A stretch of 64,000 nucleotides of DNA, taken from the NCBI GenBank assembly GCA_026394195.1, contig JAPKYS010000023.1:333339-397338 (forward strand). Reading direction: 5' to 3'. Both the position numbers and the translations under genes were made by a program. Positions 1-64,000 of the stretch are shown one piece after another (positions within the stretch are counted from its first letter, which is position 1; each line of letters begins with the position of its first letter). The DNA comes from a bacterium (lineage in GTDB: Bacteria; Electryoneota; B3-LCP). Under the pieces are notes generated by a model that saw only the letters and a list, made by a program, of their open reading frames with translations, did no database searches and was not told the DNA's origin.

Positions 1-316
1 TTGTTTAAGGCCGCGTTTACGACTCGAGTTCACACCACCGAACGAACAATATCAATTTTCAAAACTTTAATTATCATAAGCTTAGTAAGTATTTCTTAAG
101 AGTAACCGGACTGAAATTAAGGTTTTCCAGCTATTGGCATACCCATTGCTTATTCAGAAGAAAAATGTCCGGCGTTCATACAAACTGAACGACTGAAAAC
201 AGAGGCGCTTTCCGTTTCGTGAATATTATCGCCTGCCAATGACTATTGATGCAGCACTGTTGAAAGTCTCAAGCGCGCCAGGTATTGACAACTTGACACG
301 ATGGGAGGCACTGAAG

Positions 317-595
317 ATGTCAATTGGAGTAACTCATCAGGGTATTTGCCAGAATTGCGTCCATGTCGGACAATGCGTCCAATTGCAGAAATCAGCCAGT
401 CCCGTCTGGTTTTGTGACAACTTTGACTGCACTGAAACTCCGGAATGTCAAACCATTAAAGAGATTCTGCCACCCAAAAAGGTTGTCGTGAATCCAGAGA
501 AATTTCTGGGATTGTGCGCAAACTGTGATCAGCGTTCTTACTGCATCAATGCCAGGCAACCTGGTGGGGTTTGGCATTGTGAAGAATATCGATAA
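317..595 (+). CDS. Small Cys-rich protein with two copies of a C-x2-C-x4-5-C-x9-10-[WV]-[FH]-C-[ED]-[EN]-[FY] module (DUF1540-like)
   Basis: The ORF track opens this frame at 239. An ATG at 317 sits 8 nt after a GGGAGG ribosome-binding site (304-309), so 317 is the likelier start. Repeat A is ICQNCVHVGQCVQ...PVWFCDNFDC and repeat B is LCANCDQRSYCINARQPGGVWHCEEY. The next gene is a paralog. The DUF1540 assignment is from memory of that family's C-x-N-C...C...C-x-[TE]-F pattern. Confidence 0.55.
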   Translation: MSIGVTHQGICQNCVHVGQCVQLQKSASPVWFCDNFDCTETPECQTIKEILPPKKVVVNPEKFLGLCANCDQRSYCINARQPGGVWHCEEYR

Positions 596-641
596 TCCAA
601 GTTCCTAATATCGGCATTTCAGTTAACTGAGGGAGAAGATC

Positions 642-965
642 ATGTCAAGTCGCCCGGAAGAAATACGTCAAGCCACAACAGGTAAGTCGCGGTCAGGTCA
701 AAACGAGGGCTTGTGCATCACCTGCGAATCGCTAACGAATTGCTGTTTTCAGAAAAACGTAACTGAACCGGTGGTTTTTTGCGAGGAGTTTCATGTCAGC
801 AGCGCTCGTCTGCACGTCACCGAAATGCCTGGTTCTGCGAATCTAAAAAAAGAAGCGACCGGTGTTGCGCTTTACACTGGGCTCTGTATGAACTGCGACA
901 GCAATAATAATTGCGTTTATCCTCAAGCCGGGGCTGGTGGGTGGTTTTGTGAAGAATACGCCTAA
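642..965 (+). CDS. Small Cys-rich protein, tandem paralog of the preceding gene (two 4-Cys modules)
   Basis: The ribosome-binding site is GAGGGAGA. The two repeats are LCITCESLTNCCFQ...PVVFCEEFH and LCMNCDSNNNCVYPQAGAGGWFCEEYA, the same module as in 317..595. Confidence 0.6.
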   Translation: MSSRPEEIRQATTGKSRSGQNEGLCITCESLTNCCFQKNVTEPVVFCEEFHVSSARLHVTEMPGSANLKKEATGVALYTGLCMNCDSNNNCVYPQAGAGGWFCEEYA

Positions 966-1017
966 ATCGAGACATTGAATATACCCCCAAAAATACTTAA
1001 TTGCGGAAAATCAAAAG

Positions 1018-1866
1018 ATGAATGTCGAAGTCGTTCACAATATACTCCATAAGCATCAGAATGCCCAGGACGGCTTGATTTCGATCCTCGAGGATATCCA
1101 GAGTCAGTTCGGATATCTGCCAGCAGAAGCTCTCAAAATTGTAGCTGGAGAATCGGGCAAGGCTCTGGTCGATATTTATGGCGTTGCTACTTTTTACAAA
1201 TCCTTCAGCTTGAAGCCTCGAGGCAAACACTTGATTTCGGTATGCCTGGGGACAGCCTGTCACGTGCGAAATGCCCCGGTCATCGGCCAGGAATTTGAGC
1301 GCCAATTGGGCGTAAAAGCAGGGGAAACAACCGAGGATTGGGAATTTACTCTGGAAAGAGTGAACTGCCTGGGAGCCTGCGCTCTCGGACCGATAGTCGT
1401 CGTGGATGGTCATTATTTCTCGAAGGTTAACACAGCCAAAGTCAAACAGATCATCGACCGTGCCCGGCGCGGTTTGGACAAGGTTGAAGTCAAGACTGAC
1501 AACCGCGTCTTTCCTATCGGTGTCAGGTGTCCGCGTTGCAACCACAGTCTGATGGACTCGAAACACCTGATTGACGGTCTGCCCTCCATTCGCGTCACTG
1601 CCTCATATGACCGCATGCACGGACGTTTGAGTCTGTCCAGCCTGTACGGCAGCTATAACGTTTCAACTGAATACGTTGTCCCTGACAACGCCATCGTAAA
1701 TCTGTTCTGCCCGCACTGCCACGCCATGTTCAGCGGCAGCAGTGACTGTACCATCTGCGAAGCTCCATTGATACCCATGATTGTAGACGGCGGCGGAATG
1801 CTGCAAGTCTGCTCGAGGAATGGCTGTAAAAACCATATGTTGGACCTGAGCGGAATTAACATCTAA
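1018..1866 (+). CDS. NuoE/HoxE/HydC-like thioredoxin-fold [2Fe-2S] subunit with a C-terminal Cys-rich (zinc-ribbon-like) extension
   Basis: The N-terminal ~160 aa carry the NuoE cluster motifs CLGTACHV...CLGACALGP. The C-terminal ~110 aa carry RCPRCNH...CPHCHA...CTICEA...CSRNGC, four CxxC-type pairs. Confidence 0.8.
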   Translation: MNVEVVHNILHKHQNAQDGLISILEDIQSQFGYLPAEALKIVAGESGKALVDIYGVATFYKSFSLKPRGKHLISVCLGTACHVRNAPVIGQEFERQLGVKAGETTEDWEFTLERVNCLGACALGPIVVVDGHYFSKVNTAKVKQIIDRARRGLDKVEVKTDNRVFPIGVRCPRCNHSLMDSKHLIDGLPSIRVTASYDRMHGRLSLSSLYGSYNVSTEYVVPDNAIVNLFCPHCHAMFSGSSDCTICEAPLIPMIVDGGGMLQVCSRNGCKNHMLDLSGINI

Positions 1867-1877
1867 TCGGTATCAGG

Positions 1878-3770
1878 TTGCTCGCATCAAAAACTTGTCA
1901 TCAAGATTTAAGAAATAACATGGAAAAAATAACATCGATGGAAGACTTCAAGCTCTTCCGGGAACGTCTGATATCGAGTATAGATCGAAGCACACCGACC
2001 CTGGTTATTACGGCTGGGACTTGCGGTCAAGCCAGCGGCGCCAATGACTTGATACGAATCGCCAAGCGCGAGATTATATCGCGGGGGTTGACGGAGAAAA
2101 TCAAGCTGCGCATCACCGGTTGTTTCGGCTTCTGCGAAGCCGAGCCGAGCATCCTTCTCGAACCTTACGGCACCTTTTATCCGAACGTGGGGGTCGGTGC
2201 AGTTCCGGGTATTATCGATGCGGTTTCTAAGAAGGACGTCATCGAGGAACTGCTCTATAAGGATCCGATAACTGGAGATCCGATAGAGAAGCAGAACGAT
2301 ATACCCTTCTTCGGTAAACAGTTGCGAACGCTGTTAAGCAGAAACCAAAAGGTCGATCCGATCCGCATCTTCAATTATATTGAAAATGGTGGATACTCCG
2401 CTTTTGCCGCGGTTTTAGCCAAGCACCAGCCCAGATGGGTCATCGAAGAGGTGAAGGCGTCGGGGCTGCGGGGCCGCGGTGGCGCAGGTTTCCCGACCGG
2501 ACTGAAATGGGAGTTATTGTCAAATCAGAAAAACGGCGCAGGCAAGTATCTGGTTTGCAATGCCGATGAAGGTGACCCGGGAGCCTATATGGACCGCAGC
2601 GTCCTGGAAGGTAATCCTCACTGCATCATCGAAGGGATGCTAATCGGCGGTTTCGCCACTGGCGCGACTGAAGGCGTTATCTATGTCAGAAATGAATATC
2701 CTCTTGCCATCAAGCATCTGGTGATCGCGCTCAGACAGATGCACGAAATCGGACTTTTAGGGCAGGACATCCTCGGATCCGGGTTCTCATTCGATATCAA
2801 CATCGTGCGTGGGGCAGGAGCTTTCGTATGCGGCGAAGAAACGGCGCTCATCCACTCGATTGAAGGGCGAATGGGTGAACCCCGCCAACGCCCGCCTTTC
2901 CCTATTTCGCACGGTATCTATGGCAAACCCACTGCGATCAACAACGTGGAAACCTGGGCGAACGTGCCGATTATATTCGAAATCGGCGCCAAAAAGTTTG
3001 CCAAGATCGGCACACCTAATAATTCAGGAACCAAAATATTCAGCCTCGTAGGTAAGATCAAAAATACCGGCTTGGTTGAAGTCCCTATGGGGATCACCAT
3101 CGATGAAATCGTGAATGACATCGGAGGCGGTCCATCAGGCAAATTCAAGATAAAGGCGGTTCAAACAGGCGGACCTTCAGGCGGTTGTATCCCGGTTGAG
3201 AAATTTGACCTGGCCATCGACTATGATCACTTGTCGCAAGTGGGCTCAATCATGGGTTCCGGTGGTATGATCGTAATGGACGAAAATACCTGCATGGTTG
3301 ACGTCGCCAAATACTTCATGGGCTTCCTGAAGGAAGAATCTTGCGGTAAATGTTACCCTTGCCGTAAGGGGACTCAGAGGATGTACGAAATCCTCGATGA
3401 CATCTGCAAGGGGGTCGGCACTCTTGAACAGCTTGATCTACTCGAAGAATTAGCCAAAGTCGTTCAAGATAGCACCATGTGTGGCTTGGGACAGACTGCG
3501 CCAAACCCTGTTCTATCAACCTTAAGATACTTCAAAAACGAATATCACGAACATATTGAGCATCAACGCTGTCCTGCTGGAGTGTGCAAGGACCTGATCA
3601 CCTTTGCCATCAATGACAACTGCACCGGCTGCATGTTCTGTTCGCGCAACTGTCCTGCGGATGCTATCTCGGGTGGGAAGAAAGAACAGCACGTAATTGA
3701 TCAGGAGAAGTGCACTTGCTGTGGGTCTTGCTTGTCAGTATGTAAATTTGACGCTGTCCACGTCGAATAA
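1878..3770 (+). CDS. NuoF/HoxF/HydB-like NADH-binding FMN iron-sulfur subunit (N-terminal Trx-like domain, C-terminal 2x[4Fe-4S] ferredoxin)
   Basis: GRGGAGFPTGLKW is the FMN/NADH-site motif of 51-kDa subunits. ESCGKCYPCR is the [4Fe-4S] motif. The C-terminus has CTGCMFCSRNCP and CTCCGSCLSVC ferredoxin motifs. The true start may be the internal Met at about 1920. Confidence 0.85.
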   Translation: MLASKTCHQDLRNNMEKITSMEDFKLFRERLISSIDRSTPTLVITAGTCGQASGANDLIRIAKREIISRGLTEKIKLRITGCFGFCEAEPSILLEPYGTFYPNVGVGAVPGIIDAVSKKDVIEELLYKDPITGDPIEKQNDIPFFGKQLRTLLSRNQKVDPIRIFNYIENGGYSAFAAVLAKHQPRWVIEEVKASGLRGRGGAGFPTGLKWELLSNQKNGAGKYLVCNADEGDPGAYMDRSVLEGNPHCIIEGMLIGGFATGATEGVIYVRNEYPLAIKHLVIALRQMHEIGLLGQDILGSGFSFDINIVRGAGAFVCGEETALIHSIEGRMGEPRQRPPFPISHGIYGKPTAINNVETWANVPIIFEIGAKKFAKIGTPNNSGTKIFSLVGKIKNTGLVEVPMGITIDEIVNDIGGGPSGKFKIKAVQTGGPSGGCIPVEKFDLAIDYDHLSQVGSIMGSGGMIVMDENTCMVDVAKYFMGFLKEESCGKCYPCRKGTQRMYEILDDICKGVGTLEQLDLLEELAKVVQDSTMCGLGQTAPNPVLSTLRYFKNEYHEHIEHQRCPAGVCKDLITFAINDNCTGCMFCSRNCPADAISGGKKEQHVIDQEKCTCCGSCLSVCKFDAVHVE

Positions 3771-3800
3771 TCGGAATTACCGTCGTAGGGAAAATACAAG

Positions 3801-4478
3801 ATGATCAATCTAACCATCAACGGATTAGACCTCTCAGTTGAAGAAGGAACAACGCTGCTCGAGGCAGCCAGGTTTTGGGGCTTTCCCATCCCGACATTGT
3901 GCGCCATGGAAGGACTCTCACCCTATGGAGCTTGTCGCCTGTGCGTCGTAGAGATAGGGGAGGGCAAACAGGTAAAACTGGTCAGTTCCTGCACCTACCC
4001 AGCCCAGGAAGGATTAAAAATCCGCACAGCCTCCGAGAGGGTGCTACGTGCGCGCAAAATGATTATCGAGTTGCTGCTTGCTTCCTGCCCGCAGTCGAAA
4101 ATTATCCAGGATCTGGCATCCAAACACAATGTTCGTCAGCAGCGATTCAGGCAGGAATACGAAGACTGTATTCTCTGTGGCTTGTGCGTACGCATGTGCG
4201 AGGAACAGATGATGGCGAAAGCCATTGGATTTCGCGGAAGAGGTGAAACCAGAAGCATCGGCACCCCCTTTGACGTCCGCAGTGAAGTTTGCCGGCTTTG
4301 CGGAGGTTGTATGTATGTCTGTCCGGCATGTCAGCTCCGCTGCACCTTTACTGAACCTGAAAAAGCCATCTGCGGCGGTTGTGCAAATCTAAGCCCACCC
4401 TGCGTGGAAAAACCAACGTTCGACGACATGATGTGTTACATGGATCCGTGCGTTGCCTGTGAGATTGTCAAAAAATAG
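3801..4478 (+). CDS. Iron-sulfur protein resembling the N-terminal region of NuoG/HydA/HndD (2Fe-2S ferredoxin fold plus [4Fe-4S] clusters), lacking any catalytic domain
   Basis: CAMEGLSPYGACRLC is the plant-type 2Fe-2S pattern. CILCGLCVRMCEE and CRLCGGCMYVCPAC are [4Fe-4S] motifs, and an extra Cys cluster sits at the C-terminus. Confidence 0.7.
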   Translation: MINLTINGLDLSVEEGTTLLEAARFWGFPIPTLCAMEGLSPYGACRLCVVEIGEGKQVKLVSSCTYPAQEGLKIRTASERVLRARKMIIELLLASCPQSKIIQDLASKHNVRQQRFRQEYEDCILCGLCVRMCEEQMMAKAIGFRGRGETRSIGTPFDVRSEVCRLCGGCMYVCPACQLRCTFTEPEKAICGGCANLSPPCVEKPTFDDMMCYMDPCVACEIVKK

Positions 4479-4516
4479 AGATGCGAATCATATAAAAGGA
4501 AATTAGGAGACCCAAA

Positions 4517-6169
4517 ATGGCAGCGTCGCTTTCAAGAATAAACTCTTCTGCCGCTACTCTGACGAAAAACCGTACCGAAGGTTCAATCACTCCGATTTCG
4601 GGAATGTGCGTTACCTGCGTCGATGGATGCATCGGCATGTGTGAAATCGGCAAGTCCGCTTATCGTGGGCATGAAGTCATTTATCCACAACCCTTTGGTG
4701 TGATCACAACGGCGGCGGAAAAGGTTTATCCGGTTGATTACTCCCACTTAAATATCATGGGAACTTGCGTCGGCGCGTATGGGATTGAAGCAGATAGTAA
4801 CAAGGCGGTCTTTCCTGCTGTCAATCTTGAAGTCCGAATTGGTTATGATAAAGGATTGAAGTTCAAATTACCTATCATGATCCCCGGAATCGGTTCAACC
4901 AACATCGCCAAGAACAATTGGGAAGGTCTGGCGATCGGTACGGCTCTGGCGGGAACCGGTCTAACCATCGGCGAGAATGTCGTTGGAATGGACCCTCAGG
5001 CAGTGATAAAAGATGGCAGGATTCTCGATACGGTAGACTTAAAGCGCCGCGTCAATCTGTTCAAGGATCATCAGCGGGATGGCTACGGTGCAATCATCGT
5101 ACAAGCCAATATCGAAGATACGCGCCTGGGAGTCCAGGAATATGCCATAGAATATCTCGGTGTTGAGTGCGTCGAGCTCAAATGGGGGCAGGGCGCCAAG
5201 GATATCGGCGGTGAAGTCAAAGTTAGTGACCTTAAGAAAGCGCAGTTACTCTATGAACGCGGCTATATCGTCCTACCGAATCCGACAGATCCGGACGTCA
5301 TCAGAGCCTTCGAGCGCGGTTCCTTCAAGGAATTTGAGCGCCATTCCCGCGTTGGTATGGTGACCGAGGAAGGATTTGCCAAGCGTGTGGGCGAGTTGCG
5401 CAAAGCCGGAGCGAAATATGTCTTCCTCAAGACCGGAGCCTACAGACCTGTTGATCTGGCGCGAGCCGTATCATTCGCTTCAAAGTACGGCATTGATCTA
5501 CTCACAGTCGATGGAGCCGGCGGCGGCACGGGGATGAGCCCCTGGCGGATGATGAATGAGTGGGGTGTGCCTACTCTGGAATTGCACTCCATGCTCTACC
5601 AGTACATCAAGAGACTGGCTGACCGTGGCGAACACGTTCCGGCATTGGCTTTGGCCGGCGGGTTTACCTTTGAAGACCAAATGTTCAAAGGCCTCTCCAT
5701 GGGTGCTCCTTTCGTCAAGCTGATCGGCATGGCGAGAGCCCCAATTGCTGCGGCGATGGTTGGAAAAACCATCGGACGCACGATCGATGAGCATCAGCTT
5801 CCCGTCTACATCGAGAGATTTGGCGACTCAAAAGAAGAAATCTTCGTAACTGCAGCCTCATTGCGTAAGGAGCTGGGTGACGAAGAGTTTGAAAAGATCC
5901 CCACAGGTGCGCTTGGGTTGTATACCTACTATGAACGTCTCGCTCAGGGTTTGCAGCAACTCATGTGCGGGAGTCGTAAGTTCAAGATGGACTATCTGTC
6001 ACGTGATGATCTGGCATGTCTCACGCACGAAGCTGCCGAAGTCACCGGTTTGCCGTACATAATGGATCTGGACCGGAAAGAGGCAATTGAAATTCTGGAT
6101 AAATCGAATGGGCAGCCGGTACAGCTTCAGAAGGCCCAAATGAAAAAGGCTTCAAGTAAAACCGTTTAG
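4517..6169 (+). CDS. Glutamate-synthase central (FMN-binding) domain family protein with an N-terminal 4-Cys cluster (archaeal-type GltB domain-2-like)
   Basis: A strong AGGAG ribosome-binding site precedes it. The N-terminus is CVTCVDGCIGMC. DGAGGGTGMSPW matches the Glu_synthase FMN-domain signature (GHDGGTGASP-like). There are TIM-barrel-like G-rich segments IPGIGSTN and GLTIGENVVG. Confidence 0.75.
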   Translation: MAASLSRINSSAATLTKNRTEGSITPISGMCVTCVDGCIGMCEIGKSAYRGHEVIYPQPFGVITTAAEKVYPVDYSHLNIMGTCVGAYGIEADSNKAVFPAVNLEVRIGYDKGLKFKLPIMIPGIGSTNIAKNNWEGLAIGTALAGTGLTIGENVVGMDPQAVIKDGRILDTVDLKRRVNLFKDHQRDGYGAIIVQANIEDTRLGVQEYAIEYLGVECVELKWGQGAKDIGGEVKVSDLKKAQLLYERGYIVLPNPTDPDVIRAFERGSFKEFERHSRVGMVTEEGFAKRVGELRKAGAKYVFLKTGAYRPVDLARAVSFASKYGIDLLTVDGAGGGTGMSPWRMMNEWGVPTLELHSMLYQYIKRLADRGEHVPALALAGGFTFEDQMFKGLSMGAPFVKLIGMARAPIAAAMVGKTIGRTIDEHQLPVYIERFGDSKEEIFVTAASLRKELGDEEFEKIPTGALGLYTYYERLAQGLQQLMCGSRKFKMDYLSRDDLACLTHEAAEVTGLPYIMDLDRKEAIEILDKSNGQPVQLQKAQMKKASSKTV

Positions 6170-6313
6170 TATAGCGGCTTAACGGTTTTAGAAGCCCTTT
6201 AATGAGGCGATTAATCTTCACCCTTGCGCAAATTCCGCTTTGTTGGAGCTAATTCGGTTTCGCCTCAGTTGACCGAAGGCAAGGTAGAACAATGTTCGTG
6301 ACTCCTTGAACGA

Positions 6314-6346
6314 GGGCTGACCAGAACGGTCAGCCCTTTATTTTTT
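6314..6346 (+). terminator. Rho-independent terminator after the oxidoreductase operon
   Basis: GGGCTGACC-agaac-GGTCAGCCC hairpin followed by TTTATTTTTT. Confidence 0.7.
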
Positions 6347-6497
6347 GAGATGAATGGTTTCTGGTGAAATCGTCACGGCTCGGTGGAAATGCATGGACGT
6401 ACACCTTTTTCGTGACTCCCCGAAACAAATCCTAACCAAATATTGAATTTACGAAGAATATTTTGTACTTTCAATTAGTCATCACCATCCAGCGACC

Positions 6498-6761
6498 TTG
6501 ATGTGGACTGGTTTCAAGAATGCTCTGAAGAGGTATTACAATTTCTGTCTGCAAGAATGGGTCAATCGAGGTTATGTGAACAGGATGGAAGTACAGTCTA
6601 TTGAGGGTCTCATCGTCATGCCGGGATGGTGGGGGGATGAGCGACTGCACGCATCGCACCGCTCGAATCTTCTACGCAAAGATCCCGATTATTATGGTCG
6701 ATTTGGTTGGAAGGAAAGCCCTGACCTCTCTTACTTCTGGCCAAGCAGGGAAGGGTTTTGA
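6498..6761 (+). CDS. Small hypothetical protein (TTG start); the C-terminal motif HASHRSNLLRKDPDYY may relate to a pyrimidine-dimer-glycosylase-like family
   Basis: An 87-aa ORF in an otherwise empty 600-bp gap. The motif recollection is weak and there is no N-terminal catalytic region. Confidence 0.3.
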   Translation: MMWTGFKNALKRYYNFCLQEWVNRGYVNRMEVQSIEGLIVMPGWWGDERLHASHRSNLLRKDPDYYGRFGWKESPDLSYFWPSREGF

Positions 6762-6779
6762 AGAGGTATTTTATTAGCC

Positions 6780-7616
6780 TTATACCTCATCACTGCCGCC
6801 GATGAGCGCCGTAATCGCCTGACTCCAGCCCAGGATTCCACTATTTCGTGTGAATTTAATTCCGCGTCTGCCAATGTGTCCATCAAACCCACCTCGCGAA
6901 TTCCTCACTAAAATCGGTTGATCCACCGCGTAGAGCATGGGACCGTCAGAACTGCTGTCGCCAATCCCGATGGTTTTTATTTCACGATCGGGGTACTCTT
7001 CACGGTAGAGTTGCACTATGAAGCGGAGGGCTCCACCCGTATCATGATCACCGGTCAGGAGAAAATGATTACCGAGTGGTACCAGGTGTAGATTTAAATT
7101 TTCGATTTCTGCGTAGAGCAGCTTTAACGTTTCAATGTCGCCGTTGAACACAACCGGTTCAGTATATTTTCTGTACTTCGCTGAGGCGAGATCCTCAAGC
7201 TTTATCCCTGCAGCTTCCCTGAGGCGCTTGGATTTTAAATCTGAAACTTTCCAGAGTTTGCCTCCTGTCGTCGTATAAAGATAACCCAGCCTTTCATGAA
7301 TTAATTTGCGATCGATTCCAAATTCAATAATATCGCAGCCCCGCGATCTTTTTGAAAATGAATACTTTATGGTCAAAAGATCCTTGGGGATATAAATAGC
7401 TGCGCCGCTTTCAATGACGAAAGCGTAGGGAATGGCGCTTGACCCAATTTTATCTTCGACGTCTCTCGCACTTTTGTGCGAGGTGAATATCAGCGGAATG
7501 CCGGTATCCTCCAATAAACGGAACGCTTGTTGTGCTTCCGGAGAGCAAATCGATTGCGCATCCAGAATGGATCCGTTGAGTCCGGTGAAGATCAGCGATT
7601 GCTCCAATTGGCTCAT
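6780..7616 (-). CDS. HAD-IIB-like (mannosyl/glucosyl-3-phosphoglycerate phosphatase/YedP family) protein with a degenerate motif I
   Basis: Family-like layout: LIFTGLNGSILD stands where hhhDxDGTLLD is expected, the motif III Lys is in TSHKS, and motif IV reads GDSSSDG. Both motif-I Asp residues are replaced (G and N). Confidence 0.6.
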   Translation of the reverse strand: MSQLEQSLIFTGLNGSILDAQSICSPEAQQAFRLLEDTGIPLIFTSHKSARDVEDKIGSSAIPYAFVIESGAAIYIPKDLLTIKYSFSKRSRGCDIIEFGIDRKLIHERLGYLYTTTGGKLWKVSDLKSKRLREAAGIKLEDLASAKYRKYTEPVVFNGDIETLKLLYAEIENLNLHLVPLGNHFLLTGDHDTGGALRFIVQLYREEYPDREIKTIGIGDSSSDGPMLYAVDQPILVRNSRGGFDGHIGRRGIKFTRNSGILGWSQAITALIGGSDEV

Positions 7617-7777
7617 AATTCCTTCCCTCTACCTCAAAGAAACCGATCAATCCGGAAAATGTTTCCCTACGCACGGTTCAGGGGCTACTAAAAATATGTT
7701 GGAATGAGCACTCACCCAAGGTTCAGCGCTACATTCAGGCTGCTTTTTATAAAGGAACTTGCAAAAAGACTTGCAGG

Positions 7778-7806
7778 TTGAAAAAAAATTTGGTACTTTA
7801 TAATGA
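7778..7806 (+). promoter_or_regulatory. Candidate σ70-type promoter for lon (TTGAAA-N17-TAATGA) with a ~200-nt leader
   Basis: The hexamers and spacing were read directly. The leader holds an inverted repeat, ACTCCGG...CCGGAGT (7860-7900). Confidence 0.3.
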
Positions 7807-8020
7807 TTCCCTTAATTCTCTGGACATAGAACAAATCAGATTTTCGATAGACAGTCGTGTCACTCCGGCTTAGCCTGCCCCATTGGGGTCCGGAGTCAGA
7901 CACGCCGCCAGATTCCCGACGCAGGCTGAAGCCTTTGCGGGAATGACAGCTTCTCTTACCCTGCGACATAAGTCCAGTTACTTATGGGAATCGCTATAAT
8001 ACGTGTATAAACCGAGATGA

Positions 8021-10381
8021 ATGAAAATGGACGCAGGTACACCTAAGGAAAATCTTAATAATCTCAATATACCGACCGAGCTGCCGGTTATGCCGCTAAG
8101 AGACATTGTCCTCTTTCCCGGCACCGTCTATCCTCTGTTAATTGGCAGACCCGGCAGTTTAAAGGTCATTGAGGAGGTTCTTAACAAAGAGCGGTTTATC
8201 GCGCTATTATCCCAGAATGACCCACAAGTGGAAGAACCTAATTCTGAGACCCTCTATCACATCGGAGTTGCCGGGCGTATCACGCAGTTACTCAGGCTTC
8301 CCACGGGAATGACCAAGGTTCTCGTCGAAGCGGTATCTCGGATTGAAGTAACGGAATTTTTTCAGAAAAACGAACTCTTGATGGCAAAGTTGAGCCCCTT
8401 TACACCGGAGATCGAGAATAGCCGTCGAGTCCTGGCTGCACTGCGTCGTGCCACTTCCGTATTTAAAGAATACACCGCTCTTAATCAGAATGTTCCGGAC
8501 GAGATACTACTCGGATTGGAACAGATACAACTTCCGCAACAGATTGCTGATTACATCGCGGCCTACATCGAATGTGAATACAAGAAGAAACAGGTTATTC
8601 TGGAGTACAATGACCTCTATCAGCAGCTGCTTTCGCTCACCAAGCTTCTCAGGGAAGAAATCGATATCCTGAAGATCGAGAAATCGATTGATAATCTGAC
8701 TCGGGATAAGTTGGCAAAATCTCAGCGAGTCTACTATCTGCAAGAACAAATGAAGCTGATCAGGCGCGAGTTGGGCGATGAAGGCGAGGACGAGGATGAG
8801 GATGCCATCGTTGAATATCGAGAGAAGATCCGTAAAGCCCGGATGCCCAAAGACGTCAAAGAGAAGGCGTACGAAGAACTCGAGCGATTGACAGGTATGG
8901 CTGACCTATCCCCTGAGGCAACGGTTGTTCGCACCTACCTCGATTGGATATGTGGTCTGCCCTGGTCCAAGCGCACCAAGGATAACCTGGACATCGAACG
9001 CGCCCGTAAAATGTTGGACGATGACCATTATGGCCTGGAAAAGCCGAAAGAACGCATTCTCGAGCACCTTTCTGTCTTGAAATTGGTGGAGCGCTTAAAG
9101 GGTCCGATCCTCTGCCTGATAGGACCTCCTGGAGTGGGGAAGACCAGCCTGGGTAAATCCGTTGCCCGGGCGATGAGTCGTCAATTTGTCCGAGTCTCTC
9201 TCGGCGGGGTCAGAGATGAAGCGGAGATACGCGGGCATCGGCGTACCTATATCGGAGCTCTCCCGGGACGCATCATCCAGTGCATTAAAAAAGCCGGCAG
9301 CAAGAACCCAGTCTTCCTTCTGGATGAAGTCGATAAGATGAACTCTGACTTCCGCGGCGATCCGGCTTCTGCCCTGTTGGAAGCTCTTGATCCTGAGCAA
9401 AACACCAATTTTTTGGATCATTATCTCGATGTGGATTTCGACCTGTCTGAGGTGCTCTTCATTACCACCGCCAATACCGAGGAGGGTATTCCCCTACCGC
9501 TGCTCGACCGGATGGAAGTGATCCGGCTGCCGGGCTATCTGCGAACCGAAAAACTGCATATCGCCCAAAAATTCCTGATGCCCAAGCAGCTCTTGGCGAA
9601 CGGTCTGAAGAATAGCCATCTGGATTTAACCAAGGAAGCGTTGCTGCGCATTATTGATGAGTATACCCGGGAAGCGGGGGTGCGGGAGCTGGAACGCCAC
9701 TTGGCTAAAATATGCCGAAAAGTAGCAAGAAAAGCCGCCGAAAATGAGCTCAAGGGTCGGGAAATGGTCAAGGTACCGAATCTGCGCAGCTTTCTCGGTG
9801 TGTCCAAATATCCGGACCGTCAGTTGCAGCGTACGCCAAAAGTCGGCAGAGCGACAGGATTAGCCTGGACGGCAGCGGGTGGAGAAATCCTTTCCATTGA
9901 CGTTACACTGCTTCAAGGTCGCAATGACATGATCTTGACGGGACAACTGGGCGATGTGATGAAGGAGTCAGCCCGTGCTGCGCTCTCCTATTTAAAGGAT
10001 CGCGCTAAACAGTTGGGTCTTGGTGATGACGCCTTTCGTGGACGCGAAGTTCACCTTCATATTCCGGAAGGCGCAGTGCCAAAAGATGGACCCTCAGCAG
10101 GGATAACCATCGCGGCGGCGTTATATTCCGCGGTTTCCGGAAAACCCCTGTCACAGGAGATTGCCATGACCGGCGAAATCACTCTGCGCGGCGAAATTCT
10201 TGCGATTGGAGGTTTACCGGAGAAACTGCTCGCAGCCAAGCGACATCGCATCAAACGGGTCTTGATCCCCAGGGAAAATCTTCCGCAGCTTTCCGAAATA
10301 TCTCCGGAAGTGAGGCGCGGTTTGAAGGTTACACCGGTATCCAATCTGGATGAGGTGTGGCAAATCCTCAACTTTAATTGA
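8021..10381 (+). CDS. lon: ATP-dependent Lon protease (LonA)
   Basis: N-terminal LON substrate-binding domain. Walker A is GPPGVGKTS. The catalytic Ser motif is KDGPSAGIT and Lys is in KRHRIKR. 786 aa. Confidence 0.95.
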   Translation: MKMDAGTPKENLNNLNIPTELPVMPLRDIVLFPGTVYPLLIGRPGSLKVIEEVLNKERFIALLSQNDPQVEEPNSETLYHIGVAGRITQLLRLPTGMTKVLVEAVSRIEVTEFFQKNELLMAKLSPFTPEIENSRRVLAALRRATSVFKEYTALNQNVPDEILLGLEQIQLPQQIADYIAAYIECEYKKKQVILEYNDLYQQLLSLTKLLREEIDILKIEKSIDNLTRDKLAKSQRVYYLQEQMKLIRRELGDEGEDEDEDAIVEYREKIRKARMPKDVKEKAYEELERLTGMADLSPEATVVRTYLDWICGLPWSKRTKDNLDIERARKMLDDDHYGLEKPKERILEHLSVLKLVERLKGPILCLIGPPGVGKTSLGKSVARAMSRQFVRVSLGGVRDEAEIRGHRRTYIGALPGRIIQCIKKAGSKNPVFLLDEVDKMNSDFRGDPASALLEALDPEQNTNFLDHYLDVDFDLSEVLFITTANTEEGIPLPLLDRMEVIRLPGYLRTEKLHIAQKFLMPKQLLANGLKNSHLDLTKEALLRIIDEYTREAGVRELERHLAKICRKVARKAAENELKGREMVKVPNLRSFLGVSKYPDRQLQRTPKVGRATGLAWTAAGGEILSIDVTLLQGRNDMILTGQLGDVMKESARAALSYLKDRAKQLGLGDDAFRGREVHLHIPEGAVPKDGPSAGITIAAALYSAVSGKPLSQEIAMTGEITLRGEILAIGGLPEKLLAAKRHRIKRVLIPRENLPQLSEISPEVRRGLKVTPVSNLDEVWQILNFN

Positions 10382-10977
10382 TGAAATCTCAAGTACAAGC
10401 CAATTATATCGGCTGTTCACCGAATCCGGCAGTTCTGCGACGCAGCCCGCTGCCGGAAGTTCTATTTATGGGGCGCTCCAATGTCGGCAAATCGTCGCTG
10501 ATCAATTGCCTGGTGAACAGCCGTAATCTGGCGCGAACCAGTTCAACTCCCGGAAAAACCCGGCTGTTCTACTTCTACGAAATTGACGAGCGAATGCTCT
10601 TTGTCGATCCTCCGGGATATGGCTATGCCAAAGTCGCTGAGGCTATGCGAACGCGCTGGATGCAGGAAATGGAACGTTACCTCCGCAAGGCAGAACTGCT
10701 TAAGGGTGTCGTTCTGATCATGGATATCCGGCACGCGCCCACTCCGATCGACTACGAGATGGCGCTCTGGCTGGCTGAAAGCCGCATCGACTTCGTCAGT
10801 ATATTAAATAAGGCTGATAAGCTGTCGCGAAATCAGCGCAATGCAGCGATTAACCGTGTTCATGGCGAGATGAATTTCGAAGGCGCCGGACCGATCATAC
10901 CGTTCTCAGCGAACACGGGTGAGGGGCGCAGCCAGTTATGGAATTCATTGGAAGAATGGATCGGCAGAGTAGGCTAA
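10378..10977 (+). CDS. engB: Ribosome-biogenesis GTPase EngB/YsxC (YihA)
   Basis: G1 is GRSNVGKSS, followed by PGKTR and the G4 NKAD. It overlaps the lon stop, matching the conserved lon-ysxC synteny. Confidence 0.9.
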   Translation: MMKSQVQANYIGCSPNPAVLRRSPLPEVLFMGRSNVGKSSLINCLVNSRNLARTSSTPGKTRLFYFYEIDERMLFVDPPGYGYAKVAEAMRTRWMQEMERYLRKAELLKGVVLIMDIRHAPTPIDYEMALWLAESRIDFVSILNKADKLSRNQRNAAINRVHGEMNFEGAGPIIPFSANTGEGRSQLWNSLEEWIGRVG

Positions 10978-11128
10978 ATTTTCCTACACAACGCCGGAGC
11001 GTCTACATTGCGGTTTGATATCTTACGGTAATACAGTAATTTGGAAAACATCGTAGAATTATTATCAAACCTACTTTATATTGTGTGCACATTTGTTCAA
11101 TCAGCCATCTATTGCGTTAAAAAACTGC

Positions 11129-11157
11129 TTGACTCCTGCTTGTAGAATCGCTATATT
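11129..11157 (+). promoter_or_regulatory. σ70-type promoter upstream of nrdJ (TTGACT-N17-TATATT)
   Basis: -35 at 11129-11134 and -10 at 11152-11157. A GGGGGAAAA ribosome-binding site lies before the ATG at 11199. Confidence 0.5.
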
Positions 11158-11198
11158 GTCCCTCGCCTCAAAAACCACACTACAAATTCGGGGGAAAA

Positions 11199-13583
11199 AT
11201 GAACGCCAGAACCTCATCCAAAGGTAAATTAGCCACTGATTTGTTCGGCACAGCAGCAACTCCGGTTCACGAAGTAATTGCTGAAGAGGTCTCTGAAATA
11301 CCGACACTAAAAACACCCCCTCCGGACAGCTACACCTATAGTGACAATAGTCTCGCCGTACTAAAACGCCGATACCTCGCAAAAGACTCTCAGGGTCAAG
11401 TCGTAGAAACACCGGAAGAGATGTTCAGGCGGGTTGCCAGACATATCGCCGGCGCAGAAAAGATCTTCAACCCAAAGATCACTCGACAGGAACTCGGTGA
11501 GATTGAGAATACTTTTTTCAACCTCATGGCTTCACTCGACTTTCTGCCGAACTCTCCAACCTTGATGAATGCGGGTCGCGAGCTGGGTCAACTATCCGCC
11601 TGCTTTGTTCTACCGGTTGAAGACAGCATGGAAGGCATCTTTGACGCCCTCAAGTACACTGCTCTGATCCACAAGAGTGGGGGAGGAACGGGATTTTCTT
11701 TTTCCAGATTGCGTCCCCGGGACAGCATGGTGCAATCCACCGCCGGAACTGCGTCCGGACCGGTCTCGTTCATGACTGTCTTCAACGCAGCTACTGAAAC
11801 GGTAAAGCAGGGAGGCACCAGGCGTGGTGCGAATATGGGAATCCTGCGCGTGGATCACCCTGACATTGAACAATTTCTGGATTGTAAAAAGGGCGAGAAC
11901 GCGCTCAATAATTTCAATATTTCGGTCGCAGTCACCGATGAATTCATGGATGCGGTAAAGAACAATTCCAAGTTCGCCTTGCGCGATTCGCGTACCGGAT
12001 ACGTTCTGAAAGAGCTCGAGGCAAAGCAGCTTTTCGATCGCATTGCCGACAACGCCTGGCATAATGGTGAACCCGGAATCGTTTTTATCGACCAGATCAA
12101 CCGCAGCAACCCCACACCCGAATTAGGTGCCATCGAATCAACCAATCCTTGCGGTGAACAACCGTTGCTCCCTTACGAATCCTGCAACCTGGGTTCCATC
12201 AACCTCAGCAGCCTGATCTTGGATGATGGAGTCGATTGGGATCGATTGGAAATGATTATCAAGTTGGCGGTCCGCTTTCTTGACAACGTGATCGAAGTCA
12301 ACAAGTATCCATTGCCGGAAATTGACAAAATAACTCGCGCCAACAGGAAAATCGGCTTGGGATTGATGGGATTTGCCGACCTGCTTTTTCAGTTGGAAAT
12401 CCCCTACAACAGCAGTGAGGGGATCAAGATGGGCGAAGAAATCATGCACTTTGTCCAGCGGGTCTCGCACCGCGCTTCCGAAGATCTGGCCAAGTGGCGA
12501 GGTCCCTTTTCCAATTACGAGCATTCAACCTTCAAGACGCCGATCCGCAATGCCACAGTCACGACAATTGCACCTACCGGGACTTTGTCGATGATCGCCG
12601 ACTGTTCCGGTGGCATTGAGCCTGCATTCAGTCTGATCTATGTTAAAAAGGTGATGGACGGTCAGGAACTGCTGTACGTGAATCGTTACTTCGAGAAGGC
12701 GTTGCAGCGCGCCGGTCTATCCAGCGAATCCCTGGTGGAGAAAATAGCCAATTGCAAATCCCTCGAAGAGATCATCGAGATACCTAAACCTCTGCGCCGC
12801 ATTTTTGTCACCGCGCTGGAGATCGCTCCAGAATGGCACGTCCGTATGCAGGCTGTTTTTCAGAAAGATTGCGACAATGCCGTCTCAAAAACGATTAACT
12901 TCCCCTTCAGTGCAACGATATCCGACGTGAAATATGCCTATATGCTGGCTTATGATCTGGGGTGCAAAGGGCTGACCGTTTATCGTGATGGTTCGCGCTC
13001 CGAACAGGTGATGAACGTTGGCGCCTCGGTTACGCCCACACCCAAGGTGGAAGAGAAGGAAATCCGCCCGCGGCTGCACCCCCGCAAACGTCCTGCCGTA
13101 ACCTTCGGTATGACCGAAAGAGTCAATACCGGCGATGGAGCCATCTACATCACCATTAATGAGGACGAACACGGACCTTGCGAGGTGTTCACCTCCATCG
13201 GTAAAGCGGGCGGTAATTTAGCTGCTCAATCCGAGGCGATCTCGCGGTTGATATCGCTGGCTTTACGTTCCGGGATTGAACCCAAAGAGATTATCAAGCA
13301 GTTACGGGGCATATCCGGACCGAACTCCATCTGGGAAAACGGCACTCTCATTACTTCTGCTCCGGATGCCATCGCCAAGGCGTTGGATCGCTACATCCAA
13401 CGTCGCGCCGCCAACGGCAAGAACGAAGTCGTTGCTCCAATAGTCGTTGAAGAGCAATTGGAGATCATCAAGGATACCAACATTCAGGAAGTTCCCGATC
13501 AGTGCCCGGATTGCGGCGACAAGATCGCTCACGAAGACGGCTGTCTGGTCTGCCGCTCCTGCGGGTTTACCAGGTGTGGGTAG
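11199..13583 (+). CDS. nrdJ: Class II (adenosylcobalamin-dependent) ribonucleotide reductase, monomeric type, with a C-terminal zinc ribbon
   Basis: It contains the NPCGEQPL active-site region. The C-terminus is CPDCGDKIAHEDGCLVCRSCGF. 794 aa. Confidence 0.9.
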   Translation: MNARTSSKGKLATDLFGTAATPVHEVIAEEVSEIPTLKTPPPDSYTYSDNSLAVLKRRYLAKDSQGQVVETPEEMFRRVARHIAGAEKIFNPKITRQELGEIENTFFNLMASLDFLPNSPTLMNAGRELGQLSACFVLPVEDSMEGIFDALKYTALIHKSGGGTGFSFSRLRPRDSMVQSTAGTASGPVSFMTVFNAATETVKQGGTRRGANMGILRVDHPDIEQFLDCKKGENALNNFNISVAVTDEFMDAVKNNSKFALRDSRTGYVLKELEAKQLFDRIADNAWHNGEPGIVFIDQINRSNPTPELGAIESTNPCGEQPLLPYESCNLGSINLSSLILDDGVDWDRLEMIIKLAVRFLDNVIEVNKYPLPEIDKITRANRKIGLGLMGFADLLFQLEIPYNSSEGIKMGEEIMHFVQRVSHRASEDLAKWRGPFSNYEHSTFKTPIRNATVTTIAPTGTLSMIADCSGGIEPAFSLIYVKKVMDGQELLYVNRYFEKALQRAGLSSESLVEKIANCKSLEEIIEIPKPLRRIFVTALEIAPEWHVRMQAVFQKDCDNAVSKTINFPFSATISDVKYAYMLAYDLGCKGLTVYRDGSRSEQVMNVGASVTPTPKVEEKEIRPRLHPRKRPAVTFGMTERVNTGDGAIYITINEDEHGPCEVFTSIGKAGGNLAAQSEAISRLISLALRSGIEPKEIIKQLRGISGPNSIWENGTLITSAPDAIAKALDRYIQRRAANGKNEVVAPIVVEEQLEIIKDTNIQEVPDQCPDCGDKIAHEDGCLVCRSCGFTRCG

Positions 13584-13632
13584 AAAAGTAACAAGAGATA
13601 ACTAAGAATTAAGCAAAGGCGGAACGGTCAAT

Positions 13633-14178
13633 ATGTCTTCAGCAGGCAGCCACTTTCATTACGTCTGCACCCACGCAGAAGCATGGGAACTGATAGAAGA
13701 GCGCTCACAATTCTGGGTATCCAACTGCGGCTGCCGGGAAAACAAGGGGAAATGCGAACGGTCCAGGATGGATCTCTGCCTGCAATTCGCTCCTAATACG
13801 GAAGCGTCGGGTTCGGGTAAGCGAACCCTATCCAAGGCTGAAGTCGCGGGAATCCTGTATGAAGCCTCTGAAAAGCATCTGGTAGCGCGCCCGTTCCATG
13901 GACTGAAAGACTACACCGTCACCGAGGGTATCTGCTTCTGTTGCGACGACTGCTGCGAATACTTCACCAAGCCCGAAGAGAATCACTGCGACAAGGGGCA
14001 GTTCATCGAGCAGACGGATTTTAAAGTCTGCAATCACTGCGGGGACTGCGTTAGCGTCTGCCGTTTTGGCGCCCGCATGATGAATGGTCAGTTATCGGTT
14101 GATCGTGAGAAATGCTATGGCTGCGGTTTGTGTGCGGAACTCTGCCCCCTCGAGTGCATCGAAATGGCAGCGCGATAA
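13633..14178 (+). CDS. Cys-rich protein with a C-terminal 2x[4Fe-4S] ferredoxin domain and an unusual N-terminal Cys cluster
   Basis: The ferredoxin motifs are CNHCGDCVSVC and CYGCGLCAELCP. The N-terminus has CGCRENKGKC and CFCCDDCCEYF. It sits directly downstream of nrdJ. Confidence 0.6.
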   Translation: MSSAGSHFHYVCTHAEAWELIEERSQFWVSNCGCRENKGKCERSRMDLCLQFAPNTEASGSGKRTLSKAEVAGILYEASEKHLVARPFHGLKDYTVTEGICFCCDDCCEYFTKPEENHCDKGQFIEQTDFKVCNHCGDCVSVCRFGARMMNGQLSVDREKCYGCGLCAELCPLECIEMAAR

Positions 14179-14212
14179 CCGGATGGAAACTGGTAGGAAA
14201 AATCTCGACTAA

Positions 14213-14542
14213 ATGAAGACCATTGTACTGCTGACGATCTCGAATATCTTCATGACCATCGCCTGGTATGGCCATTTAAAATACAAAAGCGCTCCTATCG
14301 CCACTGTGATCCTGGTCAGCTGGTTAATCGCATCACTGGAGTACTGCTTTCAGGTGCCGGCGAATCGCATCGGTTACGGTCAATTCAGCGCTGCTCAGCT
14401 GAAGACTATCCAGGAGGTGATAACCCTGGTGGTCTTCTCGTTCTTTTCGGTGTTTTATCTCAAAGAAGAGCTGCGCTGGAATGTCATCGTAGGTTTCGGT
14501 ATGATGGCGGGAGCGGTCTTCTTTATCTTCAAGAAGTGGTAG
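14213..14542 (+). CDS. Small DMT-superfamily-like membrane protein (DUF486-like)
   Basis: 109 aa with 3-4 transmembrane segments. The N-terminus is MKTIVLLTISNIFMTIAWYGHLKY. Confidence 0.5.
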   Translation: MKTIVLLTISNIFMTIAWYGHLKYKSAPIATVILVSWLIASLEYCFQVPANRIGYGQFSAAQLKTIQEVITLVVFSFFSVFYLKEELRWNVIVGFGMMAGAVFFIFKKW

Positions 14543-14561
14543 AATTCGTCGGGATTCTTCA

Positions 14562-14834
14562 ATGTTGGAAATCTTTTTGCCTTACGCGATCTGGCTTGCC
14601 GTCACTGGTCGACCTTTCTTCTGGTATCGGGCTCGGCCTGTGGCGACCCGACCAGTCATCATTGAGAGCACCTGGTGCCGATTCGCGGGTGGTGTGTACC
14701 TGATCAGAATTCTTCTTGCATGGCTGCTACCCTCGTTGCCGCCCGAAGTCGATATTTTACTTTGGGTTTGTTCTGCGGTTCTGTTAACCATTGGAATATT
14801 CGACAGTTTACGGAAGAGGACGGAAGTGCTGTAG
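14562..14834 (+). CDS. Hypothetical small membrane protein
   Basis: Hydrophobic 90-aa ORF codirectional with the preceding gene. No recognisable motif. Confidence 0.3.
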   Translation: MLEIFLPYAIWLAVTGRPFFWYRARPVATRPVIIESTWCRFAGGVYLIRILLAWLLPSLPPEVDILLWVCSAVLLTIGIFDSLRKRTEVL

Positions 14835-14907
14835 CTTCATCCGCTTCATTAAATTTTTATCTTTGGGGAACCTTTCAGTGATCCGGACGTAATTTTAATA
14901 TAATGCT

Positions 14908-15266
14908 GGGGACGACATGGTTTCGACGGGATAGGAGGAAGCTGGATCAGCAGGCCGGGGAATGGCGTGTACCCCGAATAAACTTCGCTAAAACATCAAA
15001 TGCCGACAATTACGGCTACGCCTTAGCTGCTTAAAAAAAAGCAGCTACGCTCCACTCAGTCTTAGCCTATCGGGTTGAGAAGTGAGCGACAATTAGATGG
15101 GCTGGCGTCGTTCTGCGCCTCGGTGAACGAAGCGAGATTCAGAGGCTGGCTGGCGCTTAGATCTGTCGATGGATGTTGGCGCCGGCGAGAATCAAACATC
15201 GACTAAGCCTGTAGCGGGTCCTTCTGCCGCTATTTCGGACGCGGGTTCGATTCCCGCCGTCTCCAC
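14908..15266 (+). ncRNA. ssrA: tmRNA (SsrA)
   Basis: The 5' GGGGACG pairs with the 3' CGTCTCC-A, giving a G3·U wobble in an Ala-acceptor-like stem. The 3' T-arm is GGTTCGATTCCCGCC. The tag ORF is ...GCC GAC AAT TAC GGC TAC GCC TTA GCT GCT TAA, i.e. (A)DNYGYALAA-stop, at 15002-15034. A TATAAT -10 lies at 14899-14904 and a terminator follows. CCA is not encoded. Confidence 0.85.
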
Positions 15267-15267
15267 A

Positions 15268-15304
15268 AAAACCACTTCCAACTTCCGGGGAGTGGTTTGT
15301 TTTT
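15268..15304 (+). terminator. Rho-independent terminator after ssrA
   Basis: AAACCACT-(14-nt loop)-AGTGGTTT followed by GTTTTT. Confidence 0.7.
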
Positions 15305-15318
15305 AATCCTTACGGGTC

Positions 15319-16536
15319 ATGTCCAAATTAACAATCTGCGTCACCAATCAGGATTTTCCAGCAAAAATCCCGCAGACATTTTTCCTTTCGGATGCTTCGC
15401 CGGTCGTACTCTGCGGGGCTGAGGATTTACTGCAGCTCAGGAAAGTCTGCCTGTTAAACTCACGCCAATCACCCCAATTAACCTCACGTCGCAGCTGGAT
15501 CGATGGTACTTTGACGGCGTTGCGACATTTGGATCCCAATAAGACCGCCATTATTTCGAGTGTCGGGACCACACCATGGGATTTTCTTTCCTGGGCGGCA
15601 GCAAAATCGGGGCTGCCGGTGATCCTAATCTTCCCTGCGGGCAGCGCTCAGAATTTCAACATTTCGCGCACGAAAGCCATCGTGGATCTTGGCTTGGACG
15701 CAGATAAAACTCTGGCGTTGAAACCCTTGCGTCTCGGTCCAAAAAGCGTTGCTGAATCCAGCCTCGCTCGGGATCGTTGGGTATTGGCACTCAGCGATCT
15801 GATCTATCCGATCAGCGTCAGACCGAAGGGCAACCTGGTACACTACCTTGAGCACCCTAATCTGTCAGAAAGCTGTATATCTAATGTTTTTGCTACAGCA
15901 TATGAGGATGCCCCGAACATCAAGCGTCTGGCGCGCTTTCACCGGGTTGCCCTTCCCGAATGGTTTGAGGCAGAAGATTATCACTATCACTGGACCAGGT
16001 CTTGTGTCGGACCTTGGCCTGATGAGACTCATGCAGAATATTTCGACCGCCTGACGAAAGCCAATTTTTTGGATGAAGGTGGCTTAAGCACTCTTAGACG
16101 TATTTTGGAAGAAGGAGTTATCCGCTCGTCAGGAAGGATGATCAGAGGGAAATATCCCGTCGTTCCGTTCACTGAGCGTTCACCCTTGGATTTGCCCGAA
16201 TTGCTCAAGTGGAGAGCCGGACTGCGGCATTGGACATTTGAACCTTACGGCATCGGAATCAGAAAAGCAGCCGCTCTAAAAATCGGCGCCAGACCGGTTA
16301 TTTACGCCGGAATCAGCGATTTCGAGCGCATGAGCGATGCAGAAAAACCTTTTTTTCAATTAGCTTCATCCGGAAAGATCGATTGGAGGATGGAAAAGGA
16401 GTGGAGAATCTGCGCTGACGTCATTTTGTCAGATCTGTCAGCGCAGGACGCCGTAGTTTTGGTTTACAACCAGGATGCAGCCCGGAGGGTACAATCCGCA
16501 AGTCAATATGAAGTGATTCCGTTATTGGAAGATTGA
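15319..16536 (+). CDS. Uncharacterised 405-aa protein: N-terminal DprA/SLOG-like Rossmann domain plus an unknown ~250-aa C-terminal domain
   Basis: The segment VCLLNSRQSPQ...TAIISSVGTTPWDFLSWAAAKSGLPVILIFPAG resembles the DprA Rossmann core (AIVGSRxxSxYG...IVSGLARGID..AH..AL..G.TIAVLG.G) in pattern only. The C-terminal half (YHYHWTRSCVGPWPDE...FEPYGIGIRKAAALKIGARPVIYAG) matches nothing I recognise. Confidence 0.55.
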   Translation: MSKLTICVTNQDFPAKIPQTFFLSDASPVVLCGAEDLLQLRKVCLLNSRQSPQLTSRRSWIDGTLTALRHLDPNKTAIISSVGTTPWDFLSWAAAKSGLPVILIFPAGSAQNFNISRTKAIVDLGLDADKTLALKPLRLGPKSVAESSLARDRWVLALSDLIYPISVRPKGNLVHYLEHPNLSESCISNVFATAYEDAPNIKRLARFHRVALPEWFEAEDYHYHWTRSCVGPWPDETHAEYFDRLTKANFLDEGGLSTLRRILEEGVIRSSGRMIRGKYPVVPFTERSPLDLPELLKWRAGLRHWTFEPYGIGIRKAAALKIGARPVIYAGISDFERMSDAEKPFFQLASSGKIDWRMEKEWRICADVILSDLSAQDAVVLVYNQDAARRVQSASQYEVIPLLED

Positions 16537-16539
16537 AAG

Positions 16540-17589
16540 TTATTCTGATTGATCCATTCTACCAGCCAACTGCCCGCAGGCTGCTTTAATTTCTGCTCCC
16601 CGACTGCGCCGAAGCGTCAACGCAATCCTATCCCTAACGAGTACGCTGTAGAACCGGTCCATAATCGCATCCCAATCGGCTCGCGACGGTCTATCTTTCC
16701 CGATGGGATTTAAGGGAATAAGGTTCAGCTTGCAAGGTACCTGAATCAACCATTCTCGCAAAGTTTTGATCATCTCCAGAGTATCATTAATTCCGGGCAA
16801 CAGAGCGTATTCAAATGTGATATGCCCTCCTTTCATTTTCTGGTATAGTATAGCCGCCATGATCACTTCTTTGATAGGATACTTACGGTTGATCGGCATG
16901 ATGCGGTTGCGCAGAGTATCTGTCGGAGCGTTCAGTGATATTGCCATCTTAACCGTGAGCTCTTCTTCTGCCAGTTTCAAGATACCGGGCACGATACCGG
17001 CGGTCGACACCGTCATCCGTTTCTGGGACAACTCCAAGCCATCGGAGACTGAGAAAACTCGGATCGCCTTGACCAGATTATCATAATTCAGGAGGGGTTC
17101 ACCCATCCCCATGAAAACCAGATTACGCAGCGGTGGTTCAGAAGTCATTCGTTGAAAGATAACCACCTGATCGACGATTTCTCCACTGGTAAGGTTACGT
17201 TTGAATCCCAGTTTGCCGGTGGCGCAGAAGGTGCAATCGAGAGGGCAGCCAACTTGAGTGGAGAGGCAGATGGTCGCATGAATTTCTTCAGGTATCCTGA
17301 CGGTTTCGATGTAATTGCCATCACGAAGCCAAAATAGGATTTTAACCGTGCCGTCTGAAGTCGATCGACGGCTGATCTTGGACAACAAGTCGAGTGGCTC
17401 CCAAGGTCGCAGTTGGTCGCGCAACCTTAACGGGAGATCAGTCATCTCATCGAGGGTTTGCACACCGCGCCGGTGCAGTCCTGCAAAGACCTGGCGTCCA
17501 TGGAAGCGTTTTTCACCCCAGTCAGACATTATATCTTGTATCTCGTCCTTGCTGAGGTCTTTTAATGGAACTTTGGATTCTGAGTTCAA
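16540..17589 (-). CDS. rlmN: 23S rRNA/tRNA m2A methyltransferase RlmN (radical SAM)
   Basis: CPLDCTFCATG is the radical-SAM CxxxCxxC motif. The C-terminal Cys is in IKAACGQL. Confidence 0.9.
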   Translation of the reverse strand: MNSESKVPLKDLSKDEIQDIMSDWGEKRFHGRQVFAGLHRRGVQTLDEMTDLPLRLRDQLRPWEPLDLLSKISRRSTSDGTVKILFWLRDGNYIETVRIPEEIHATICLSTQVGCPLDCTFCATGKLGFKRNLTSGEIVDQVVIFQRMTSEPPLRNLVFMGMGEPLLNYDNLVKAIRVFSVSDGLELSQKRMTVSTAGIVPGILKLAEEELTVKMAISLNAPTDTLRNRIMPINRKYPIKEVIMAAILYQKMKGGHITFEYALLPGINDTLEMIKTLREWLIQVPCKLNLIPLNPIGKDRPSRADWDAIMDRFYSVLVRDRIALTLRRSRGAEIKAACGQLAGRMDQSE

Positions 17590-17749
17590 CTGTTTCCACC
17601 CATCTGATTTGACCGATCCATCTGCATTTTCACGAATAATTTAGGTAATGCAAGCGTAGAAAGCAAGAGAATTTATTGACATTCAGAGAAACATTTACTA
17701 ACTTTAAGGATTAAATCAAATAGTTCAAGACTAACCGCAAAGGATAATT

Positions 17750-18733
17750 GTGTCACACGACGTTGAAGCGCTGGAAAAACTGAAGCAAGCGCGGCTTAGT
17801 ATCGAGCATGAGCTGGCGCAAGTCATTATCGGTCAAAAGCAGGTCATCACCGGCTTGATGATCGGATTATTGTCTCGGGGACATTGCCTCTTGATTGGAG
17901 TTCCCGGTCTCGCCAAGACCTTGATGATCAGTTCGCTGGCGCAATCCCTCGAACTTACCTTTTCGCGCATCCAGTTCACCCCTGATTTAATGCCGTCCGA
18001 TATCACCGGCACCGAGATCATTGAAGAGGATAGAGCGTCCGGTCATAAAGCCTTCAAGTTTGTACGCGGTCCGGTGTTCGCCAACATCGTGCTTGCGGAT
18101 GAGATCAACCGCACGCCACCCAAAACGCAAGCCGCTCTGCTGCAAGCCATGCAGGAGCACCAGGTATCAACCGGTGGGGTGACTCACACACTAACTGAGC
18201 CGTTCTTTGTGTTGGCAACGCAAAACCCGATCGAGCAGGAGGGTACCTATCCGCTGCCTGAAGCCCAGCTCGATCGTTTCATGTTCAATCTCTGGGTTGA
18301 ATATCCCTCTCTCGAAGAAGAGCGTCTGATCGTCAAAACAACGACCAGCTCGATAGCTGCCCAATTGAAACCGGTGCTGAGTGGCGCCGACATCATCGAA
18401 TTACAGGATTTGATCCGCAGGATTCCCGTATCGGATCATGTGGTTGAATTCGCCGTCGGCCTGGCTCGATTGACACGCCCCGAAGATGCGAATGCTCCGA
18501 AATTTATCAAGGATTGGATTCGCTGGGGCGCCGGACCGCGCGCCGGACAGTATCTGATCCTGGGCGCCAAAGCACAGGCTGCGCTGGATGGTCGCCCCAC
18601 ACCTGACGTCGAAGACGTGCGGCATATAGCGCTTCAGGTGTTGCGTCACCGCTTAGTTTTAAGTTTCAACGCAGAAGCAGATGGGATCGGAGCGGTTCAG
18701 GTTGTTGAAAAACTGTTAGAAACGCAGAAATAG
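17750..18733 (+). CDS. MoxR-family AAA+ ATPase
   Basis: GTG start. Walker A is LLIGVPGLAKT and Walker B is VLADEINR. Typical MoxR length. Confidence 0.9.
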   Translation: MSHDVEALEKLKQARLSIEHELAQVIIGQKQVITGLMIGLLSRGHCLLIGVPGLAKTLMISSLAQSLELTFSRIQFTPDLMPSDITGTEIIEEDRASGHKAFKFVRGPVFANIVLADEINRTPPKTQAALLQAMQEHQVSTGGVTHTLTEPFFVLATQNPIEQEGTYPLPEAQLDRFMFNLWVEYPSLEEERLIVKTTTSSIAAQLKPVLSGADIIELQDLIRRIPVSDHVVEFAVGLARLTRPEDANAPKFIKDWIRWGAGPRAGQYLILGAKAQAALDGRPTPDVEDVRHIALQVLRHRLVLSFNAEADGIGAVQVVEKLLETQK

Positions 18734-18781
18734 CCGACGCGAATAGTTACCAAGATTGAATGAACTAATGCGATATAACCC

Positions 18782-19675
18782 TTGAACAACGCCAGAGCAT
18801 CGATCTCACCCCAAGCCTTGGCGCGCCTCGCCAACCTGCAACTCCTAGCGCGTACGGTCGTAGAAGGCTTCATCACCGGATTGCATCAGAGTCCTTACCA
18901 CGGCTTCTCAGTAGAATTCTCCGAACACCGTCCCTACCTGCCGGGCGATCCGATTCGGCATATAGATTGGAAGGTTTACGCCCGCACAGACCGCTACGTC
19001 ATCAAGCGTTTTCAGGAAGAGACGAACCTGAAAAGTTATATTTTGCTGGATACGTCGGCTTCGATGGCATTTGCGTCTTCAGGTTTTAACAAGTTGAGTT
19101 ATGGAACTCATCTTGCTGCTGCGCTGGCCTATCTGATGATCGAGCAGCGGGATGCCGTAGGGCTGGCGCTCTTCGACGATCAAGTGCGAAAATTGCTGCC
19201 TCCGAGAAGCGTGCGCAGCTATCTATCGCTGATCCTGAAGGAATTGGAACAAGCGGCGCCTTCCGGGCGAACCGGTGTCGCGGAGGCTCTGCATCGCATC
19301 GCTGAGAGAATGAAGCGGCGCGGCTTGATTATCCTGATTTCGGACCTGTTGGATGATCCTTCGGGGATCATCTCAGGATTGAAACACTTCCGCCATGATG
19401 GCCACGAAGTACTGGTTCTCCAGGTCTTGGATCCGTTCGAATTGTCCTTTGCCTTTCCTCAGGATGCGCGCTTTCGCGATTTGGAAACCGATGAGCGAAT
19501 TGTCTCCCAGCCCTGGCATTTGCGGCGAGCCTACCAAACGGAGATGCGAAAGTTTCTGGATGGAATAAAAGCAGGATGCCGTGAAAACGGTGTAGACTAC
19601 AACTTGTTTGAAACCCGTCAACCCTATGATTTGGCTTTGATGGAGTATCTGACCAAACGAAAAAGACTTTACTGA
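18782..19675 (+). CDS. DUF58-family protein (VWA-like partner of MoxR)
   Basis: It carries the HQSPYHGFSVEFSEHRPYLPGD DUF58 signature. TTG start. Confidence 0.8.
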   Translation: MNNARASISPQALARLANLQLLARTVVEGFITGLHQSPYHGFSVEFSEHRPYLPGDPIRHIDWKVYARTDRYVIKRFQEETNLKSYILLDTSASMAFASSGFNKLSYGTHLAAALAYLMIEQRDAVGLALFDDQVRKLLPPRSVRSYLSLILKELEQAAPSGRTGVAEALHRIAERMKRRGLIILISDLLDDPSGIISGLKHFRHDGHEVLVLQVLDPFELSFAFPQDARFRDLETDERIVSQPWHLRRAYQTEMRKFLDGIKAGCRENGVDYNLFETRQPYDLALMEYLTKRKRLY

Positions 19676-19697
19676 ACAATAACCCTACGAGGAATCT

Positions 19698-22121
19698 ATG
19701 AAAAAGATCGCTTATTTCTTCGTCATGCTGCTGATTTGTGGTTCAGCCTTCGGGCAGACCATGACTCTACCATCCACTTCAGCGGCAGTCACTGACAACG
19801 CGTTATCGGTGCTGAGCAATCCCGCGTGGTTGGGATTCAGACCTCATCGTGGGGAATTCACACTGCTATTTCCCTATAACGATTCGACGGCCAGTCAGGA
19901 CTTCGGGATGCTGGTGCAGCTTGGGGAATTGGGGTTTGCGGGTGAGTTCGTCAATAATGATCTCTATTTCTACAACCGCTATACTCTGGGCAGCGGATTT
20001 GCGCTGGGTGAAGGGTTGTATTTAGGCGTAAGTCATGACTGGTACAAGGTCGTCGACTGGGATGGCGGCTGGAATATCGGGATGGGGTACAGACCCTTTT
20101 CGTTTCTCAGCGCCGGAGCAGTAATCTATGACCTCAATCAACCGAATCGAGGTGGCGTTTCCATCAACCCCAGTTATTCATTTTCTGCGGCTTTCCGCCC
20201 GCTGGGTCATAAATTGACGCTATCCGGAGATTTCCTCTTCACCAAACCAACCGGTAAAAGTTACGGCGATTCGCTTGATCCGGTGATTCGGCTGGAACTA
20301 ATGCCTCTGGATGGTATCAAATTGACCGGGGAGTACCGCACGGACAGCAAGTTTTTCAGCCTCGGTTTGGGGTTGGCGATCGACAATTTCGCCATGGGTA
20401 ATTTCAGAAATATGGATAAGGATGGCAAGATTCTTAACAGCGTTACCACCGTACAATTTTCCAGCGATCGGCAGCTTAATCCCTTCTCGCCGCGCTCGCA
20501 CCAGATTGTGGAGGTGACTCTGGACGGAAAAATCGGGGAATCTGAAAGGATGCGCATCCCCTTCTTGAGCAAGCATGATGAGAAGACGCTCTCAGAACTC
20601 TGCGAAGAAATCGATCATTATGCTGAAGATAATAAAGTGGATGGACTGCTGATTCGCTTTGAAAATCCCCAGCTGGGTTTTGCGCAGGTCCAGCAATTGC
20701 GCCGCGCTCTCGAGAAATTCAAGGCTCAAGGAAAAACCCTGATCGCCTACTCAAGTGAATACACTCAACGCAGTTACTACCTGGCTACTGTCTGCGATGA
20801 AATTTACCTGATGCCGGTCGGCATGGTGGATCTGAAAGGGCTTGCAGCCGTCATGGGTTATTGGAAAGGGACGCTGAATAAATTGGGTATCGGAGTACAA
20901 GTTGAACGAGTCCGCGATTATAAAACCGCCATGAACTCTTTCGTGTATGAGGATACGCCAGCGCCGGAAGCTGAAATGATGAACTGGCTGTTAGACGATC
21001 TGTACGACCAGATCTGCAATAAAATGGCTGAGGGTCGGAATTGGACCCTGCAGGAAGTGCAGGATAAAATCAACAATGGTCCCTACTATTCAACTACTGC
21101 CTTGCAAAATGGTTTGGTTGACAGCCTGATTTACTACGACGGCATCGTACACGATATTGAGAGCAAAAATTACGATCTGGTCAGCGAGGACGCCTACTGG
21201 AGATCGCCTGTTTACGAAGAAGATTGGCCAGATACACGCGCGCCGAAAATTGCCGTCATCTACGCTGAAGGCGCAATTACTCACGGAGACAGCCGCCAGA
21301 ATCTGTTCAGCGGCAAAATCATGGGATCTCAGACCATCGTTGAGGCGATACGAAAAGCCCGCGAAGATGCCAGCATAGACGGAATAATTCTCCGGGTCGA
21401 TTCCCCCGGTGGTGACGCAATTGCTTCGGATGAAATCTACCGCGAAGTACAGCGTACTACCTCAGATACCAAGAATCGCAAGCCCATTTACGTATCAATG
21501 GGGAATGTCGCCGGATCCGGAGGATATTACATCGCCTGCGGCGCTGATACCATCATTGCTGAGGAGGGTACGATTACAGGCTCAATCGGCGTGATAGCAG
21601 GTAAGTTTAATTTGGCTGGACTGCACGAAAAAATCGGCTACACAACTCATCCGTTCAAGCGAGGAGAACATTCTGATGCAGAATCCATGTCCCGTCCCTG
21701 GACTGAGGAAGAATCTGCGCTGATGCGGGCGAGTATTGAACAGGTCTACCAGGATTTCATCAGCCGCGTGGCGCAGGGTCGTCACATGACCAAGGAACAG
21801 ATCGATGCTGTGGGACAAGGTCGAGTCTGGACGGGAACTCAAGGTTTGCAGCATGGCCTGGTGGATATGATCGGTGGTATGGATGACGCCTTGAATGCCA
21901 TGCGCACGCGTTTGGGAGTATCGGAGGACGCAGCTGTTGAATTGGAATACTATCCGAAACCAACAGGGCTCTTTGGAGCGTTAAGCGGAAAAATCATCAA
22001 TATAAAGAGCAGCTCGCTGCCGCCGGCAATAGCCGAAGCTCTTGAACCAGTCGCTCTGGCGTCAGAGTTCTACACCGGCGCACCGCTGATGTTGATGATC
22101 TACGATATCGATATCAAATAA
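19698..22121 (+). CDS. sppA: Signal-peptide peptidase SppA (protease IV, 67K type) fused to an N-terminal ~270-aa β-rich domain with a signal peptide
   Basis: Lipoprotein-like or signal-peptide start MKKIAYFFVMLLICGSAFGQ. Residues 20-280 show alternating aromatic/hydrophobic β-strand patterns. The C-terminus has two ClpP-fold repeats with VDSPGGDAIASDEIY and GSIGVIAGKFN. Confidence 0.8.
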   Translation: MKKIAYFFVMLLICGSAFGQTMTLPSTSAAVTDNALSVLSNPAWLGFRPHRGEFTLLFPYNDSTASQDFGMLVQLGELGFAGEFVNNDLYFYNRYTLGSGFALGEGLYLGVSHDWYKVVDWDGGWNIGMGYRPFSFLSAGAVIYDLNQPNRGGVSINPSYSFSAAFRPLGHKLTLSGDFLFTKPTGKSYGDSLDPVIRLELMPLDGIKLTGEYRTDSKFFSLGLGLAIDNFAMGNFRNMDKDGKILNSVTTVQFSSDRQLNPFSPRSHQIVEVTLDGKIGESERMRIPFLSKHDEKTLSELCEEIDHYAEDNKVDGLLIRFENPQLGFAQVQQLRRALEKFKAQGKTLIAYSSEYTQRSYYLATVCDEIYLMPVGMVDLKGLAAVMGYWKGTLNKLGIGVQVERVRDYKTAMNSFVYEDTPAPEAEMMNWLLDDLYDQICNKMAEGRNWTLQEVQDKINNGPYYSTTALQNGLVDSLIYYDGIVHDIESKNYDLVSEDAYWRSPVYEEDWPDTRAPKIAVIYAEGAITHGDSRQNLFSGKIMGSQTIVEAIRKAREDASIDGIILRVDSPGGDAIASDEIYREVQRTTSDTKNRKPIYVSMGNVAGSGGYYIACGADTIIAEEGTITGSIGVIAGKFNLAGLHEKIGYTTHPFKRGEHSDAESMSRPWTEEESALMRASIEQVYQDFISRVAQGRHMTKEQIDAVGQGRVWTGTQGLQHGLVDMIGGMDDALNAMRTRLGVSEDAAVELEYYPKPTGLFGALSGKIINIKSSSLPPAIAEALEPVALASEFYTGAPLMLMIYDIDIK

Positions 22122-22141
22122 TACCCGGAGGATAGATCTAA

Positions 22142-23341
22142 ATGAACCTCAAAGTACTGATTCTCTGCGCAGTAATGATTTCACTGGCAGCGACCACCAT
22201 TGGATTTTCCAAAGAAAATCCGCTCTATACCAAAGCAAAAGAGAGTAAGGATACTGCTGAAGCCATCAAGCTCTATTGGCAATACTTCGATGAAGCGAAA
22301 GGCGATTCCAACTTCGCTGATGCTGCTGATGATTTTGCCAATCTTTTGGCTGAACAGAAGCATTATGCTGATTTAGCGCGTTTTGCTGATCAGTTGCTGA
22401 CCATAAAGCCCGCTCCGGTCAACCCACTGAATACCATCGCCTGGGCGCTGGCGGAGGGCGACACGGTTCTGGATAAAGCGCTCGCCTGCGCTGGAGCAGC
22501 GGTACGGGAGCAGAACTTGCTGAACCGGATGCCCCCGCCGCCCGATAGGTCTGCCAAAGCATGGAACGAGCGGCAGGGCTGGATGCTCAGCACCTTCCTC
22601 GACACCGAGGGCTTCGTGTTGTTGAAGCAGGGTAAACCTTCCGAAGCGCTCAAAGATTTCTTGTTTGCAGACTCACTTGGAGACGATCCCGAGATTCAGG
22701 TGCACATTGCTCAGGCTTATTTGAAGCTGGATCAACCCAAAGAGGCGCTGAAGAGCGCCTTGGAAGCGCTGTACGCTTACGAACAGGATGATCATAAGAA
22801 ATTAGATGCAATTATCGCTTCAGCATATAAAAAAGTCAAAGGCAGCGAAAAAGGTTTAAAATCCTACATTGAGAAGCAACTGTCAGATCTGCGCAAGCTT
22901 GAGTACCAGAGATTGATATCGGAAAAAATCAACTTACCGGCGAGGGATTTCGATCTGCTTTCTCTGGCAGGCGGAAAGGTCAAGCTGTCCGATTATAAGG
23001 GGAAAGTGGTGCTGGTGGACTTCTGGGCAACCTGGTGTGGCCCCTGCAAGAGAGAACTTCCTCTGCTACAGAACGCCTATGCAGCTTGGAAGAAGCAGGG
23101 TGTAGAACTGCTGGCTATTTCCACGGATAAAGACACCGGGAAAGTCGCACCCTTTATCAATAAAAACAAATACTCTTTTCCGGTGCTATTCAACAACGGC
23201 ACCTCCAAAGAATATGACGTATCCGGAATTCCGACCCTGTTTGTCGTGGATCAGGAGGGAAAGATCCAATACAAGCATGTCGGTTATCGCCCTGACGTGG
23301 TGAAAATTCTGGATCTACAGATAAAGGAATTAAAGAAGTAA
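22142..23341 (+). CDS. Secreted TPR-like domain fused to a TlpA/ResA-like thioredoxin (thiol-disulfide oxidoreductase)
   Basis: Signal peptide present. The C-terminal domain has WATWCGPCKRELP (CxxC). The N-terminal ~250 aa are helical-repeat-like. Confidence 0.75.
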   Translation: MNLKVLILCAVMISLAATTIGFSKENPLYTKAKESKDTAEAIKLYWQYFDEAKGDSNFADAADDFANLLAEQKHYADLARFADQLLTIKPAPVNPLNTIAWALAEGDTVLDKALACAGAAVREQNLLNRMPPPPDRSAKAWNERQGWMLSTFLDTEGFVLLKQGKPSEALKDFLFADSLGDDPEIQVHIAQAYLKLDQPKEALKSALEALYAYEQDDHKKLDAIIASAYKKVKGSEKGLKSYIEKQLSDLRKLEYQRLISEKINLPARDFDLLSLAGGKVKLSDYKGKVVLVDFWATWCGPCKRELPLLQNAYAAWKKQGVELLAISTDKDTGKVAPFINKNKYSFPVLFNNGTSKEYDVSGIPTLFVVDQEGKIQYKHVGYRPDVVKILDLQIKELKK

Positions 23342-23400
23342 ACCAAATTAACGAAATATCCGTCTAAACTAATAATCAACGCCATGAGCACGGAGACATC

Positions 23401-24750
23401 ATGAATAAACGAATTGCTATTCCCGCTTTGATCATTGCGATGATCATGCTGGCGGTCCAGATCAGCGCGGCGGAGAATATCCTGGATCCCAAGAAGTTGG
23501 ACATTCAGGAACACGAACTTTCCAACGGCCTGAAAATCCTGACCTGGGAGGACCATTCAGCGCCGGTGATTACTTACCAGGTCTGGTTCAACGTGGGCTC
23601 GATCAATGAAAGACCGGGGATAACGGGTATTTCGCACCTTTTTGAACATCTGATGTTCAAGGGTTCCAAGAAATACGGACCGGAAGAGCATAACAACATC
23701 ATTCAGGCGCATGGCGGTCGCTGCAATGCCTTTACCTCGAATGACATGACAGTGTACCACGAGAATATTGCCTCTGATGAGTTGGAATTGGTCATTGCCA
23801 TGGAAGCGGAACGTCAAGCGAATCTCGCCATCACAGCGGAAAACCTGAAATCGGAACGTGAGGTGGTCAAAGAGGAAAGGCGCATGCGGGTTGACAACAG
23901 CGTATTCGGTGATATTTTGGAGCAACTGTCCGCCAATGCCTATGAAGCACACCCCTACATGTGGTCCGTTGTAGGCTGGATGTCGGATCTAAATTCGATA
24001 ACTCTGGATGAATGCCAGGAATACCACCGCATCCATTATGCCCCGAACAACGCCACGGTCGTCATCGTCGGGGATTTCAAAACAGCCGAGGCGGTGAAAT
24101 TGGTGGAAAAATATTACGGCGCAATTCCCAGACAAGAATCGCCCGCGACGGTAGCGACGGTCGAACCGAAACAGCGCGGTGAAAGACGGGTCTACCTGCA
24201 TCGCCGGGCGCAACTTCCGATGCTGCTGGCTGGATATCACGTCCCGAATGCGGTGGCGGAAGATATGGCAGCATTGCAGGTGGCATCCCGGATTCTTTCC
24301 AATGGAGAAAGCTCCAGGATTTACCGCAAGATGGTGTACGAAGATAAACTGGCTCTTTACGCCGGCGGATCGGCTGACGAATCTAAAGATCCCAGCCTGT
24401 TCTATGCTTATTGCGGCATGAACATCGGTAAAGACGTCGCAGAAGGGGAGAAGGAATTATTCGATATTATTGAAGGGTTGACAAAAAATCCTCCCACTGA
24501 CGAGGAACTCCAGAAAGCCAAAAACCAGATGGAGGCAGAGTATATCTTCAACATGCAGACCAACTGGAATAAAGGTTATAATCTGGGTTGGTATCAAACG
24601 GTTACAGGAGATTGGCACGGGATGCTTAAACAGGTGGACCGCTATCAAGCGGTAACCGCTGAGAAAGTGGCTGAGGTTGCCGCCAAGTACTTCACTCCAA
24701 ACAATCGAACGACTATCATCCTGGTTCCTGACGATAATACGGAGCTCTAA
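23401..24750 (+). CDS. M16-family zinc peptidase, active subunit (HxxEH)
   Basis: HLFEHLMFKGS is the inverted zincin motif. Signal peptide present. Confidence 0.85.
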   Translation: MNKRIAIPALIIAMIMLAVQISAAENILDPKKLDIQEHELSNGLKILTWEDHSAPVITYQVWFNVGSINERPGITGISHLFEHLMFKGSKKYGPEEHNNIIQAHGGRCNAFTSNDMTVYHENIASDELELVIAMEAERQANLAITAENLKSEREVVKEERRMRVDNSVFGDILEQLSANAYEAHPYMWSVVGWMSDLNSITLDECQEYHRIHYAPNNATVVIVGDFKTAEAVKLVEKYYGAIPRQESPATVATVEPKQRGERRVYLHRRAQLPMLLAGYHVPNAVAEDMAALQVASRILSNGESSRIYRKMVYEDKLALYAGGSADESKDPSLFYAYCGMNIGKDVAEGEKELFDIIEGLTKNPPTDEELQKAKNQMEAEYIFNMQTNWNKGYNLGWYQTVTGDWHGMLKQVDRYQAVTAEKVAEVAAKYFTPNNRTTIILVPDDNTEL

Positions 24751-24794
24751 ATCACTCCATCAACCTACGAAATTTAAACATCACTGGAGGATAA

Positions 24795-26240
24795 ATGAAA
24801 TCGCAATTTTTTAAATTATCCCTGCCGACTCTGCTCTGTTTGCTGATGGGTTTTGGGATGGTGCAGGCTCAGTCCTCACAATCCCAGGACGTAGTGCCCG
24901 CATATCAGCCTCCGGCAGCCAAGATACTGGCGCCCGTCGTTCTGCCGCCCATCGTAGAAATGAAATTGAAGAATGGAATGAAAGTTGTGGTCGTTCAGCA
25001 TCACGAACTTCCGGAGCTCACTTTGCACCTATTCTTTCGTACCGGAAGCCTATACGATCCCACCGGTAAAGCCGGTTTGACCGAATTTATGGCGAATTTG
25101 CTCACCCTGGGAACCAAAAATTTGGGTGCAAAGCAAATCGCCGATAAGATAGACTTCGTTGGCGGCAACATCAGCGCGGGCAGCAGTTGGGATGGAACCT
25201 TTGTCGAATGCGGCGTCCTTACAAAACATCTTCAAACTGCCATCGATCTGACGCAGGACGTCGTCTTGAATCCCAGTTTCCCAGAGGACGAGATCGAGCG
25301 GTTGAGGGAACAGACGCTTTCAGGAATCGAAAACAGTAAGGATGATCCCGGCAGTCTGGCAGGCAAAGAATTCAACAAGCAGATATTCGCCAATCACCCT
25401 TACGCTCTACCCACTGGCGGCACCGCAGAATCGGTTGCATCATTCACCAGAGAAGATATCCTGAAACAATATCAAAAAGTAGTTTCACCGGATCAGGCTC
25501 TGTTCTATGTTATCGGCGATATCGATGGCAAAGCAGGATTCAAGCTGGCGCAGAAAATGTTCGGTGATTGGAAAGGTTCAACCCTATCGAGAAAAGAATT
25601 TCCGATTCCACCACAACCGGTAGGGTATAAGATCGTTTTAGTGAATAAACCTGACGCAACCCAGGCGCAGATCCGCTGTGGATACCCAGGAATCGCGCGC
25701 GACAACCCGGACTACTTCGCCATTAACATGATGAACTATATCTTGGGCGGCGGCGGGTTTGTCTCACGTTTAACGAAGGTAATCCGTGCCGAAAAAGGTT
25801 TGACCTATGGAATCGGTTCTTCCTTCAGCGCCCGGCTGCAACCCGGACCCTTCACCGTCAATACATTCACTAAAAATGAATCCGCTCTCGAAGCAATCCA
25901 GGAAATCATTAAGGTGATCGAACAATATCAAGCCGAGGGACCGACCGACCAGGAACTCAAGGAAGCAAAATCCTATATGACCGGGAGTTACCCTCTGAAT
26001 TTTGAAACTCCCAACCAGATTGCCGGAAACCTGCAGGCCTTGGAAATCTACAATTTGGGATCGGACTACATTCAAAAATATCGCAGCAGGGTGGATGCAG
26101 TCAGTAAAGATGAAGTCATCAAGGCAGCCCAGAAATACCTGCATCCGAAAGATATGGTTTTCGTCGTTGTCGCCAAGGCAGCAGACGTAAAGGAAGCCCT
26201 TGAGAAAATCGCTCCAGTGCAGGTCATCGAAATCGAGTAA
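24795..26240 (+). CDS. M16-family peptidase, non-catalytic partner subunit
   Basis: M16 fold pattern with the HxxEH position degenerate (GLTEFMANLL). Signal peptide present. Confidence 0.8.
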   Translation: MKSQFFKLSLPTLLCLLMGFGMVQAQSSQSQDVVPAYQPPAAKILAPVVLPPIVEMKLKNGMKVVVVQHHELPELTLHLFFRTGSLYDPTGKAGLTEFMANLLTLGTKNLGAKQIADKIDFVGGNISAGSSWDGTFVECGVLTKHLQTAIDLTQDVVLNPSFPEDEIERLREQTLSGIENSKDDPGSLAGKEFNKQIFANHPYALPTGGTAESVASFTREDILKQYQKVVSPDQALFYVIGDIDGKAGFKLAQKMFGDWKGSTLSRKEFPIPPQPVGYKIVLVNKPDATQAQIRCGYPGIARDNPDYFAINMMNYILGGGGFVSRLTKVIRAEKGLTYGIGSSFSARLQPGPFTVNTFTKNESALEAIQEIIKVIEQYQAEGPTDQELKEAKSYMTGSYPLNFETPNQIAGNLQALEIYNLGSDYIQKYRSRVDAVSKDEVIKAAQKYLHPKDMVFVVVAKAADVKEALEKIAPVQVIEIE

Positions 26241-26280
26241 GGAAACAATCAATTACCCCTGACGCGCAAAATGAAAATTA

Positions 26281-26305
26281 ACCCGGATTCGCGTCCGGGT
26301 TTTTA
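26281..26305 (+). terminator. Rho-independent terminator
   Basis: ACCCGGA-ttcgcg-TCCGGGT followed by TTTTT. Confidence 0.65.
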
Positions 26306-26408
26306 ATGAGGTTCTTGGACTTTTCGCTTGATTTCGCTTGCTTTCGGAAGAAAAATTATTTTGATTATTGGAGTAAGAACACCTGACCTGATCAACTGAG
26401 GAAAATCA

Positions 26409-27938
26409 ATGAAGAAAGCGCTGATCATCGTTGTCTGGTTGCTGCCTGTTATCGGCTGGGCACAAATGGAAGATTTCTCGATTCGTGGCGGCAATCTCCT
26501 GCGCTGGGCGCACGGAACCGCCAATCAGTTGGGATCCAGCACCAAGGTGCAGAAATTTTGGTTTGAAGACGTCACCGACCTTGCACTGTCCTATAAAAAC
26601 ATAGAGCTAGGGTTACAGCATAAACTCTTTCGTCCCTCCGAGTTCGGTGAAAATCTGGGAGGGATTGATGCGATAAACTATAAATATCTCGAATTCCGGC
26701 AGGGAGATCTCACCCTGACGGCGGGTAATTTCTACGCAACCTTCGGTCGTGGGTTGGCTTTGAATTTGTACCGGGATTACTATTTAAACTTCGATAGTAA
26801 CCTGGAAGGGTTCAAATCGCAATATCGCAGCGATTTGTTGGAAGCGATTGCATTTCGGGGACGTTCCTATCCCTCGCTGTCGACGGAAGGCAGCCGTATT
26901 CGTGAAAACGACGTAGAAGGAGCCATGCTACAAGTCTCACCGGTCACCTGGGGACAGATCGGCGGGTACTACCTCTACCTTCCAGAAGAGAATTACGATG
27001 AAACCCGGATGCCGGGTGGATTTCTGAATCTGAACGTAGGACCGGTCAGCTTTTCAGGAGAAAGTGTCTTACAGCTGGTTCAAGATGGCCTGGATTCCAA
27101 CTACTACGGCACTTACTTTTCGGTGGATTATACCGGATCAGGCTTCGGTATCGTATTGGACTACAAGGACTACAACTTCAAGAGGTACAGCTACTCGACG
27201 GGCGGCTCATCGACAATCGAGCCCTTACCCTATCAAAATCCGCCCCTTGTGCAGCGCGAATTTACCACAAATCTGCTCGCCAAACACCCCCATCTCATCG
27301 CCTATGATGACGAGGTCGGTTTCCAAATCGAAGCCAATGTACAGCCCCTCGATCCTCTGGCATTGACTCTGAATTTCAGCCGCTCATCATCCCATCGCAA
27401 TAATTCGTTGATTCCTTCTCTGCACGAAGAGGATTCACCTTTTTGGCAGCTCTTCTTAGAAGGTGAATACCATCATCCGAATAGCCACAGCTTAAGATTG
27501 AACCTCGGAGTCAACGAGGAAGTGAAAGTCTCCGGATCGCAGGGGCAGGTATTTACCTACTTCTGGCAGAAAAAACAGGGCGGAGCCGTTGAAGGGACCT
27601 ACTACCTCGATAGTCGCAACAGTATCGGGTTACATCAGGAAGCCATGAGATTACAGGACGTCAAGCAAGCAGTCACATACTGGGAGTACTTTACAGCAGC
27701 CACGTTTTCCCACGCTCCCTGGGGCAGCTTCTCATTCATAGTCGAGACGACACAGGATCCGACCGTGGTTGATCAGGATGTGTGGTTCTCAGTGGAATCG
27801 TCCCTGAATATCATGGACAAACACAATCTGCTGCTGTTCTTCGGTCAGGATCGAGGAGGATTGAAGTGCACCTCCGGGCGTTGCCGGTATGTTGATCCAT
27901 TTGCAGGTGTAAAGATAACCCTGCAGAGCACATTTTAA
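26409..27938 (+). CDS. Putative outer-membrane β-barrel protein
   Basis: Signal peptide MKKALIIVVWLLPVIGWAQ. Amphipathic β pattern with a C-terminal aromatic (…TLQSTF). Confidence 0.55.
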   Translation: MKKALIIVVWLLPVIGWAQMEDFSIRGGNLLRWAHGTANQLGSSTKVQKFWFEDVTDLALSYKNIELGLQHKLFRPSEFGENLGGIDAINYKYLEFRQGDLTLTAGNFYATFGRGLALNLYRDYYLNFDSNLEGFKSQYRSDLLEAIAFRGRSYPSLSTEGSRIRENDVEGAMLQVSPVTWGQIGGYYLYLPEENYDETRMPGGFLNLNVGPVSFSGESVLQLVQDGLDSNYYGTYFSVDYTGSGFGIVLDYKDYNFKRYSYSTGGSSTIEPLPYQNPPLVQREFTTNLLAKHPHLIAYDDEVGFQIEANVQPLDPLALTLNFSRSSSHRNNSLIPSLHEEDSPFWQLFLEGEYHHPNSHSLRLNLGVNEEVKVSGSQGQVFTYFWQKKQGGAVEGTYYLDSRNSIGLHQEAMRLQDVKQAVTYWEYFTAATFSHAPWGSFSFIVETTQDPTVVDQDVWFSVESSLNIMDKHNLLLFFGQDRGGLKCTSGRCRYVDPFAGVKITLQSTF

Positions 27939-27949
27939 ACGTTTCCCCA

Positions 27950-29359
27950 ATGAACTCCGAACTTCAGGAAAAACTGAAGCGCCTCCCGCAGATGGGTCAT
28001 TTGCTGGAATCTGCTGAATTGCGCAGTTTGGCTGCGGAATACTCTCACGAACTGATAAAACATTGCTGTGAGCAAGTGATCGCTGAGGCGAGGCGGACTA
28101 TCCGTGAGGAGAATATCGCCGCTCCGGACGAAGCTACCATGATCGTCCGCATCAGAAGCTGCCTTGATGATTTTCTCCGACCTCGTATTAAGCGCGTCCT
28201 CAACGCCACCGGGATAATCCTGCACACTGGTCTGGGGCGAGCGCCGCTGAACGATGAAGCCTACCAGATAGCCTTCAAACGAGTCGCCGGCGCCTGTGAT
28301 CTGGAACTTGACCTCCAATCCGGTCAGCGCGGTGACCGCCAGGGCAAACTCGAAGATCTACTCGGTTTCATTACCGGAGCAGAAGCCGCCGCTGTAGTCA
28401 ATAACAATGCCGCAGCGGTCCTGATCACTCTGAATACCCTGGCTAACCGTGCGGAAACTTTAGTGTCCCGGGGTCAATTGATCGAGATCGGGGGGGCTTT
28501 CCGTCTGCCTGAGATCATGCGCAAATCAGGTACCCGCCTGGTCGAAGTTGGCACCACCAACCGAACCTATCTTAAGGATTATACAGAGGCAATCACCCCC
28601 AGGACGAAAGTCATACTGGTGGCGCATTCCAGCAACTACCGCATCAAGGGTTTCGTCCATGAGGAAGAGATTGAAAGCTTAGCCGATCTCTGTCTGAAAA
28701 AAAGTATCTATTTAGTTCATGATCTCGGTGGTGGAGTTGTTGTTGACCTGAAAAGCTGGTCTTTGCCTGAAGAGCCGGTGGTGCAGAAAAGCATTACAGC
28801 GGGCGCTCATGTGGTTACTTTCAGCGGGGATAAAATCTTAGGCGGACCCCAGTCCGGTATCATCGTCGGTGAAAAGGTAGCCATACAAGCCATCAGAAAA
28901 AATCCTCTGATGCGAGCGCTCCGTCCGGATAAGGTAACTTTAGCGCTGTTGGAAGAGACTCTGAAGCTCTACCTTGCGCCGCAACGCCTCATCGAGCGTC
29001 ACCCGGTGCTTGAGCGCCTCAGAGAACCTCAGGAACAGGCACAGGGTAGGGCAGAGGCAATATTGCATGCCCTGCTGGAAAAAGGCATACCTGCCTCCCT
29101 GAAGATAGATATCGTGAAGACCCAGGCACAATTAGGTTCAGGCGCCCTGCCCTTGGAAGAGTTCCCCTCTGCGGCGTTGCGCATAAAATGTCAGGGAAAG
29201 CCAGTCTCAGAAATTGCCCGCATTCTAAGGACAGCTGATCCCCCGGTGATCGGCCGATTGCAGCGGGAAGCTCTATTTCTCGACGTCAAAGCGATTTATG
29301 ATGACGATATATTTTTAATAACACGCTCACTATCCAATCTCTTCTTACGTATCAATTAG
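27950..29359 (+). CDS. selA: L-seryl-tRNA(Sec) selenium transferase (selenocysteine synthase)
   Basis: The PLP-Lys region FSGDKILGGPQSGIIVG matches the SelA FSGDKLLGGPQAG signature. N-terminal helical domain. 469 aa. Confidence 0.85.
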   Translation: MNSELQEKLKRLPQMGHLLESAELRSLAAEYSHELIKHCCEQVIAEARRTIREENIAAPDEATMIVRIRSCLDDFLRPRIKRVLNATGIILHTGLGRAPLNDEAYQIAFKRVAGACDLELDLQSGQRGDRQGKLEDLLGFITGAEAAAVVNNNAAAVLITLNTLANRAETLVSRGQLIEIGGAFRLPEIMRKSGTRLVEVGTTNRTYLKDYTEAITPRTKVILVAHSSNYRIKGFVHEEEIESLADLCLKKSIYLVHDLGGGVVVDLKSWSLPEEPVVQKSITAGAHVVTFSGDKILGGPQSGIIVGEKVAIQAIRKNPLMRALRPDKVTLALLEETLKLYLAPQRLIERHPVLERLREPQEQAQGRAEAILHALLEKGIPASLKIDIVKTQAQLGSGALPLEEFPSAALRIKCQGKPVSEIARILRTADPPVIGRLQREALFLDVKAIYDDDIFLITRSLSNLFLRIN

Positions 29360-29432
29360 CAAATAACAGCATTGTTAAAAAAAATTTTAGGTTTAAATCT
29401 TGACTTACGGAAATTTTGAGTGTATTTTGTAG

Positions 29433-30767
29433 TTGCTGATCTCATTCCGGTTTCTGTCGATGAAGCGCCTTCTTCTACTAATTCTGATTTCGCTGGTTTT
29501 TTCAGCCGGTATACTTGCGGCCGATATTTCCGCCAGTGTCGTGAAGTTGATTGAAGTGGACGGGTCCATCAACCCGGCAAGTCTGCGATTTATTCAAAGA
29601 GCCATCGACCAGGCGAACGCTGAACGCGCTGAAGCTCTAATCATTCAGATGGATACACCCGGCGGCTTGATGGATTCCATGAGGGATATTGTCAAGTCGA
29701 TCTTGGGTAGTGAAATCCCCATCATCGTTTACGTTGCGCCTTCGGGTTCACGAGCTGGTTCTGCCGGGGTTTTCATCACGCTGGCTGCACACATAGCAGC
29801 TATGGCGCCTGGGACCAATATTGGAGCTGCTCACCCGGTTAATCTGGGTATGGGTGGGCAAAAGCAGGATTCATCCGGGGTCATGGAGGGCAAGGTTCTC
29901 AATGATGCAGTGGCATTTATAAGAACCATTGCGGAAAAACGCCATCGCAACGCTGACTGGGCTGAAAGCGCGGTTAGTCAATCAGCATCCATCACCGAAA
30001 CCGAAGCCCTGGAAAAAAATGTAATTGATTTGATCGCCCCATCGGTTGACAGCCTTTTAATTCGACTGGATGGACGGGAGGTTGAATTACCTCTTGGAAA
30101 CAGAACTTTGGCGTTGGTGAATTCCAGGGTTGAAAAGATTGATTTAACCTGGCGTGATAGATTGTTGGGGATTATAAGCGATCCCAATATCGCCTACGTC
30201 TTGATGTTGCTGGGTATTTATGGCATGTTCTTCGAGCTATATAATCCGGGCGCAATCGTTCCGGGAGTCGTCGGAGGCATTTGTTTGATCCTGGCTTTTT
30301 TCGCGTTTCAATCCTTACCCATCAATATCGCCGGTGTGCTGCTGATTGCTCTGGCAATCATTCTCTTCCTGTTGGAGATCAAAGTGACAAGTTACGGAAT
30401 ATTGGCAATAGGTGGAACGATTTCATTACTCCTGGGTTCGGTAATGTTGATCGATACCACGGTCCCGGAACTGAGAATATCCTGGGGCGTAATCCTACCG
30501 GGAGCCATCCTAACTGCGGGATTTTTCTTCTTCGCTATCCTGCTTTCGGCCAAAGCCCAGAAGAGCCAACCAACAACGGGCAAGGAAGGAATGATAGGGG
30601 AGGTCGGTGAGGTCATACAGACGTTGTCGCCACAGGGACGCATCAAGGTGCATGGTGAAATCTGGACAGCCCGCACCCTCACCGGGGAAATTCCGGTTGG
30701 AGCCAAAGCGATCGTTAAAAAAGTAGATAAGATGCTTCTCATCGTCGAGTCTTATACTGAGCAATAG
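29433..30767 (+). CDS. NfeD-like membrane-bound ClpP-class serine protease (stomatin operon partner)
   Basis: Signal or transmembrane start, then a ClpP-like periplasmic domain (GSRAGSAGVFITLAAHIAAMAPGTNIGAAHP), 4-5 transmembrane segments and a C-terminal OB-fold. Confidence 0.85.
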   Translation: MLISFRFLSMKRLLLLILISLVFSAGILAADISASVVKLIEVDGSINPASLRFIQRAIDQANAERAEALIIQMDTPGGLMDSMRDIVKSILGSEIPIIVYVAPSGSRAGSAGVFITLAAHIAAMAPGTNIGAAHPVNLGMGGQKQDSSGVMEGKVLNDAVAFIRTIAEKRHRNADWAESAVSQSASITETEALEKNVIDLIAPSVDSLLIRLDGREVELPLGNRTLALVNSRVEKIDLTWRDRLLGIISDPNIAYVLMLLGIYGMFFELYNPGAIVPGVVGGICLILAFFAFQSLPINIAGVLLIALAIILFLLEIKVTSYGILAIGGTISLLLGSVMLIDTTVPELRISWGVILPGAILTAGFFFFAILLSAKAQKSQPTTGKEGMIGEVGEVIQTLSPQGRIKVHGEIWTARTLTGEIPVGAKAIVKKVDKMLLIVESYTEQ

Positions 30768-30823
30768 GATGATCGGCTATATCGCTGATCACAAACCATA
30801 AACGTCAAACATAGCGTAGGGTA

Positions 30824-31168
30824 TTGGTAATGAAGAAAGAAAAAGTATGCAATCTCTGCGGTCGTAAGCTTCTTGTCACTGAATTCTATACGCAGAAAAC
30901 GTCAGTGGGAACAACCGTATACCGGTCGCGCTGCAAGCAGTGCTACAAGGCGGTGACTCGAGATTACTATTGGGTCAATCGGGACGAACTACTGAAGCGG
31001 CAAAGACAGCAGTACAAGAAGCGCCGTCCGTATCTGAAAAACTACTATCAGACTCACCGCGAGGAGAGGCTGAAGTATCAGCGGGAATGGTATCGCAAAC
31101 GCCGCATCGAGAAAACCGAGGCTTCTGCTCAGACCAAGAAAAGCTCGACTGCCGGTGGCAACCGTTAA
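30824..31168 (+). CDS. Small zinc-ribbon protein with a highly basic Lys/Arg/Tyr-rich tail
   Basis: CNLCGRK...CKQCYK is a 4-Cys ribbon. It is followed by YYWVNRDELLKRQRQQYKKRRPYLKNYYQTHREERLKYQREWYRKRRIEK. Confidence 0.5.
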   Translation: MVMKKEKVCNLCGRKLLVTEFYTQKTSVGTTVYRSRCKQCYKAVTRDYYWVNRDELLKRQRQQYKKRRPYLKNYYQTHREERLKYQREWYRKRRIEKTEASAQTKKSSTAGGNR

Positions 31169-31257
31169 ACGAGCTATTCGAAATATTGAACGACTGGACA
31201 TGGTGCGAAGAACGTAGATGAGCGCCTTATCCAGTTCTAACATCAATCGGTGCAAGT

Positions 31258-31569
31258 ATGAGCCTTGATGAGCTTGAAAAGCGAATAAACGACGTCAGTG
31301 ACCAGATCGAGAAGCGTTTCGATGAGGTTACCAAGCAAATTGAAGAGCGCTTCACTCAATCTAAATCCACCGGTCAGGAACCGCCGCGCCAAGATCTGCG
31401 TCCGAGATCTCGACAGCATACTCCTTTCTGGGGAATAGCGCTTATCGCTTTTGGCATCGTGTTGCTCAATAATCACTTCAGTTGGTTTGAATTGGACGTC
31501 CCTATTCTCCCTGCCGTACTGATCATCCTGGGCGCCTACCTGATTTTTGAGAATCACAACGCTTGCTGA
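31258..31569 (+). CDS. Small membrane protein with an N-terminal coiled coil and two C-terminal transmembrane helices
   Basis: Coiled coil LDELEKRINDVSDQIEKRFDEVTKQIEERF, then transmembrane segments (GIALIAFGIVLL, ILPAVLIILGAYLIF). Confidence 0.45.
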   Translation: MSLDELEKRINDVSDQIEKRFDEVTKQIEERFTQSKSTGQEPPRQDLRPRSRQHTPFWGIALIAFGIVLLNNHFSWFELDVPILPAVLIILGAYLIFENHNAC

Positions 31570-31628
31570 AATAAGCTGATAAGACGGTAGAATTTGTTTC
31601 AATTCGTTTCATCTAATCGGAGGTCAAC

Positions 31629-32372
31629 ATGCCTGGTATAGCCATAGTCATCGGTCTGGTCGTTCTATTGTTGTTGTCAGCCATCAAGGTACTCAACGAA
31701 TACGAACGTGCGGTCATTTTTCGTTTGGGCAGGCTGATTGGAGCAAAAGGACCGGGAATCATCTTCCTGATTCCGATAGTCGACCGTATGCGGAGAATTT
31801 CCCTTCGCACCGTAGTTACTGACATCCCCCCACAGGACGTCATCACCAAGGACAACGTATCCATAAAAGTGAATGCAGTCCTCAATTTTCGAGTCATCGA
31901 TCCGAATCGCGCAGTGGTTGAAGTTGAAAATTTTCTGTATGCCACAGGACAGCTTGCGCAAACAACACTGAGAAGCGTGCTAGGGCAATTTGAATTGGAC
32001 GATTTGCTGGCAGAACGTGAAAAGATCAATCACAAATTGCAGGAGATCGTTGACGCTCACGCCGATCCTTGGGGTGTAAAGGTGTCTCTGGTTGAAGTCA
32101 AGCACGTGGATCTGCCGGTTGAGATGCAGAGAGCCATGGCCAAGCAAGCAGAAGCGGAACGAGAGCGCCGGGCGAAAATTATCGCTGCCGAGGGTGAATA
32201 TCAGGCTTCCACTAAATTAGCTGCAGCCGCCGCCATAATCGCTGAACATCCCATCGCCCTTCAATTGCGATATCTGCAAACCCTGGCAGAGATAGCGTCC
32301 GAAAATAACTCAACCACGATTTTCCCTGTCCCGATTGACTTGATTAAAATGTTCATGGACAAGAAAGGGTGA
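31629..32372 (+). CDS. SPFH/band-7 (stomatin-like) protein
   Basis: N-terminal transmembrane segment, then an SPFH core with a C-terminal Ala/Glu-rich coiled coil. GGAGG ribosome-binding site. Confidence 0.9.
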
Positions 32373-32385
32373 AATCTGGCCAGCG

Positions 32386-33141
32386 ATGAACCCCGACAAC
32401 CGGGCTGATCTATCAAGCGAGAAGCTCGCCAAATTCCTTGCGAAGTGCGGAGTCGCATCGCGGAGGATGTGCGAGACCTACATTCGTGCCGGTTGGGTGG
32501 AAGTAAATGGTCAGACTGTCGTCTCGCCGGAAACTCGTATCATCGCCACTGAATCTCAAGTAAGACTCCAGGGGAAAATCATTTCTCCCCCGGAGTCTTT
32601 TCGTTATATCCTGTTCAACAAGCCCACTGGAGTTCTCTGCACCTGCAAACCGGGGCGCGAAAAAGGACAGACCATCTTGGATCTGGTAAAAGTCAGGGAG
32701 CGAATCTATCCGGTAGGCAGATTGGATCGAGATTCTTCCGGACTGCTGCTGTTGACCAATGATGGTGAGTTTGCCAACTTGTTAACGCATCCAAGATACC
32801 AGAAAGAAAAGGAATACATCGTCGAGACCAGGCGCGCCATTATGATTGAGGAGCTGGAGCAAATGACCGCAGGAATCCAGCTTGATGATGGAATGTCGAA
32901 GTTTCAGGAGGCAGTTTTATTGACTCCATCCAGACTGAAATTAGTCCTGACTGAGGGACGAAATCGCCAGATTCGACGAACTCTTGCGGAATTGAAATTA
33001 CCTATATTGTCCCTCCATCGTGTGCGTGTAGGACAATTATATCTCGGGGATCTACCACTTAGTAAGTGGCGCGATCTCACCACGAATGAGATTGAAATAT
33101 TAAAATCTGGCGTAACCAAACAGTCGAATCGGCAGTCTTGA
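32386..33141 (+). CDS. Pseudouridine synthase, RsuA/RluB family (S4 + catalytic domain)
   Basis: N-terminal S4 domain (RL...FLAKCGVASRR). The catalytic Asp motif is RLDRDSSGLLLLTNDG. Confidence 0.85.
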   Translation: MNPDNRADLSSEKLAKFLAKCGVASRRMCETYIRAGWVEVNGQTVVSPETRIIATESQVRLQGKIISPPESFRYILFNKPTGVLCTCKPGREKGQTILDLVKVRERIYPVGRLDRDSSGLLLLTNDGEFANLLTHPRYQKEKEYIVETRRAIMIEELEQMTAGIQLDDGMSKFQEAVLLTPSRLKLVLTEGRNRQIRRTLAELKLPILSLHRVRVGQLYLGDLPLSKWRDLTTNEIEILKSGVTKQSNRQS

Positions 33142-33584
33142 TTATAAGAATTGAATATGGGGTAGGGGGGAGTCTTAATGGAGTACGTCTTTGCCCAGCC
33201 CGGGAGATTTGAGTTCTATGGCGGTGGAACTGTAGGGTTGGGAGGAGTGAACATACACCTTGAGAAAAGCGCAGCGCCGCAGAGTTGGGATGGATTCTGG
33301 GGCAGTTATAAAACCCAGCCTGATACCACTGAGAACATCTCCAGCGACCTGAACCACTCATTTTTCATGGATTCTACCCAGGTTAGGAGTACGCTGCTAC
33401 CTGACTGATTGGTTGGCGATCAGCGGAGCCGTAGAATTGCCTTTAACCAATTTAAGCGCTGATGGCTCGAAGGTCAACAACCAGGACGTTTACGATGCTC
33501 CATCCATGAACTTAATTTCCCCGGTCTTCCAATTCTCCCTGCTTTTTGGAGGGTGACGCAGAGTTATTCGTACGGCGATCAGGA

Positions 33585-33614
33585 AAAATCCGCTTTTTAC
33601 GGCGGATTTTTTAT
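33585..33614 (+). terminator. Hairpin terminator
   Basis: AAAATCCGC-ttttta-GCGGATTTTTT. Confidence 0.55.
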
Positions 33615-33740
33615 TATCTCATGGGCAACTTCACGATTATTGATCTAATTAATTAAAATTAATATTTACTGTAAGTAATTGTAATAAATGAACATATATG
33701 AGATATTTCAGAAATCTTGAGAAAATCTTTTAAAAATAGT

Positions 33741-33767
33741 TAAAGTTCGCCAGCAGAAAGCCGATAT
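33741..33767 (+). promoter_or_regulatory. σ28 (FliA)-type promoter for flagellin
   Basis: TAAAGTTC-N11-GCCGATAT, a near-perfect match to the σ28/σD consensus TAAAGTTT-N11-GCCGATAA. It lies ~40 nt upstream of the flagellin ATG. Confidence 0.7.
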
Positions 33768-33807
33768 AAAAGTTGAAAGGAAAGTTCAATCACCGAAGAG
33801 GTTAAAG

Positions 33808-34644
33808 ATGAGCACAAGAATCAATCACAATGTACTGTCGATGACGGCCCAGCGAAATATTTGGCAGACTCAGAATGATCTGGACCAGGCTGTTAATCGA
33901 CTCTCTTCTGGACTGCGTATCAACAACGCTTGGGATGATCCCGCCGGATTGGCAATTTCAGAACGCTTCAGAGCTCAAATTGCGTCCATGGACGAAGCTG
34001 AGCGGAACGCCAACTACAACATTAATATGATGCAGACCGCAGAAGGCGCTCTCTCAGTTGTAGATGAAAAGCTGATCCGTTTGAGAGCCCTAGCGATTGA
34101 GGCTTCGAACGGCGCTCTGACAGATACGGATCGCGCTGCTCTGGACGTGGAATTCCAGCAATTGGTTTCAGAAGTCAACCGTATCGCCATGGTGACGAAT
34201 TACAACGGTCTGCACCTGTTAGATGGTACGTTTTCTTCGACTGGCGTCAAGTTCCACATCGGAACTTACAATGTGCAAAATCAGGATTATTACTTCGTGA
34301 ACTTCGGATCGATGACTGCTTCGTCACTCGGGTTGATCGGAACGAACGTGACGAACACGATCAGCGCTCAGAACGCGATCGGATCGATAGACGCTGCAAT
34401 CAATGCCAAGGATACCGAGAGGACCCGGTTAGGAGGTTATGTCAACCGCCTGCAAAGCACGATCATGCAGCTTCAGGTCGCCCGGGAAAATGCGACGTCT
34501 TCCGAATCGGCGATCCGTGACGCTGACATCGCAGCCGAGATGTCCGAATTCGTCCGTGCGCAGATCTTGATGCAGTCCGGTATCTCCATGCTGGCACAAG
34601 CCAACATGATTCCGCAGATGGTAGCGAAATTGGTAGGTGGATAA
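33808..34644 (+). CDS. fliC: Flagellin (short, ~278 aa)
   Basis: The conserved N-terminus is RINHNVLSMTAQRN...LSSGLRINNAWDDPAGLAISERF. The C-terminus is ILMQSGISMLAQANMIPQMVAKLV. Confidence 0.9.
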   Translation: MSTRINHNVLSMTAQRNIWQTQNDLDQAVNRLSSGLRINNAWDDPAGLAISERFRAQIASMDEAERNANYNINMMQTAEGALSVVDEKLIRLRALAIEASNGALTDTDRAALDVEFQQLVSEVNRIAMVTNYNGLHLLDGTFSSTGVKFHIGTYNVQNQDYYFVNFGSMTASSLGLIGTNVTNTISAQNAIGSIDAAINAKDTERTRLGGYVNRLQSTIMQLQVARENATSSESAIRDADIAAEMSEFVRAQILMQSGISMLAQANMIPQMVAKLVGG

Positions 34645-34673
34645 TAAAAGAATTTAGCGTGTACAGTCCCTGC

Positions 34674-34708
34674 AAACAACGCCGTCCAATTGGGCGGCGT
34701 TGTTTTAT
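34674..34708. terminator. Bidirectional hairpin terminator between convergent genes
   Basis: AACAACGCCGTCC-aatt-GGGCGGCGTTGTT, flanked by T-runs on one strand and A-runs on the other. Confidence 0.65.
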
Positions 34709-36081
34709 TATCCTAAATCATTATAAGCGCGCAATCGAAATTTTACTCCGACCCGTTCGGCGATGTTTTTTATGGCCTCTGCATCGACTGCCGGATATGA
34801 GACAGCAGTGATTACAACTTCAGGAATCACTCCGACGCAAGCACGGGTAAAATCGATCACACCCTGAAACGAACTTTCGCCAAATTCACTTTGCATGATT
34901 TTTTGATAGCGTTCCGAAGTCGGTTCATTCAAACTGATGGAAATCGAATCAATCAGACCTGAAAGTTCCGGGACAATATTTCTGCGATGGATCAGGTTCC
35001 CATGACCATTGGTGTTGATACGGACTTTCTGAACCCCTTTGGATTTCAGCCAGCGGGCAACCTGCAATAACACGTCCAGCCGTATCGTAGGCTCTCCGAA
35101 ACCGCAGAACACAACTTCCTCGTATTTCAGTGGATCTCCTATCGCCTGGATCACTTGCTCAGAAGTCGGTTCTGCCTCATCATCCATCCCGAGATTGTAC
35201 CCTTTAACCACTGGATTGGTCGCTCGTGGACAAAAACGACAGGTGTTGGTACAGCGGGAGGTCAGGGCAATGTAGAGGGAATTGCGAATGGGATATACAA
35301 TCGACTTGGCTGGTGGTTCGCCAACACCGAACAACCGGTAGCTGTTTGCCGTGGTTATTCTTGCTATATCAGAGAGGCTCAGACCTTTGGTTCTGGCGAT
35401 TTGGTCTGCGATGAGAGGTATGTAAGCCGGCTCATTTCGCTTCCCACGATGGGGTTGAGGCGTCAGAAAGGGACAATCGGTCTCCAACAGGATTCTCTCG
35501 ATTGGCGCCGCGGCGACGACTGACGTCAACGCGCTGTTTTTATAGGTGACGTTCCCCGTAAAGGAGACGAAAAAACCAAGGTTCAATACTTGCTTCAGTT
35601 CTGTGATCCCGCCGGAAAAACAGTGGAATACGCCGGTCAGCTTGTCTGAGGTAAAATTCCTTAGAATATCGAAAGTATCACTAAATGCTTCGCGGCAGTG
35701 GATGACTACCGGCAAGGTCAATTCACTCGCTATCCCAAGCATCCGCGTGAATATCTCACGCTGCTTTTCCTGCGGAGAACGATTCCGGAAGTAGTCCAGA
35801 CCTATTTCACCGATCGCCACGACCTTCGGGTGATCTGCCTGTCGACGAATTAGCGCTTCCAGGTTATGGTCAGCTTTCTCAGAATCGTGCGGATGCCAAC
35901 CTACTGCGGCGTATACTTCATCATGATCAGCAGCGATCTGAAGAGCATTTTCGTTGGTGACGTCATCGATGCCGATCGTGATGATTTTCTCAACCCCGGC
36001 ATGATGAGCATTCGCGAGCACTGAGCTCAGATGAGGACGTAACTCTGGGAAGTCCAGATGTGCGTGCGTGTCTATGTACAT
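34708..36081 (-). CDS. TatD-family metal-dependent hydrolase fused to a C-terminal TatD-associated radical-SAM domain
   Basis: The N-terminus MYIDTHAHLDF is the TatD signature, with metal-ligand His/Asp/Glu spacing. The C-terminus SRCTNTCRFCPRA is a radical-SAM CxxxCxxC motif of the TatD-linked rSAM family. Confidence 0.8.
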   Translation of the reverse strand: MYIDTHAHLDFPELRPHLSSVLANAHHAGVEKIITIGIDDVTNENALQIAADHDEVYAAVGWHPHDSEKADHNLEALIRRQADHPKVVAIGEIGLDYFRNRSPQEKQREIFTRMLGIASELTLPVVIHCREAFSDTFDILRNFTSDKLTGVFHCFSGGITELKQVLNLGFFVSFTGNVTYKNSALTSVVAAAPIERILLETDCPFLTPQPHRGKRNEPAYIPLIADQIARTKGLSLSDIARITTANSYRLFGVGEPPAKSIVYPIRNSLYIALTSRCTNTCRFCPRATNPVVKGYNLGMDDEAEPTSEQVIQAIGDPLKYEEVVFCGFGEPTIRLDVLLQVARWLKSKGVQKVRINTNGHGNLIHRRNIVPELSGLIDSISISLNEPTSERYQKIMQSEFGESSFQGVIDFTRACVGVIPEVVITAVSYPAVDAEAIKNIAERVGVKFRLRAYNDLG

Positions 36082-36219
36082 TCTAACTTGCTGTTTTAAG
36101 GGTTTTACAAAAGATACGAATAAACTTCGGATTATTCAAGCAGTTTTATAAGCGACAGCTTTCCAGAGAGTGCGTTTAGGTGATCGGTGAGTCAATTTTT
36201 AAGGAGAGTTCAGGTAAGT

Positions 36220-37896
36220 TTATTGGGCGGCTTTTCGCGCTGATAGTCCGGCAGAACAAACGACCAGTGCAAAGATGGGAAGCAGCGGCATGTGATAGCG
36301 ACCCTCGGCGGTCAGTGGAAGATATACCAGAGTAAAGTACAGAATCGTCGCCAAAATGATCCAAGTGCGTTCACTGAGACCCTCCTTTTTAAGAACAATC
36401 CAAATCGAAAGTAGAAAAGACAAGCCCAATGCATAATAATATCCCTCAGTTACCAGGATCATCGCCATAATTACGGCAGGTGCGAATTGGGCGTAGCTCT
36501 CACCTAAACTGTAGGTCACCGCCTTGCTGTCTTTGTAATATAAGTGAACCAATTTCTTCAGTGCAAGAATGACCGAGTGACCTGGGTGAGATATAATATA
36601 ATTCGTTCCCAGCTTCATAAGAAAGCGGTCTTTTTGCGCTTCATCGAGGGAATTATAATAAGATAATTGGTCCCGGGGGATGAACACGTCGGGTGCCATC
36701 ACACCACCCGAAGCGTGAGGGTTATTCCCCATCGCCAGGTTATAGCCGCCATAATTCGCAGAGAGAACGAAGGTATGAAATATTTGGTAATTTCTTATTT
36801 GCCAGGGCAACATAATCATTTCACCTACGACGAAGATGAAAACGAGTTGCGCAAGAGAGCGTTTAAATTGTCCACTTTTCAAAAAGCGGTATACTATGAG
36901 TACCACTGGGAATAATAACGCCGTGGGGCGCAGCATATTGGTAAAACCGAAAAAGACGCCCAACAGCAGAGTATTTGGGAAAGTCTGCTTACGTGTCGCT
37001 ATGAAGATCAAGAATAGGATTAAAAAGGAAAATGGTATATCCGCCAATGGAAGGAGAGTATAGAATATCTGCGATGGAATCAACGCTGTCAGCAGCGTAG
37101 CATTTCTTGCGGTTTTTTCATCGAAAAACTCCAGCCCCAATCGATAAACCAGGTAACTGATTCCACAAAAGAAGCAGATGTTGAGCAATTGAGCGATGAA
37201 AACGTGAATCCCGAAGATTCGGTAGACAAGAGAGAGGAAGAAGGGGTAACCTACCGGCCAAAACGCGGTCGGTTGGCTATAGGGTGTCACGACGCCGAGT
37301 CCATTGGTTATATTTTCAGCTTGACGAAGATACCACACTGAATCGCCGCCGGGAGTGTATTCCACTGAGCTGATGTAAATCAAACTTAAGATGAACTGAG
37401 TGCCGATAACAATAAGTAGAAATTTACCGGTTGGCCATTGGTGTAGCTTTATAACTCCCCGGACAATGAGATGAAATAACCAAGCCAGCACCAAGAGGGT
37501 GATCCCAGCAATCAGTAATCCAGTTTTTAAGGAACTAAAAGCATAAACAGCCAGAGGGTCGAAAGCGCCATCGGAAGTTAGCACGCCCTGAAGGGACTCT
37601 GGATTGAAGTTTATGAACAATAACGCCAGGGAAGCGAGTAAAAATCCGCCTCCAAACAGCATAAGGATGGCAGCAAACCGTTTCATGAGTTTAATTGCGT
37701 GAGGTAATCCTGGAATTGAAATCAAGGCAACCTTCAGTCGGTAAAACTGATTTGCTCCTTGACTGTAGAAAATATAAATAACACTTCCATTAAAAGCAAA
37801 TGATTTTCCAGAAATTTGAGCAGCAGATAGCTGAGAATAAAGTTGACTTTGCTGCGAAAATTTGCTAATTTTAATACAAGATTGAAGCACAACCAT
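36220..37896 (-). CDS. ArnT/PMT-like (GT39/GT83) polytopic membrane glycosyltransferase
   Basis: About 12 transmembrane segments. The N-terminal transmembrane-loop pattern is typical of undecaprenyl/dolichyl-phosphate-sugar transferases. Confidence 0.65.
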   Translation of the reverse strand: MVVLQSCIKISKFSQQSQLYSQLSAAQISGKSFAFNGSVIYIFYSQGANQFYRLKVALISIPGLPHAIKLMKRFAAILMLFGGGFLLASLALLFINFNPESLQGVLTSDGAFDPLAVYAFSSLKTGLLIAGITLLVLAWLFHLIVRGVIKLHQWPTGKFLLIVIGTQFILSLIYISSVEYTPGGDSVWYLRQAENITNGLGVVTPYSQPTAFWPVGYPFFLSLVYRIFGIHVFIAQLLNICFFCGISYLVYRLGLEFFDEKTARNATLLTALIPSQIFYTLLPLADIPFSFLILFLIFIATRKQTFPNTLLLGVFFGFTNMLRPTALLFPVVLIVYRFLKSGQFKRSLAQLVFIFVVGEMIMLPWQIRNYQIFHTFVLSANYGGYNLAMGNNPHASGGVMAPDVFIPRDQLSYYNSLDEAQKDRFLMKLGTNYIISHPGHSVILALKKLVHLYYKDSKAVTYSLGESYAQFAPAVIMAMILVTEGYYYALGLSFLLSIWIVLKKEGLSERTWIILATILYFTLVYLPLTAEGRYHMPLLPIFALVVCSAGLSARKAAQ

Positions 37897-37907
37897 AAGG
37901 AGTTGCT

Positions 37908-38219
37908 ATGCCCAGTGAATCCATGCGCACGTTAGAAGCGCTGGGGATGATCGAAACCCGCGGTCTCGTCGGGGCAATTGAAGCTGCTGACGCCATGGTG
38001 AAAGCCGCCAAAGTGCAATTGGTCGGCAAGGAAAAGATCGGTGGTGGATATGTCACTGTATTCGTCCGAGGTGACGTGGGGGCGGTAAAAGCCGCTACGG
38101 ATGCAGGCGCAACCGCCGCTGAAAAAGTCGGCGAGTTGGTGTCGGTGCACGTTATTCCGCGTCCACATCAGGACGTGGAATTGATTCTGCCGCATCGAGA
38201 CAACTCGAATATCGAATAA
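37908..38219 (+). CDS. Bacterial microcompartment shell protein, BMC-H (PduA/EutM-like)
   Basis: [57 protein letters not shown]...[10 protein letters not shown] is the canonical Pfam00936 BMC domain. Confidence 0.95.
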
Positions 38220-38235
38220 TTGGCGTGAGTCGAAT

Positions 38236-38724
38236 ATGATTGCAGATTCCAGGGATAGACCATCCCCAGACGGACGCGCGCTCGGATTGATTGAAACCAA
38301 GGGATTGATCGGAGCCATTGAAGCAGCAGACGCCATGGTCAAGTCCGCCAAGGTGCAGCTTCTTGAAACCGAGCTGAGTACCGGCGCGATGGTTACAGTC
38401 AAAGTCGTCGGGGAAACCGGAGCTGTACGCTCTGCGGTCGATGCCGGCGCCAAAGCAGCCGAGCGTGTCGGCCAATTGGTTTCCGCGCACATCATACCAA
38501 GACCTCATGATGACACGGAAGATATTTTGGTCTACCCACAACGCCAAGCTCCCAAGACATCGAAAGAAACTGGCGCTGTGACGATCATCAACTACGACGA
38601 ACTGACTGTAAAAAAACTACGGGCGCTGGCGAGGCAGACCCCAAATTACCCGCTTTCCGGACGTGATATCTCCAAGGCAGGAAAAGCGCAATTACTGAAG
38701 CTATTTAAAAAGCTCACGACCTGA
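38236..38724 (+). CDS. BMC-H shell protein paralog with a ~60-aa C-terminal extension
   Basis: [32 protein letters not shown]...VSAHIIPRPH, followed by a basic helical tail ending KLRALARQ...LLKLFKKLTT. Confidence 0.9.
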   Translation: MIADSRDRPSPDGRALGLIETKGLIGAIEAADAMVKSAKVQLLETELSTGAMVTVKVVGETGAVRSAVDAGAKAAERVGQLVSAHIIPRPHDDTEDILVYPQRQAPKTSKETGAVTIINYDELTVKKLRALARQTPNYPLSGRDISKAGKAQLLKLFKKLTT

Positions 38725-38762
38725 TTGAATAAACCCACCGTAAAGAACCTCGACTCAATCCG

Positions 38763-39143
38763 ATGTTAAGCCGCATCACCGCATTCCTGCGTCCCTATAA
38801 GCGATACATCATCCTATGGCTCATTATTATCGCCATGGTGCTGCTTGGGGTAGTGCTGGGAGTCGATAAAAAGGTCATTGGTGTTGTCGTCGCTCTTTTC
38901 GGAATCATAACCCAGGCATTTATCGGCTTGCTGGCGCTGGTGGGTGTGGTCCCAATTTTAGGTCCTCTCATCGTTAAAATTATCAGTCTGCCGCTTTTCT
39001 GGCTTTTAAATGGAATAGGTTACGTTCTCTCCGTTTTCGCCATCAAACAAGGCTACACCAAAGAAGTTCTGAATTATCGCGTACTTACGGTCGTCTTCCT
39101 GATCGGTGTAGTCATCGGGTTCATCATCGGTCAAATCATCTAA
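38763..39143 (+). CDS. Small polytopic membrane protein (4 transmembrane segments), hypothetical
   Basis: Four hydrophobic helices. No recognisable motif. Confidence 0.45.
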   Translation: MLSRITAFLRPYKRYIILWLIIIAMVLLGVVLGVDKKVIGVVVALFGIITQAFIGLLALVGVVPILGPLIVKIISLPLFWLLNGIGYVLSVFAIKQGYTKEVLNYRVLTVVFLIGVVIGFIIGQII

Positions 39144-39259
39144 GAGTCCTACCTAATTCCTCTTTAGGAAAAAAAGTCTGCGCTTGCATTTCCACAAAAA
39201 AAGCATTATCTTAATGGATGTGATGAATACGACACCCTTCCAAGTGGAAAGTCAGGCTT

Positions 39260-41647
39260 ATGAATTCCAGATTTAAGATGGTGTTAAAGCTGATCGCTGT
39301 ACTCAGTGGTCTGATGGCTATTGCTACAATAAACCGTGCAGCTCGCGGACATGTAGGATTAAGTCCCGCTGAACCCATTTCTGTCACCAATGGCAATTCC
39401 TATGCGGATAATGACAGCATCATTCTCTGGGAAACCTTTGAGTCAGGTATCGGTGGTTGGACGACTTCGGATTTGACCAACCCGGGTCCGTCCTGGCATC
39501 ATGACACGTATAACGGTTTCAGCGGTCCATCCTGGTGGTCAGGGAAAACGAGTCTGATGGGCTATGAAAACAATTGGCTGCAGTATCTCGTCAGTCCCAC
39601 CATCAATTTATCAAGCGCCACATATCCCGTCCTGAATTGTATGGTCTACTGGGCGGTCGAGCCGCCTTCAACCTTTGGGCAATATGATGGTTGGGATGGA
39701 TGCAATGTCTGGGTCTCAGTGACCAATGGAAACACCTGGCAGGTGTTGACCCCTACCTCGCCTGCCTACAACTGTCAACATTTGTACAGTTTTGGATGGC
39801 GTTGGAATATGGGAATCAATATCCCCGGTTGGGCGGGTTTTTCCGGGGGATGGACTCCTGCGAGCTTTGATCTTTCCAACTATACTGTTGCTAATGTGAT
39901 GATTCGGTTTGCCTTTGCCTCAGATGAAGCCAATTGTACAGTTGGTAATCCCTCTTATCTGGGTTTCTTTGTCGACAATATCGAAGTGCGAGAAGGCACC
40001 AGTGTCTATCTCTCCAATACCGCCAGCGGGACTCCACTTCCAGCGGAATTCACCACCTCAACAGGAACTCCATCGGGGAACTACTGGGTTTATAACGAAG
40101 ATCGCTACCACAGCCCCAATCATAGCTGGAACTGCGACGATCTCTATTTCCTGTCTGACGCCCTAACCTCGCCAATGATCAGCATCCCCGGCAATATGTC
40201 TACTCGCATGCGCTACTGGGTTTACTGCGACATGCCTGACTTTGATGGCGATAGTGACAATTACCTGGATGATTATTACTACATCGAGGTTGCGCCTGCC
40301 GGCAGCGCATTTTGGACCCCCATCGTGTACGATTGGGCACACAACGGATCACAATTGCAGTGGGTGGAACGGTTCAACGGCTATTGGGATGACCTGCCGA
40401 CGCCCGAAATCAATCTGACGCCCTGGGCAGGACAAAACGTGCAGATCCGATTCCGGGTTGTCACCGACGGCAATAACGACGGTGGGGAAGGGGAGGGCTT
40501 GTACATCGATGACGTCCTGCTGCTCTCCAGCAGCCTTCCCAATAACGACGTCGGAGCTACCCAGATGATCATTCCGTTCCCTACCTATCTGGGCAGAAAC
40601 AATATTCCCAGCAGCGTGGATTTGATCAACTACGGCATACTCAATCAATCATTGGTGCCCGCTTTTTGGACCTACGGTGGGCAACCCACCGCTCTGATAC
40701 CCTGGACTCAAATTAACGCCGCCGATACGGTCACCCGAACATTTACCTGGACACCGCCAGCGCTGGGCTTTTACGATTTTTCCGCCTACACGACGCTAAC
40801 TGCCGACGAAAACAGATCCAATGATACCTGTTCGGCCGGATTGGTCGAAGTTACACCGGCAGGAACCTTTGAATTAGGGTATGATCACAGGCAGATTACC
40901 TACCTGCCTGATTTCTACAACTTCAACTTCAGCCAGGGCGCCGGTGCCCTGGTCTTGTTCACTCCGGCAGAGGATGGCATTCCCGGGGACTTATATGGCG
41001 ACTACCTCAAAGCCATGTTCTATTCTACTGGAACCATTCGCATGCACATTTTGGCGTCTGCTGCTGGAGGCGTACCCGGAATCGAAGTGTTCCAAAGCGA
41101 CATTGTGGTGGATACCAACCATGTTTACCCCAATTGGGCTGAATTTGACTTAGGGAGTGTCCAATACCTTCAAGGCGGGCATCCGGATTTCTGGGTGTGG
41201 CTGGAAGTCACTTCCAATGACAGCAAACCCCACTTAACCGGACATTTGATCGATTCCTTCAGCGAAGGTCACTTCTTCACCTACAATGGTACGACGGCAA
41301 ACAGCACCATTGTCAACTTCAACATCCGTGCAGTGTTGACTGGAACGGTGGGGGTCAAGCAAGAGGCGCCCAAATTCATTCCACAACAGACCGCTCTCCT
41401 ACCGAATTTTCCCAATCCTTTCAATTCCAGCACCACGATCGGCTATCAACTCGCCACAGCCGGGCAAGTTACTCTTTCAATATTCGATTTATCTGGCAGA
41501 AGAATTCAGCTATTGGATCAAGGATTGGTTAAAGCAGGACAGCATTCTGTACGATATAACGCCGGTTACATGGCATCCGGCATCTACATCTGCAAACTGG
41601 AAACCGAAACAGTTACACTGCAGAAAAAGATCGTATTGCTCAAGTAA
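39260..41647 (+). CDS. Large secreted Trp/Asn-rich β-sandwich protein with a T9SS (Por) C-terminal sorting domain
   Basis: Signal peptide present. The C-terminal ~80 aa (FPNPFNSSTTIGYQLA...VTLSIFDLSGRRI...GIYICKLETETVTLQKKIVLLK) match the TIGR04183-type C-terminal domain. N-terminal MAM/'choice-of-anchor'-like Trp patterns. Confidence 0.8.
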   Translation: MNSRFKMVLKLIAVLSGLMAIATINRAARGHVGLSPAEPISVTNGNSYADNDSIILWETFESGIGGWTTSDLTNPGPSWHHDTYNGFSGPSWWSGKTSLMGYENNWLQYLVSPTINLSSATYPVLNCMVYWAVEPPSTFGQYDGWDGCNVWVSVTNGNTWQVLTPTSPAYNCQHLYSFGWRWNMGINIPGWAGFSGGWTPASFDLSNYTVANVMIRFAFASDEANCTVGNPSYLGFFVDNIEVREGTSVYLSNTASGTPLPAEFTTSTGTPSGNYWVYNEDRYHSPNHSWNCDDLYFLSDALTSPMISIPGNMSTRMRYWVYCDMPDFDGDSDNYLDDYYYIEVAPAGSAFWTPIVYDWAHNGSQLQWVERFNGYWDDLPTPEINLTPWAGQNVQIRFRVVTDGNNDGGEGEGLYIDDVLLLSSSLPNNDVGATQMIIPFPTYLGRNNIPSSVDLINYGILNQSLVPAFWTYGGQPTALIPWTQINAADTVTRTFTWTPPALGFYDFSAYTTLTADENRSNDTCSAGLVEVTPAGTFELGYDHRQITYLPDFYNFNFSQGAGALVLFTPAEDGIPGDLYGDYLKAMFYSTGTIRMHILASAAGGVPGIEVFQSDIVVDTNHVYPNWAEFDLGSVQYLQGGHPDFWVWLEVTSNDSKPHLTGHLIDSFSEGHFFTYNGTTANSTIVNFNIRAVLTGTVGVKQEAPKFIPQQTALLPNFPNPFNSSTTIGYQLATAGQVTLSIFDLSGRRIQLLDQGLVKAGQHSVRYNAGYMASGIYICKLETETVTLQKKIVLLK

Positions 41648-41814
41648 TTTCTCTGCATCCGGCTATCGATATCATGTGCAACAATTCACATGCCGATTTC
41701 GGTTTTATTAATTGAATTTCTCGTAGAAAGTGCTTGCATCTAAGTTGTAAATTGATAAATTATTGTATTCTTAAGAATTGCACTGCTTGCCACTAAGGAA
41801 TCGGATACTCGATC

Positions 41815-42594
41815 ATGAAATGCCCAAATTGTAAAGGTGAAATTCCCAGAAAAGAACGCAAGCGTCAAACCTGTCCGGCCTGCGGGGAACCGCTGCCGGT
41901 TGCTCGCCCCATCCTATTAGAATGGTCGGGGAGGGCTTCGCGCTTCACTGACGAACGCGGTTTCTTCTTCTGGCTCATCATCTTCGTACTTTTTACGTTT
42001 TTACTGGCAGCGCTGGAACATCTTTTCGGCAAGGGAGATCTGGCTCGCCTTTTGGACCAGCACAAGTTCATCAGCGTGCTCATGTTTGTTTATATCGCAG
42101 CCCACTTGAAACTCTGGCGCAATATCAACACCATAATGCGCCCGGGCTACCCAGCACCCTATTGGGTTGATCGCTTGATTATCAAGAATTTCAAGCGAGG
42201 GACCAATTACATGGTCGTTCTTGGCATCATCGTAAGCCTTATTATCCTCGGACCATTCAACATCTTTACGCTAATGCCCGCTTACATATTGATTATATCT
42301 TTTTTTACAGCCTTCTTCTGGAGCGCTCAATCATTCAGGATGGACGATAAAGAATTCCTCGACGGGAAGGTTCAATCTTACTTTGAGTACCTCGGTGTGA
42401 GGAGATTACGACAATGGCGCAAGGCGGGAGGAGCCTATTTGATCGCTCTGGTTGTATCGGCAGGGATCTTCTACGGTTTATCTCACGTTCCGGGTCTGTG
42501 GTGGCTGATTAAAGAGAATCCAACCCTTAATGAAATCATTGATCTCTTCAACGCACTGTTCAGTTGGGTACCGATGGTTATACCCGAAAAATAG
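41815..42594 (+). CDS. Zinc-ribbon-containing polytopic membrane protein, hypothetical
   Basis: The N-terminus is CPNCKGE...CPACGE, followed by about 5 transmembrane segments. Confidence 0.5.
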   Translation: MKCPNCKGEIPRKERKRQTCPACGEPLPVARPILLEWSGRASRFTDERGFFFWLIIFVLFTFLLAALEHLFGKGDLARLLDQHKFISVLMFVYIAAHLKLWRNINTIMRPGYPAPYWVDRLIIKNFKRGTNYMVVLGIIVSLIILGPFNIFTLMPAYILIISFFTAFFWSAQSFRMDDKEFLDGKVQSYFEYLGVRRLRQWRKAGGAYLIALVVSAGIFYGLSHVPGLWWLIKENPTLNEIIDLFNALFSWVPMVIPEK

Positions 42595-42618
42595 AGAATG
42601 AAAAATAAACCTTTGGGA

Positions 42619-42652
42619 AATCCGTCAGGGTAAATCTCTGACGGATTTTTTT
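42619..42652 (+). terminator. Rho-independent terminator
   Basis: ATCCGTCAG-ggtaaatct-CTGACGGAT followed by TTTTTTT. Confidence 0.7.
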
Positions 42653-42778
42653 ATATACTGATTCTTTGATTGAGATATTTTCTCGACAACAGGGATGACC
42701 TCCGAAGGATTACCAGGACAATCTGTTATGTCGTATAAGTTATATTATGTCAAGTTAATAGTAAGCCTGAATTTTTCT

Positions 42779-44137
42779 TCATTTCAACTTATCCCCCACC
42801 CGTCCAGCGATCTGGAGCGGATCCCAAAGTGAGGAATACTTGGGAGTATAAGCCAGATCCAGTCGTTCCAGATCGCTCAAGATCAATTTACCTTCGATGG
42901 CAACAGCCAACGCGTTCAATCTCGCGTGAACTCCATCAAAACCGGCAATCTGTGCTCCCAGTAATCGACCCGATCCTGGATCGCTAAGGACCACCAGGTC
43001 CATCTCCGATCCGCCATACAATCTGGGTTTGGATGCTGATCGAATGGCAACTCGCCTGTACTTTATCGATAAGTCTTCAGCCTGCTTTGGTGAAAGCCCA
43101 ACTCGACCGATCTGTAAATTAAAGCAGGTCCAAAAACGCATCCCCAACGAACCGTGATCAATGCCATTGCCAGAAACAGCGCTCTCACCTGCTTGTCTGC
43201 CCTGGCGAGCTGCCGTCGTTGCCAGAGGCCAATAGAAGGGCTTGTGTGTCAGATGGTGATAGGTCATCGCACAGTCACCACAAGAGAAAATGCCTTGCCG
43301 CGACGTCATGAGGTGGCGATCAACGCGAATCGCTCCGAATTCGTTGGTTACAATGCCGGCAGATTTACAGAAATTGGTATTGGGGTTAATACCCATAGCC
43401 AATAAAATCCCCCCGCAAGAAATGGTTCGTTCAGGAAACCGAACTGATTCGATTTCGTTTTCAAGTGATACATGAATAGATGGTTCATTATCTGTGTAAT
43501 ATAGGCTTATATCATTCGTCGTGAGCACAGTAGAAATCCTGCTCGAAATAGCCTCATCCAGATCTTCCATTAACCCCTGACATTGACCGATCATGACGAT
43601 CTGGGCGCCAGACGCTTGAAGCCCTTCAGCACAAACCTGAGCGATGGTTCCGGTACCGACAATGACAAACTGCTTGGGATGCTTCAATAATAAGAATTGC
43701 TTGAGTCGATAAGCATCTTCAAGGTTACGGAGTGTAAAGATTCCCTCAGTCCCCCGGGACGCCCAAGCCGGATAAACGGGGCTTGCTCCTGTGGCGATGA
43801 TCAACCGATCGAATGGCAGATCAAAGCTTTGTCCGGTGGTGATATTTTCCACTGATAATTGGTGTTTCACCGCATGCACTTCAAGCACTCGATGAAGTAA
43901 CATGACGTTTACACCGTATTTATCACCTAAATCATCTGAAGTCAGTTGCTGAAGTCGATCAATATCATCGATACGATCTTCGAGGTAGGCCGGTATGGAG
44001 CATGTAGCGATGGCGAGGTGGCGCGATTGTTCGATAATGGTGATATCGAGTTCGGAGCTGCTGCGCCGGGCACGGAGAGCAGCCGCCATCCCAGCAGCGT
44101 TCCCCCCTATCACCACTAAACGTCGTTTATTGCGCAA
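42779..44137 (-). CDS. FAD-dependent pyridine-nucleotide-disulfide oxidoreductase (NADH oxidase/CoA-disulfide reductase family)
   Basis: The FAD motif is VVIGGNAAGMAAA, with the redox Cys in IATCSIP. A second Rossmann motif is IVGTGTIAQ. Confidence 0.75.
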   Translation of the reverse strand: MRNKRRLVVIGGNAAGMAAALRARRSSSELDITIIEQSRHLAIATCSIPAYLEDRIDDIDRLQQLTSDDLGDKYGVNVMLLHRVLEVHAVKHQLSVENITTGQSFDLPFDRLIIATGASPVYPAWASRGTEGIFTLRNLEDAYRLKQFLLLKHPKQFVIVGTGTIAQVCAEGLQASGAQIVMIGQCQGLMEDLDEAISSRISTVLTTNDISLYYTDNEPSIHVSLENEIESVRFPERTISCGGILLAMGINPNTNFCKSAGIVTNEFGAIRVDRHLMTSRQGIFSCGDCAMTYHHLTHKPFYWPLATTAARQGRQAGESAVSGNGIDHGSLGMRFWTCFNLQIGRVGLSPKQAEDLSIKYRRVAIRSASKPRLYGGSEMDLVVLSDPGSGRLLGAQIAGFDGVHARLNALAVAIEGKLILSDLERLDLAYTPKYSSLWDPLQIAGRVGDKLK

Positions 44138-44164
44138 GGAAATTGATTACGATTAAAGTAATAC

Positions 44165-44467
44165 TTATGGGGTAAGCTTCGATTTTACGGAGCTGACCTT
44201 GTTTTCCAGAGTAGTAGGTTTATCGCGACGGTCGTCGATGGTTATCACCGTGTAAACTCGCTGCACACCCAGATCGAACGGAGCGGAGTGCATTTCTTGA
44301 AGTACTTCGAAGAGACGTGAGGTTGGCGCCTCAATTTGAGTTGACATCGGCGTCAATTCCCACTTGAGGTCCGGATATTTTTCCAAAACCTTCACGCAAC
44401 GCGCCACGACTTCAGATACCGAAGTACCGGAGGTCTTGGGGATAATGGAGATGCTGCAGGTGCTCAT
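44165..44467 (-). CDS. MTH1187/YkoF-family (UPF0045) small ligand-binding protein
   Basis: 100 aa with a βαββαβ repeat pattern typical of the family. Confidence 0.6.
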   Translation of the reverse strand: MSTCSISIIPKTSGTSVSEVVARCVKVLEKYPDLKWELTPMSTQIEAPTSRLFEVLQEMHSAPFDLGVQRVYTVITIDDRRDKPTTLENKVSSVKSKLTP

Positions 44468-44477
44468 GGCGATTATC

Positions 44478-45509
44478 CTATTTGATTTCTATCTGTCGCA
44501 GGTAATTCGCAGCATCTTCGGGTGGCGTTGGATTGATGTAGAAGCCTGTCCCCCACTCGAATCCGGCAGTTCGCACCAGACGGGGAATGATCTCGAAATG
44601 CCAGTGAAAATCGTTTGGTAAAGTCGACCAATAGCTCGGGCGTCTGGCTTTGGATTTCGTATTCGGCGCGGTATGCAGCATGAAATTATAGGGCGGATCG
44701 TTCAGCGCCAGATTCAGGCGTGTCAGAACTTCCTTTAAACATTTGGAGAGCGCCGCCAAGCCATCGTCTGACAGTACGCCAAAATCGTGGGAATGCTCCA
44801 GTGGAGCAATGAAAACCTCAAAGGGAAAACGCGAGGCGAACGGCGCGATAGCAACCATTCCATCAACTTGTGCAATGATGCGGTCGCCATCTTCCATATC
44901 TTGCTTGATGATGTCGCAGAAAAGACATCTCTCCTTGAGGTCGTAATAATTTCGAGCTGCGTCGAGCTCCATGGCTACGGTACGCGGTGTGACTGGCGTA
45001 GCGATGATCTGTGTATGCGGATGAGATAAAGATGCGCCGGCCGTCACACCCTGATTCTTAAAAATAAGCACATAACGGAAGCGGAGATCATTCATCAGAT
45101 CCTTGAGCCGCAATTGGTAAACCTTCATGATCTTCTGGAATTGATCGAGAGGCTGATTCGCCAGGTTAATTTCGTGATGTGGTGATTCGATGATCACCTC
45201 GTGCGCTCCGATCCCGTTCATCTTATCATAAATGCCTTTTCCGGATCGATCCAGGTCGCCTTCTATGCGGAGCGCCGGGAATTTGTTGGCTACGACTCTG
45301 ACGTCCCACCCGGGAGTGTTGGCAGAAGTCCCCTGGCGCCGGAAGGCAGTAATTTCAGGAGGCGTCTTCTCTTCATTCCCTTCGCAAAATGGGCAGAACC
45401 CCCCCGCTTGTTCCGGTTCCAATTTGGCAAAATCAGATGGGCGTCTCCCCCGTTCCGTAGCTATGATCACCCAGCGTCTTTGAATGGGATCGTGGCGTAA
45501 CTCAGGCAT
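44478..45509 (-). CDS. GalT-like hexose-1-phosphate nucleotidyltransferase (HIT superfamily)
   Basis: CPFCEGNE is the zinc motif and HPHTQIIA is the H-x-H-x-Q active-site motif. Confidence 0.75.
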   Translation of the reverse strand: MPELRHDPIQRRWVIIATERGRRPSDFAKLEPEQAGGFCPFCEGNEEKTPPEITAFRRQGTSANTPGWDVRVVANKFPALRIEGDLDRSGKGIYDKMNGIGAHEVIIESPHHEINLANQPLDQFQKIMKVYQLRLKDLMNDLRFRYVLIFKNQGVTAGASLSHPHTQIIATPVTPRTVAMELDAARNYYDLKERCLFCDIIKQDMEDGDRIIAQVDGMVAIAPFASRFPFEVFIAPLEHSHDFGVLSDDGLAALSKCLKEVLTRLNLALNDPPYNFMLHTAPNTKSKARRPSYWSTLPNDFHWHFEIIPRLVRTAGFEWGTGFYINPTPPEDAANYLRQIEIK

Positions 45510-45553
45510 TTATCCTCCAATTATTCTCACGGTGTCGATGATTATCAGGTCTG

Positions 45554-47281
45554 TTAATCTGTGGGGAGGTCTCTTCCCGCCCACAGGGATGGTTTGAGTT
45601 CAGCAAAAAGATTATCTCGTGCGCTGACTGTCTGGAAATATTCCCAATCTCCAGCGCTCAGTTCAGAGCCGGAAGTCATTTTCTCGAGCATGACATAAAG
45701 TTTCTCAAAGTCCAGGTGATGTTTGACCAACCGAGTTTCAGCGTAGTCGCGCGCGCTGAAGGTGGAGATCAGGAATTGCCAATCTGAACTTTCCAATAGC
45801 AGCAACTCACGCCCTAACTGCTTTAGAACCTCCTGCACTCGACTATCGGCGTGATTTTCCCAATTCTTCACTGCCTCCAGCATTTTTTGTTCAGCGGGAT
45901 AGATCAATTCCCAGCTCCAGCGCGTGTCTTCGTTGAACCAGATATGATGAAAGCCGCCCTCTCCCCAAGACCCTTCGGGCAAAGATACCACCCGGTGAGT
46001 TTTTACTTGATCCAGATATTCACTTCCTGTCATCAACTGCAATTCCGGATCCTGACCAATCCATTTTAGAACCTTGTAGATCCAGCGGGGTCCTTCGAAC
46101 CACCAGTGGCCGAAGAGTTCAGTATCGAATGGAGCACAGACAATCGGTAGACCTTCAGCCTCTTTGCCCTCATGACTGAGTATTTGGCGGACCATCTCTT
46201 TGAAATGTCCGGCGTTTTCATCGATGCGGGCGGAAACAACGTCGGGATTATAGATCTCCTTTTCACCCAGACCAACTTTGGCTGAGGTCACTCGCCAGTA
46301 GCGATGTCCGCCCGGATGATGCTTCTTGTGAAAATCAAGATAGCAGCCATCGCCGGGGTAGCCGTGTTCACCGGACCAAACCTGCAATCCGGTGCGGGGG
46401 TCTCGGATGAAGGCGCACACTCGTCCTAAAAAATCACCACGGGATCGAACCAGATAGCTCTGATAGGGACTGCGTTTGAATTCACCTTCAACTTCGGTGT
46501 AACCCTTGGAAAACTCGTCCCAGTATTTCCTCAAAGCCTCATAGCGTTCCAGATAGACCCCCATCGCCTGTCCACCTTCGATCAGATGCGAATCGACGTA
46601 GAAGAAGCGCAGGTCGTGACGATCCAGGAATTCTTCCAGACCACGCCTCAGCCGGCGATTTTGCCCATTCAGAGGATTGCTCCATTCGCGGAAGGGGCGA
46701 TAGGCAGACTCCGGCAGCCAGATACCCGCTGGTTTTTTCCCGAAATGCTTCTGATAGTTTTCGACAGCCAACTTGATCTGAGCATCGACACAGGCGTCTT
46801 CGCCCAGTAAGGGCAGATAGCCATGCGTCGCCGCGCAGGTTATGATTTCAATCTGACCTTGATCCTGCAATTTCCGGAATCCACTGAGGATGTCTTTGTG
46901 GTAGGTCTGGTGAAAAGCCTGCGCCATCGTTCCATAAAATACCTCCCAATCTTCTGCCAGGCGCACCATGTCCGGCATTCCTGCTTTGGTAAACCCAATT
47001 TTATCGATGCGTGCAGCCTCTGATTTCATATGCAGATAGGCCGAGAAATCTTCTTTGAATACCGGATCCGCCAACTGTTCGCAGAGCACCGGGGAGAGAC
47101 CGATGGTGACCTTCGGCGCAATTCCCTCTTCGGATAATTTCTCAAAAGCATTCAGCAAGGGAAGATAAGTTTCTGCAGCCGCCTCGTTTAACCAATCCAT
47201 CCCGTGTGGCCATTTGCCGTGAGAAATTACGTATGGTAGATGGGAATGCAAAACCAGGCTGAAAGCTCCTAAAGTTGACAT
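45554..47281 (-). CDS. GH57-family 1,4-α-glucan branching enzyme-like
   Basis: The N-terminal signature is LVLHSHLPYV. Length is ~575 aa, as in GH57 GlgB. Confidence 0.75.
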   Translation of the reverse strand: MSTLGAFSLVLHSHLPYVISHGKWPHGMDWLNEAAAETYLPLLNAFEKLSEEGIAPKVTIGLSPVLCEQLADPVFKEDFSAYLHMKSEAARIDKIGFTKAGMPDMVRLAEDWEVFYGTMAQAFHQTYHKDILSGFRKLQDQGQIEIITCAATHGYLPLLGEDACVDAQIKLAVENYQKHFGKKPAGIWLPESAYRPFREWSNPLNGQNRRLRRGLEEFLDRHDLRFFYVDSHLIEGGQAMGVYLERYEALRKYWDEFSKGYTEVEGEFKRSPYQSYLVRSRGDFLGRVCAFIRDPRTGLQVWSGEHGYPGDGCYLDFHKKHHPGGHRYWRVTSAKVGLGEKEIYNPDVVSARIDENAGHFKEMVRQILSHEGKEAEGLPIVCAPFDTELFGHWWFEGPRWIYKVLKWIGQDPELQLMTGSEYLDQVKTHRVVSLPEGSWGEGGFHHIWFNEDTRWSWELIYPAEQKMLEAVKNWENHADSRVQEVLKQLGRELLLLESSDWQFLISTFSARDYAETRLVKHHLDFEKLYVMLEKMTSGSELSAGDWEYFQTVSARDNLFAELKPSLWAGRDLPTD

Positions 47282-47296
47282 GGTTTTTACCTCTAT

Positions 47297-49438
47297 TTAG
47301 ATTATCCAATTTTCTGAAAGGTATTCAGGTGTTGGTTGGGGACATTTATAGAAACCCTCCCGCGGCCATTTCTCCAGCTCCAAATTGCCCTGAAGAATTC
47401 TCACTGAGAAAGGCACACTATCCTCATCATGGGGTAAGGTATTGAACGGAATTTTCAGTTCTAATACGTGATCGAAGGCGGCTTGAATATCACCTGCTGA
47501 TTTGCCCTCTTTTGCGTCGATTTTTACTTCTCCGCTGTTGAAGCTGGTCAATTCGATCGCATGGATCAAGCCGGCACCCTTGTTGAATTGCACCTCAACG
47601 CGAAGGTCAACCATGGTGCGGAAAGCGTTGGTGGGATCCAGACGCAGACAGAAGTGGCTTTCAGTGAATCCAAAAAACAGTCTGTCAATTACGCTACTGA
47701 CCAAATTCATGGCTCCGGAAAAGTCATCAGAATCTATTTCCTGAGCGCCAATCCATTCGTAAAAAAAGGTTTCTTTGCCGTCGATCACTGGATCAATGGT
47801 AAAAAGCGCTGAATCGCTGGTTCTGCTCCCCCCCACTCTGATAGGCTCCAATAGGTTGGCAGGTGGTTCAACGCCAAATTCTCTGTATATCTGTATTAAA
47901 TTCGAACGGAAGAGATAATCAAATTCCTCCTCGAACACCGAGTGATTGGGTTCACCGTACCACCAAAACCAATCGCTGCCTTCTGCGATGTACAGGTGCT
48001 CCCTGGCGTCTTCCAGCACTTTAGTATCCGTAGCAACCGCAGTCTGACGATCGAGAAAAGCAGCTGTTTCTCCGAGTCTATCCCAAGCGAGGTTTTTTAC
48101 AGGATCCCCGATCCAGATGCGAAACGACCCGTTGATCCAGGATGCTGGGAAGATTGGGGGCAATATCTTCTTTGCAGGATGCTTCTCGGCAAATTCGCTA
48201 AAGGTGCACATCTGCAGGAGCGAGTGATTCGTCAATTGGGTATACAACTCTTCGAAGAATTTTTTTCCCCCGTCCGGGAAATACTCCCAGGCATTCTCCC
48301 CGTCGAGTATGATCGCGACAATGCTTTCTTCAGGTGTTGGTCGTGATTTTGCGATATTCAGCAGATTTCCCAGAAGATCATCCGCAGATCTTTTCGGGGC
48401 GTTGCGGGCGTAACGAAATCCTACGGCATCGGATAGGTCATGATCCCGGAAAAACAGGGTTAGTCCGTCTATAGAGGCAAGGTAAGATGAATAAATCGAA
48501 TCCTCGCGCCTGACGTCATTCAAAGTTGCAAGCAGAACGTTCTCATCTGTAGCGATCCACTTGAACCCCGTGTCACCTGCAAGTTCGCAAACGGCAGGAC
48601 TTACTGACCCTTCGCTGGGCCATAATCCCAGGGGAGCTCTCCCAAAATGTTGTTTGGCAGTTTCCAGCCCCCGCTGCAATTGTTCCCGGGCGTCCTGGGG
48701 GCGCAAAAACGAGTGTCCGGGCATCGGGTCACCCGGTTGGGAAATGCGGGCGCTGCGGTTATCGACTAACAGCGGCAGAATAGGATGATAGAATGGTGTG
48801 GTCGAAATTTCAATGTTACCTTGATCCCATGCGGCGCGATAGTTTGGAATGATGTCCTTTAAGACCTGCAATTGCAGATCAAGAAGCTGGCGTTTGTCCT
48901 CTTCGATAAAGTTTCTGTCCTTGCGCTTCAACTCACCGATGATCGGATATCGATCTTCAGCGCTCCAGCCGATCCAGGCCAGGTTGAACCAAACCTGCAA
49001 ATCCCGAAAATCCTGAACAGTAAACCTCTTCGATAGATCCTCAATATCCGATTCAACCATTTTCCTTCCCCGTTTGTTGAGCAGATCGCGATAGCGGGGG
49101 TGCACCATCACCATGTTCGCCCAACTTGCAGAAAAGAAGTATTTCAACATGATCTTCTTTTCCGCGGGTTCGAGATCTTCAGCAGGTTTCAACGAAATGT
49201 CATAATAGGTGTCGCTTTCCCTGCCGGAACTTAGATCATCCAACTGTGCCAGCAATGCAGGCACAAAGTTGAAAGTAACTCTGACGTCGCCAAATTTTTG
49301 TATTGCCGCCAGCATATCGGAGTACCCCTTAAGTCCGTGCAGGCGAACCCAGGGTAGAATGTACTTACCGTTTTTAGGGTCACGGTAGTACGGTTGGTGC
49401 ATATGCCACAAAAATGCGACGTTCAGTTTACCGGACAT
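47297..49438 (-). CDS. GH57-family α-glucan hydrolase/transferase (amylase/4-α-glucanotransferase-like)
   Basis: The N-terminal signature is FLWHMHQPYYRD. 713 aa. Confidence 0.75.
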   Translation of the reverse strand: MSGKLNVAFLWHMHQPYYRDPKNGKYILPWVRLHGLKGYSDMLAAIQKFGDVRVTFNFVPALLAQLDDLSSGRESDTYYDISLKPAEDLEPAEKKIMLKYFFSASWANMVMVHPRYRDLLNKRGRKMVESDIEDLSKRFTVQDFRDLQVWFNLAWIGWSAEDRYPIIGELKRKDRNFIEEDKRQLLDLQLQVLKDIIPNYRAAWDQGNIEISTTPFYHPILPLLVDNRSARISQPGDPMPGHSFLRPQDAREQLQRGLETAKQHFGRAPLGLWPSEGSVSPAVCELAGDTGFKWIATDENVLLATLNDVRREDSIYSSYLASIDGLTLFFRDHDLSDAVGFRYARNAPKRSADDLLGNLLNIAKSRPTPEESIVAIILDGENAWEYFPDGGKKFFEELYTQLTNHSLLQMCTFSEFAEKHPAKKILPPIFPASWINGSFRIWIGDPVKNLAWDRLGETAAFLDRQTAVATDTKVLEDAREHLYIAEGSDWFWWYGEPNHSVFEEEFDYLFRSNLIQIYREFGVEPPANLLEPIRVGGSRTSDSALFTIDPVIDGKETFFYEWIGAQEIDSDDFSGAMNLVSSVIDRLFFGFTESHFCLRLDPTNAFRTMVDLRVEVQFNKGAGLIHAIELTSFNSGEVKIDAKEGKSAGDIQAAFDHVLELKIPFNTLPHDEDSVPFSVRILQGNLELEKWPREGFYKCPQPTPEYLSENWII

Positions 49439-49791
49439 TAACCGATGAGCTCCTTGATTTTGTCCTTCAGTTCAGTCAAATCGCTGGATTTCACCACGTA
49501 AGCATCCGCTGACCAGGATTCAAAATCATCTTTAAACTGAGAATAGGCGGTATTGAGGATAATCGCCTGTTTCCGATTTCTGTGCAGGATATGGCCCATA
49601 GCCTCAAGCCCGTTCATCCCGGGCATTTGGATGTCGAGGACGATGGCGTCATAGATATTGGCGTCCAGAAGCTTGAAGGCTGTTTCAGCTGAATCAGCGA
49701 TATTCACTTCGTAACCTTCCTCCTGCAATTCCTCCTCATAGAGGATGCGCAGATTCTTCTCGTCGTCTACGACCAGAATTCGTTTCTTCAT
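49438..49791 (-). CDS. Stand-alone CheY-like response-regulator receiver
   Basis: Receiver layout: RILVVDDEKN...LDIQMPGMNG...KSS. Confidence 0.85.
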   Translation of the reverse strand: MKKRILVVDDEKNLRILYEEELQEEGYEVNIADSAETAFKLLDANIYDAIVLDIQMPGMNGLEAMGHILHRNRKQAIILNTAYSQFKDDFESWSADAYVVKSSDLTELKDKIKELIG

Positions 49792-52342
49792 TGTGATCCT
49801 CCAGGCTGCGTATCGGCAGAGTAACGATAAATGTGGAACCTTCGCCTTCTTTGCTGTCCACTGCTATCGTACCGCCGTGATTTTTAATGATTTGCATTGA
49901 TACGGTCAATCCGAGACCTGATCCGGTTGTCTTGGTGGTAAAAAACGCGGTGAAGAGTTTGTCCTTATGCTCCTCAGGAATTCCCTCCCCAGTATCTGAT
50001 ACATGGATTTTTACAGAATCGGCGTCTGACATGGTGATGACAGATAACATGCCGCCGTACTTCATGGCGTGAAAGGCGTTGCGGAACAAGTTGAGCAATA
50101 CTTGTCGGATCTGATCCTCGTCCAACCAGACTTGAGGTAGATCTTTTTGAAAATCTTTAGTGATGATGAATAGGTTTTCATCGATTTCGCCTTCCATCAT
50201 GCTGAAAGTCTGATCGATGGCTTCATTGATATCTTTATAGGCGAACTTCGGTTTAACCGGACGGACATACCCCAGGATTTCGTTGACGATTCGCTCCAGA
50301 CGTTTTACTTCTTCCATAATGATCGTCAGGAAGCGGCGATTGGTCTGCACTTTTTCGGACTTTTCCAGATCTCTCAATACTGCCCTTGTAAATCCTCCAA
50401 TTGAAGTCAAAGGGTTGCGGATTTCGTGAGCAACGGTTGCTGCCACCTCTCCGACTACTGAAAGTCGTTCGGCGCGGACCAATAGATCTCGATTTTCTTT
50501 CAGATCCCTATATGCCTGGCGCAGGGCTTCAATTTTCTCTTCGAGCCTCTGCAGCAGTTGGGAATTTTCAATGGCAGCGCCGACTTGATTGGCAATAATG
50601 CTCAGGCGGTTGACGTCCTCATCACTGATGTCTTTGCCGCTGATTAAATTGTCAGCAACCAGAATTCCTTCACTTTTGCCTCGGCAGATCAGTGGTACAA
50701 CCGCAAAGGTATTGGTTCCAATCGCCTTGGCGAGCACTTTTTGGTCTGAAGAGTCGTTGGCCTGAGCGTCGAGAACCTTTTGTGGCGCATTGTGAAAAAG
50801 TACTTCCTGGAGAAAACCGGCTTCCCATGTCAAGGAAATCTTCAGATTGCGGACGATTTTTTTAACCTGTACGTCCTTCTCCTCAACACTCTTCTTGTAG
50901 TTTTCGAATATCTCATTGATTGATAGATCTTTTTCGTACAAATCAGACCAAATCCGACCGGCTTCGGATGCATCGGATGGTCCGATTGCAGTCTCGCCGA
51001 TCAACGCATTCGCGCTGCGGTCATACCTGAGCAGAAAGGCGCGATTAAAGCCCAAGCCACGCCCGGCAGTCACGCCAATCAATGCGATCGTGTAGATATC
51101 CGAAAGTTCAATCGTGTTTTGAAGCAGGTCACCGATCTCTTTGAAGATGGATAGCTCAGTGATACGTTTTCTGTAGCTGTCCTCCAACCTCACCTTCTCT
51201 GTGACATTTCCAACAATAGCGATGATACCGTTGATCGTATTCTCTTCCCCCCTTAGAGGCGCACACCGTAAAGAGCAATAATGTTCTTTTCCCCAGGCAG
51301 GGTAGCAGTTGATCGCTCCAATCTCAAGTTCAAGTCCTTCTTCCAAAACGTCCTTGAACCTCTGCGCCAACCCGAGGTTGATGAATTCCTCCTGCTTCAA
51401 GACATTCATGCCAATGGCATTTAGCGGGGTAAGCGCTCCGAGGAGCTCCACGAACGCTGGATTGGCGGTACGAATATAGCCATTTTTATCGGTCGTAAAA
51501 ATTCCAACAGGAGCATGCGCCACCAAATTTTCCAGATACTCTTTCTTCGCCCAGAGTTCTTTCTCCAGGTGAACTCGCTCGGAAACGTCCTTGATGAGTT
51601 GAACGACTCGATTGACTTTCCCCATCGTATCGAAGAGGGGGAACGCCTCCACCTCAAGGTAGTAACAGCCACCCCCAATTGACTTGTGCACCAAGTTGTA
51701 GCTGACAGGTTTTCCAAGCGCGAATACTTCACGAATTCTGCATTCATCACAAATCGTGTTTTTATCATAGAAGAACTTGTAACAGGGACGTCCTATCGCG
51801 CTGACGTTATCTTTATGTTGTTTCTTTCGCTGGTGGTCATTGATCGATTCGATCCGCAAGTTCTGATCCAGCACAACAATACCGTAGTCAATCCCGTTGA
51901 TAATCTTCTCGTATAGCTCCTTTAAGGATTTCAGCTCTTCTTGATCAGCTTGCAACTGCTTCATTTTGGAGCTGTGCTGCAGAGCGTTGCGGAGCGTAAT
52001 TAAAAGTCGCTTCACCTTAATGGGTTTGTCTAAAAAGTCAACTGCGCCTTCTCCGATAGCATCTACTGTGAGTGGAAAATCCTCATCGGTGGTCATAATG
52101 ATCACCGGCGGCATCTGCGCGTCTAAGGAGCCGATCTGGAAACCCTGCGGAATTACTTCAGCGTAGGTCTTGATATCAAGAATAACCAGATTAAAATTTC
52201 CCGATTCATAGATCCGCATAAAATCACCCGGTTCGGACGTAGTCCAGACGCCGAATCCCTCTTCAAGCAGGATCTTGCGCATCCAGACAAGAGTTTTGAT
52301 ATCGGGATCACCGATCAGGATTTTATAGCCGTTCTCTGCCAT
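49736..52342 (-). CDS. Hybrid sensor histidine kinase (N-terminal receiver, PAS, GAF, HisKA, HATPase)
   Basis: The receiver has LVILDIK. The H-box is VAATVAHEIRNPL. The ATPase has the N, G1 (DTGEGI) and G2 (GSGLGL) boxes. Its 3' end overlaps the downstream receiver gene by ~56 nt in another frame. Confidence 0.85.
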   Translation of the reverse strand: MAENGYKILIGDPDIKTLVWMRKILLEEGFGVWTTSEPGDFMRIYESGNFNLVILDIKTYAEVIPQGFQIGSLDAQMPPVIIMTTDEDFPLTVDAIGEGAVDFLDKPIKVKRLLITLRNALQHSSKMKQLQADQEELKSLKELYEKIINGIDYGIVVLDQNLRIESINDHQRKKQHKDNVSAIGRPCYKFFYDKNTICDECRIREVFALGKPVSYNLVHKSIGGGCYYLEVEAFPLFDTMGKVNRVVQLIKDVSERVHLEKELWAKKEYLENLVAHAPVGIFTTDKNGYIRTANPAFVELLGALTPLNAIGMNVLKQEEFINLGLAQRFKDVLEEGLELEIGAINCYPAWGKEHYCSLRCAPLRGEENTINGIIAIVGNVTEKVRLEDSYRKRITELSIFKEIGDLLQNTIELSDIYTIALIGVTAGRGLGFNRAFLLRYDRSANALIGETAIGPSDASEAGRIWSDLYEKDLSINEIFENYKKSVEEKDVQVKKIVRNLKISLTWEAGFLQEVLFHNAPQKVLDAQANDSSDQKVLAKAIGTNTFAVVPLICRGKSEGILVADNLISGKDISDEDVNRLSIIANQVGAAIENSQLLQRLEEKIEALRQAYRDLKENRDLLVRAERLSVVGEVAATVAHEIRNPLTSIGGFTRAVLRDLEKSEKVQTNRRFLTIIMEEVKRLERIVNEILGYVRPVKPKFAYKDINEAIDQTFSMMEGEIDENLFIITKDFQKDLPQVWLDEDQIRQVLLNLFRNAFHAMKYGGMLSVITMSDADSVKIHVSDTGEGIPEEHKDKLFTAFFTTKTTGSGLGLTVSMQIIKNHGGTIAVDSKEGEGSTFIVTLPIRSLEDHNEETNSGRRRREESAHPL

Positions 52343-53172
52343 TATTCGACGATGAGAGTGAAATCAAGGCCCGGCGCGGAATGCGTCAGCGCGCCGATGG
52401 AGATAAAATCAACTCCTGTCTGGGCGATTTCGCGCACGTTCAGGAGTGATACTCCGCCGGATACCTCCAGAGGTACCTTACCTTTTGCCAATTTTACCGC
52501 TTTTTCTATCATGTCGAGGGTAAAATTATCGAGCATGATACGTTCCACAGGATACTTAAAAACCTCCCTAAGTTGTTCCACTCTTTGAATTTCAATTTCA
52601 AGTGGTAGCTTCTTTCCGATTTTTTTAAACCCCGTAAAAACCGCATTCAGAGCAGCGCTCAATCCGCCGGTAGCGGCTTCATGATTATCTTTGATCAATA
52701 CCATATCGTAAAGCCCCTTGCGGTGGTTCCGCCCCCCACCGTGCAGGACTGCCGCTTTCTCCAGAGATCGCAACAAAGGCGTGGTTTTCCGTGTATCCAG
52801 TATAACAGCCTCGGTTCCGCTGACGCGAGTTACGAATTTGCGGGTGAGTGTGGCGATTCCGGATAATCTGCTGAGAAAGTTTAGGGCGGTTCTTTCACCG
52901 GTTATAATTGAAGAATATCGACCTCTTATTTCACAGATGACGTCGTTTTTCACGACTGATTGACTATCCTCCAGGACGTCGATTATTTCTAATCCTTTGT
53001 CAATCTGCCGGAAAACCTCATGAACAACTTCCATCCCGGATAGGACACCCCGTTCGCGGGCTATGATCCGTCCGCAGCCAGTCCGCTTTATATCAACGGT
53101 GAGCTCGGTGGTGACGTCTCCGGATCCGATATCTTCAGCCAGGGCGGCTTTTACCAATTCTTGCAGGCGCAT
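52342..53172 (-). CDS. nadC: Nicotinate-nucleotide pyrophosphorylase (quinolinate phosphoribosyltransferase)
   Basis: The N-terminus is LVKAALAEDIGSGDVTT. The protein has the NadC TIM-barrel layout at the family-typical 276 aa. Confidence 0.85.
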   Translation of the reverse strand: MRLQELVKAALAEDIGSGDVTTELTVDIKRTGCGRIIARERGVLSGMEVVHEVFRQIDKGLEIIDVLEDSQSVVKNDVICEIRGRYSSIITGERTALNFLSRLSGIATLTRKFVTRVSGTEAVILDTRKTTPLLRSLEKAAVLHGGGRNHRKGLYDMVLIKDNHEAATGGLSAALNAVFTGFKKIGKKLPLEIEIQRVEQLREVFKYPVERIMLDNFTLDMIEKAVKLAKGKVPLEVSGGVSLLNVREIAQTGVDFISIGALTHSAPGLDFTLIVE

Positions 53173-53173
53173 T

Positions 53174-55387
53174 CTATCCGTTCAGTATTTTTAGTTTGGC
53201 ATATTCGGCTAACAGCAATTTCTCTCCCGCTTGTTCAAAGTTCACCAGAATCCGCAAGGCTGACCCCCTGCCTTCGGTGTGGATGATAATCCCCTCTCCG
53301 AACTGAGCATGTTGCACGCGGGATCCCAAGGAAAACTCATCCTTAACAGAATCAATTCGCGGCTTTGAATGGGAAAATGAAAAACTCGTTTCTCTCTTAT
53401 GAAAGGACCTCTTCTCTTCATGAAATATCTGGTTTCGCCCAACTGCGCTTTCTTCAGGTTCCAGCAGGTCTTGAGGGATGTCCTGAATAAAGCGCGAAGG
53501 CATCTGGTAGGGGACTTCCTGTCCCCAGCGCATACGGCTTCTGGCGTAAGTCAGAAAAAGCAACTCTTTGGCTCGCGTGGCGCCCACGTAGAACAGGCGT
53601 CGCTCTTCTTCTATTTCGGATTGATCCTGAAGAGAATTGAATAGTGGAAACAGACCATCTTCGAGTCCTGTTAAAAATACGATGGGAAATTCGAGACCTT
53701 TGGCTGCATGCAGGGTCATTAAAGTGAGGCTCTTTTCGGCTTTATTCCAACGGTCGATATCAGTGACCAGGGCGACTTCCTGCAGAAAGTCATCCAAATC
53801 TTCAAGTCCCGATCTGGCGCTGGCATGGCTGTATTCGCGCAGAGCATTCAGTAATTCGCTAAGGTTGTCCTCACGATTCTTGAATTCATCCGCCTCTTCC
53901 TTGCGATAGTACTCCAGTAAACCGGATTCTCCGAGTAATTTCTCCCCGACCTTAAAGAGACTCTCACTCGCTGCCATCTTGGCCAAACCTTCGATCCACA
54001 CTGCGAACTGTTTCAATTTCTCTACGGTTCGCCGGGGAAGCTCTTCGATCTTATCAGCATTTCGTATAATTTCAAAGACTGGTTTTCCAGACTCATTGGC
54101 AACGAGAGACAGAACCGCCAGAGTTTTTGGACCAATCCCGCGTGGTGGAAGGTTGATCACCCGCTGCAAGCAGATGAGGTCGCTGGGATTCACCAATAAA
54201 CGCAAATAGCCAAGAAAATCCTTGATCTCCTTGCGCTCGTAGAAGCGAAGACCACCAACAATGGTGTAGGGGATTTGATTTTTTCGCAGGGCGTCTTCAA
54301 AGTTGCGCGATTGCGCATTGGTGCGATAGAGGATGACGCAATCACCATAATTGTACGAATCTCCCGACACCTTTTCGACGATTTTCTCAACGACGATCCG
54401 CGCTTCTTCCCGATCGTCAAACGCAGAAATTATCTGCGGTTTCTGGCCGCTGTGGCGATCAGTCCAGAGTTTCTTGGGGTGGCGGTTTTTATTCTTCACA
54501 ATGATGTGATGCGCCACATCGAGAATTGCCTTGGTGCTGCGGTAATTCTGCTCCAGTCGAAATATCTTTACACCCTTAAAATCCTGCTCGAACTGGAGAA
54601 TATTGCCCAGATAGGCTCCCCGCCAGCCATAGATCGACTGATCATCATCACCGACGGCGGTGATATTCCCTGCCGGAGCTGCCAGGAGCCGCGCCAGTTC
54701 TCCCTGAGGATAATTGGTATCTTGAAATTCATCGATGAGGATGAAGCGAAAGCGATCCCGATACTGTTTTCTAAGTTCAGCATCTTTCCCCAGCAGAACG
54801 CAGGGCAGCGAGATTAAATCATCGAAGTCGAATGCGTTGTTCTGTTTCAGAGCCTTGTCGTAATCGAGGTAAAGCTTCTTGAATAATTCAACGTTGACGT
54901 CTCCGGGCGGTAAGGCAACACCATCAAGTCCATGCAGGTTATTCTTGACTCTTCCGATGAATTTTTTCAAACCCGGGATGATACTTTTCGCCAATATTTC
55001 GGGTACCTGGGCTTTAACAAGATTGCGTATAAGGCGGCTCTGGTCGTCGTCATCGTAAATGGTGAACCGGGTGGTTCGATTGAAAAATTCAGCATGACGG
55101 CGTAAAAATCGAGCTCCGAAAGCGTGAAATGTGCCGAGATAACAATCTTTCAACCCGCCATTCACCATGGCGAGAACTCGATCCTGCATCTCGCGAGCTG
55201 CCTTGTTGGTAAACGTGACCGCCAGGATCTCCCAGGGTTTCGCCAGCTTTTCCTGCAGGAGGTAGGCAATCCTGTATGTGATCACCCGTGTCTTGCCGCT
55301 GCCGGCGCCTGCCAATACCAGGACAGGTCCTTCACAGGATTCGACCGCTTGAAGCTGCTCTTTATTTAAATCTTTCAGACTGAACAT
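53174..55387 (-). CDS. pcrA: UvrD/PcrA-family ATP-dependent DNA helicase
   Basis: Walker A is AGAGSGKTRVIT and motif II is DEFQDTN. The Q-motif and the remaining helicase motifs III-VI are also present. Confidence 0.9.
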   Translation of the reverse strand: MFSLKDLNKEQLQAVESCEGPVLVLAGAGSGKTRVITYRIAYLLQEKLAKPWEILAVTFTNKAAREMQDRVLAMVNGGLKDCYLGTFHAFGARFLRRHAEFFNRTTRFTIYDDDDQSRLIRNLVKAQVPEILAKSIIPGLKKFIGRVKNNLHGLDGVALPPGDVNVELFKKLYLDYDKALKQNNAFDFDDLISLPCVLLGKDAELRKQYRDRFRFILIDEFQDTNYPQGELARLLAAPAGNITAVGDDDQSIYGWRGAYLGNILQFEQDFKGVKIFRLEQNYRSTKAILDVAHHIIVKNKNRHPKKLWTDRHSGQKPQIISAFDDREEARIVVEKIVEKVSGDSYNYGDCVILYRTNAQSRNFEDALRKNQIPYTIVGGLRFYERKEIKDFLGYLRLLVNPSDLICLQRVINLPPRGIGPKTLAVLSLVANESGKPVFEIIRNADKIEELPRRTVEKLKQFAVWIEGLAKMAASESLFKVGEKLLGESGLLEYYRKEEADEFKNREDNLSELLNALREYSHASARSGLEDLDDFLQEVALVTDIDRWNKAEKSLTLMTLHAAKGLEFPIVFLTGLEDGLFPLFNSLQDQSEIEEERRLFYVGATRAKELLFLTYARSRMRWGQEVPYQMPSRFIQDIPQDLLEPEESAVGRNQIFHEEKRSFHKRETSFSFSHSKPRIDSVKDEFSLGSRVQHAQFGEGIIIHTEGRGSALRILVNFEQAGEKLLLAEYAKLKILNG

Positions 55388-55412
55388 GAGTTATTCGCAC
55401 ACCGAGATCAAA

Positions 55413-56471
55413 TTACCCGGATGATCGTTTTCCGGAATTGGAATTTTCCGAGTTCACCTTGCGGAGATGGTCCAATTTTTCTTTGGCTTGAAGGTGTTCA
55501 TTATAAGTTCTATTGAAAGCATGGTTCCCATCACCCTGAGCGACCATGAAGAGGTAGTCGAGTTTTGCTGGATGTAGGGCGAATTCCAGAGCTTGTTTTC
55601 CTGGGTTACAGACGGGACCTGGAGGGAGTCCCGGATATTTGTACGTGTTGTAGGGTGAATCCACCTCAAGATCGCTGTTGAGCAGGCGGCGTGGTCCCTG
55701 CGGAAGGAGGTACTGTAGAGTTGGATCTGCCTGCAGCAGCATGTTTTTCTTTAAGCGATTGTGATAAACGGCTGAAATCACCGGTCCTTCAGCCGCATTA
55801 TACATCTCACCTTGTATGATTGAAGCCAAGGTGACCATTTCAGTCACTGAATAGCCGGATTGCCGGCACAGAGCCACCATGGTGGAATCGAATACCTGGA
55901 AAAACCGGGTCACCATCTGTTTGATGATCCAACTTGATTTGACGCCTCGGAAGAAGTTGTAACTATCCGGGAAAAGGAATCCTTCAAATGAACGTGCCTT
56001 GATGCCGTATTTTTTTAAAAGTGCGGAGTCGTTTGTTGAAGCGATAAATGAGTCAGCGGGTATCCCCAATTGTTCCTGCAACAGTTCGGCAATCTGTCTG
56101 ATGGTATACCCTTCCGGAATTGTGGTCAGTTGAGCGTTGCTGCCCGCAGTCGTCAACCGGCTGAGCAAGTCTGCGTTGGATTTACCTAAAGGCAGCACAA
56201 ACTGCCCGGCTTGAATTTTTGCATCCTTATGAAGATATTTTGCCGCAAAGATGAAATCACTCGCACGATCGATTATCTTCTTGGCTTTCAGGGTGTCGGC
56301 GATCTGTTTTACGCTCATTCCCGGTAAAACCGAAACAACTTCTGCCTGCTCCCCATTCTGGTAAAAGTTGGGACTGTACACCATTTCGTGAACTTTGAGT
56401 AACTTTAGCCCAACGACGCCTGCAAGAAAGATCGCCAGGATGTAAAGAGTCGTTCTTAGTTCAAATTTCAT
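55413..56471 (-). CDS. mltG: Endolytic murein transglycosylase MltG (YceG)
   Basis: N-terminal transmembrane anchor and YceG-like domain. 352 aa. Confidence 0.75.
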   Translation of the reverse strand: MKFELRTTLYILAIFLAGVVGLKLLKVHEMVYSPNFYQNGEQAEVVSVLPGMSVKQIADTLKAKKIIDRASDFIFAAKYLHKDAKIQAGQFVLPLGKSNADLLSRLTTAGSNAQLTTIPEGYTIRQIAELLQEQLGIPADSFIASTNDSALLKKYGIKARSFEGFLFPDSYNFFRGVKSSWIIKQMVTRFFQVFDSTMVALCRQSGYSVTEMVTLASIIQGEMYNAAEGPVISAVYHNRLKKNMLLQADPTLQYLLPQGPRRLLNSDLEVDSPYNTYKYPGLPPGPVCNPGKQALEFALHPAKLDYLFMVAQGDGNHAFNRTYNEHLQAKEKLDHLRKVNSENSNSGKRSSG

Positions 56472-56739
56472 AGTTTGGGTAAGTTTTTTTGGGCGGAAAA
56501 GGCACCGTGAGGTCGGTACTGGTAATTTATCGCTCCAGCTCTACAATGTCAATGAAAATCGGTTGAATTAGGGATATCCCCAAGGTTTCCCAGCGGTTAT
56601 AGATAAAATGTGATCGGTGCAAAGTGCAATAAATTTCACTTGACTGTTACGTGTTTAGGCTTTATTTTATTTAGTATGTAAAAATCTGATTGTCCGGTTC
56701 CTGAAAATTATCTCCGGGGACCATCATCTTATCAAGCGA

Positions 56740-59388
56740 GTGACAAAAATGCACGACCGAATCACACATCTGCTCCTGGTGGTCATGGTGGTTGCCTTCG
56801 CGGTGACCAGTTATGCTTCCGCCCCTTTGAAGATGAATTCCGATCTTGAAACCCTGGGCTGCGTCGTCGTACAATTCTCACCACAACTGGGCGACATTCG
56901 AGTCGAAAACCAGGATGGAGTGGCTACGATCGGCAACGAAGATCTTGACGCACTGGCAAGACAATTCGGAGTTTATCAAATTGAACGCGCCATACCCATA
57001 GTTAAACCTCCCAAGAACCCGAACAGCCCCGACTTGACACGCTGGTATCGTGTGCTCTTCCCCGAAGATATTGACCTGCGTGTTGTTGCAGCGAAATATG
57101 CCGAGAACCCGTTCATCCTCTGTGCCGAAACCGAACACAATGCGAAAGTCGATTACATCCCAACCGACCCGCTTTTCACGACTCAATGGGCAATGGCTAA
57201 GGTGAATGCTCCTATCGCCTACAACTATACGCTCGGCAGCCGCGACGTCATCGTCAGCATCATCGATTCCGGTACGGATACCGCTCATGCTGATCTTCGC
57301 CAGAGCCTCTGGATAAATCCGATTGAAGATCTAAACCACAATGGCATGATCGAAGTGTCGGAATGGAATAACATCGACGACGACGGGAACGGCTTCATCG
57401 ATGACTTCTGGGGCTGGAATTTCTGGCAGGGTAATAATGACGTCAATGATCCGATAACGGCTGGACATGGCAGCCACTGTGCCGGAGATGCCGCCGCTAC
57501 GACGAACAACGGCGTCGGAATCGCCAGTCTCGGAGCCACGGCGCGCATCCTCACCGCCCGCGCCGGCGATGGCCAATATGTCTACAACACTGCCTGGCGT
57601 TCCGGAATCGTCTACGCTGTGGTCATGGGCGCCAAGGTCATCTCGCTTTCATTCGGTAGCGATTACTATTCGGTGCTGGATCAGCAGGCAGTAGATTACG
57701 CCTGGAATGAAGGCGCCCTGGTGTTTGGTGCTGCTGGTAACGACGGTGTCTCCACACTTCATTATCCCGGCGCCTTAAATAATGTCATCGCCGTAGTGGC
57801 TACCAACAGCAACGATAACAAATCCAGTTTTTCCAACTATGGGAGCTGGGTGGACATCTGTGCTCCGGGTGAGAATATCCTCAGCACCGTGCCGCTGAAT
57901 TCCTACGCGAACTATGATGGGACTTCAATGGCGACTCCAATCTCAGCAGGATTGGCTGCCTTGATCTGGGCTGTAAAGCCGAATTGGAGCAACCAGCAGG
58001 TTCAAGATCAAATCATGATGACCTGCACGAACATCGACCAGCAGAACCCAGGCTATGGCGGTCTGCTGGGCGCGGGGCGAATTAATGCCGGTGCAGCGAT
58101 TTCGGCTCTCTTCCCCAACTTTGTCCTTTCCAACTTAGTCGTTGACGACGTTGGCGGCAACAACAACGGCAGGCCAGATCCGGGGGAAACTGCCAATCTC
58201 ACCTACACACTGCAGAATACTTCGCAGAACATCACGGCTCGCGGCGTGACGGTCACTTTGAGCTGCCCTGATCCCGATATCACCCTGATTAACTTAGAGA
58301 ATTACTACGGGCAAATAAACCCGGGAGCATCAGTTAACAATCAGAGCAGCCCGTTCTCGTTCTCGGTCGCCACGACTTCCCAGCCGCACATTGCCCATTT
58401 CGTTTTCACCATGGAAGACAGCGCCACAGGAATGATTCAAATTGACAGCTTGAGTCAAATCATCGGCAGACCCGCCTACGTCATTATCGATGATGATGGC
58501 GGCGCTAACTTCCAGCAGTACTACTTCAACGATTTCGATTCTCTGGGGATCGTATACGACTACTGGAACATCAACACTCAAGGTGAAATCGGTGCAGCGG
58601 ACCTGGATCTTTACACGACAGCCGTTTGGTTCACCTCGAACGAGGATAATCCCTTGAGCTCTACGGAACAGGGGCTGATCCAAACCTTCCTCCAAAGTGG
58701 AAAACGCCTGCTGCTGAGCGGCGAGGATATCGATGAGCAACTTCAAGGCACCGCCTTCTATTCAAACGTTCTCCATGCGGAATCACTCAACGGGACTGGG
58801 ACTTTCCAGGTGGCTGGAATACCGGATAATCCCATCACCAACGGCCATGCGTTGTATCTGGTTGGTTCCGGCGGAGCAGGTAACAGCCAATCATCTTCAA
58901 CGATAAATCCAGCCAACGGCAGCACATTGATCTACAACTACTCCTCCGGAATTGGCGCAGGCATCAGTTGGGATGGCGGTGTCAACCGCCTGGTCTACCT
59001 GGGCTTTAATTTCGAAGCAATCAGCACCATCAGCAATCCCAAGCGCTGGCAGGTTCTTGCGGATATCATCGCTTGGTTTGACGGCCCCTCAGCGGTAAAA
59101 CCGGAGGTTTCGACCTCCATCCCCACACAATACCTTCTGGATCAGAACTACCCCAATCCCTTCAATCCTCTGACCGAAATTAACTTCGGTTTGCCAAAGT
59201 CTGGGCATGTCAGGCTGTCAATTTACGATCTTGCCGGAAAACTTGTGACCACCCTGATCGATGGTTCGAGGTCAGCAGGTTACCAGCGCGTTAGTTTCGA
59301 TGCTTCGAAGCTAAGCAGCGGGATCTACCTCTACAGGTTGGAAGCAAACAATTTCTCAGAAACCAGGAAAATGGTTCTCCTGAAGTAA
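56740..59388 (+). CDS. Subtilisin-family (S8) serine protease with a T9SS C-terminal sorting domain
   Basis: The catalytic triad lies in the DSGTD, HGSHCAG and GTSMATP contexts. The C-terminus (NPFNPLTEINFGLPKSGHVRLSIYDLAGK...GIYLYRLEANNFSETRKMVLLK) is a Por/T9SS sorting domain. Confidence 0.9.
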   Translation: MTKMHDRITHLLLVVMVVAFAVTSYASAPLKMNSDLETLGCVVVQFSPQLGDIRVENQDGVATIGNEDLDALARQFGVYQIERAIPIVKPPKNPNSPDLTRWYRVLFPEDIDLRVVAAKYAENPFILCAETEHNAKVDYIPTDPLFTTQWAMAKVNAPIAYNYTLGSRDVIVSIIDSGTDTAHADLRQSLWINPIEDLNHNGMIEVSEWNNIDDDGNGFIDDFWGWNFWQGNNDVNDPITAGHGSHCAGDAAATTNNGVGIASLGATARILTARAGDGQYVYNTAWRSGIVYAVVMGAKVISLSFGSDYYSVLDQQAVDYAWNEGALVFGAAGNDGVSTLHYPGALNNVIAVVATNSNDNKSSFSNYGSWVDICAPGENILSTVPLNSYANYDGTSMATPISAGLAALIWAVKPNWSNQQVQDQIMMTCTNIDQQNPGYGGLLGAGRINAGAAISALFPNFVLSNLVVDDVGGNNNGRPDPGETANLTYTLQNTSQNITARGVTVTLSCPDPDITLINLENYYGQINPGASVNNQSSPFSFSVATTSQPHIAHFVFTMEDSATGMIQIDSLSQIIGRPAYVIIDDDGGANFQQYYFNDFDSLGIVYDYWNINTQGEIGAADLDLYTTAVWFTSNEDNPLSSTEQGLIQTFLQSGKRLLLSGEDIDEQLQGTAFYSNVLHAESLNGTGTFQVAGIPDNPITNGHALYLVGSGGAGNSQSSSTINPANGSTLIYNYSSGIGAGISWDGGVNRLVYLGFNFEAISTISNPKRWQVLADIIAWFDGPSAVKPEVSTSIPTQYLLDQNYPNPFNPLTEINFGLPKSGHVRLSIYDLAGKLVTTLIDGSRSAGYQRVSFDASKLSSGIYLYRLEANNFSETRKMVLLK

Positions 59389-59431
59389 TGAGCGAAACCA
59401 AAGTTGAGCCCCTAAAATATAAACCGGTTTG

Positions 59432-59462
59432 CTTGCTGCGAACCGGTTTATTATTATATTAG
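59432..59462 (+). terminator. Rho-independent terminator
   Basis: AAACCGGTT-tgcttgctgcg-AACCGGTTT followed by a T-rich tail. Confidence 0.6.
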
Positions 59463-59471
59463 TGATATGGA

Positions 59472-60362
59472 ATGGGTTCAGTCAGCATGAAACATGGTGT
59501 GGGCATTATTGGTCTCGGCGCTGTCGGTACTACCTTGGCTCGAGCCCTGGCTCGAGCCGGCCTTCGTATCCGGGCACTGATTGATCAAAAAAACAGGATC
59601 GCCCTGGCTTTACGCGATGAGTTGCATCTGGATGAATGCGCCGTCGACTTGAACCAACTTGGCGGGGAGCTCTCCTGCCTGATCATCAGCGTACCGGACG
59701 ATCAACTTCAGCAGGTTGATCGCTCAGTAGCAAGAATCGCTCATCGAATCCAGTTGTCGTTATGCGTCCATACGGCGGGCGCTCTATCCGGAGTCGTCTT
59801 GGAGAAAATAGCTGCCTGCGGTATTCCGGTCGGCTCTCTCCATCCACTACAGACTTTTACTAAAAACAGTGGCGCAGTTTTGTTGGATGGCGTTTATTTC
59901 GCTATTGAAGCTGATCCACCGGGAGCTGCGGAGCTTGGAAACCTGGTGAAAAAACTGGGAGGCATTCCGGTCCTGCTTGAACCGGGCGCCAAGGTTTACT
60001 ATCATGCTGCAGCAGTTTTTGCATCCAATTTTTTGCCGATTCTGCTCCGCTCCGCCGTTGAACTGACCGGCGCTGCGGGGATTACCGAGAAGCAGGCGCG
60101 CAAGATGTTGGAACCCTTGATGCGGAAAAGCCTGGAAAATTGTTTTCAATTAGGCGAAGCTTCCGCTTTGACCGGTCCGGTTGTAAGGGGGGATTTGAAG
60201 ACCATCAATCTGCACCTCGCTGCGCTCGATCGTTTCAACCCTCATCTGGCTGATCTATACCGCAAACTCAGCTTGAGCGCTCTTGAACTTGCCCAGGAAA
60301 AAGGGTTGGATGACGAAACAGCCAAAGCCATCTACGATTTATTTGAACGTCAGAGCGTATAA
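59472..60362 (+). CDS. NAD(P)-binding Rossmann-fold oxidoreductase-like protein (DUF2520-type)
   Basis: N-terminal GIIGLGAVGTTLARAL dinucleotide-binding motif. Helical C-terminal domain. Confidence 0.55.
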   Translation: MGSVSMKHGVGIIGLGAVGTTLARALARAGLRIRALIDQKNRIALALRDELHLDECAVDLNQLGGELSCLIISVPDDQLQQVDRSVARIAHRIQLSLCVHTAGALSGVVLEKIAACGIPVGSLHPLQTFTKNSGAVLLDGVYFAIEADPPGAAELGNLVKKLGGIPVLLEPGAKVYYHAAAVFASNFLPILLRSAVELTGAAGITEKQARKMLEPLMRKSLENCFQLGEASALTGPVVRGDLKTINLHLAALDRFNPHLADLYRKLSLSALELAQEKGLDDETAKAIYDLFERQSV

Positions 60363-60404
60363 ATTCAGCCATATAGAACCAACCCGATCAGGTTTGGGGA
60401 ATTC

Positions 60405-61970
60405 TTGGGGGTAACGATGGATCGAAAGAAAGTACTTTGGGCTGATGATGAAATCGAACTGCTTCGTCCTCACATCCTCTTTCTGGAAGAGCGTGGCTAT
60501 GACGTAACTGCAGTCACAAACGGTGAAGAGGCGATCTCACAACTGCGGCAAACTACTTTTGACGTAGTGATGTTGGATGAACACATGTCGGGCATGAGAG
60601 GCATCGCCACACTGCAGGAAATCAAATCGCTGCGTCCGGGCGTCTCTACCGTCATGATAACCAAGAGTGAAGAAGAGAAATTAATGGAGGAGGCTATTGG
60701 ACGCCAGATTGACGACTTTCTGACCAAGCCGGTAAATCCCAGCCAGATCCTGTTAGTTCTAAAGAAACTGACTGAAGCCTCGAAAATCAATCGTGATCGC
60801 ATCGCCAGGGAATATTTATCTCAATTTAATCAGATACTGAGTCTGATTTCCAGTGGAGCAAGTTGGCAGGATTGGATGGATATCCATCTCAAAATATCCG
60901 ATTGGGACATCGAATTGGAGCGGTTTTATGATCTTGGTTTGGCTGACGTGCTGCAGGATCAAAAGAATCAGTGCAACCTCGAGTTCGCTCGCTTCGTCGA
61001 AGATCATTATCACGATTGGATCAACGGGCGAAACAGCCCCACACTCTCAGTGGATATCGCCAAAAAGTACCTCGCCAATCCCCTGAAGCAAGGGAAAAAC
61101 GTTCTGTTCCTGGTTATCGATTGTTTGCGGCTGGATCAATACCTGGCCATCGAGCCACTGCTTTCCAGTCTATTCAAAATAACCAGAGATTATTACTACT
61201 CGATCCTGCCGACCTCGACTCCCTACTCACGGAATGCCATTTTCAGCGGCCTATATCCCAACGATCTGGAACGCCTCTATCCCGATCTATGGCGCAGAGG
61301 CGAAGACGATGAATCTTCGTCGAACCGGTTTGAACATCAATTGCTGGACCAACAATTGATCAAACTGGGCGTTACCCTGAGGTCGGATTCCAAGTATGTA
61401 AAAGTTTTAGATCCTGAAGAAGCCGATTCGGTCGAGCGCAAGGTCTCTTCCTATTTTAATCAGCCATTGGTCTCCATGGTTTTTAATTTCGTGGACATTC
61501 TGGCGCATGCTCGGTCAGATTCAGATGTGATCAAGGAGATGGTTCGGAACGAAGCCTCGTATCGTTCCGTGACCCGTTCGTGGTTCGAACACTCCTCGCT
61601 GATTAATATCTTACGAGCGTTCTCCACCCAGAATGTTCATATTGTCTTAACCACAGATCATGGATCAATCCGAGTCCAGAGAAACACCAAGGTCATATCG
61701 GACAAGGAAGCCTCCACCAACGTTCGCTACAAGCATGGGCGCAATTTGAAATCCGAAGACAAACACGCCCTGTTCATCCGCGATCCCGGGGACTACAAAT
61801 TGCCCAGGCGTGGTATCAACGTGAACTACATACTTGCAAAGGAAGACTATTATTTCGTCTATCCCACCAATTTCCACAAATATGTTAATCTCTACAAGAA
61901 CAGCTTCCAGCACGGAGGCATTTCCTTGGAGGAGATGATTCTGCCGGTTATTTTATTGGAACCGCGTTAG
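60405..61970 (+). CDS. porX: PorX-like response regulator: CheY receiver fused to a PglZ (alkaline-phosphatase-like) domain
   Basis: Receiver layout VLWADDEIELL...VMLDEHMSGMRG...TKS. The C-terminus has the PglZ signatures LVIDCLRLDQY and LTTDHGS. About 520 aa, as in P. gingivalis PorX. Confidence 0.8.
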   Translation: MGVTMDRKKVLWADDEIELLRPHILFLEERGYDVTAVTNGEEAISQLRQTTFDVVMLDEHMSGMRGIATLQEIKSLRPGVSTVMITKSEEEKLMEEAIGRQIDDFLTKPVNPSQILLVLKKLTEASKINRDRIAREYLSQFNQILSLISSGASWQDWMDIHLKISDWDIELERFYDLGLADVLQDQKNQCNLEFARFVEDHYHDWINGRNSPTLSVDIAKKYLANPLKQGKNVLFLVIDCLRLDQYLAIEPLLSSLFKITRDYYYSILPTSTPYSRNAIFSGLYPNDLERLYPDLWRRGEDDESSSNRFEHQLLDQQLIKLGVTLRSDSKYVKVLDPEEADSVERKVSSYFNQPLVSMVFNFVDILAHARSDSDVIKEMVRNEASYRSVTRSWFEHSSLINILRAFSTQNVHIVLTTDHGSIRVQRNTKVISDKEASTNVRYKHGRNLKSEDKHALFIRDPGDYKLPRRGINVNYILAKEDYYFVYPTNFHKYVNLYKNSFQHGGISLEEMILPVILLEPR

Positions 61971-61980
61971 AAGGGTTGCG

Positions 61981-62475
61981 GTGATCAGAATTCTCTCCAA
62001 AGGACCTGAACAAACTGCTCAAATCGGCGCGACTACCGCTGCATTTCTGCGTGGAGGCTGCGCCGTTGCCTTGATCGGGGAGCTGGGAGCAGGAAAAACG
62101 GTATTCGTTCAGGGAATTGCGTCGCAACTAGGCTACACCGGAACAGTTACCAGCCCGACCTTCACACTCGTTCACCAGTATGATACCAACCCCGTTATCT
62201 TTCATCTGGATTGCTTTCGGCTGAGGTCTCCGAGGGATTTTGCTTCTGTCGGCATCGAAGAATATCAGCGTCCAGACAGCGTTCTGATCGTCGAATGGGC
62301 GGATTTGATCGCCGATTATGTTGATCAGTGGTGTTGGCGGGTTCAGTTTGAATACGGAGCTGATGCTTTGGGTGACCGCGTCATCCGGATTGACCGGATC
62401 GGTCAGCATGATAATCCAACTGTTGAGAGAAACTTACTGGAGGCTCTTAAATCGCTGGGAGTGCAGATCCTATGA
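61981..62475 (+). CDS. tsaE: tRNA t6A37 biosynthesis protein TsaE (YjeE)
   Basis: The P-loop is GELGAGKTVFVQG. Confidence 0.85.
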   Translation: MIRILSKGPEQTAQIGATTAAFLRGGCAVALIGELGAGKTVFVQGIASQLGYTGTVTSPTFTLVHQYDTNPVIFHLDCFRLRSPRDFASVGIEEYQRPDSVLIVEWADLIADYVDQWCWRVQFEYGADALGDRVIRIDRIGQHDNPTVERNLLEALKSLGVQIL

Positions 62476-63143
62476 TTTTGGTTATTGAAACCAGCGGCAG
62501 CAGTTGCGGGGTGGCGCTATGGGATCGACAAAAGGTGGCAGCGCGGGAGAGATTGGACCAGTTGCGCCATAATGAGATTTTACTGGAACAAGTCCAAGAC
62601 ATTCTTCAACAATGCAAGATAGCAGGACGTGATCTGGGCGCTATCGCGGTGTCGATCGGACCGGGTTCATTTACCGGTTTGCGCGTTGGACTGGCTACAG
62701 CCAAAGGTCTTTGTTGGTCCTGGAAAATACCATTGATTACCGTTCCCACCCTGCAAGCGATCGCTGCTTCGCTTCCAATTTCAAATGGTAGAATTACGGC
62801 GGTCCTCCCCGCCCGAGCCGAGGAAGTTTATTGGGCTCAGTTTGAACGGCAATCCGGCAATCTGCTACAAATCACCAGTGAAAAAGTCAGCAGAGTAACC
62901 GATTTGCCAAATTTGATATCCGGTGAAACTTTCCTGCTGGGTGAAGGGTATTTTAAACATGAAGCGCTGCTGGACAGCTTGTTTGGGGATAGGTTAAGTC
63001 GCTTGCCTGATGGAATGCGCCCCATCCCTCTTGTGGAGAGTGTTGCTCAATTGGCATTCGATAATTTTCTGGCCGGCAAGTTTGCTGATCTCATGAAAGC
63101 TGAACCGTTTTACTGCTACGAATTTCCCAGAAAGCATTCTTGA
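62472..63143 (+). CDS. tsaB: tRNA t6A37 biosynthesis protein TsaB (YeaZ)
   Basis: The N-terminus is ILVIETSGSSCGVAL. Its start overlaps the tsaE stop. Confidence 0.85.
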   Translation: MILVIETSGSSCGVALWDRQKVAARERLDQLRHNEILLEQVQDILQQCKIAGRDLGAIAVSIGPGSFTGLRVGLATAKGLCWSWKIPLITVPTLQAIAASLPISNGRITAVLPARAEEVYWAQFERQSGNLLQITSEKVSRVTDLPNLISGETFLLGEGYFKHEALLDSLFGDRLSRLPDGMRPIPLVESVAQLAFDNFLAGKFADLMKAEPFYCYEFPRKHS

Positions 63144-63994
63144 TTATGGAATTATTTCGCATCGGGTTTCTCAATTTCACCGTCATCGACCTGCTGGATA
63201 TCCTGGCTGTATATCTGGTCTTCTATCAGCTCTATCTGATCATGAAGGGGACCCGGGCATCACAGATGTTCGCCGGGTTGATCTTGATATTCATCGCCTC
63301 GTTCGTAGTGCAGTTATTGGGAATGCAGGGCATGTCCTGGTTGATCCAATCGGTCACCACGGTTTGGGTCATAGCGTTCGTTATCATTTTCCAACCCGAA
63401 TTGCGTAGACTTTTGGTGCAAATCGGACAGACCAAGTTGTTGCGCGCCATCGTCAAGGAGCGCGGCGCCTCGACACTGGATGAAGTGGTCAGAGCCGCGG
63501 AAATCCTCTCGCAGAAAAGGTACGGCGCACTGATCGTATTTCAGGGAATGACCGGCATTCGGGGTATCGTTGAAACCGGGACCCCCATTCGAGCTGAAGT
63601 CAGTTCGGATCTGATCGTTTCCATCTTCTTCCCTCGAACCCCTCTGCATGACGGTGCCTTGATCATTCGAGGCGACGTCATCGAAGCCGCCAAGTGTCTG
63701 CTCCCGCTGACCGAAAATCCCAGCGTGGACGCCTCCATGGGTACCAGACACAGAGCCGCTTTGGGGATTACGGAAGAATACGACGCCACGGTGGTAGTTG
63801 TTTCAGAAGAAACCGGCAAGATCTCTATCGCACGTGAAGGACGTTTTCTAGGGCGAGATTATGACTCAGAGCATTTGCGTAGACAGCTGACCAAACTATT
63901 CTTCGAAAGCACGATCGAAACCCCGGCGAGCAATCTGAAACCACGCAGTATTATCGATAAACTGCTGGCTCAGGAAAAGACGCAATTGGATTGA
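63140..63994 (+). CDS. cdaA: Diadenylate cyclase CdaA (c-di-AMP synthase)
   Basis: Three N-terminal transmembrane segments. The DAC domain has DGALIIRGD and GTRHRAALGITE...VVVVSEETG. Confidence 0.85.
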   Translation: MIMELFRIGFLNFTVIDLLDILAVYLVFYQLYLIMKGTRASQMFAGLILIFIASFVVQLLGMQGMSWLIQSVTTVWVIAFVIIFQPELRRLLVQIGQTKLLRAIVKERGASTLDEVVRAAEILSQKRYGALIVFQGMTGIRGIVETGTPIRAEVSSDLIVSIFFPRTPLHDGALIIRGDVIEAAKCLLPLTENPSVDASMGTRHRAALGITEEYDATVVVVSEETGKISIAREGRFLGRDYDSEHLRRQLTKLFFESTIETPASNLKPRSIIDKLLAQEKTQLD

Positions 63995-64000
63995 TGACAT

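Follow-up and report, generated by a model that had tools for sequence, protein, structure and literature searches.

A conserved six-gene operon predicted to couple a Bfu-type NADH/ferredoxin module to a GltB-like FMN subunit

Closest described systems

Among Bfu (HydABC-type) enzymes, BfuB carries a five-residue His/Cys signature that, according to Schut et al. (2022), almost every BfuB has and non-bifurcating homologs lack, and third substrates of high potential have been suggested for Nuo-Bfu and Rub-Bfu (PMC9304861). In WorABCSL, a Type-2 BfuABC enzyme of Acetomicrobium mobile (PDB 9MQX), WorA provides the wiring between the BfuBC core and separate catalytic subunits (PMC12318220), while NfnABC (Stn) is a Bfu-type NADH-dependent ferredoxin:NADP+ oxidoreductase. 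Glutamate synthases include the NADPH-dependent GltBD (Azospirillum brasilense, E. coli) and archaeal or F420-dependent split enzymes, and GltS modules with alternative electron-input modules are known (e.g. F420-dependent forms; PMC9012536). For GSU1235-GSU1239 of Geobacter sulfurreducens, the label "GOGAT" and a prediction of RpoN dependence date back to 2009 (PMC2725144), and GSU1239 rises together with glnA (PMC2725144, PMC6964889); we found no biochemical characterisation of these genes in the literature.

We compared these systems with a six-gene operon in a 64-kb stretch of bacterial DNA (hereafter the window). As in WorABCSL, BfuC and BfuB have full cofactor motifs and the B2/Zn signature, and BfuA is small and truncated, without the A3 cluster and the alpha/beta/alpha C-terminal domain, and with extra C-terminal Cys; we propose that here too it connects separate catalytic subunits. 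Unlike BfuABC and WorABCSL, the partner is a glutamate-synthase-family FMN TIM barrel (GltB2) and not a tungstopterin, hydrogenase, formate dehydrogenase, or NfnL-type module. In addition, the operon begins with one or two genes for Cys-rich small proteins, the BfuB of most operon relatives ends in a GltD-like module and not a ferredoxin domain, and BfuC is extended at its C-terminus by a 130-aa domain with 8 Cys; its HydC/BfuC matches in the PDB have only 154-189 residues. NfnABC shares the BfuBC core and, with a long variant of the operon, a GltD/NfnL-like module. However, its GltD-like domain is in BfuA and not in BfuB, it has no GltB-like subunit (PMC12018979), and the short variant in the window lacks any NADP(H) module.

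With GltBD and the split glutamate synthases, GltB2 shares PF01645, the QGAK and DGxxGGTGxSP motifs, and the C-terminal helix; a GltD-like module is present in 55 of 71 related operons, and electrons may reach the FMN via Fe-S clusters, as they do in GltBD. By contrast, GltB2 lacks the Ntn-amidotransferase, central, and GXGXG domains, a CX2CX3CX3C motif replaces the 3Fe-4S triad, the similarity is remote, and electron input would come from a Bfu core. Compared by annotation only, GSU1235-GSU1239 are probably related to the operon: they comprise two hypothetical genes, a pyridine-nucleotide-disulfide oxidoreductase, an Fe-S protein, and a "glutamate synthase-related protein" behind a predicted RpoN promoter, but seemingly no NuoE/NuoF-like genes.

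The first-pass annotation did not recognise this subunit combination as a described complex. We found no paper characterising the six-gene set, and the 2022 Bfu survey (PMC9304861) and later Bfu papers include no glutamate-synthase-type partner; the set is widespread. As such, a Bfu-type NADH/ferredoxin enzyme with a GltB-like subunit appears to be uncharacterised, though the gene set has been noticed before.

Operon layout and subunits

All six open reading frames of the first-pass annotation are present at its coordinates (Table 1). Intergenic gaps are 46, 52, 11, 30, and 38 nt, the third becoming 53 nt if nuoF starts at ATG 1920, as it probably does; the earlier figure of 50 nt or less holds to within 2-3 nt but not strictly. 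The single terminator, previously placed at 6314-6346, is real, with a stem at 6312-6338 followed by TATTTTTT, and is by far the best among terminator-like sites in positions 1-8100. For the first small gene, the most probable start is ATG 317 rather than 239; it follows a GGGAGG Shine-Dalgarno sequence (302-307) and agrees with the homologs.

The one promoter match compares with 0.16 expected by chance in the window (both strands), and 18 of 55 related loci have a similar strict motif (TGGC[AC][CT]-N5-TTGC[ATC]) ahead of the operon, the background rate being 0.018 per 900 nt. The window begins 134 nt upstream of the promoter, and two-component neighbours were counted in related loci with enough flank. 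There, the commonest upstream neighbours are NtrC-type two-component genes (i.e. sigma-54 activators), often as a GAF-histidine-kinase/NtrC-type pair, and two-component genes adjoin the operon in about half (23 of 46 loci). Glutamate dehydrogenase adjoins or sits within the operon in seven related loci from several phyla. Judged from sequence, the six genes most likely form one sigma-54-dependent operon.

Table 1. Coordinates of the operon and its features in the window
Feature	Position	Strand	Size	Basis
Sigma-54 (-24/-12) type promoter, TGGCATACCCATTGCT	135..150	+		sole TGGCAY-N5-TTGCW match in the 64-kb window, either strand
Operon	317 (239)..6169	+		six co-directional genes, from promoter to single strong terminator
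Cys-rich small protein A	317..595	+	92 aa	ORF open from 239; two modules G(L/I)C-x2-C-x5-C-x12-C-(E/D)-x-(F/Y)
Cys-rich small protein B	642..965	+	107 aa	tandem paralog of A
BfuC/HydC/NuoE-like [2Fe-2S] subunit	1018..1866	+	282 aa	PF01257, E = 2.7e-46
BfuB/HydB/NuoF-like subunit	1878..3770	+	630 aa	PF01512, PF10589, C-terminal 4Fe-4S dicluster
Small BfuA (HoxU/WorA-like)	3801..4478	+	225 aa	PF13510, Fer4_7
GltB-FMN-domain-like subunit (GltB2), putative catalytic	4517..6169	+	550 aa	PF01645, 55 bits; AF2 model
Intrinsic terminator, operon end	6312..6346	+		11-bp stem with 7 G-C pairs, 5-nt loop, T-run

The proposed HydC/HydB-like module stands, including the NuoE-like identity of the 282-aa protein: the nearest solved relatives of both proteins are bifurcating Bfu subunits and not complex I. 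BfuC comprises the [2Fe-2S] part (residues 1-150; best PDB match HydC, chain 8a6t_C, 7.9e-45) and the C-terminal domain with its eight invariant Cys (C171, C174, C231, C234, C244, C247, C265, and C270; conservation 50/50), for which Pfam/NCBIfam profiles give only faint zinc-ribbon matches. BfuB keeps the complete HydB architecture, as the HydB/HndC assignment had it, i.e. an N-terminal Trx-like 2Fe-2S domain (weak 2Fe-2S ferredoxin NCBIfam matches at residues 47-130), the FMN/NADH site, an N3-type 4Fe-4S cluster, the B2/Zn site, and a C-terminal 2x[4Fe-4S] ferredoxin domain. Its PDB matches include 7t2r_B (NiFe-Bfu HydB; E = 2e-213), 7q4v_B (1.5e-205), and, among the best, NfnB 9n5u_B (3.4e-200); complex I NuoF scores some 100 orders of magnitude worse in E-value. 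Residues C472, C510, H559, C565, and C570 align with C438, C476, H525, C531, and C536 of NiFe-Bfu HydB, so that all five B2/Zn-site signature residues (PMC9304861) are kept.

The 225-aa protein, first described as a detached N-terminal part of NuoG/HydA, is indeed a truncated BfuA/NuoG N-terminal module, with WorA of WorABCSL as its best PDB match (chain 9mqx_A, 1.7e-35). It has a [2Fe-2S] site (C34, C45, C48, and C64), two CX2CX2CX3C [4Fe-4S] motifs, and eight further invariant C-terminal Cys (C177-C220); its sequence lacks the His-ligated A3 motif, and every Cys is invariant among 55-57 homologs.

The 550-aa protein had been read as Glu_synthase-FMN-like with its own N-terminal Cys cluster, a claim left to stand or fall with a domain search. 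GltB2 does match Glu_synthase (E = 8e-15, cut-off 20.4 bits), over residues 281-402 only and just 119 of 369 profile positions; this is its sole Pfam family match, and NCBIfam models give none. Searches of the PDB with phmmer and profiles barely reach GltB (E = 0.04), and a sub-profile around QGAK gives no match. The AF2 model is an FMN TIM barrel (pLDDT 82.7), and hhalign aligns the core with the FMN domain of E. coli GltB (E = 2e-5), its greedy extension also aligning the QGAK motif and the C-terminal helix. Motifs of GltB2 are ELKWGQGAK and DGAGGGTGMSP; the FMN-phosphate motif is kept, and R248 lies 20 residues past K228, as the Arg of AKLR lies 20 past the Lys of QGAK in E. coli GltB. The GltB 3Fe-4S Cys triad is absent, and in its stead stands C31-x2-C34-x3-C38-x3-C42, with Cys invariant in 71-72 of 72 sequences. 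The first reading noted no amidotransferase, and indeed neither this nor a GXGXG domain is encoded anywhere in the window or in the 10-kb surroundings of any of the 81 related loci. GltB2 is probably a divergent, remote homolog of the FMN domain of the glutamate synthase large subunit.

The two small proteins, which are paralogous, each contain two 4-Cys modules (C-x2-C-x5-C-x11-13-C-E-E-Y/F), four in total as first counted, and are putative accessory metal-binding partners. Across 28 family members, C85 of protein B is conserved in at least 90%, and the other seven of its eight motif Cys columns do not vary. In this family of at least 1497 proteins, every member is annotated as "hypothetical" and no Pfam domain is assigned to any; protein A has no Pfam/NCBIfam match. 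The suggested DUF1540 identity is rejected, as the profile search gives no match even at E<=1. Most relatives of the operon have a single Cys-rich gene, compared with two here.

Conservation and variants in related loci

The GltB2 gene occurs in at least 596 species, and the operon is almost unchanged across hundreds of anaerobic bacterial species. We sampled 80 loci for synteny, 71 of them decidable. A neighbourhood census, proposed earlier as a check, finds NuoEF homologs adjoining GltB2 in all 71, in the order nuoE-nuoF-hoxU-gltB2 and across more than 15 phylum-level lineages; nuoF, hoxU, and gltB2 are always adjacent, and nuoE precedes nuoF wherever the contig reaches far enough. The arrangement is far from random, as all related loci with sufficient flank share this order. 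Identity of BfuA and GltB2 across phyla remains near 80% (medians of 82% and 79%) despite saturation at 4-fold degenerate sites (18-35% identity), and both proteins are under strong purifying selection.

The short form in the window, in which NuoF ends in a ferredoxin domain, is the minority (16 of 71 loci). In the long form, this domain is replaced by a GltD-like NAD(P)H/FAD/2x[4Fe-4S] module. GltD is the native partner of GltB. The earlier statement that no GltD subunit is present is thus correct for the window but not for the long-form operons, where the module is fused to NuoF.

Candidate reactions of the complex

With about even confidence, we read the operon as encoding a Bfu-type, nitrogen-linked, 2-oxoglutarate-aminating oxidoreductase, i.e. 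a soluble Fe-S flavoprotein complex. One complex is suggested because synteny is strict, BfuC, BfuA, and GltB2 carry invariant extra Cys, and BfuA and GltB2 are so highly conserved. A link to glutamate and nitrogen is proposed because of the GltD-like fusion, the glutamate dehydrogenase genes, the sigma-54 promoter with its NtrC-type pair, and the GSU1235-1239 parallel. Against a GOGAT-like reading, the defining GOGAT features (3Fe-4S triad, amidotransferase, and GXGXG domain) are missing. In addition, the 2-oxoglutarate/glutamate couple is at about -0.13 V, far above the mid-potential range of characterised Bfu third substrates, and the canonical Bfu energetic scheme is therefore not applicable as it stands.

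It is possible, if doubtful, that the wiring is as proposed but GltB2 acts on another substrate. Candidates include another 2-oxo or imino acid, an N-alkyl-glutamate-type reaction, an enoate, and a dihydropyrimidine-like C=C bond; a substrate of lower potential might be compatible with the canonical scheme. This reading is opposed by the exclusive Glu_synthase match (FMN_dh, IMPDH, and DHO_dh models give none), by the alignment of QGAK, DGxxGGTGxSP, and the C-terminal helix with GltB, and by the seven glutamate dehydrogenase loci and sigma-54/NtrC-type regulation. We consider unlikely a plain, non-bifurcating glutamate-synthase-like enzyme, in which the NuoEF-like module would be a diaphorase like HoxEFU of NAD-reducing hydrogenases, passing NADH electrons through the Fe-S chain to the FMN subunit with ferredoxin not a substrate. 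On thermodynamic reasoning, NADH reduction of 2-iminoglutarate is already exergonic, so ferredoxin coupling is not required; HoxE and HoxU rank among the top NCBIfam matches (both below their cut-offs), and the long form replaces the ferredoxin-docking domain. Yet the window NuoF keeps the whole HydB architecture, dicluster domain and His/Cys signature included, and its nearest solved relatives are all bifurcating.

The long form resembles NfnABC in joining a BfuBC core to a GltD/NfnL-like NAD(P)H module (PMC12018979), and the enzyme could be a Nfn/Stn-like transhydrogenase or NADH:ferredoxin oxidoreductase with GltB2 as an electron-transfer, storage, or regulatory subunit that turns over no substrate. 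This is improbable, given that the short form keeps GltB2 without a NADP(H) module, that GltB2 is among the two most conserved subunits and retains the FMN-phosphate and QGAK motifs, and that the GltD-like domain of NfnABC is in a different subunit. It is scarcely credible that a NuoEF/HoxU-type NADH:ferredoxin module and an unrelated co-transcribed FMN protein are mere neighbours: more divergent GltB2 homologs (~50% identity) do stand alone in Thermoleophilia and Asgard archaea, but order and adjacency are identical in 71 of 71 loci across many phyla, hoxU and gltB2 co-vary in conservation, and the BfuA C-terminus and GltB2 N-terminus carry complementary invariant Cys sites.

For the 2-oxoglutarate-aminating oxidoreductase, the Bfu-type core and signature residues bear out the NADH-linked, possibly bifurcating module first suggested, while bifurcation itself and the substrate are what we infer. 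BfuC and BfuB would form the conserved core, with NAD(H) at the FMN and ferredoxin at the C-terminal 2x[4Fe-4S] domain. BfuA would serve as an Fe-S wire only ([2Fe-2S], two [4Fe-4S], and the extra Cys sites), passing electrons to the N-terminal Cys4 site of GltB2 and on to its FMN, the putative catalytic site for the third substrate. The drive may come from NADH and reduced ferredoxin together, or from NADH alone with the surplus driving force reducing ferredoxin; in the long form, with a GltD-like module in place of the docking domain, the second reductant is probably NADPH. By reducing 2-iminoglutarate formed from 2-oxoglutarate and free ammonia, the enzyme would yield glutamate without an amidotransferase and independently of ATP.

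Operon layout and surrounding genes

The operon represents a variant of the HydABC-type electron-bifurcating (Bfu) enzyme family with a glutamate-synthase-type partner; it is uncharacterised, occurs very widely, and is conserved to an unusual degree, and the function we propose for it is plausible. The family of electron-bifurcating Bfu-type enzymes was recognised only recently, and its mechanism is still debated. The first-pass annotation had described a candidate novel NADH-linked complex joined to a flavoprotein resembling domain 2 of GltB; that interpretation is essentially supported, and the finding is real. The six co-directional genes it described are confirmed as ORFs (239/317-6169), separated by gaps of 46, 52, 11, 30, and 38 nt, and are followed by a single convincing terminator. 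Small gene A most likely starts at ATG 317, because a GGGAGG lies 10 nt upstream and the resulting length matches that of its homologs, and nuoF probably starts at ATG 1920. The sigma-54 pattern upstream of the operon is matched only once in the 64-kb window, where 0.16 matches are expected by chance. No Rfam element (riboswitch or leader RNA) matches positions 1-7000 of the window at E ≤ 1.

Features of the operon, in window coordinates
Feature	Position	Strand	Remarks
Cys-rich small gene A	239/317-595	+	ORF
Cys-rich small gene B	642-965	+	ORF
nuoE-like	1018-1866	+	ORF, 282 aa
nuoF-like	1878-3770	+	ORF, 630 aa
hoxU-like	3801-4478	+	ORF, 225 aa
gltB2	4517-6169	+	ORF, 550 aa
Intrinsic terminator	6312-6346	+	11-bp stem with 7 G-C pairs, T-run; after the operon
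Sigma-54-type -24/-12 element TGGCATACCCATTGCT	135-150		upstream of the operon; pattern match

The 189-aa ORF on the strand opposite the nuoE-like gene (997-1566, - strand) is most likely spurious, since the + strand gene is strongly conserved. Elsewhere in the window lie a tmRNA gene (14908-15268, +; Rfam RF00023, 191 bits, model matched full-length) and a gene for SelA, the L-seryl-tRNA(Sec) selenium transferase (27950-29359, +; PF03841, 2e-132), from which we take it that the organism probably makes selenoproteins. Genes for a MoxR-type AAA ATPase (AAA_3) and, next to it, a DUF58/VWA protein (17750-19675, +) form a common paired module. An unusual-looking fusion of a TatD-type hydrolase (residues 3-252) and a radical-SAM domain (273-443) is encoded by a 457-aa ORF at 34708-36081 (-).

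Subunits of the predicted complex

The NuoE-like protein (BfuC), encoded beside BfuB, carries the NuoE/HydC thioredoxin-like [2Fe-2S] domain (PF01257, 2.7e-46), and among solved chains it comes closest to HydC from a bifurcating [FeFe] hydrogenase (8a6t_C, 7.9e-45). Its cysteines C76, C81, C117, and C121 are conserved in 48-49 of 49-50 homologs, and a C-terminal extension of 130 aa, with faint zinc-ribbon matches only, holds eight more Cys that are all invariant among 50 homologs.

Domain searches bear out the complete HydB architecture that had been read into the NuoF-like protein (BfuB), with both N- and C-terminal extensions present: a Nuo51 FMN-binding domain (PF01512, 1.1e-45), an NADH-4Fe-4S domain (PF10589, 2.3e-33), and a C-terminal Fer4 dicluster, as well as a weak SLBB match (2.7e-4) below cut-off. 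The protein aligns over its full length with its best solved relative, HydB of NiFe-Bfu (7t2r_B, E = 2e-213), which is followed by HydB of A. woodii (7q4v_B, 1.5e-205), NfnB (9n5u_B, 3.4e-200), and the B subunit of WorABCSL (9mqx_B, 5.5e-194), while complex I NuoF chains score near 1e-100. Its residues C472, C510, H559, C565, and C570 align with C438, C476, H525, C531, and C536 of 7t2r_B. These residues make up the His + Cys B2/Zn site, which is reported to occur in nearly all BfuB and to be missing from non-bifurcating NuoF homologs (Schut et al. 2022, PMC9304861); it is read as a Zn site in later structures (PMC12318220).

The HoxU-like protein, a small BfuA, combines 2Fe-2S and 4Fe-4S ferredoxin-type domains (PF13510, 9.8e-17; Fer4_7, 1e-7), with one [2Fe-2S] and two CX2CX2CX3C motifs. 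It lacks the His-ligated A3 motif and has eight additional, invariant Cys in its C-terminal part. Among solved structures it is closest to WorA (9mqx_A, 1.7e-35), the truncated BfuA through which separate catalytic subunits connect to the BfuBC core in WorABCSL (PMC12318220). The three proteins show the BfuB, BfuC, and BfuA domains and the B2/Zn-site signature of the Bfu family (PMC9304861), and the operon is assigned to the family by these features. The activity that defines the family, a coupled (bifurcating or confurcating) exchange of electrons between NAD(H), ferredoxin, and a third substrate, is predicted for its products.

Two better-known identities do not fit these proteins. A complex I NADH module (NuoEFG) is rejected on account of the two HydB-type extensions of NuoF; the NuoE and NuoG NCBIfam equivalog scores fall under their cut-offs, and of the NuoF models NF010120 just passes (399 vs 389) and TIGR01959 fails (480 vs 559). 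No nuo genes flank the operon among the ORFs inspected up to position 36081. The HoxEFU diaphorase of NAD-reducing [NiFe] hydrogenases is likewise rejected (HoxE 141.7 vs a cut-off of 224; HoxU 118.6 vs 333), and no hydrogenase genes are found within the operon or its flanks.

The 550-aa GltB2 had been taken for a protein with the FMN domain of glutamate synthase at its core. This holds by Pfam, where Glu_synthase (PF01645) is the single family matched (55.3 bits, gathering score 20.4; confined to residues 281-402 and to profile positions 185-303 of 369), and by hhalign of the GltB2 profile against the FMN domain of E. coli GltB (residues 781-1250; E = 2e-5, significant for residues 321-413). 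The [3Fe-4S] triad of E. coli GltB (C-x5-C-x4-C; CKYLRICHLNNC) has no counterpart in GltB2, the segment aligned to it (AAMVGKTIGRTIDEH) being without Cys. The greedy extension, an outer part of the alignment that is of low confidence, superposes GltB2 VELKWGQGAK on E. coli IQIKVAQGAK and the C-terminal helix YTYYERLAQGLQQLM...R.DL on NYFEFIARETRELM...RTDL. GltB2 has an N-terminal cluster of its own, C31-x2-C34-x3-C38-x3-C42, conserved in 71-72 of 72 homologs. NCBIfam models give no match to GltB2, and phmmer against solved structures returns nothing relevant; the family profile finds GltB there at E = 0.04 only, ranked below de novo TIM barrels, and a sub-profile around the QGAK motif finds designed proteins only. 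The AlphaFold2 model (pLDDT 82.7, pTM 0.84) predicts an FMN-type (beta/alpha)8 barrel resembling IDI-2, alpha-hydroxy-acid oxidases, IMPDH, DHODH, and GltS, none of which is singled out; the fold evidence is neutral as to the substrate.

The first two genes of the operon encode paralogs, each with two modules G(L/I)C-x2-C-x5-C-x11-13-C-E-E-(Y/F) separated by a variable linker. The suggestion that they belong to DUF1540 fails, with no Pfam match at E ≤ 1. Their family has at least 1497 members, annotated as 'hypothetical' among the matches listed, and the 120 matches listed out of these carry no precomputed Pfam domain. AlphaFold2 reaches a pLDDT of 42 for the Cys-rich protein, and the model is therefore unusable for fold comparison.

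Distribution, variants, and genomic neighbourhood

Close database relatives of GltB2 number more than 8000 and go by the name 'FMN-binding glutamate synthase family protein'. With one genome scanned per species, its gene is carried by at least 596 species, which belong to more than 15 phylum-level lineages of anaerobes. Neighbourhoods were taken from the best 80 loci, whose carriers include Planctomycetota (Phycisphaerae, Pirellulales, and the anammox Scalindua), Zixibacteria, Ignavibacteriales/Ignavibacteria, Bacteroidota, Acidobacteriota, Latescibacterota, Krumholzibacteriia, Eisenbacteria, Coatesbacteria, and Riflebacteria. Further carriers are Marinimicrobia, Verrucomicrobiota, Syntrophales, Myxococcota, and KSB1, as well as the syntrophic Syntrophorhabdus and Smithella. 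In 71/71 decidable loci nuoF, hoxU, and gltB2 are adjacent and in constant order, with nuoE preceding nuoF wherever the contig reaches far enough.

Median identity to the window proteins is 60% for NuoE, 67% for NuoF, 82% for the HoxU-like and 79% for the GltB-like protein, and about 32% for the Cys-rich proteins. Where residues are identical, the four-fold degenerate third positions agree in only 18-35% of cases and so are saturated, and the protein identity of about 80% therefore reflects strong purifying selection; recent horizontal transfer is rejected on the same ground and by the lower identities of nuoE and nuoF in the same operon. Conservation of this degree, as seen in the terminal two subunits, is what we would expect of core housekeeping proteins only. 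A library clustered at 50% identity yields a handful of full-length divergent GltB2 relatives, and those looked up stand alone, without NuoEF neighbours (Thermoleophilia, 51% identity; Jordarchaeia, 47%). In two loci of Jordarchaeia (Asgard), a 55-aa gene with no Pfam match lies before the stand-alone GltB-like gene (47%; L085 7824-7991, L086 2052-2219).

The family comes in two forms. In the short form found in the window, a minority of 16/71 loci, NuoF ends in a 2x[4Fe-4S] ferredoxin-type domain. In the long form (55/71), NuoF reaches about 1060 aa and ends instead in a GltD-like module (Fer4_20 + Pyr_redox_2), 33-35% identical to E. coli GltD over about 420 aa. The claim that no GltD subunit is present is thus correct for the window and incorrect for the family, where a GltD-like module is mostly fused to NuoF. 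That an amidotransferase is missing holds for the 64-kb window and for 81 related loci searched within 10 kb, in which tblastn with the E. coli GltB domain 1, central, and GXGXG domains gives no match at 1e-3. The two forms are interspersed in a simple neighbour-joining tree of the NuoF core, a pattern that is only suggestive since the branches carry no support values.

The genes seen most often upstream, on the same strand, encode a GAF-domain histidine kinase and an NtrC-type sigma-54 activator. Such genes are found in 35-38 loci (e.g. L009 1439-4556, and loci L003, L013, and L048); 46 loci have enough flank to look further, and in 23 of these they stand directly before the operon. The kinase has a second, unannotated sensor segment with the motifs CLYxIAQ, PPxWQYP, and DEGPFLxEE. 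Upstream of the operon, 18/55 loci show a strict sigma-54 motif, against a background of 0.018 per 900 nt. Glutamate dehydrogenase (GDH) abuts the operon on the same strand in seven loci from several phyla. In L048 of Candidatus Scalindua rubra (4179-5669) and in L042 (3675-5000), its gene lies between the Cys-rich gene and nuoE; the others are L001 (4710-6074), L002, L018, L025, and L050, the last with one GDH per side (5272-6645, 11804-13063). Among the 52 loci whose downstream flank is long enough, 5 have a PPDK_N protein directly after the operon on the same strand, and in about 10 loci one lies within 3.6 kb; one example is the 919-aa PEP/pyruvate-binding ATP-grasp protein downstream of gltB2 in L049 (10482-13241). 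Its N-terminus shares a GAF-like sensor segment with the histidine kinase of the operon, which suggests that the two may sense a common ligand.

Partner, function, and significance

To our knowledge, the third substrate of characterised Bfu members, i.e. the partner besides NAD(H) and ferredoxin, is always H2, formate, NADPH, or aldehydes. The survey by which the family was defined names Por, Codh, F420, Wor, Bam, Rub, Fdh, Nfn, Mbh, and Nuo as partners and leaves 17 BfuB clades unassigned (PMC9304861). We found no mention of a glutamate-synthase-type partner in its text or supplement, nor in later Bfu structure papers, and full-text literature searches returned no paper describing a Bfu/NuoEF-GltB-type complex. 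GltS modules with alternative electron-input modules, e.g. F420-dependent forms, have been described (PMC9012536). The single related mention found is the operon GSU1235-1239 of Geobacter sulfurreducens, annotated as two hypotheticals, a pyridine-nucleotide-disulfide oxidoreductase, an Fe-S protein, and a 'glutamate synthase-related protein', called GOGAT by its authors and predicted to have an RpoN promoter (PMC2725144); GSU1239 rises together with glnA in one transcriptome (PMC6964889). To judge by annotation it is a probable relative of the window operon; cluster look-ups of divergent GltB2 representatives returned Thermoleophilia, Asgard, and Clostridiales instead of any Geobacter protein.

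The best-supported reading is that the operon encodes a single soluble Bfu-type complex, given its strict synteny, co-conservation, and complementary invariant Cys sites. The rival view of mere adjacency of genes that form no complex is very unlikely; it has on its side the stand-alone divergent GltB2 relatives and has to account for an order kept in every decidable locus. In a single complex, BfuBC would handle NAD(H) and ferredoxin, and the WorA-like BfuA would wire this core to the GltB-FMN-like catalytic subunit via its conserved extra Cys sites. Less probably, NuoEF could be a non-bifurcating diaphorase, against which stands the B2/Zn site seen here and reported missing from non-bifurcating homologs. 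An Nfn-like transhydrogenase role would agree with the GltD-like module of the long form and is unlikely for the window operon, whose short form has no such module.

Within the preferred reading of a single Bfu-type complex, 2-oxoglutarate plus ammonia, converted to glutamate, is the most likely third substrate. The evidence is circumstantial: the family to which the catalytic subunit belongs, the fusion with GltD in most relatives, the adjacency of GDH, the sigma-54/NtrC-type control, and the Geobacter data, as annotated. The absence of several defining GOGAT features weakens this assignment, and a complex acting on another substrate is a less likely alternative. There is precedent in the family for proposed high-potential third substrates, namely menaquinone for Nuo-Bfu and H2O2 for Rub-Bfu (PMC9304861). 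The idea of a transhydrogenase that cycles glutamate and 2-oxoglutarate together with the neighbouring GDH is rejected on thermodynamic grounds.

By textbook potentials the 2-oxoglutarate/glutamate couple lies well above NADH, and the complex would therefore either use NADH and reduced ferredoxin jointly or bifurcate from NADH to ferredoxin and the imine. Joint use has been proposed for Nuo-Bfu and Rub-Bfu (PMC9304861). We regard it as unlikely, if worth stating, that the operon represents a new class of flavin-based bifurcating enzyme joining nitrogen assimilation to energy conservation. In such an enzyme, NADH would be oxidised at the BfuB FMN; at the GltB-like FMN, 2-oxoglutarate would be reductively aminated with free ammonia, a strongly exergonic step that would pull along the reduction of ferredoxin, which is endergonic (2 NADH + Fd_ox + 2-oxoglutarate + NH4+ -> 2 NAD+ + Fd_red + glutamate); in reverse, reduced ferredoxin would drive NAD+-linked glutamate oxidation. 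If true, anaerobes of many phyla would possess an ATP-free, amidotransferase-free route to glutamate, and the Bfu family would gain a mode with NADH as mid-potential donor.

With this operon the Bfu family gains an uncharacterised member that is partnered by a flavoprotein of the glutamate synthase family, and its pair of BfuB forms, with a ferredoxin domain or a GltD module, is a built-in experiment on the low-potential branch of Bfu enzymes. If glutamate is made, models of nitrogen assimilation and redox balancing would change for sediment and digester communities, where the genes of this operon are currently annotated as orphan nuoEF and 'glutamate synthase-related'.

Follow-up and report, generated by a model that had tools for sequence, protein, structure and literature searches.

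The two shell protein genes of this locus (H1 and H2) likely form the hexamer module of a FRAG-type bacterial microcompartment, most closely FRAG3, in an uncultured bacterium of the FCB superphylum related to LCP-89. H1 would supply the major, canonical facet hexamer. H2 would be a second hexamer that, as proposed from its sequence and from monomer models, can tile into the H1 facets; past its BMC domain, a flexible linker leads to a small, basic three-helix domain that resembles SAP/HeH domains. Vertex pentamers and cargo would be encoded at other sites of the chromosome, as would any BMC-T or PduS partners. By analogy with relatives, a BMC-P triplet would provide the pentamers, and the most plausible cargo would be a DeoC (deoxyribose-phosphate aldolase) pathway that releases acetaldehyde, with a nucleoside phosphorylase and a phosphosugar mutase feeding into it.

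The identity of both genes was clear. H1 (37908..38219, plus strand) encodes a BMC-H shell hexamer protein of 103 amino acids, and H2 (38236..38724, plus strand), whose start codon lies 16 bp past the H1 stop codon, encodes a tailed BMC-H protein of 162 amino acids. A reading of this DNA from its sequence alone (the sequence-only reading) had called two BMC-H genes, and both open reading frames indeed matched the PF00936 model strongly (H1, E 4.7e-30 and 103.8 bits; H2, E 2e-25 and 89 bits; cut-off 24.5 bits), in each case over a single stretch covering model positions 1-75. Each protein contains one non-permuted PF00936 domain above the gathering score, as expected of BMC-H proteins. H1 belongs to the canonical 'basal' BMC-H proteins of the EutM/PduA type: its score of 136.6 bits exceeds the NCBIfam EutM equivalog cut-off of 133 bits, and its alignment to PduA revealed an intact edge lysine (DAMVK), pore loop (KIGGGY), and PRPH motif. 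Across all related loci, H1 was 80-94% identical versus 36-65% for the flanking proteins, indicating strong purifying selection. The BMC domain of H2 (residues 15-99; 38278..38532, plus strand), modelled by AlphaFold2 as a monomer, as were all such models, with a pLDDT of 87-98, retains the edge lysine and the PRPH motif; its pore loop is changed, with ELSTGAM in place of KIGSGL. The edge lysine in D-A-M-V-K and the P-R-P-H motif, present in both H1 and H2, were invariant in the alignment of the family (alignment A1).

Past its BMC domain, H2 extends for about 63-65 amino acids (pI 10.0; 13 K+R versus 6 D+E). The basic helical tail of about 60 amino acids described in the sequence-only reading was thereby recovered, and the AlphaFold2 model of the 162-amino-acid protein resolved it into two parts. 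The first is a linker (residues 100-120; 38533..38595, plus strand; pLDDT 49-62) that is unconserved in alignment A1 and probably variable and disordered. In the family as a whole, such linkers span 16-255 amino acids and are acidic or of low complexity, with E, K, S, and D abundant; that of H2 counts about 21 amino acids. The second part is a conserved, basic C-terminal domain (residues 121-162; 38596..38721, plus strand), with three helices predicted at residues 121-161 (pLDDT 92-94). Its family motif is L-x-x-x-x-V-x-x-L-R-x-x-A-R followed by G-R-[DE]-I-S-x-A-x-K-x-x-L, and the domain is consistently basic, its net charge being conserved at about +5. The tail is covered by more than 100 H2 homologues with lengths of 148-170 amino acids. 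A profile of the tail domain retrieved 742 representative proteins (clusters at 50% identity), in which the domain was always C-terminal; a BMC domain was present in 109 of the 149 best matches.

On the basis of its predicted fold, the tail looks like a small basic domain of the DNA-binding type, SAP/LEM/Rho-N-like, carried on a flexible linker. Searches with the tail alone found no Pfam family at E values up to 10 and no NCBIfam match, a profile search of the PDB returned insignificant matches only, and a Foldseek search against the PDB found nothing. The tail differs from the helix-extended-helix domains of SAP, LEM, and Rho_N proteins in that its second helix is interrupted by the conserved G-R-[DE]-I-S insert; it also lacks a sequence-profile match to the SAP, HeH, LEM, and Rho_N families. 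A membrane-amphipathic helix was considered as well and was ruled out, since the tail is modelled as a compact, soluble, basic three-helix fold with conserved G-R-[DE]-I-S and V-x-x-L-R-x-x-A-R motifs.

The neighbourhood of the pair does not contain any further recognisable microcompartment gene. A Shine-Dalgarno-like AAGGAG (37897..37902, plus strand), read from the sequence, precedes the start codon of H1 by 5 nt, within the intergenic region that separates H1 from the divergently oriented gene for a PMT_2/ArnT-like GT-C glycosyltransferase (36220-37896, minus strand); the end of the latter gene was placed 221 bp from H1 by the gene caller on an identical Logan contig. Downstream of H2, after 38 bp, follows a gene for a basic membrane protein of 126 amino acids (38763..39143, plus strand) with approximately four transmembrane segments (4-TM) according to hydropathy analysis, for which no family match was found in Pfam or NCBIfam. 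As the terminator scan showed no plus-strand terminator-like site between H2 and the 4-TM gene, the latter may be co-transcribed with the H1/H2 pair; the numbers of promoter-like and terminator-like sites in the region 37400-39500 were not above those in shuffled sequence. Next comes a T9SS cargo protein with a Por_Secre_tail domain (39260-41647), and a 259-amino-acid zinc-ribbon/transmembrane protein, without a family in Pfam or NCBIfam, also belongs to the neighbourhood. The flanks thus correspond to the opposite-strand ArnT-like glycosyltransferase and the downstream 4-TM and T9SS cargo proteins named in the sequence-only reading. Its statement that aldehyde dehydrogenase, PTAC, glycyl-radical enzyme, BMC-P, and BMC-T genes are lacking near the pair held as well for the window, i.e., the whole 64-kb stretch of DNA analysed. 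Pfam annotation of nearly all open reading frames of at least 100 amino acids, as far as position 60362, revealed no aldehyde dehydrogenase, PTAC, glycyl-radical enzyme, DeoC, PduS, BMC-P, or third BMC domain. Similarly, tblastn searches of the whole window yielded no further BMC domain with H1 and H2 as queries and no BMC-P with EutN, CcmL, and PduN sequences; four open reading frames at 60405-63994 were covered by tblastn alone.

This isolation agrees with the FRAG types, in which shell genes are distributed over up to six sites, away from the enzymes, and include a BMC-P triplet (Sutter et al. 2021, Nat Commun 12:3809, Supplementary Data 2; PMC8217296). [quoted passage not shown] The locus resembles this type in its combination of a standard (H1, 103 amino acids) and an extended (H2, 162 amino acids) BMC-H protein and in the remoteness of its shell genes from enzymes, no other compartment gene being found in the 64-kb window. 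In addition, DeoC adjoins BMC-P in relatives of the locus, as it does in FRAG3. It differs from FRAG3 in the additional, lineage-specific 4-TM gene that follows H2 in the clade of the window; the 162 amino acids of H2 also compare with 151-153 amino acids in the loci with a DeoC operon. Classification against the published locus types, as proposed in the sequence-only reading, therefore assigned the locus to the FRAG class, with FRAG3 as the closest match, and the pair looks orphaned because in this type the shell genes are spread over the chromosome. Of the two options that had been offered for the orphan pair, the satellite of a compartment encoded elsewhere is the supported one, while the minimal shell-only system gained no positive support; the dispersed arrangement is no novelty, being the trait by which the catalogued FRAG types are defined (PMC8217296).

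The terminal domain of H2 probably extends beyond FRAG3. The tail profile also retrieved BMC-H proteins of 200-380 amino acids that carry the same terminal domain after long linkers. This suggests that the extensions of FRAG1, known from Ignavibacteria, Kryptonia, and Bacteroidetes (PMC8217296), and of FRAG3 probably share the H2-type terminal domain, although compared with FRAG1 the H2 linker, with about 21 amino acids, is among the shortest. A likeness to SPU (sugar-phosphate utilisation) metabolosomes was found too, since relatives of the locus have a DeoC-family aldolase (PF01791) as their candidate signature enzyme; unlike in SPU, neither RpiB nor aldehyde dehydrogenase nor a consolidated locus was present near the pair in any examined locus.

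Comparison with related loci provided the linkage that the window itself lacks. The gene order PMT_2, H1, tailed H2, 4-TM, and T9SS cargo is common to the window and LCP-89 B3_LCP (GCA_005223185.1), and nine further contigs keep most of it. Identities between the window and LCP-89 B3_LCP amounted to 94% for H1, 56% for H2, and 54% for the T9SS cargo protein, the window being equally close to metagenome-assembled genomes labelled Zixibacteriota and Calditrichaeota. A contig scan with the pattern [GND]FPL[SK]GR[DE]IS, taken from alignment A3, returned 12 loci; the variant in the window, NYPLSGRDIS, falls outside this pattern. In four other clades, the pair of H1 and tailed H2 lies 0-7 kb from BMC-P genes (L003, L013, L014, L016, L017, L034, L035, and L037). 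Indeed, in L003 and L017/L018, the order PGM_PMM, BMC-P, DeoC, and pyrimidine-nucleoside phosphorylase occurs 5.5 kb upstream of the pair. Three loci (L016, L034, and L035) display the order tailed H2, BMC-P, PduS, PduT-like BMC-T, and ACT protein, and the 1.7-kb contig of L037 contains tailed H2 and BMC-P alone. Two BMC-P genes are located 7 kb from the pair in L013 and L014, amid ribosomal and sigma-factor genes. The pair itself is not always contiguous, three genes separating H1 from H2 in L020. Searches with the DeoC-adjacent BMC-P and the DeoC of L003 retrieved relatives of the KSB1, Calditrichaeota, and Kryptonia type and no protein named LCP-89; since no LCP-89 protein surfaced, the pentamers proposed for the LCP-89-like clade are those of the catalogue statement.

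It is unlikely that the pair represents a stand-alone hexamer system of the LCP-89-like clade, with H1 and H2 forming pentamer-less sheets, tubes, or a cytoplasmic scaffold instead of a closed organelle, and with the tail anchoring the H1/H2 lattice to DNA or membrane. BMC-H proteins alone do form sheets and nanotubes in vitro and on over-expression, neither BMC-P nor cargo genes were found within 25-38 kb of the pair in the window or within 10 kb of it in about 11 syntenic loci of the clade, and the loci of the 149-aa clade likewise possess the pair only. However, gene dispersal is the hallmark of the FRAG class, the orthologous pairs in four other clades adjoin BMC-P, PduS, PduT, or DeoC, and an LCP-89 genome is listed in the catalogue under FRAG3, complete with a BMC-P triplet (PMC8217296). 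Docking of the shell protein or organelle to the inner membrane, by way of the tail and the adjacent 4-TM protein, is highly improbable. Besides its closeness to H2 and the missing terminator-like site, the 4-TM gene is kept after H2 in ten loci of the LCP-89-like clade (the window, L002, L004, L005, L009, L019, L021, L023, L027, and L030), with 58-65% protein identity. Yet it is absent from L007 of the same clade and from the KSB1-like, CLD4-like, 149-aa, Bacteroidota, and Planctomycetota loci that keep the tail, and the tail is predicted to be a soluble basic helical domain and not an amphipathic membrane helix. Moreover, the glycosyltransferase, the T9SS cargo protein, and the 259-amino-acid protein are equally syntenic in the clade, so that the position of the 4-TM gene reflects lineage synteny. 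The 4-TM protein probably lies outside the microcompartment system; both it and the 259-amino-acid protein were rejected as microcompartment components, since a single clade has them together with the pair. The docking of cargo or membrane by the tail, as suggested in the sequence-only reading, was hence not upheld, given a tail modelled as a folded basic mini-domain and a 4-TM gene that accompanies the pair in a single clade.

The cargo half of that suggestion deserves separate consideration. The tail may be imagined as a lumen-facing recruitment module that replaces encapsulation peptides and binds DeoC or another enzyme at an acidic patch, and Sutter et al. found no recognisable encapsulation peptides in FRAG genomes (PMC8217296). 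The tail domain, moreover, shows high conservation and is almost confined to BMC-H proteins, and LEM domains, which were among the fold matches, have a protein, BAF, and not DNA as their ligand. In solved shells (HO, GRM2, and carboxysome), however, the termini of BMC-H proteins are found on the concave face, which faces the cytosol, and the H2 tail would consequently project outward. Acidic linkers of up to 255 residues also fit a tether that reaches out better than a packed lumen, and EutK and PduK, which are the nearest precedents in function, are implicated in positioning (PMC12487888), making recruitment of cargo by the tail improbable. [quoted passage not shown] H2 resembles them in consisting of one BMC domain followed by a C-terminal appendage, although a test for homology between its C-terminal domain and the nucleic-acid-binding domain of EutK was negative. 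An outward tail on the FRAG-type shell would tether it to a polyanionic partner, for which nucleoid DNA or RNA is the likeliest choice, and would position or partition the organelles, as proposed for EutK and PduK. It is tentatively suggested that the combination of a BMC-H domain, an acidic linker, and a basic SAP/HeH-like domain is a built-in tether of microcompartments to the nucleoid or to RNA. Such a tether might work even without pentamers in the LCP-89-like clade.

FRAG compartments are widespread in bacteria of the FCB superphylum and of candidate phyla. Categorically, the present locus is nothing new, being a member of this known but uncharacterised kind, and the comparison of loci sharpens two testable points, namely the linkage to a DeoC operon and the tail domain. 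The repeated linkage of the tailed hexamer to a BMC-P gene within an operon for nucleoside phosphorylase, phosphosugar mutase, and DeoC points to deoxyribose-phosphate or acetaldehyde chemistry. Likewise, the occurrence of one conserved basic SAP-like domain behind a very variable linker in hundreds of BMC-H clusters makes the tail a concrete candidate for a module that positions organelles or binds nucleic acids. If the tether is real, FRAG compartments would gain positioning and inheritance without McdAB or a ParA-type system, and the tail could possibly link an organelle that scavenges deoxynucleosides or DNA physically to its polymer substrate. For annotation, this indicates that two BMC-H genes standing alone in such phyla should be taken neither as the absence of a compartment nor as a new minimal system.

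Two adjoining genes on the forward strand encode shell proteins of the BMC-H type, as the sequence-only reading had claimed. The first (H1; 37908-38219, +; 103 aa) is preceded by an AAGGAG ribosome-binding site 5 nt 5' of its ATG, and the second (H2; 38236-38724, +; 162 aa), which carries a C-terminal tail, starts 16 bp past the end of H1. Both matched the BMC domain model PF00936 over its full length, with 103.8 bits (E 4.7e-30) for H1 and 89 bits (E 2e-25) for H2, against a gathering score of 24.5. In addition, H1 passed the NCBIfam EutM equivalog cut-off (136.6 versus 133 bits), and a profile of H2 homologues aligned best with a Haliangium BMC-H tandem fusion and with the EutM and PduA structures. 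Alignment to PduA showed that both proteins have the PRPH motif as well as the edge lysine (DAMVK); the pore loop was canonical in H1 (KIGGGY) and divergent in H2 (ELSTGAM). These scores, the EutM cut-off and the motifs indicate that the BMC-H pair is real, far beyond chance.

Pfam annotation covered nearly all ORFs of at least 100 aa up to position 60362, four ORFs at 60405-63994 being covered by tblastn only. The flanks were those named from the sequence, namely a PMT_2/ArnT-like glycosyltransferase gene beside the pair on the opposite strand and, downstream, a gene for a 126-aa protein with about four transmembrane segments (4-TM) and without a family, followed by one for a T9SS cargo protein (39260-41647) with InhA-like MAM and Por_Secre_tail domains. 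The remaining genes are of the housekeeping kind, encoding SelA, an NfeD/SPFH operon, flagellin, a TatD–radical-SAM fusion, GH57 enzymes, GalT, sensor kinases, NadC, UvrD, Lon, ribonucleotide reductase, a NuoE/F-like module and MoxR/DUF58. The reported lack of aldehyde dehydrogenase, PTAC, glycyl-radical enzyme and pentamer (BMC-P) genes nearby was borne out, as none of these, nor DeoC, PduS or an extra BMC domain, occurred among the Pfam-annotated ORFs of the window; tblastn of the window returned no additional BMC domain with H1 and H2 and no BMC-P with EutN, CcmL and PduN sequences. A 28.6-kb Logan contig of run SRR20698647 was identical to the window.

Several other genes of the window deserve mention. 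The genes coding for selenocysteine synthase SelA (27950-29359, +) and flagellin (33808-34644, +), together with those for the T9SS cargo proteins (a second one at 56740-59388), suggest a flagellated, selenoprotein-using bacterium of the FCB superphylum. A run at 29433-32372 (+), encoding NfeD (444 aa), a pair of short unannotated ORFs (of 114 aa and of 103 aa, the second with a weak LiaF-TM match by the gene caller) and an SPFH/Band-7 protein, appears to be a membrane-scaffold operon. A 457-aa ORF (34708-36081, -) combines a complete TatD-family hydrolase (E 6.6e-82) with a C-terminal radical-SAM domain (E 5e-12), and this fusion recurs in the related locus L004 (1333-2706). A 259-aa protein without a curated family (41815-42594, +), which has hydrophobic segments and, towards its N-terminus, a weak zinc-ribbon signal, was found 61-64% identical at the same site after the T9SS cargo gene in L002, L004, L007, L019, L023 and L030. 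An alpha-glucan metabolism module (44478-49438, -), syntenic in L004 and L019, encodes a GalT-like nucleotidyl transferase and two GH57 proteins, one a branching enzyme with a BE_C domain and the other of 713 aa. A tmRNA gene (14908-15268, +; Rfam RF00023, 191 bits; tag peptide ADNYGYALAA) was the only RNA gene retrieved in the window by ARAGORN and an Rfam gathering-score scan.

Exact-protein look-ups, one genome scan, the pattern of which did not fit the window's own tail variant, and one metagenome scan yielded 37 related loci (L001-L037, L001 being the window), whose ORFs were classified by BLASTP and Pfam. The order H1 followed by tailed H2 was retained in most of them. The LCP-89-like clade (H2 of 162-168 aa) comprised the window, L002 (LCP-89 B3_LCP), L004, L005, L007, L009, L019, L021, L023, L027 and L030; where contigs were long enough, these shared the window's neighbourhood (PMT_2, 4-TM, T9SS cargo, 259-aa protein, Pyr_redox, thiamine-BP, GalT and GH57), L007 being without the 4-TM gene, and none contained a BMC-P gene within 10 kb of the pair. 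Identity to the window copies was 80-94% for H1 and 40-63% for H2, versus 58-65% for the 4-TM protein, 52-61% for the T9SS cargo protein and 36-48% for the glycosyltransferase, a sharp contrast between the pair and its flanking genes. In L002, divergent genes for methylmalonyl-CoA-mutase-like and B12-binding-domain proteins (3700-5715, -), not encountered in the remaining loci, lie immediately upstream of H1, in place of the window's intergenic region. The 149-aa clade (L006, L008, L015, L024-L026, L028, L032 and L033) displayed the pair only. In KSB1-like loci (L003 and L017/L018), the pair sits inside an ispE–spoVG–prs–rplY–pth housekeeping cluster, 5.5 kb downstream of an operon in which BMC-P lies between the gene for a PGM/PMM-family mutase and those for DeoC and pyrimidine-nucleoside phosphorylase, in that order (L003, 2532-6330, +; L017, 8638-12646, +). 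Calditrichaeota CLD4-like loci (L016, L034, L035 and L037) carried BMC-P directly after tailed H2, followed in all except L037, which is too short to show this, by a PduS homologue, a PduT-like tandem BMC-T and an ACT-domain protein. The latter, of about 190 aa with the ACT domain C-terminal (L016, 13074-13646, +) and succeeded by a DUF711 protein in L016, resembles the only non-shell marker that Sutter et al. list for FRAG4. Bacteroidota MAGs (L013 and L014) contained two BMC-P genes 7 kb off, among sigma-70, GGDEF, tsf, rpsB and rpsI; an FCB-group contig (L020) had three unrelated genes between H1 and H2; and a Planctomycetota locus (L011) showed tailed H2, H1 and a 206-aa protein weakly similar to the BMC domain.

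Microcompartment production in LCP-89 is claimed in the title of Youssef et al. 2019 (AEM 85:e00110-19). The FRAG microcompartments have their shell genes dispersed across as many as six sites of the genome, mostly remote from enzymes, with a BMC-P triplet and without encapsulation-peptide matches, and they occur in Ignavibacteriae, in related phyla and, besides these, in many candidate phyla (Sutter et al. 2021, PMC8217296). Compared with these published locus types, the present locus is a member of the FRAG arrangement, closest to the functionally uncharacterised FRAG3, which it resembles in its pair and probably in host affinity, the DeoC–BMC-P operon being a feature of its relatives. Of the two readings offered earlier, that of a satellite-like fragment is supported and that of a minimal shell system is unlikely. 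Pentamers and cargo would be encoded at other sites. As 64 kb are visible and the BMC-P and DeoC protein searches retrieved no proteins of the LCP-89-like clade, pentamers in this organism are attributed from the catalogue class of an LCP-89 genome and from four other clades. H1 would form the major facet hexamer, with which H2, having kept the tiling motifs, could co-assemble as a minor, specialised tile marked by its altered pore and tail.

More than 100 H2 homologues (148-170 aa, covering 88-99% of H2), from named sources including LCP-89, Zixibacteria, KSB1 and 'FCB group' MAGs, aligned in three regions, namely the BMC domain, a linker without conservation and some 40 conserved residues (consensus LxxxxV+ELRxLARxxxxFPLxGR[DE]ISxAxKxxLL, in which V, R, A, R, G, R, I, S and L are invariant). 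AlphaFold2 predicted three helices for the tail alone (pLDDT 81.7); in full-length H2, the BMC domain (residues 14-99) was confident, with a pLDDT of 49-62 at residues 100-120 and 92-94 at residues 121-161. The domain, noted from the sequence as a basic helical tail, was basic throughout (median net charge +5, pI 10.3; 102 homologues). It had no match in Pfam, NCBIfam or PDB sequences, and Foldseek found nothing in the PDB; the tail comparison ranked an unrelated TAF1 segment highest (5.1), followed by the SAP domain of Hcc-1 (4.6; 44 residues aligned), the Rho N-terminal domain (4.3), the Emerin LEM domain (4.1; 26% identity) and the THO1 SAP domain (3.1). Because the NCBIfam EutK model covers the BMC domain of H2 only, the tail is considered analogous, not homologous, to the EutK C-terminal domain. 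A tail-only HMM gave 742 matches at E ≤ 1e-3, 394 of them at E ≤ 1e-10, among 1.84 billion representative proteins. The tail was always at the extreme C-terminus, a BMC domain was recognisable in 109 of the 149 best matches (most others being short fragments), and the E/K/S/D-rich linker measured 16-255 residues (median near 110), that of the window's H2 being among the shortest. Therefore, the tail is a module dedicated to BMC-H proteins and flexibly tethered to them. The HMM results further suggest that FRAG1 and FRAG3 may have one and the same domain as their extension, with differing linker lengths.

In solved shells, the concave face of BMC-H, bearing both termini, points outward, so that the basic SAP-like domain, on its acidic and flexible linker, should reach the cytosol. 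Where compartments lie in the cell is influenced by EutK, whose C-terminal domain is positively charged, and by PduK, which has a disordered extension (PMC12487888). Given this effect and an outward tail, a tether to the nucleoid or to RNA, serving positioning or inheritance, is tentatively favoured, its likelihood being put somewhat short of even. That the tail docks cargo is improbable by comparison. Membrane docking, also envisaged by the sequence-only reading, is very improbable indeed by way of the 4-TM protein, since the 4-TM gene follows clade synteny and not the tail domain.

The recurrent linkage of nucleoside phosphorylase, PGM/PMM-family mutase and DeoC in relatives underlies a possible, though not the likelier-than-even, pathway from (deoxy)nucleoside via (deoxy)ribose-1-P and (deoxy)ribose-5-P to acetaldehyde and glyceraldehyde-3-P, in which acetaldehyde would be the sequestered intermediate. 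This work makes two modest additions. The C-terminal appendage is, as modelled, a widespread, BMC-H-specific, basic helix-extended-helix-like domain with variable linker length. Furthermore, the pair is linked in relatives (L003 and L017/L018) to a nucleoside/DeoC operon, whose PGM/PMM-family mutase (L003/L017) may be a phosphopentomutase completing the deoxynucleoside-to-acetaldehyde route, which may offer a functional lead for FRAG3.
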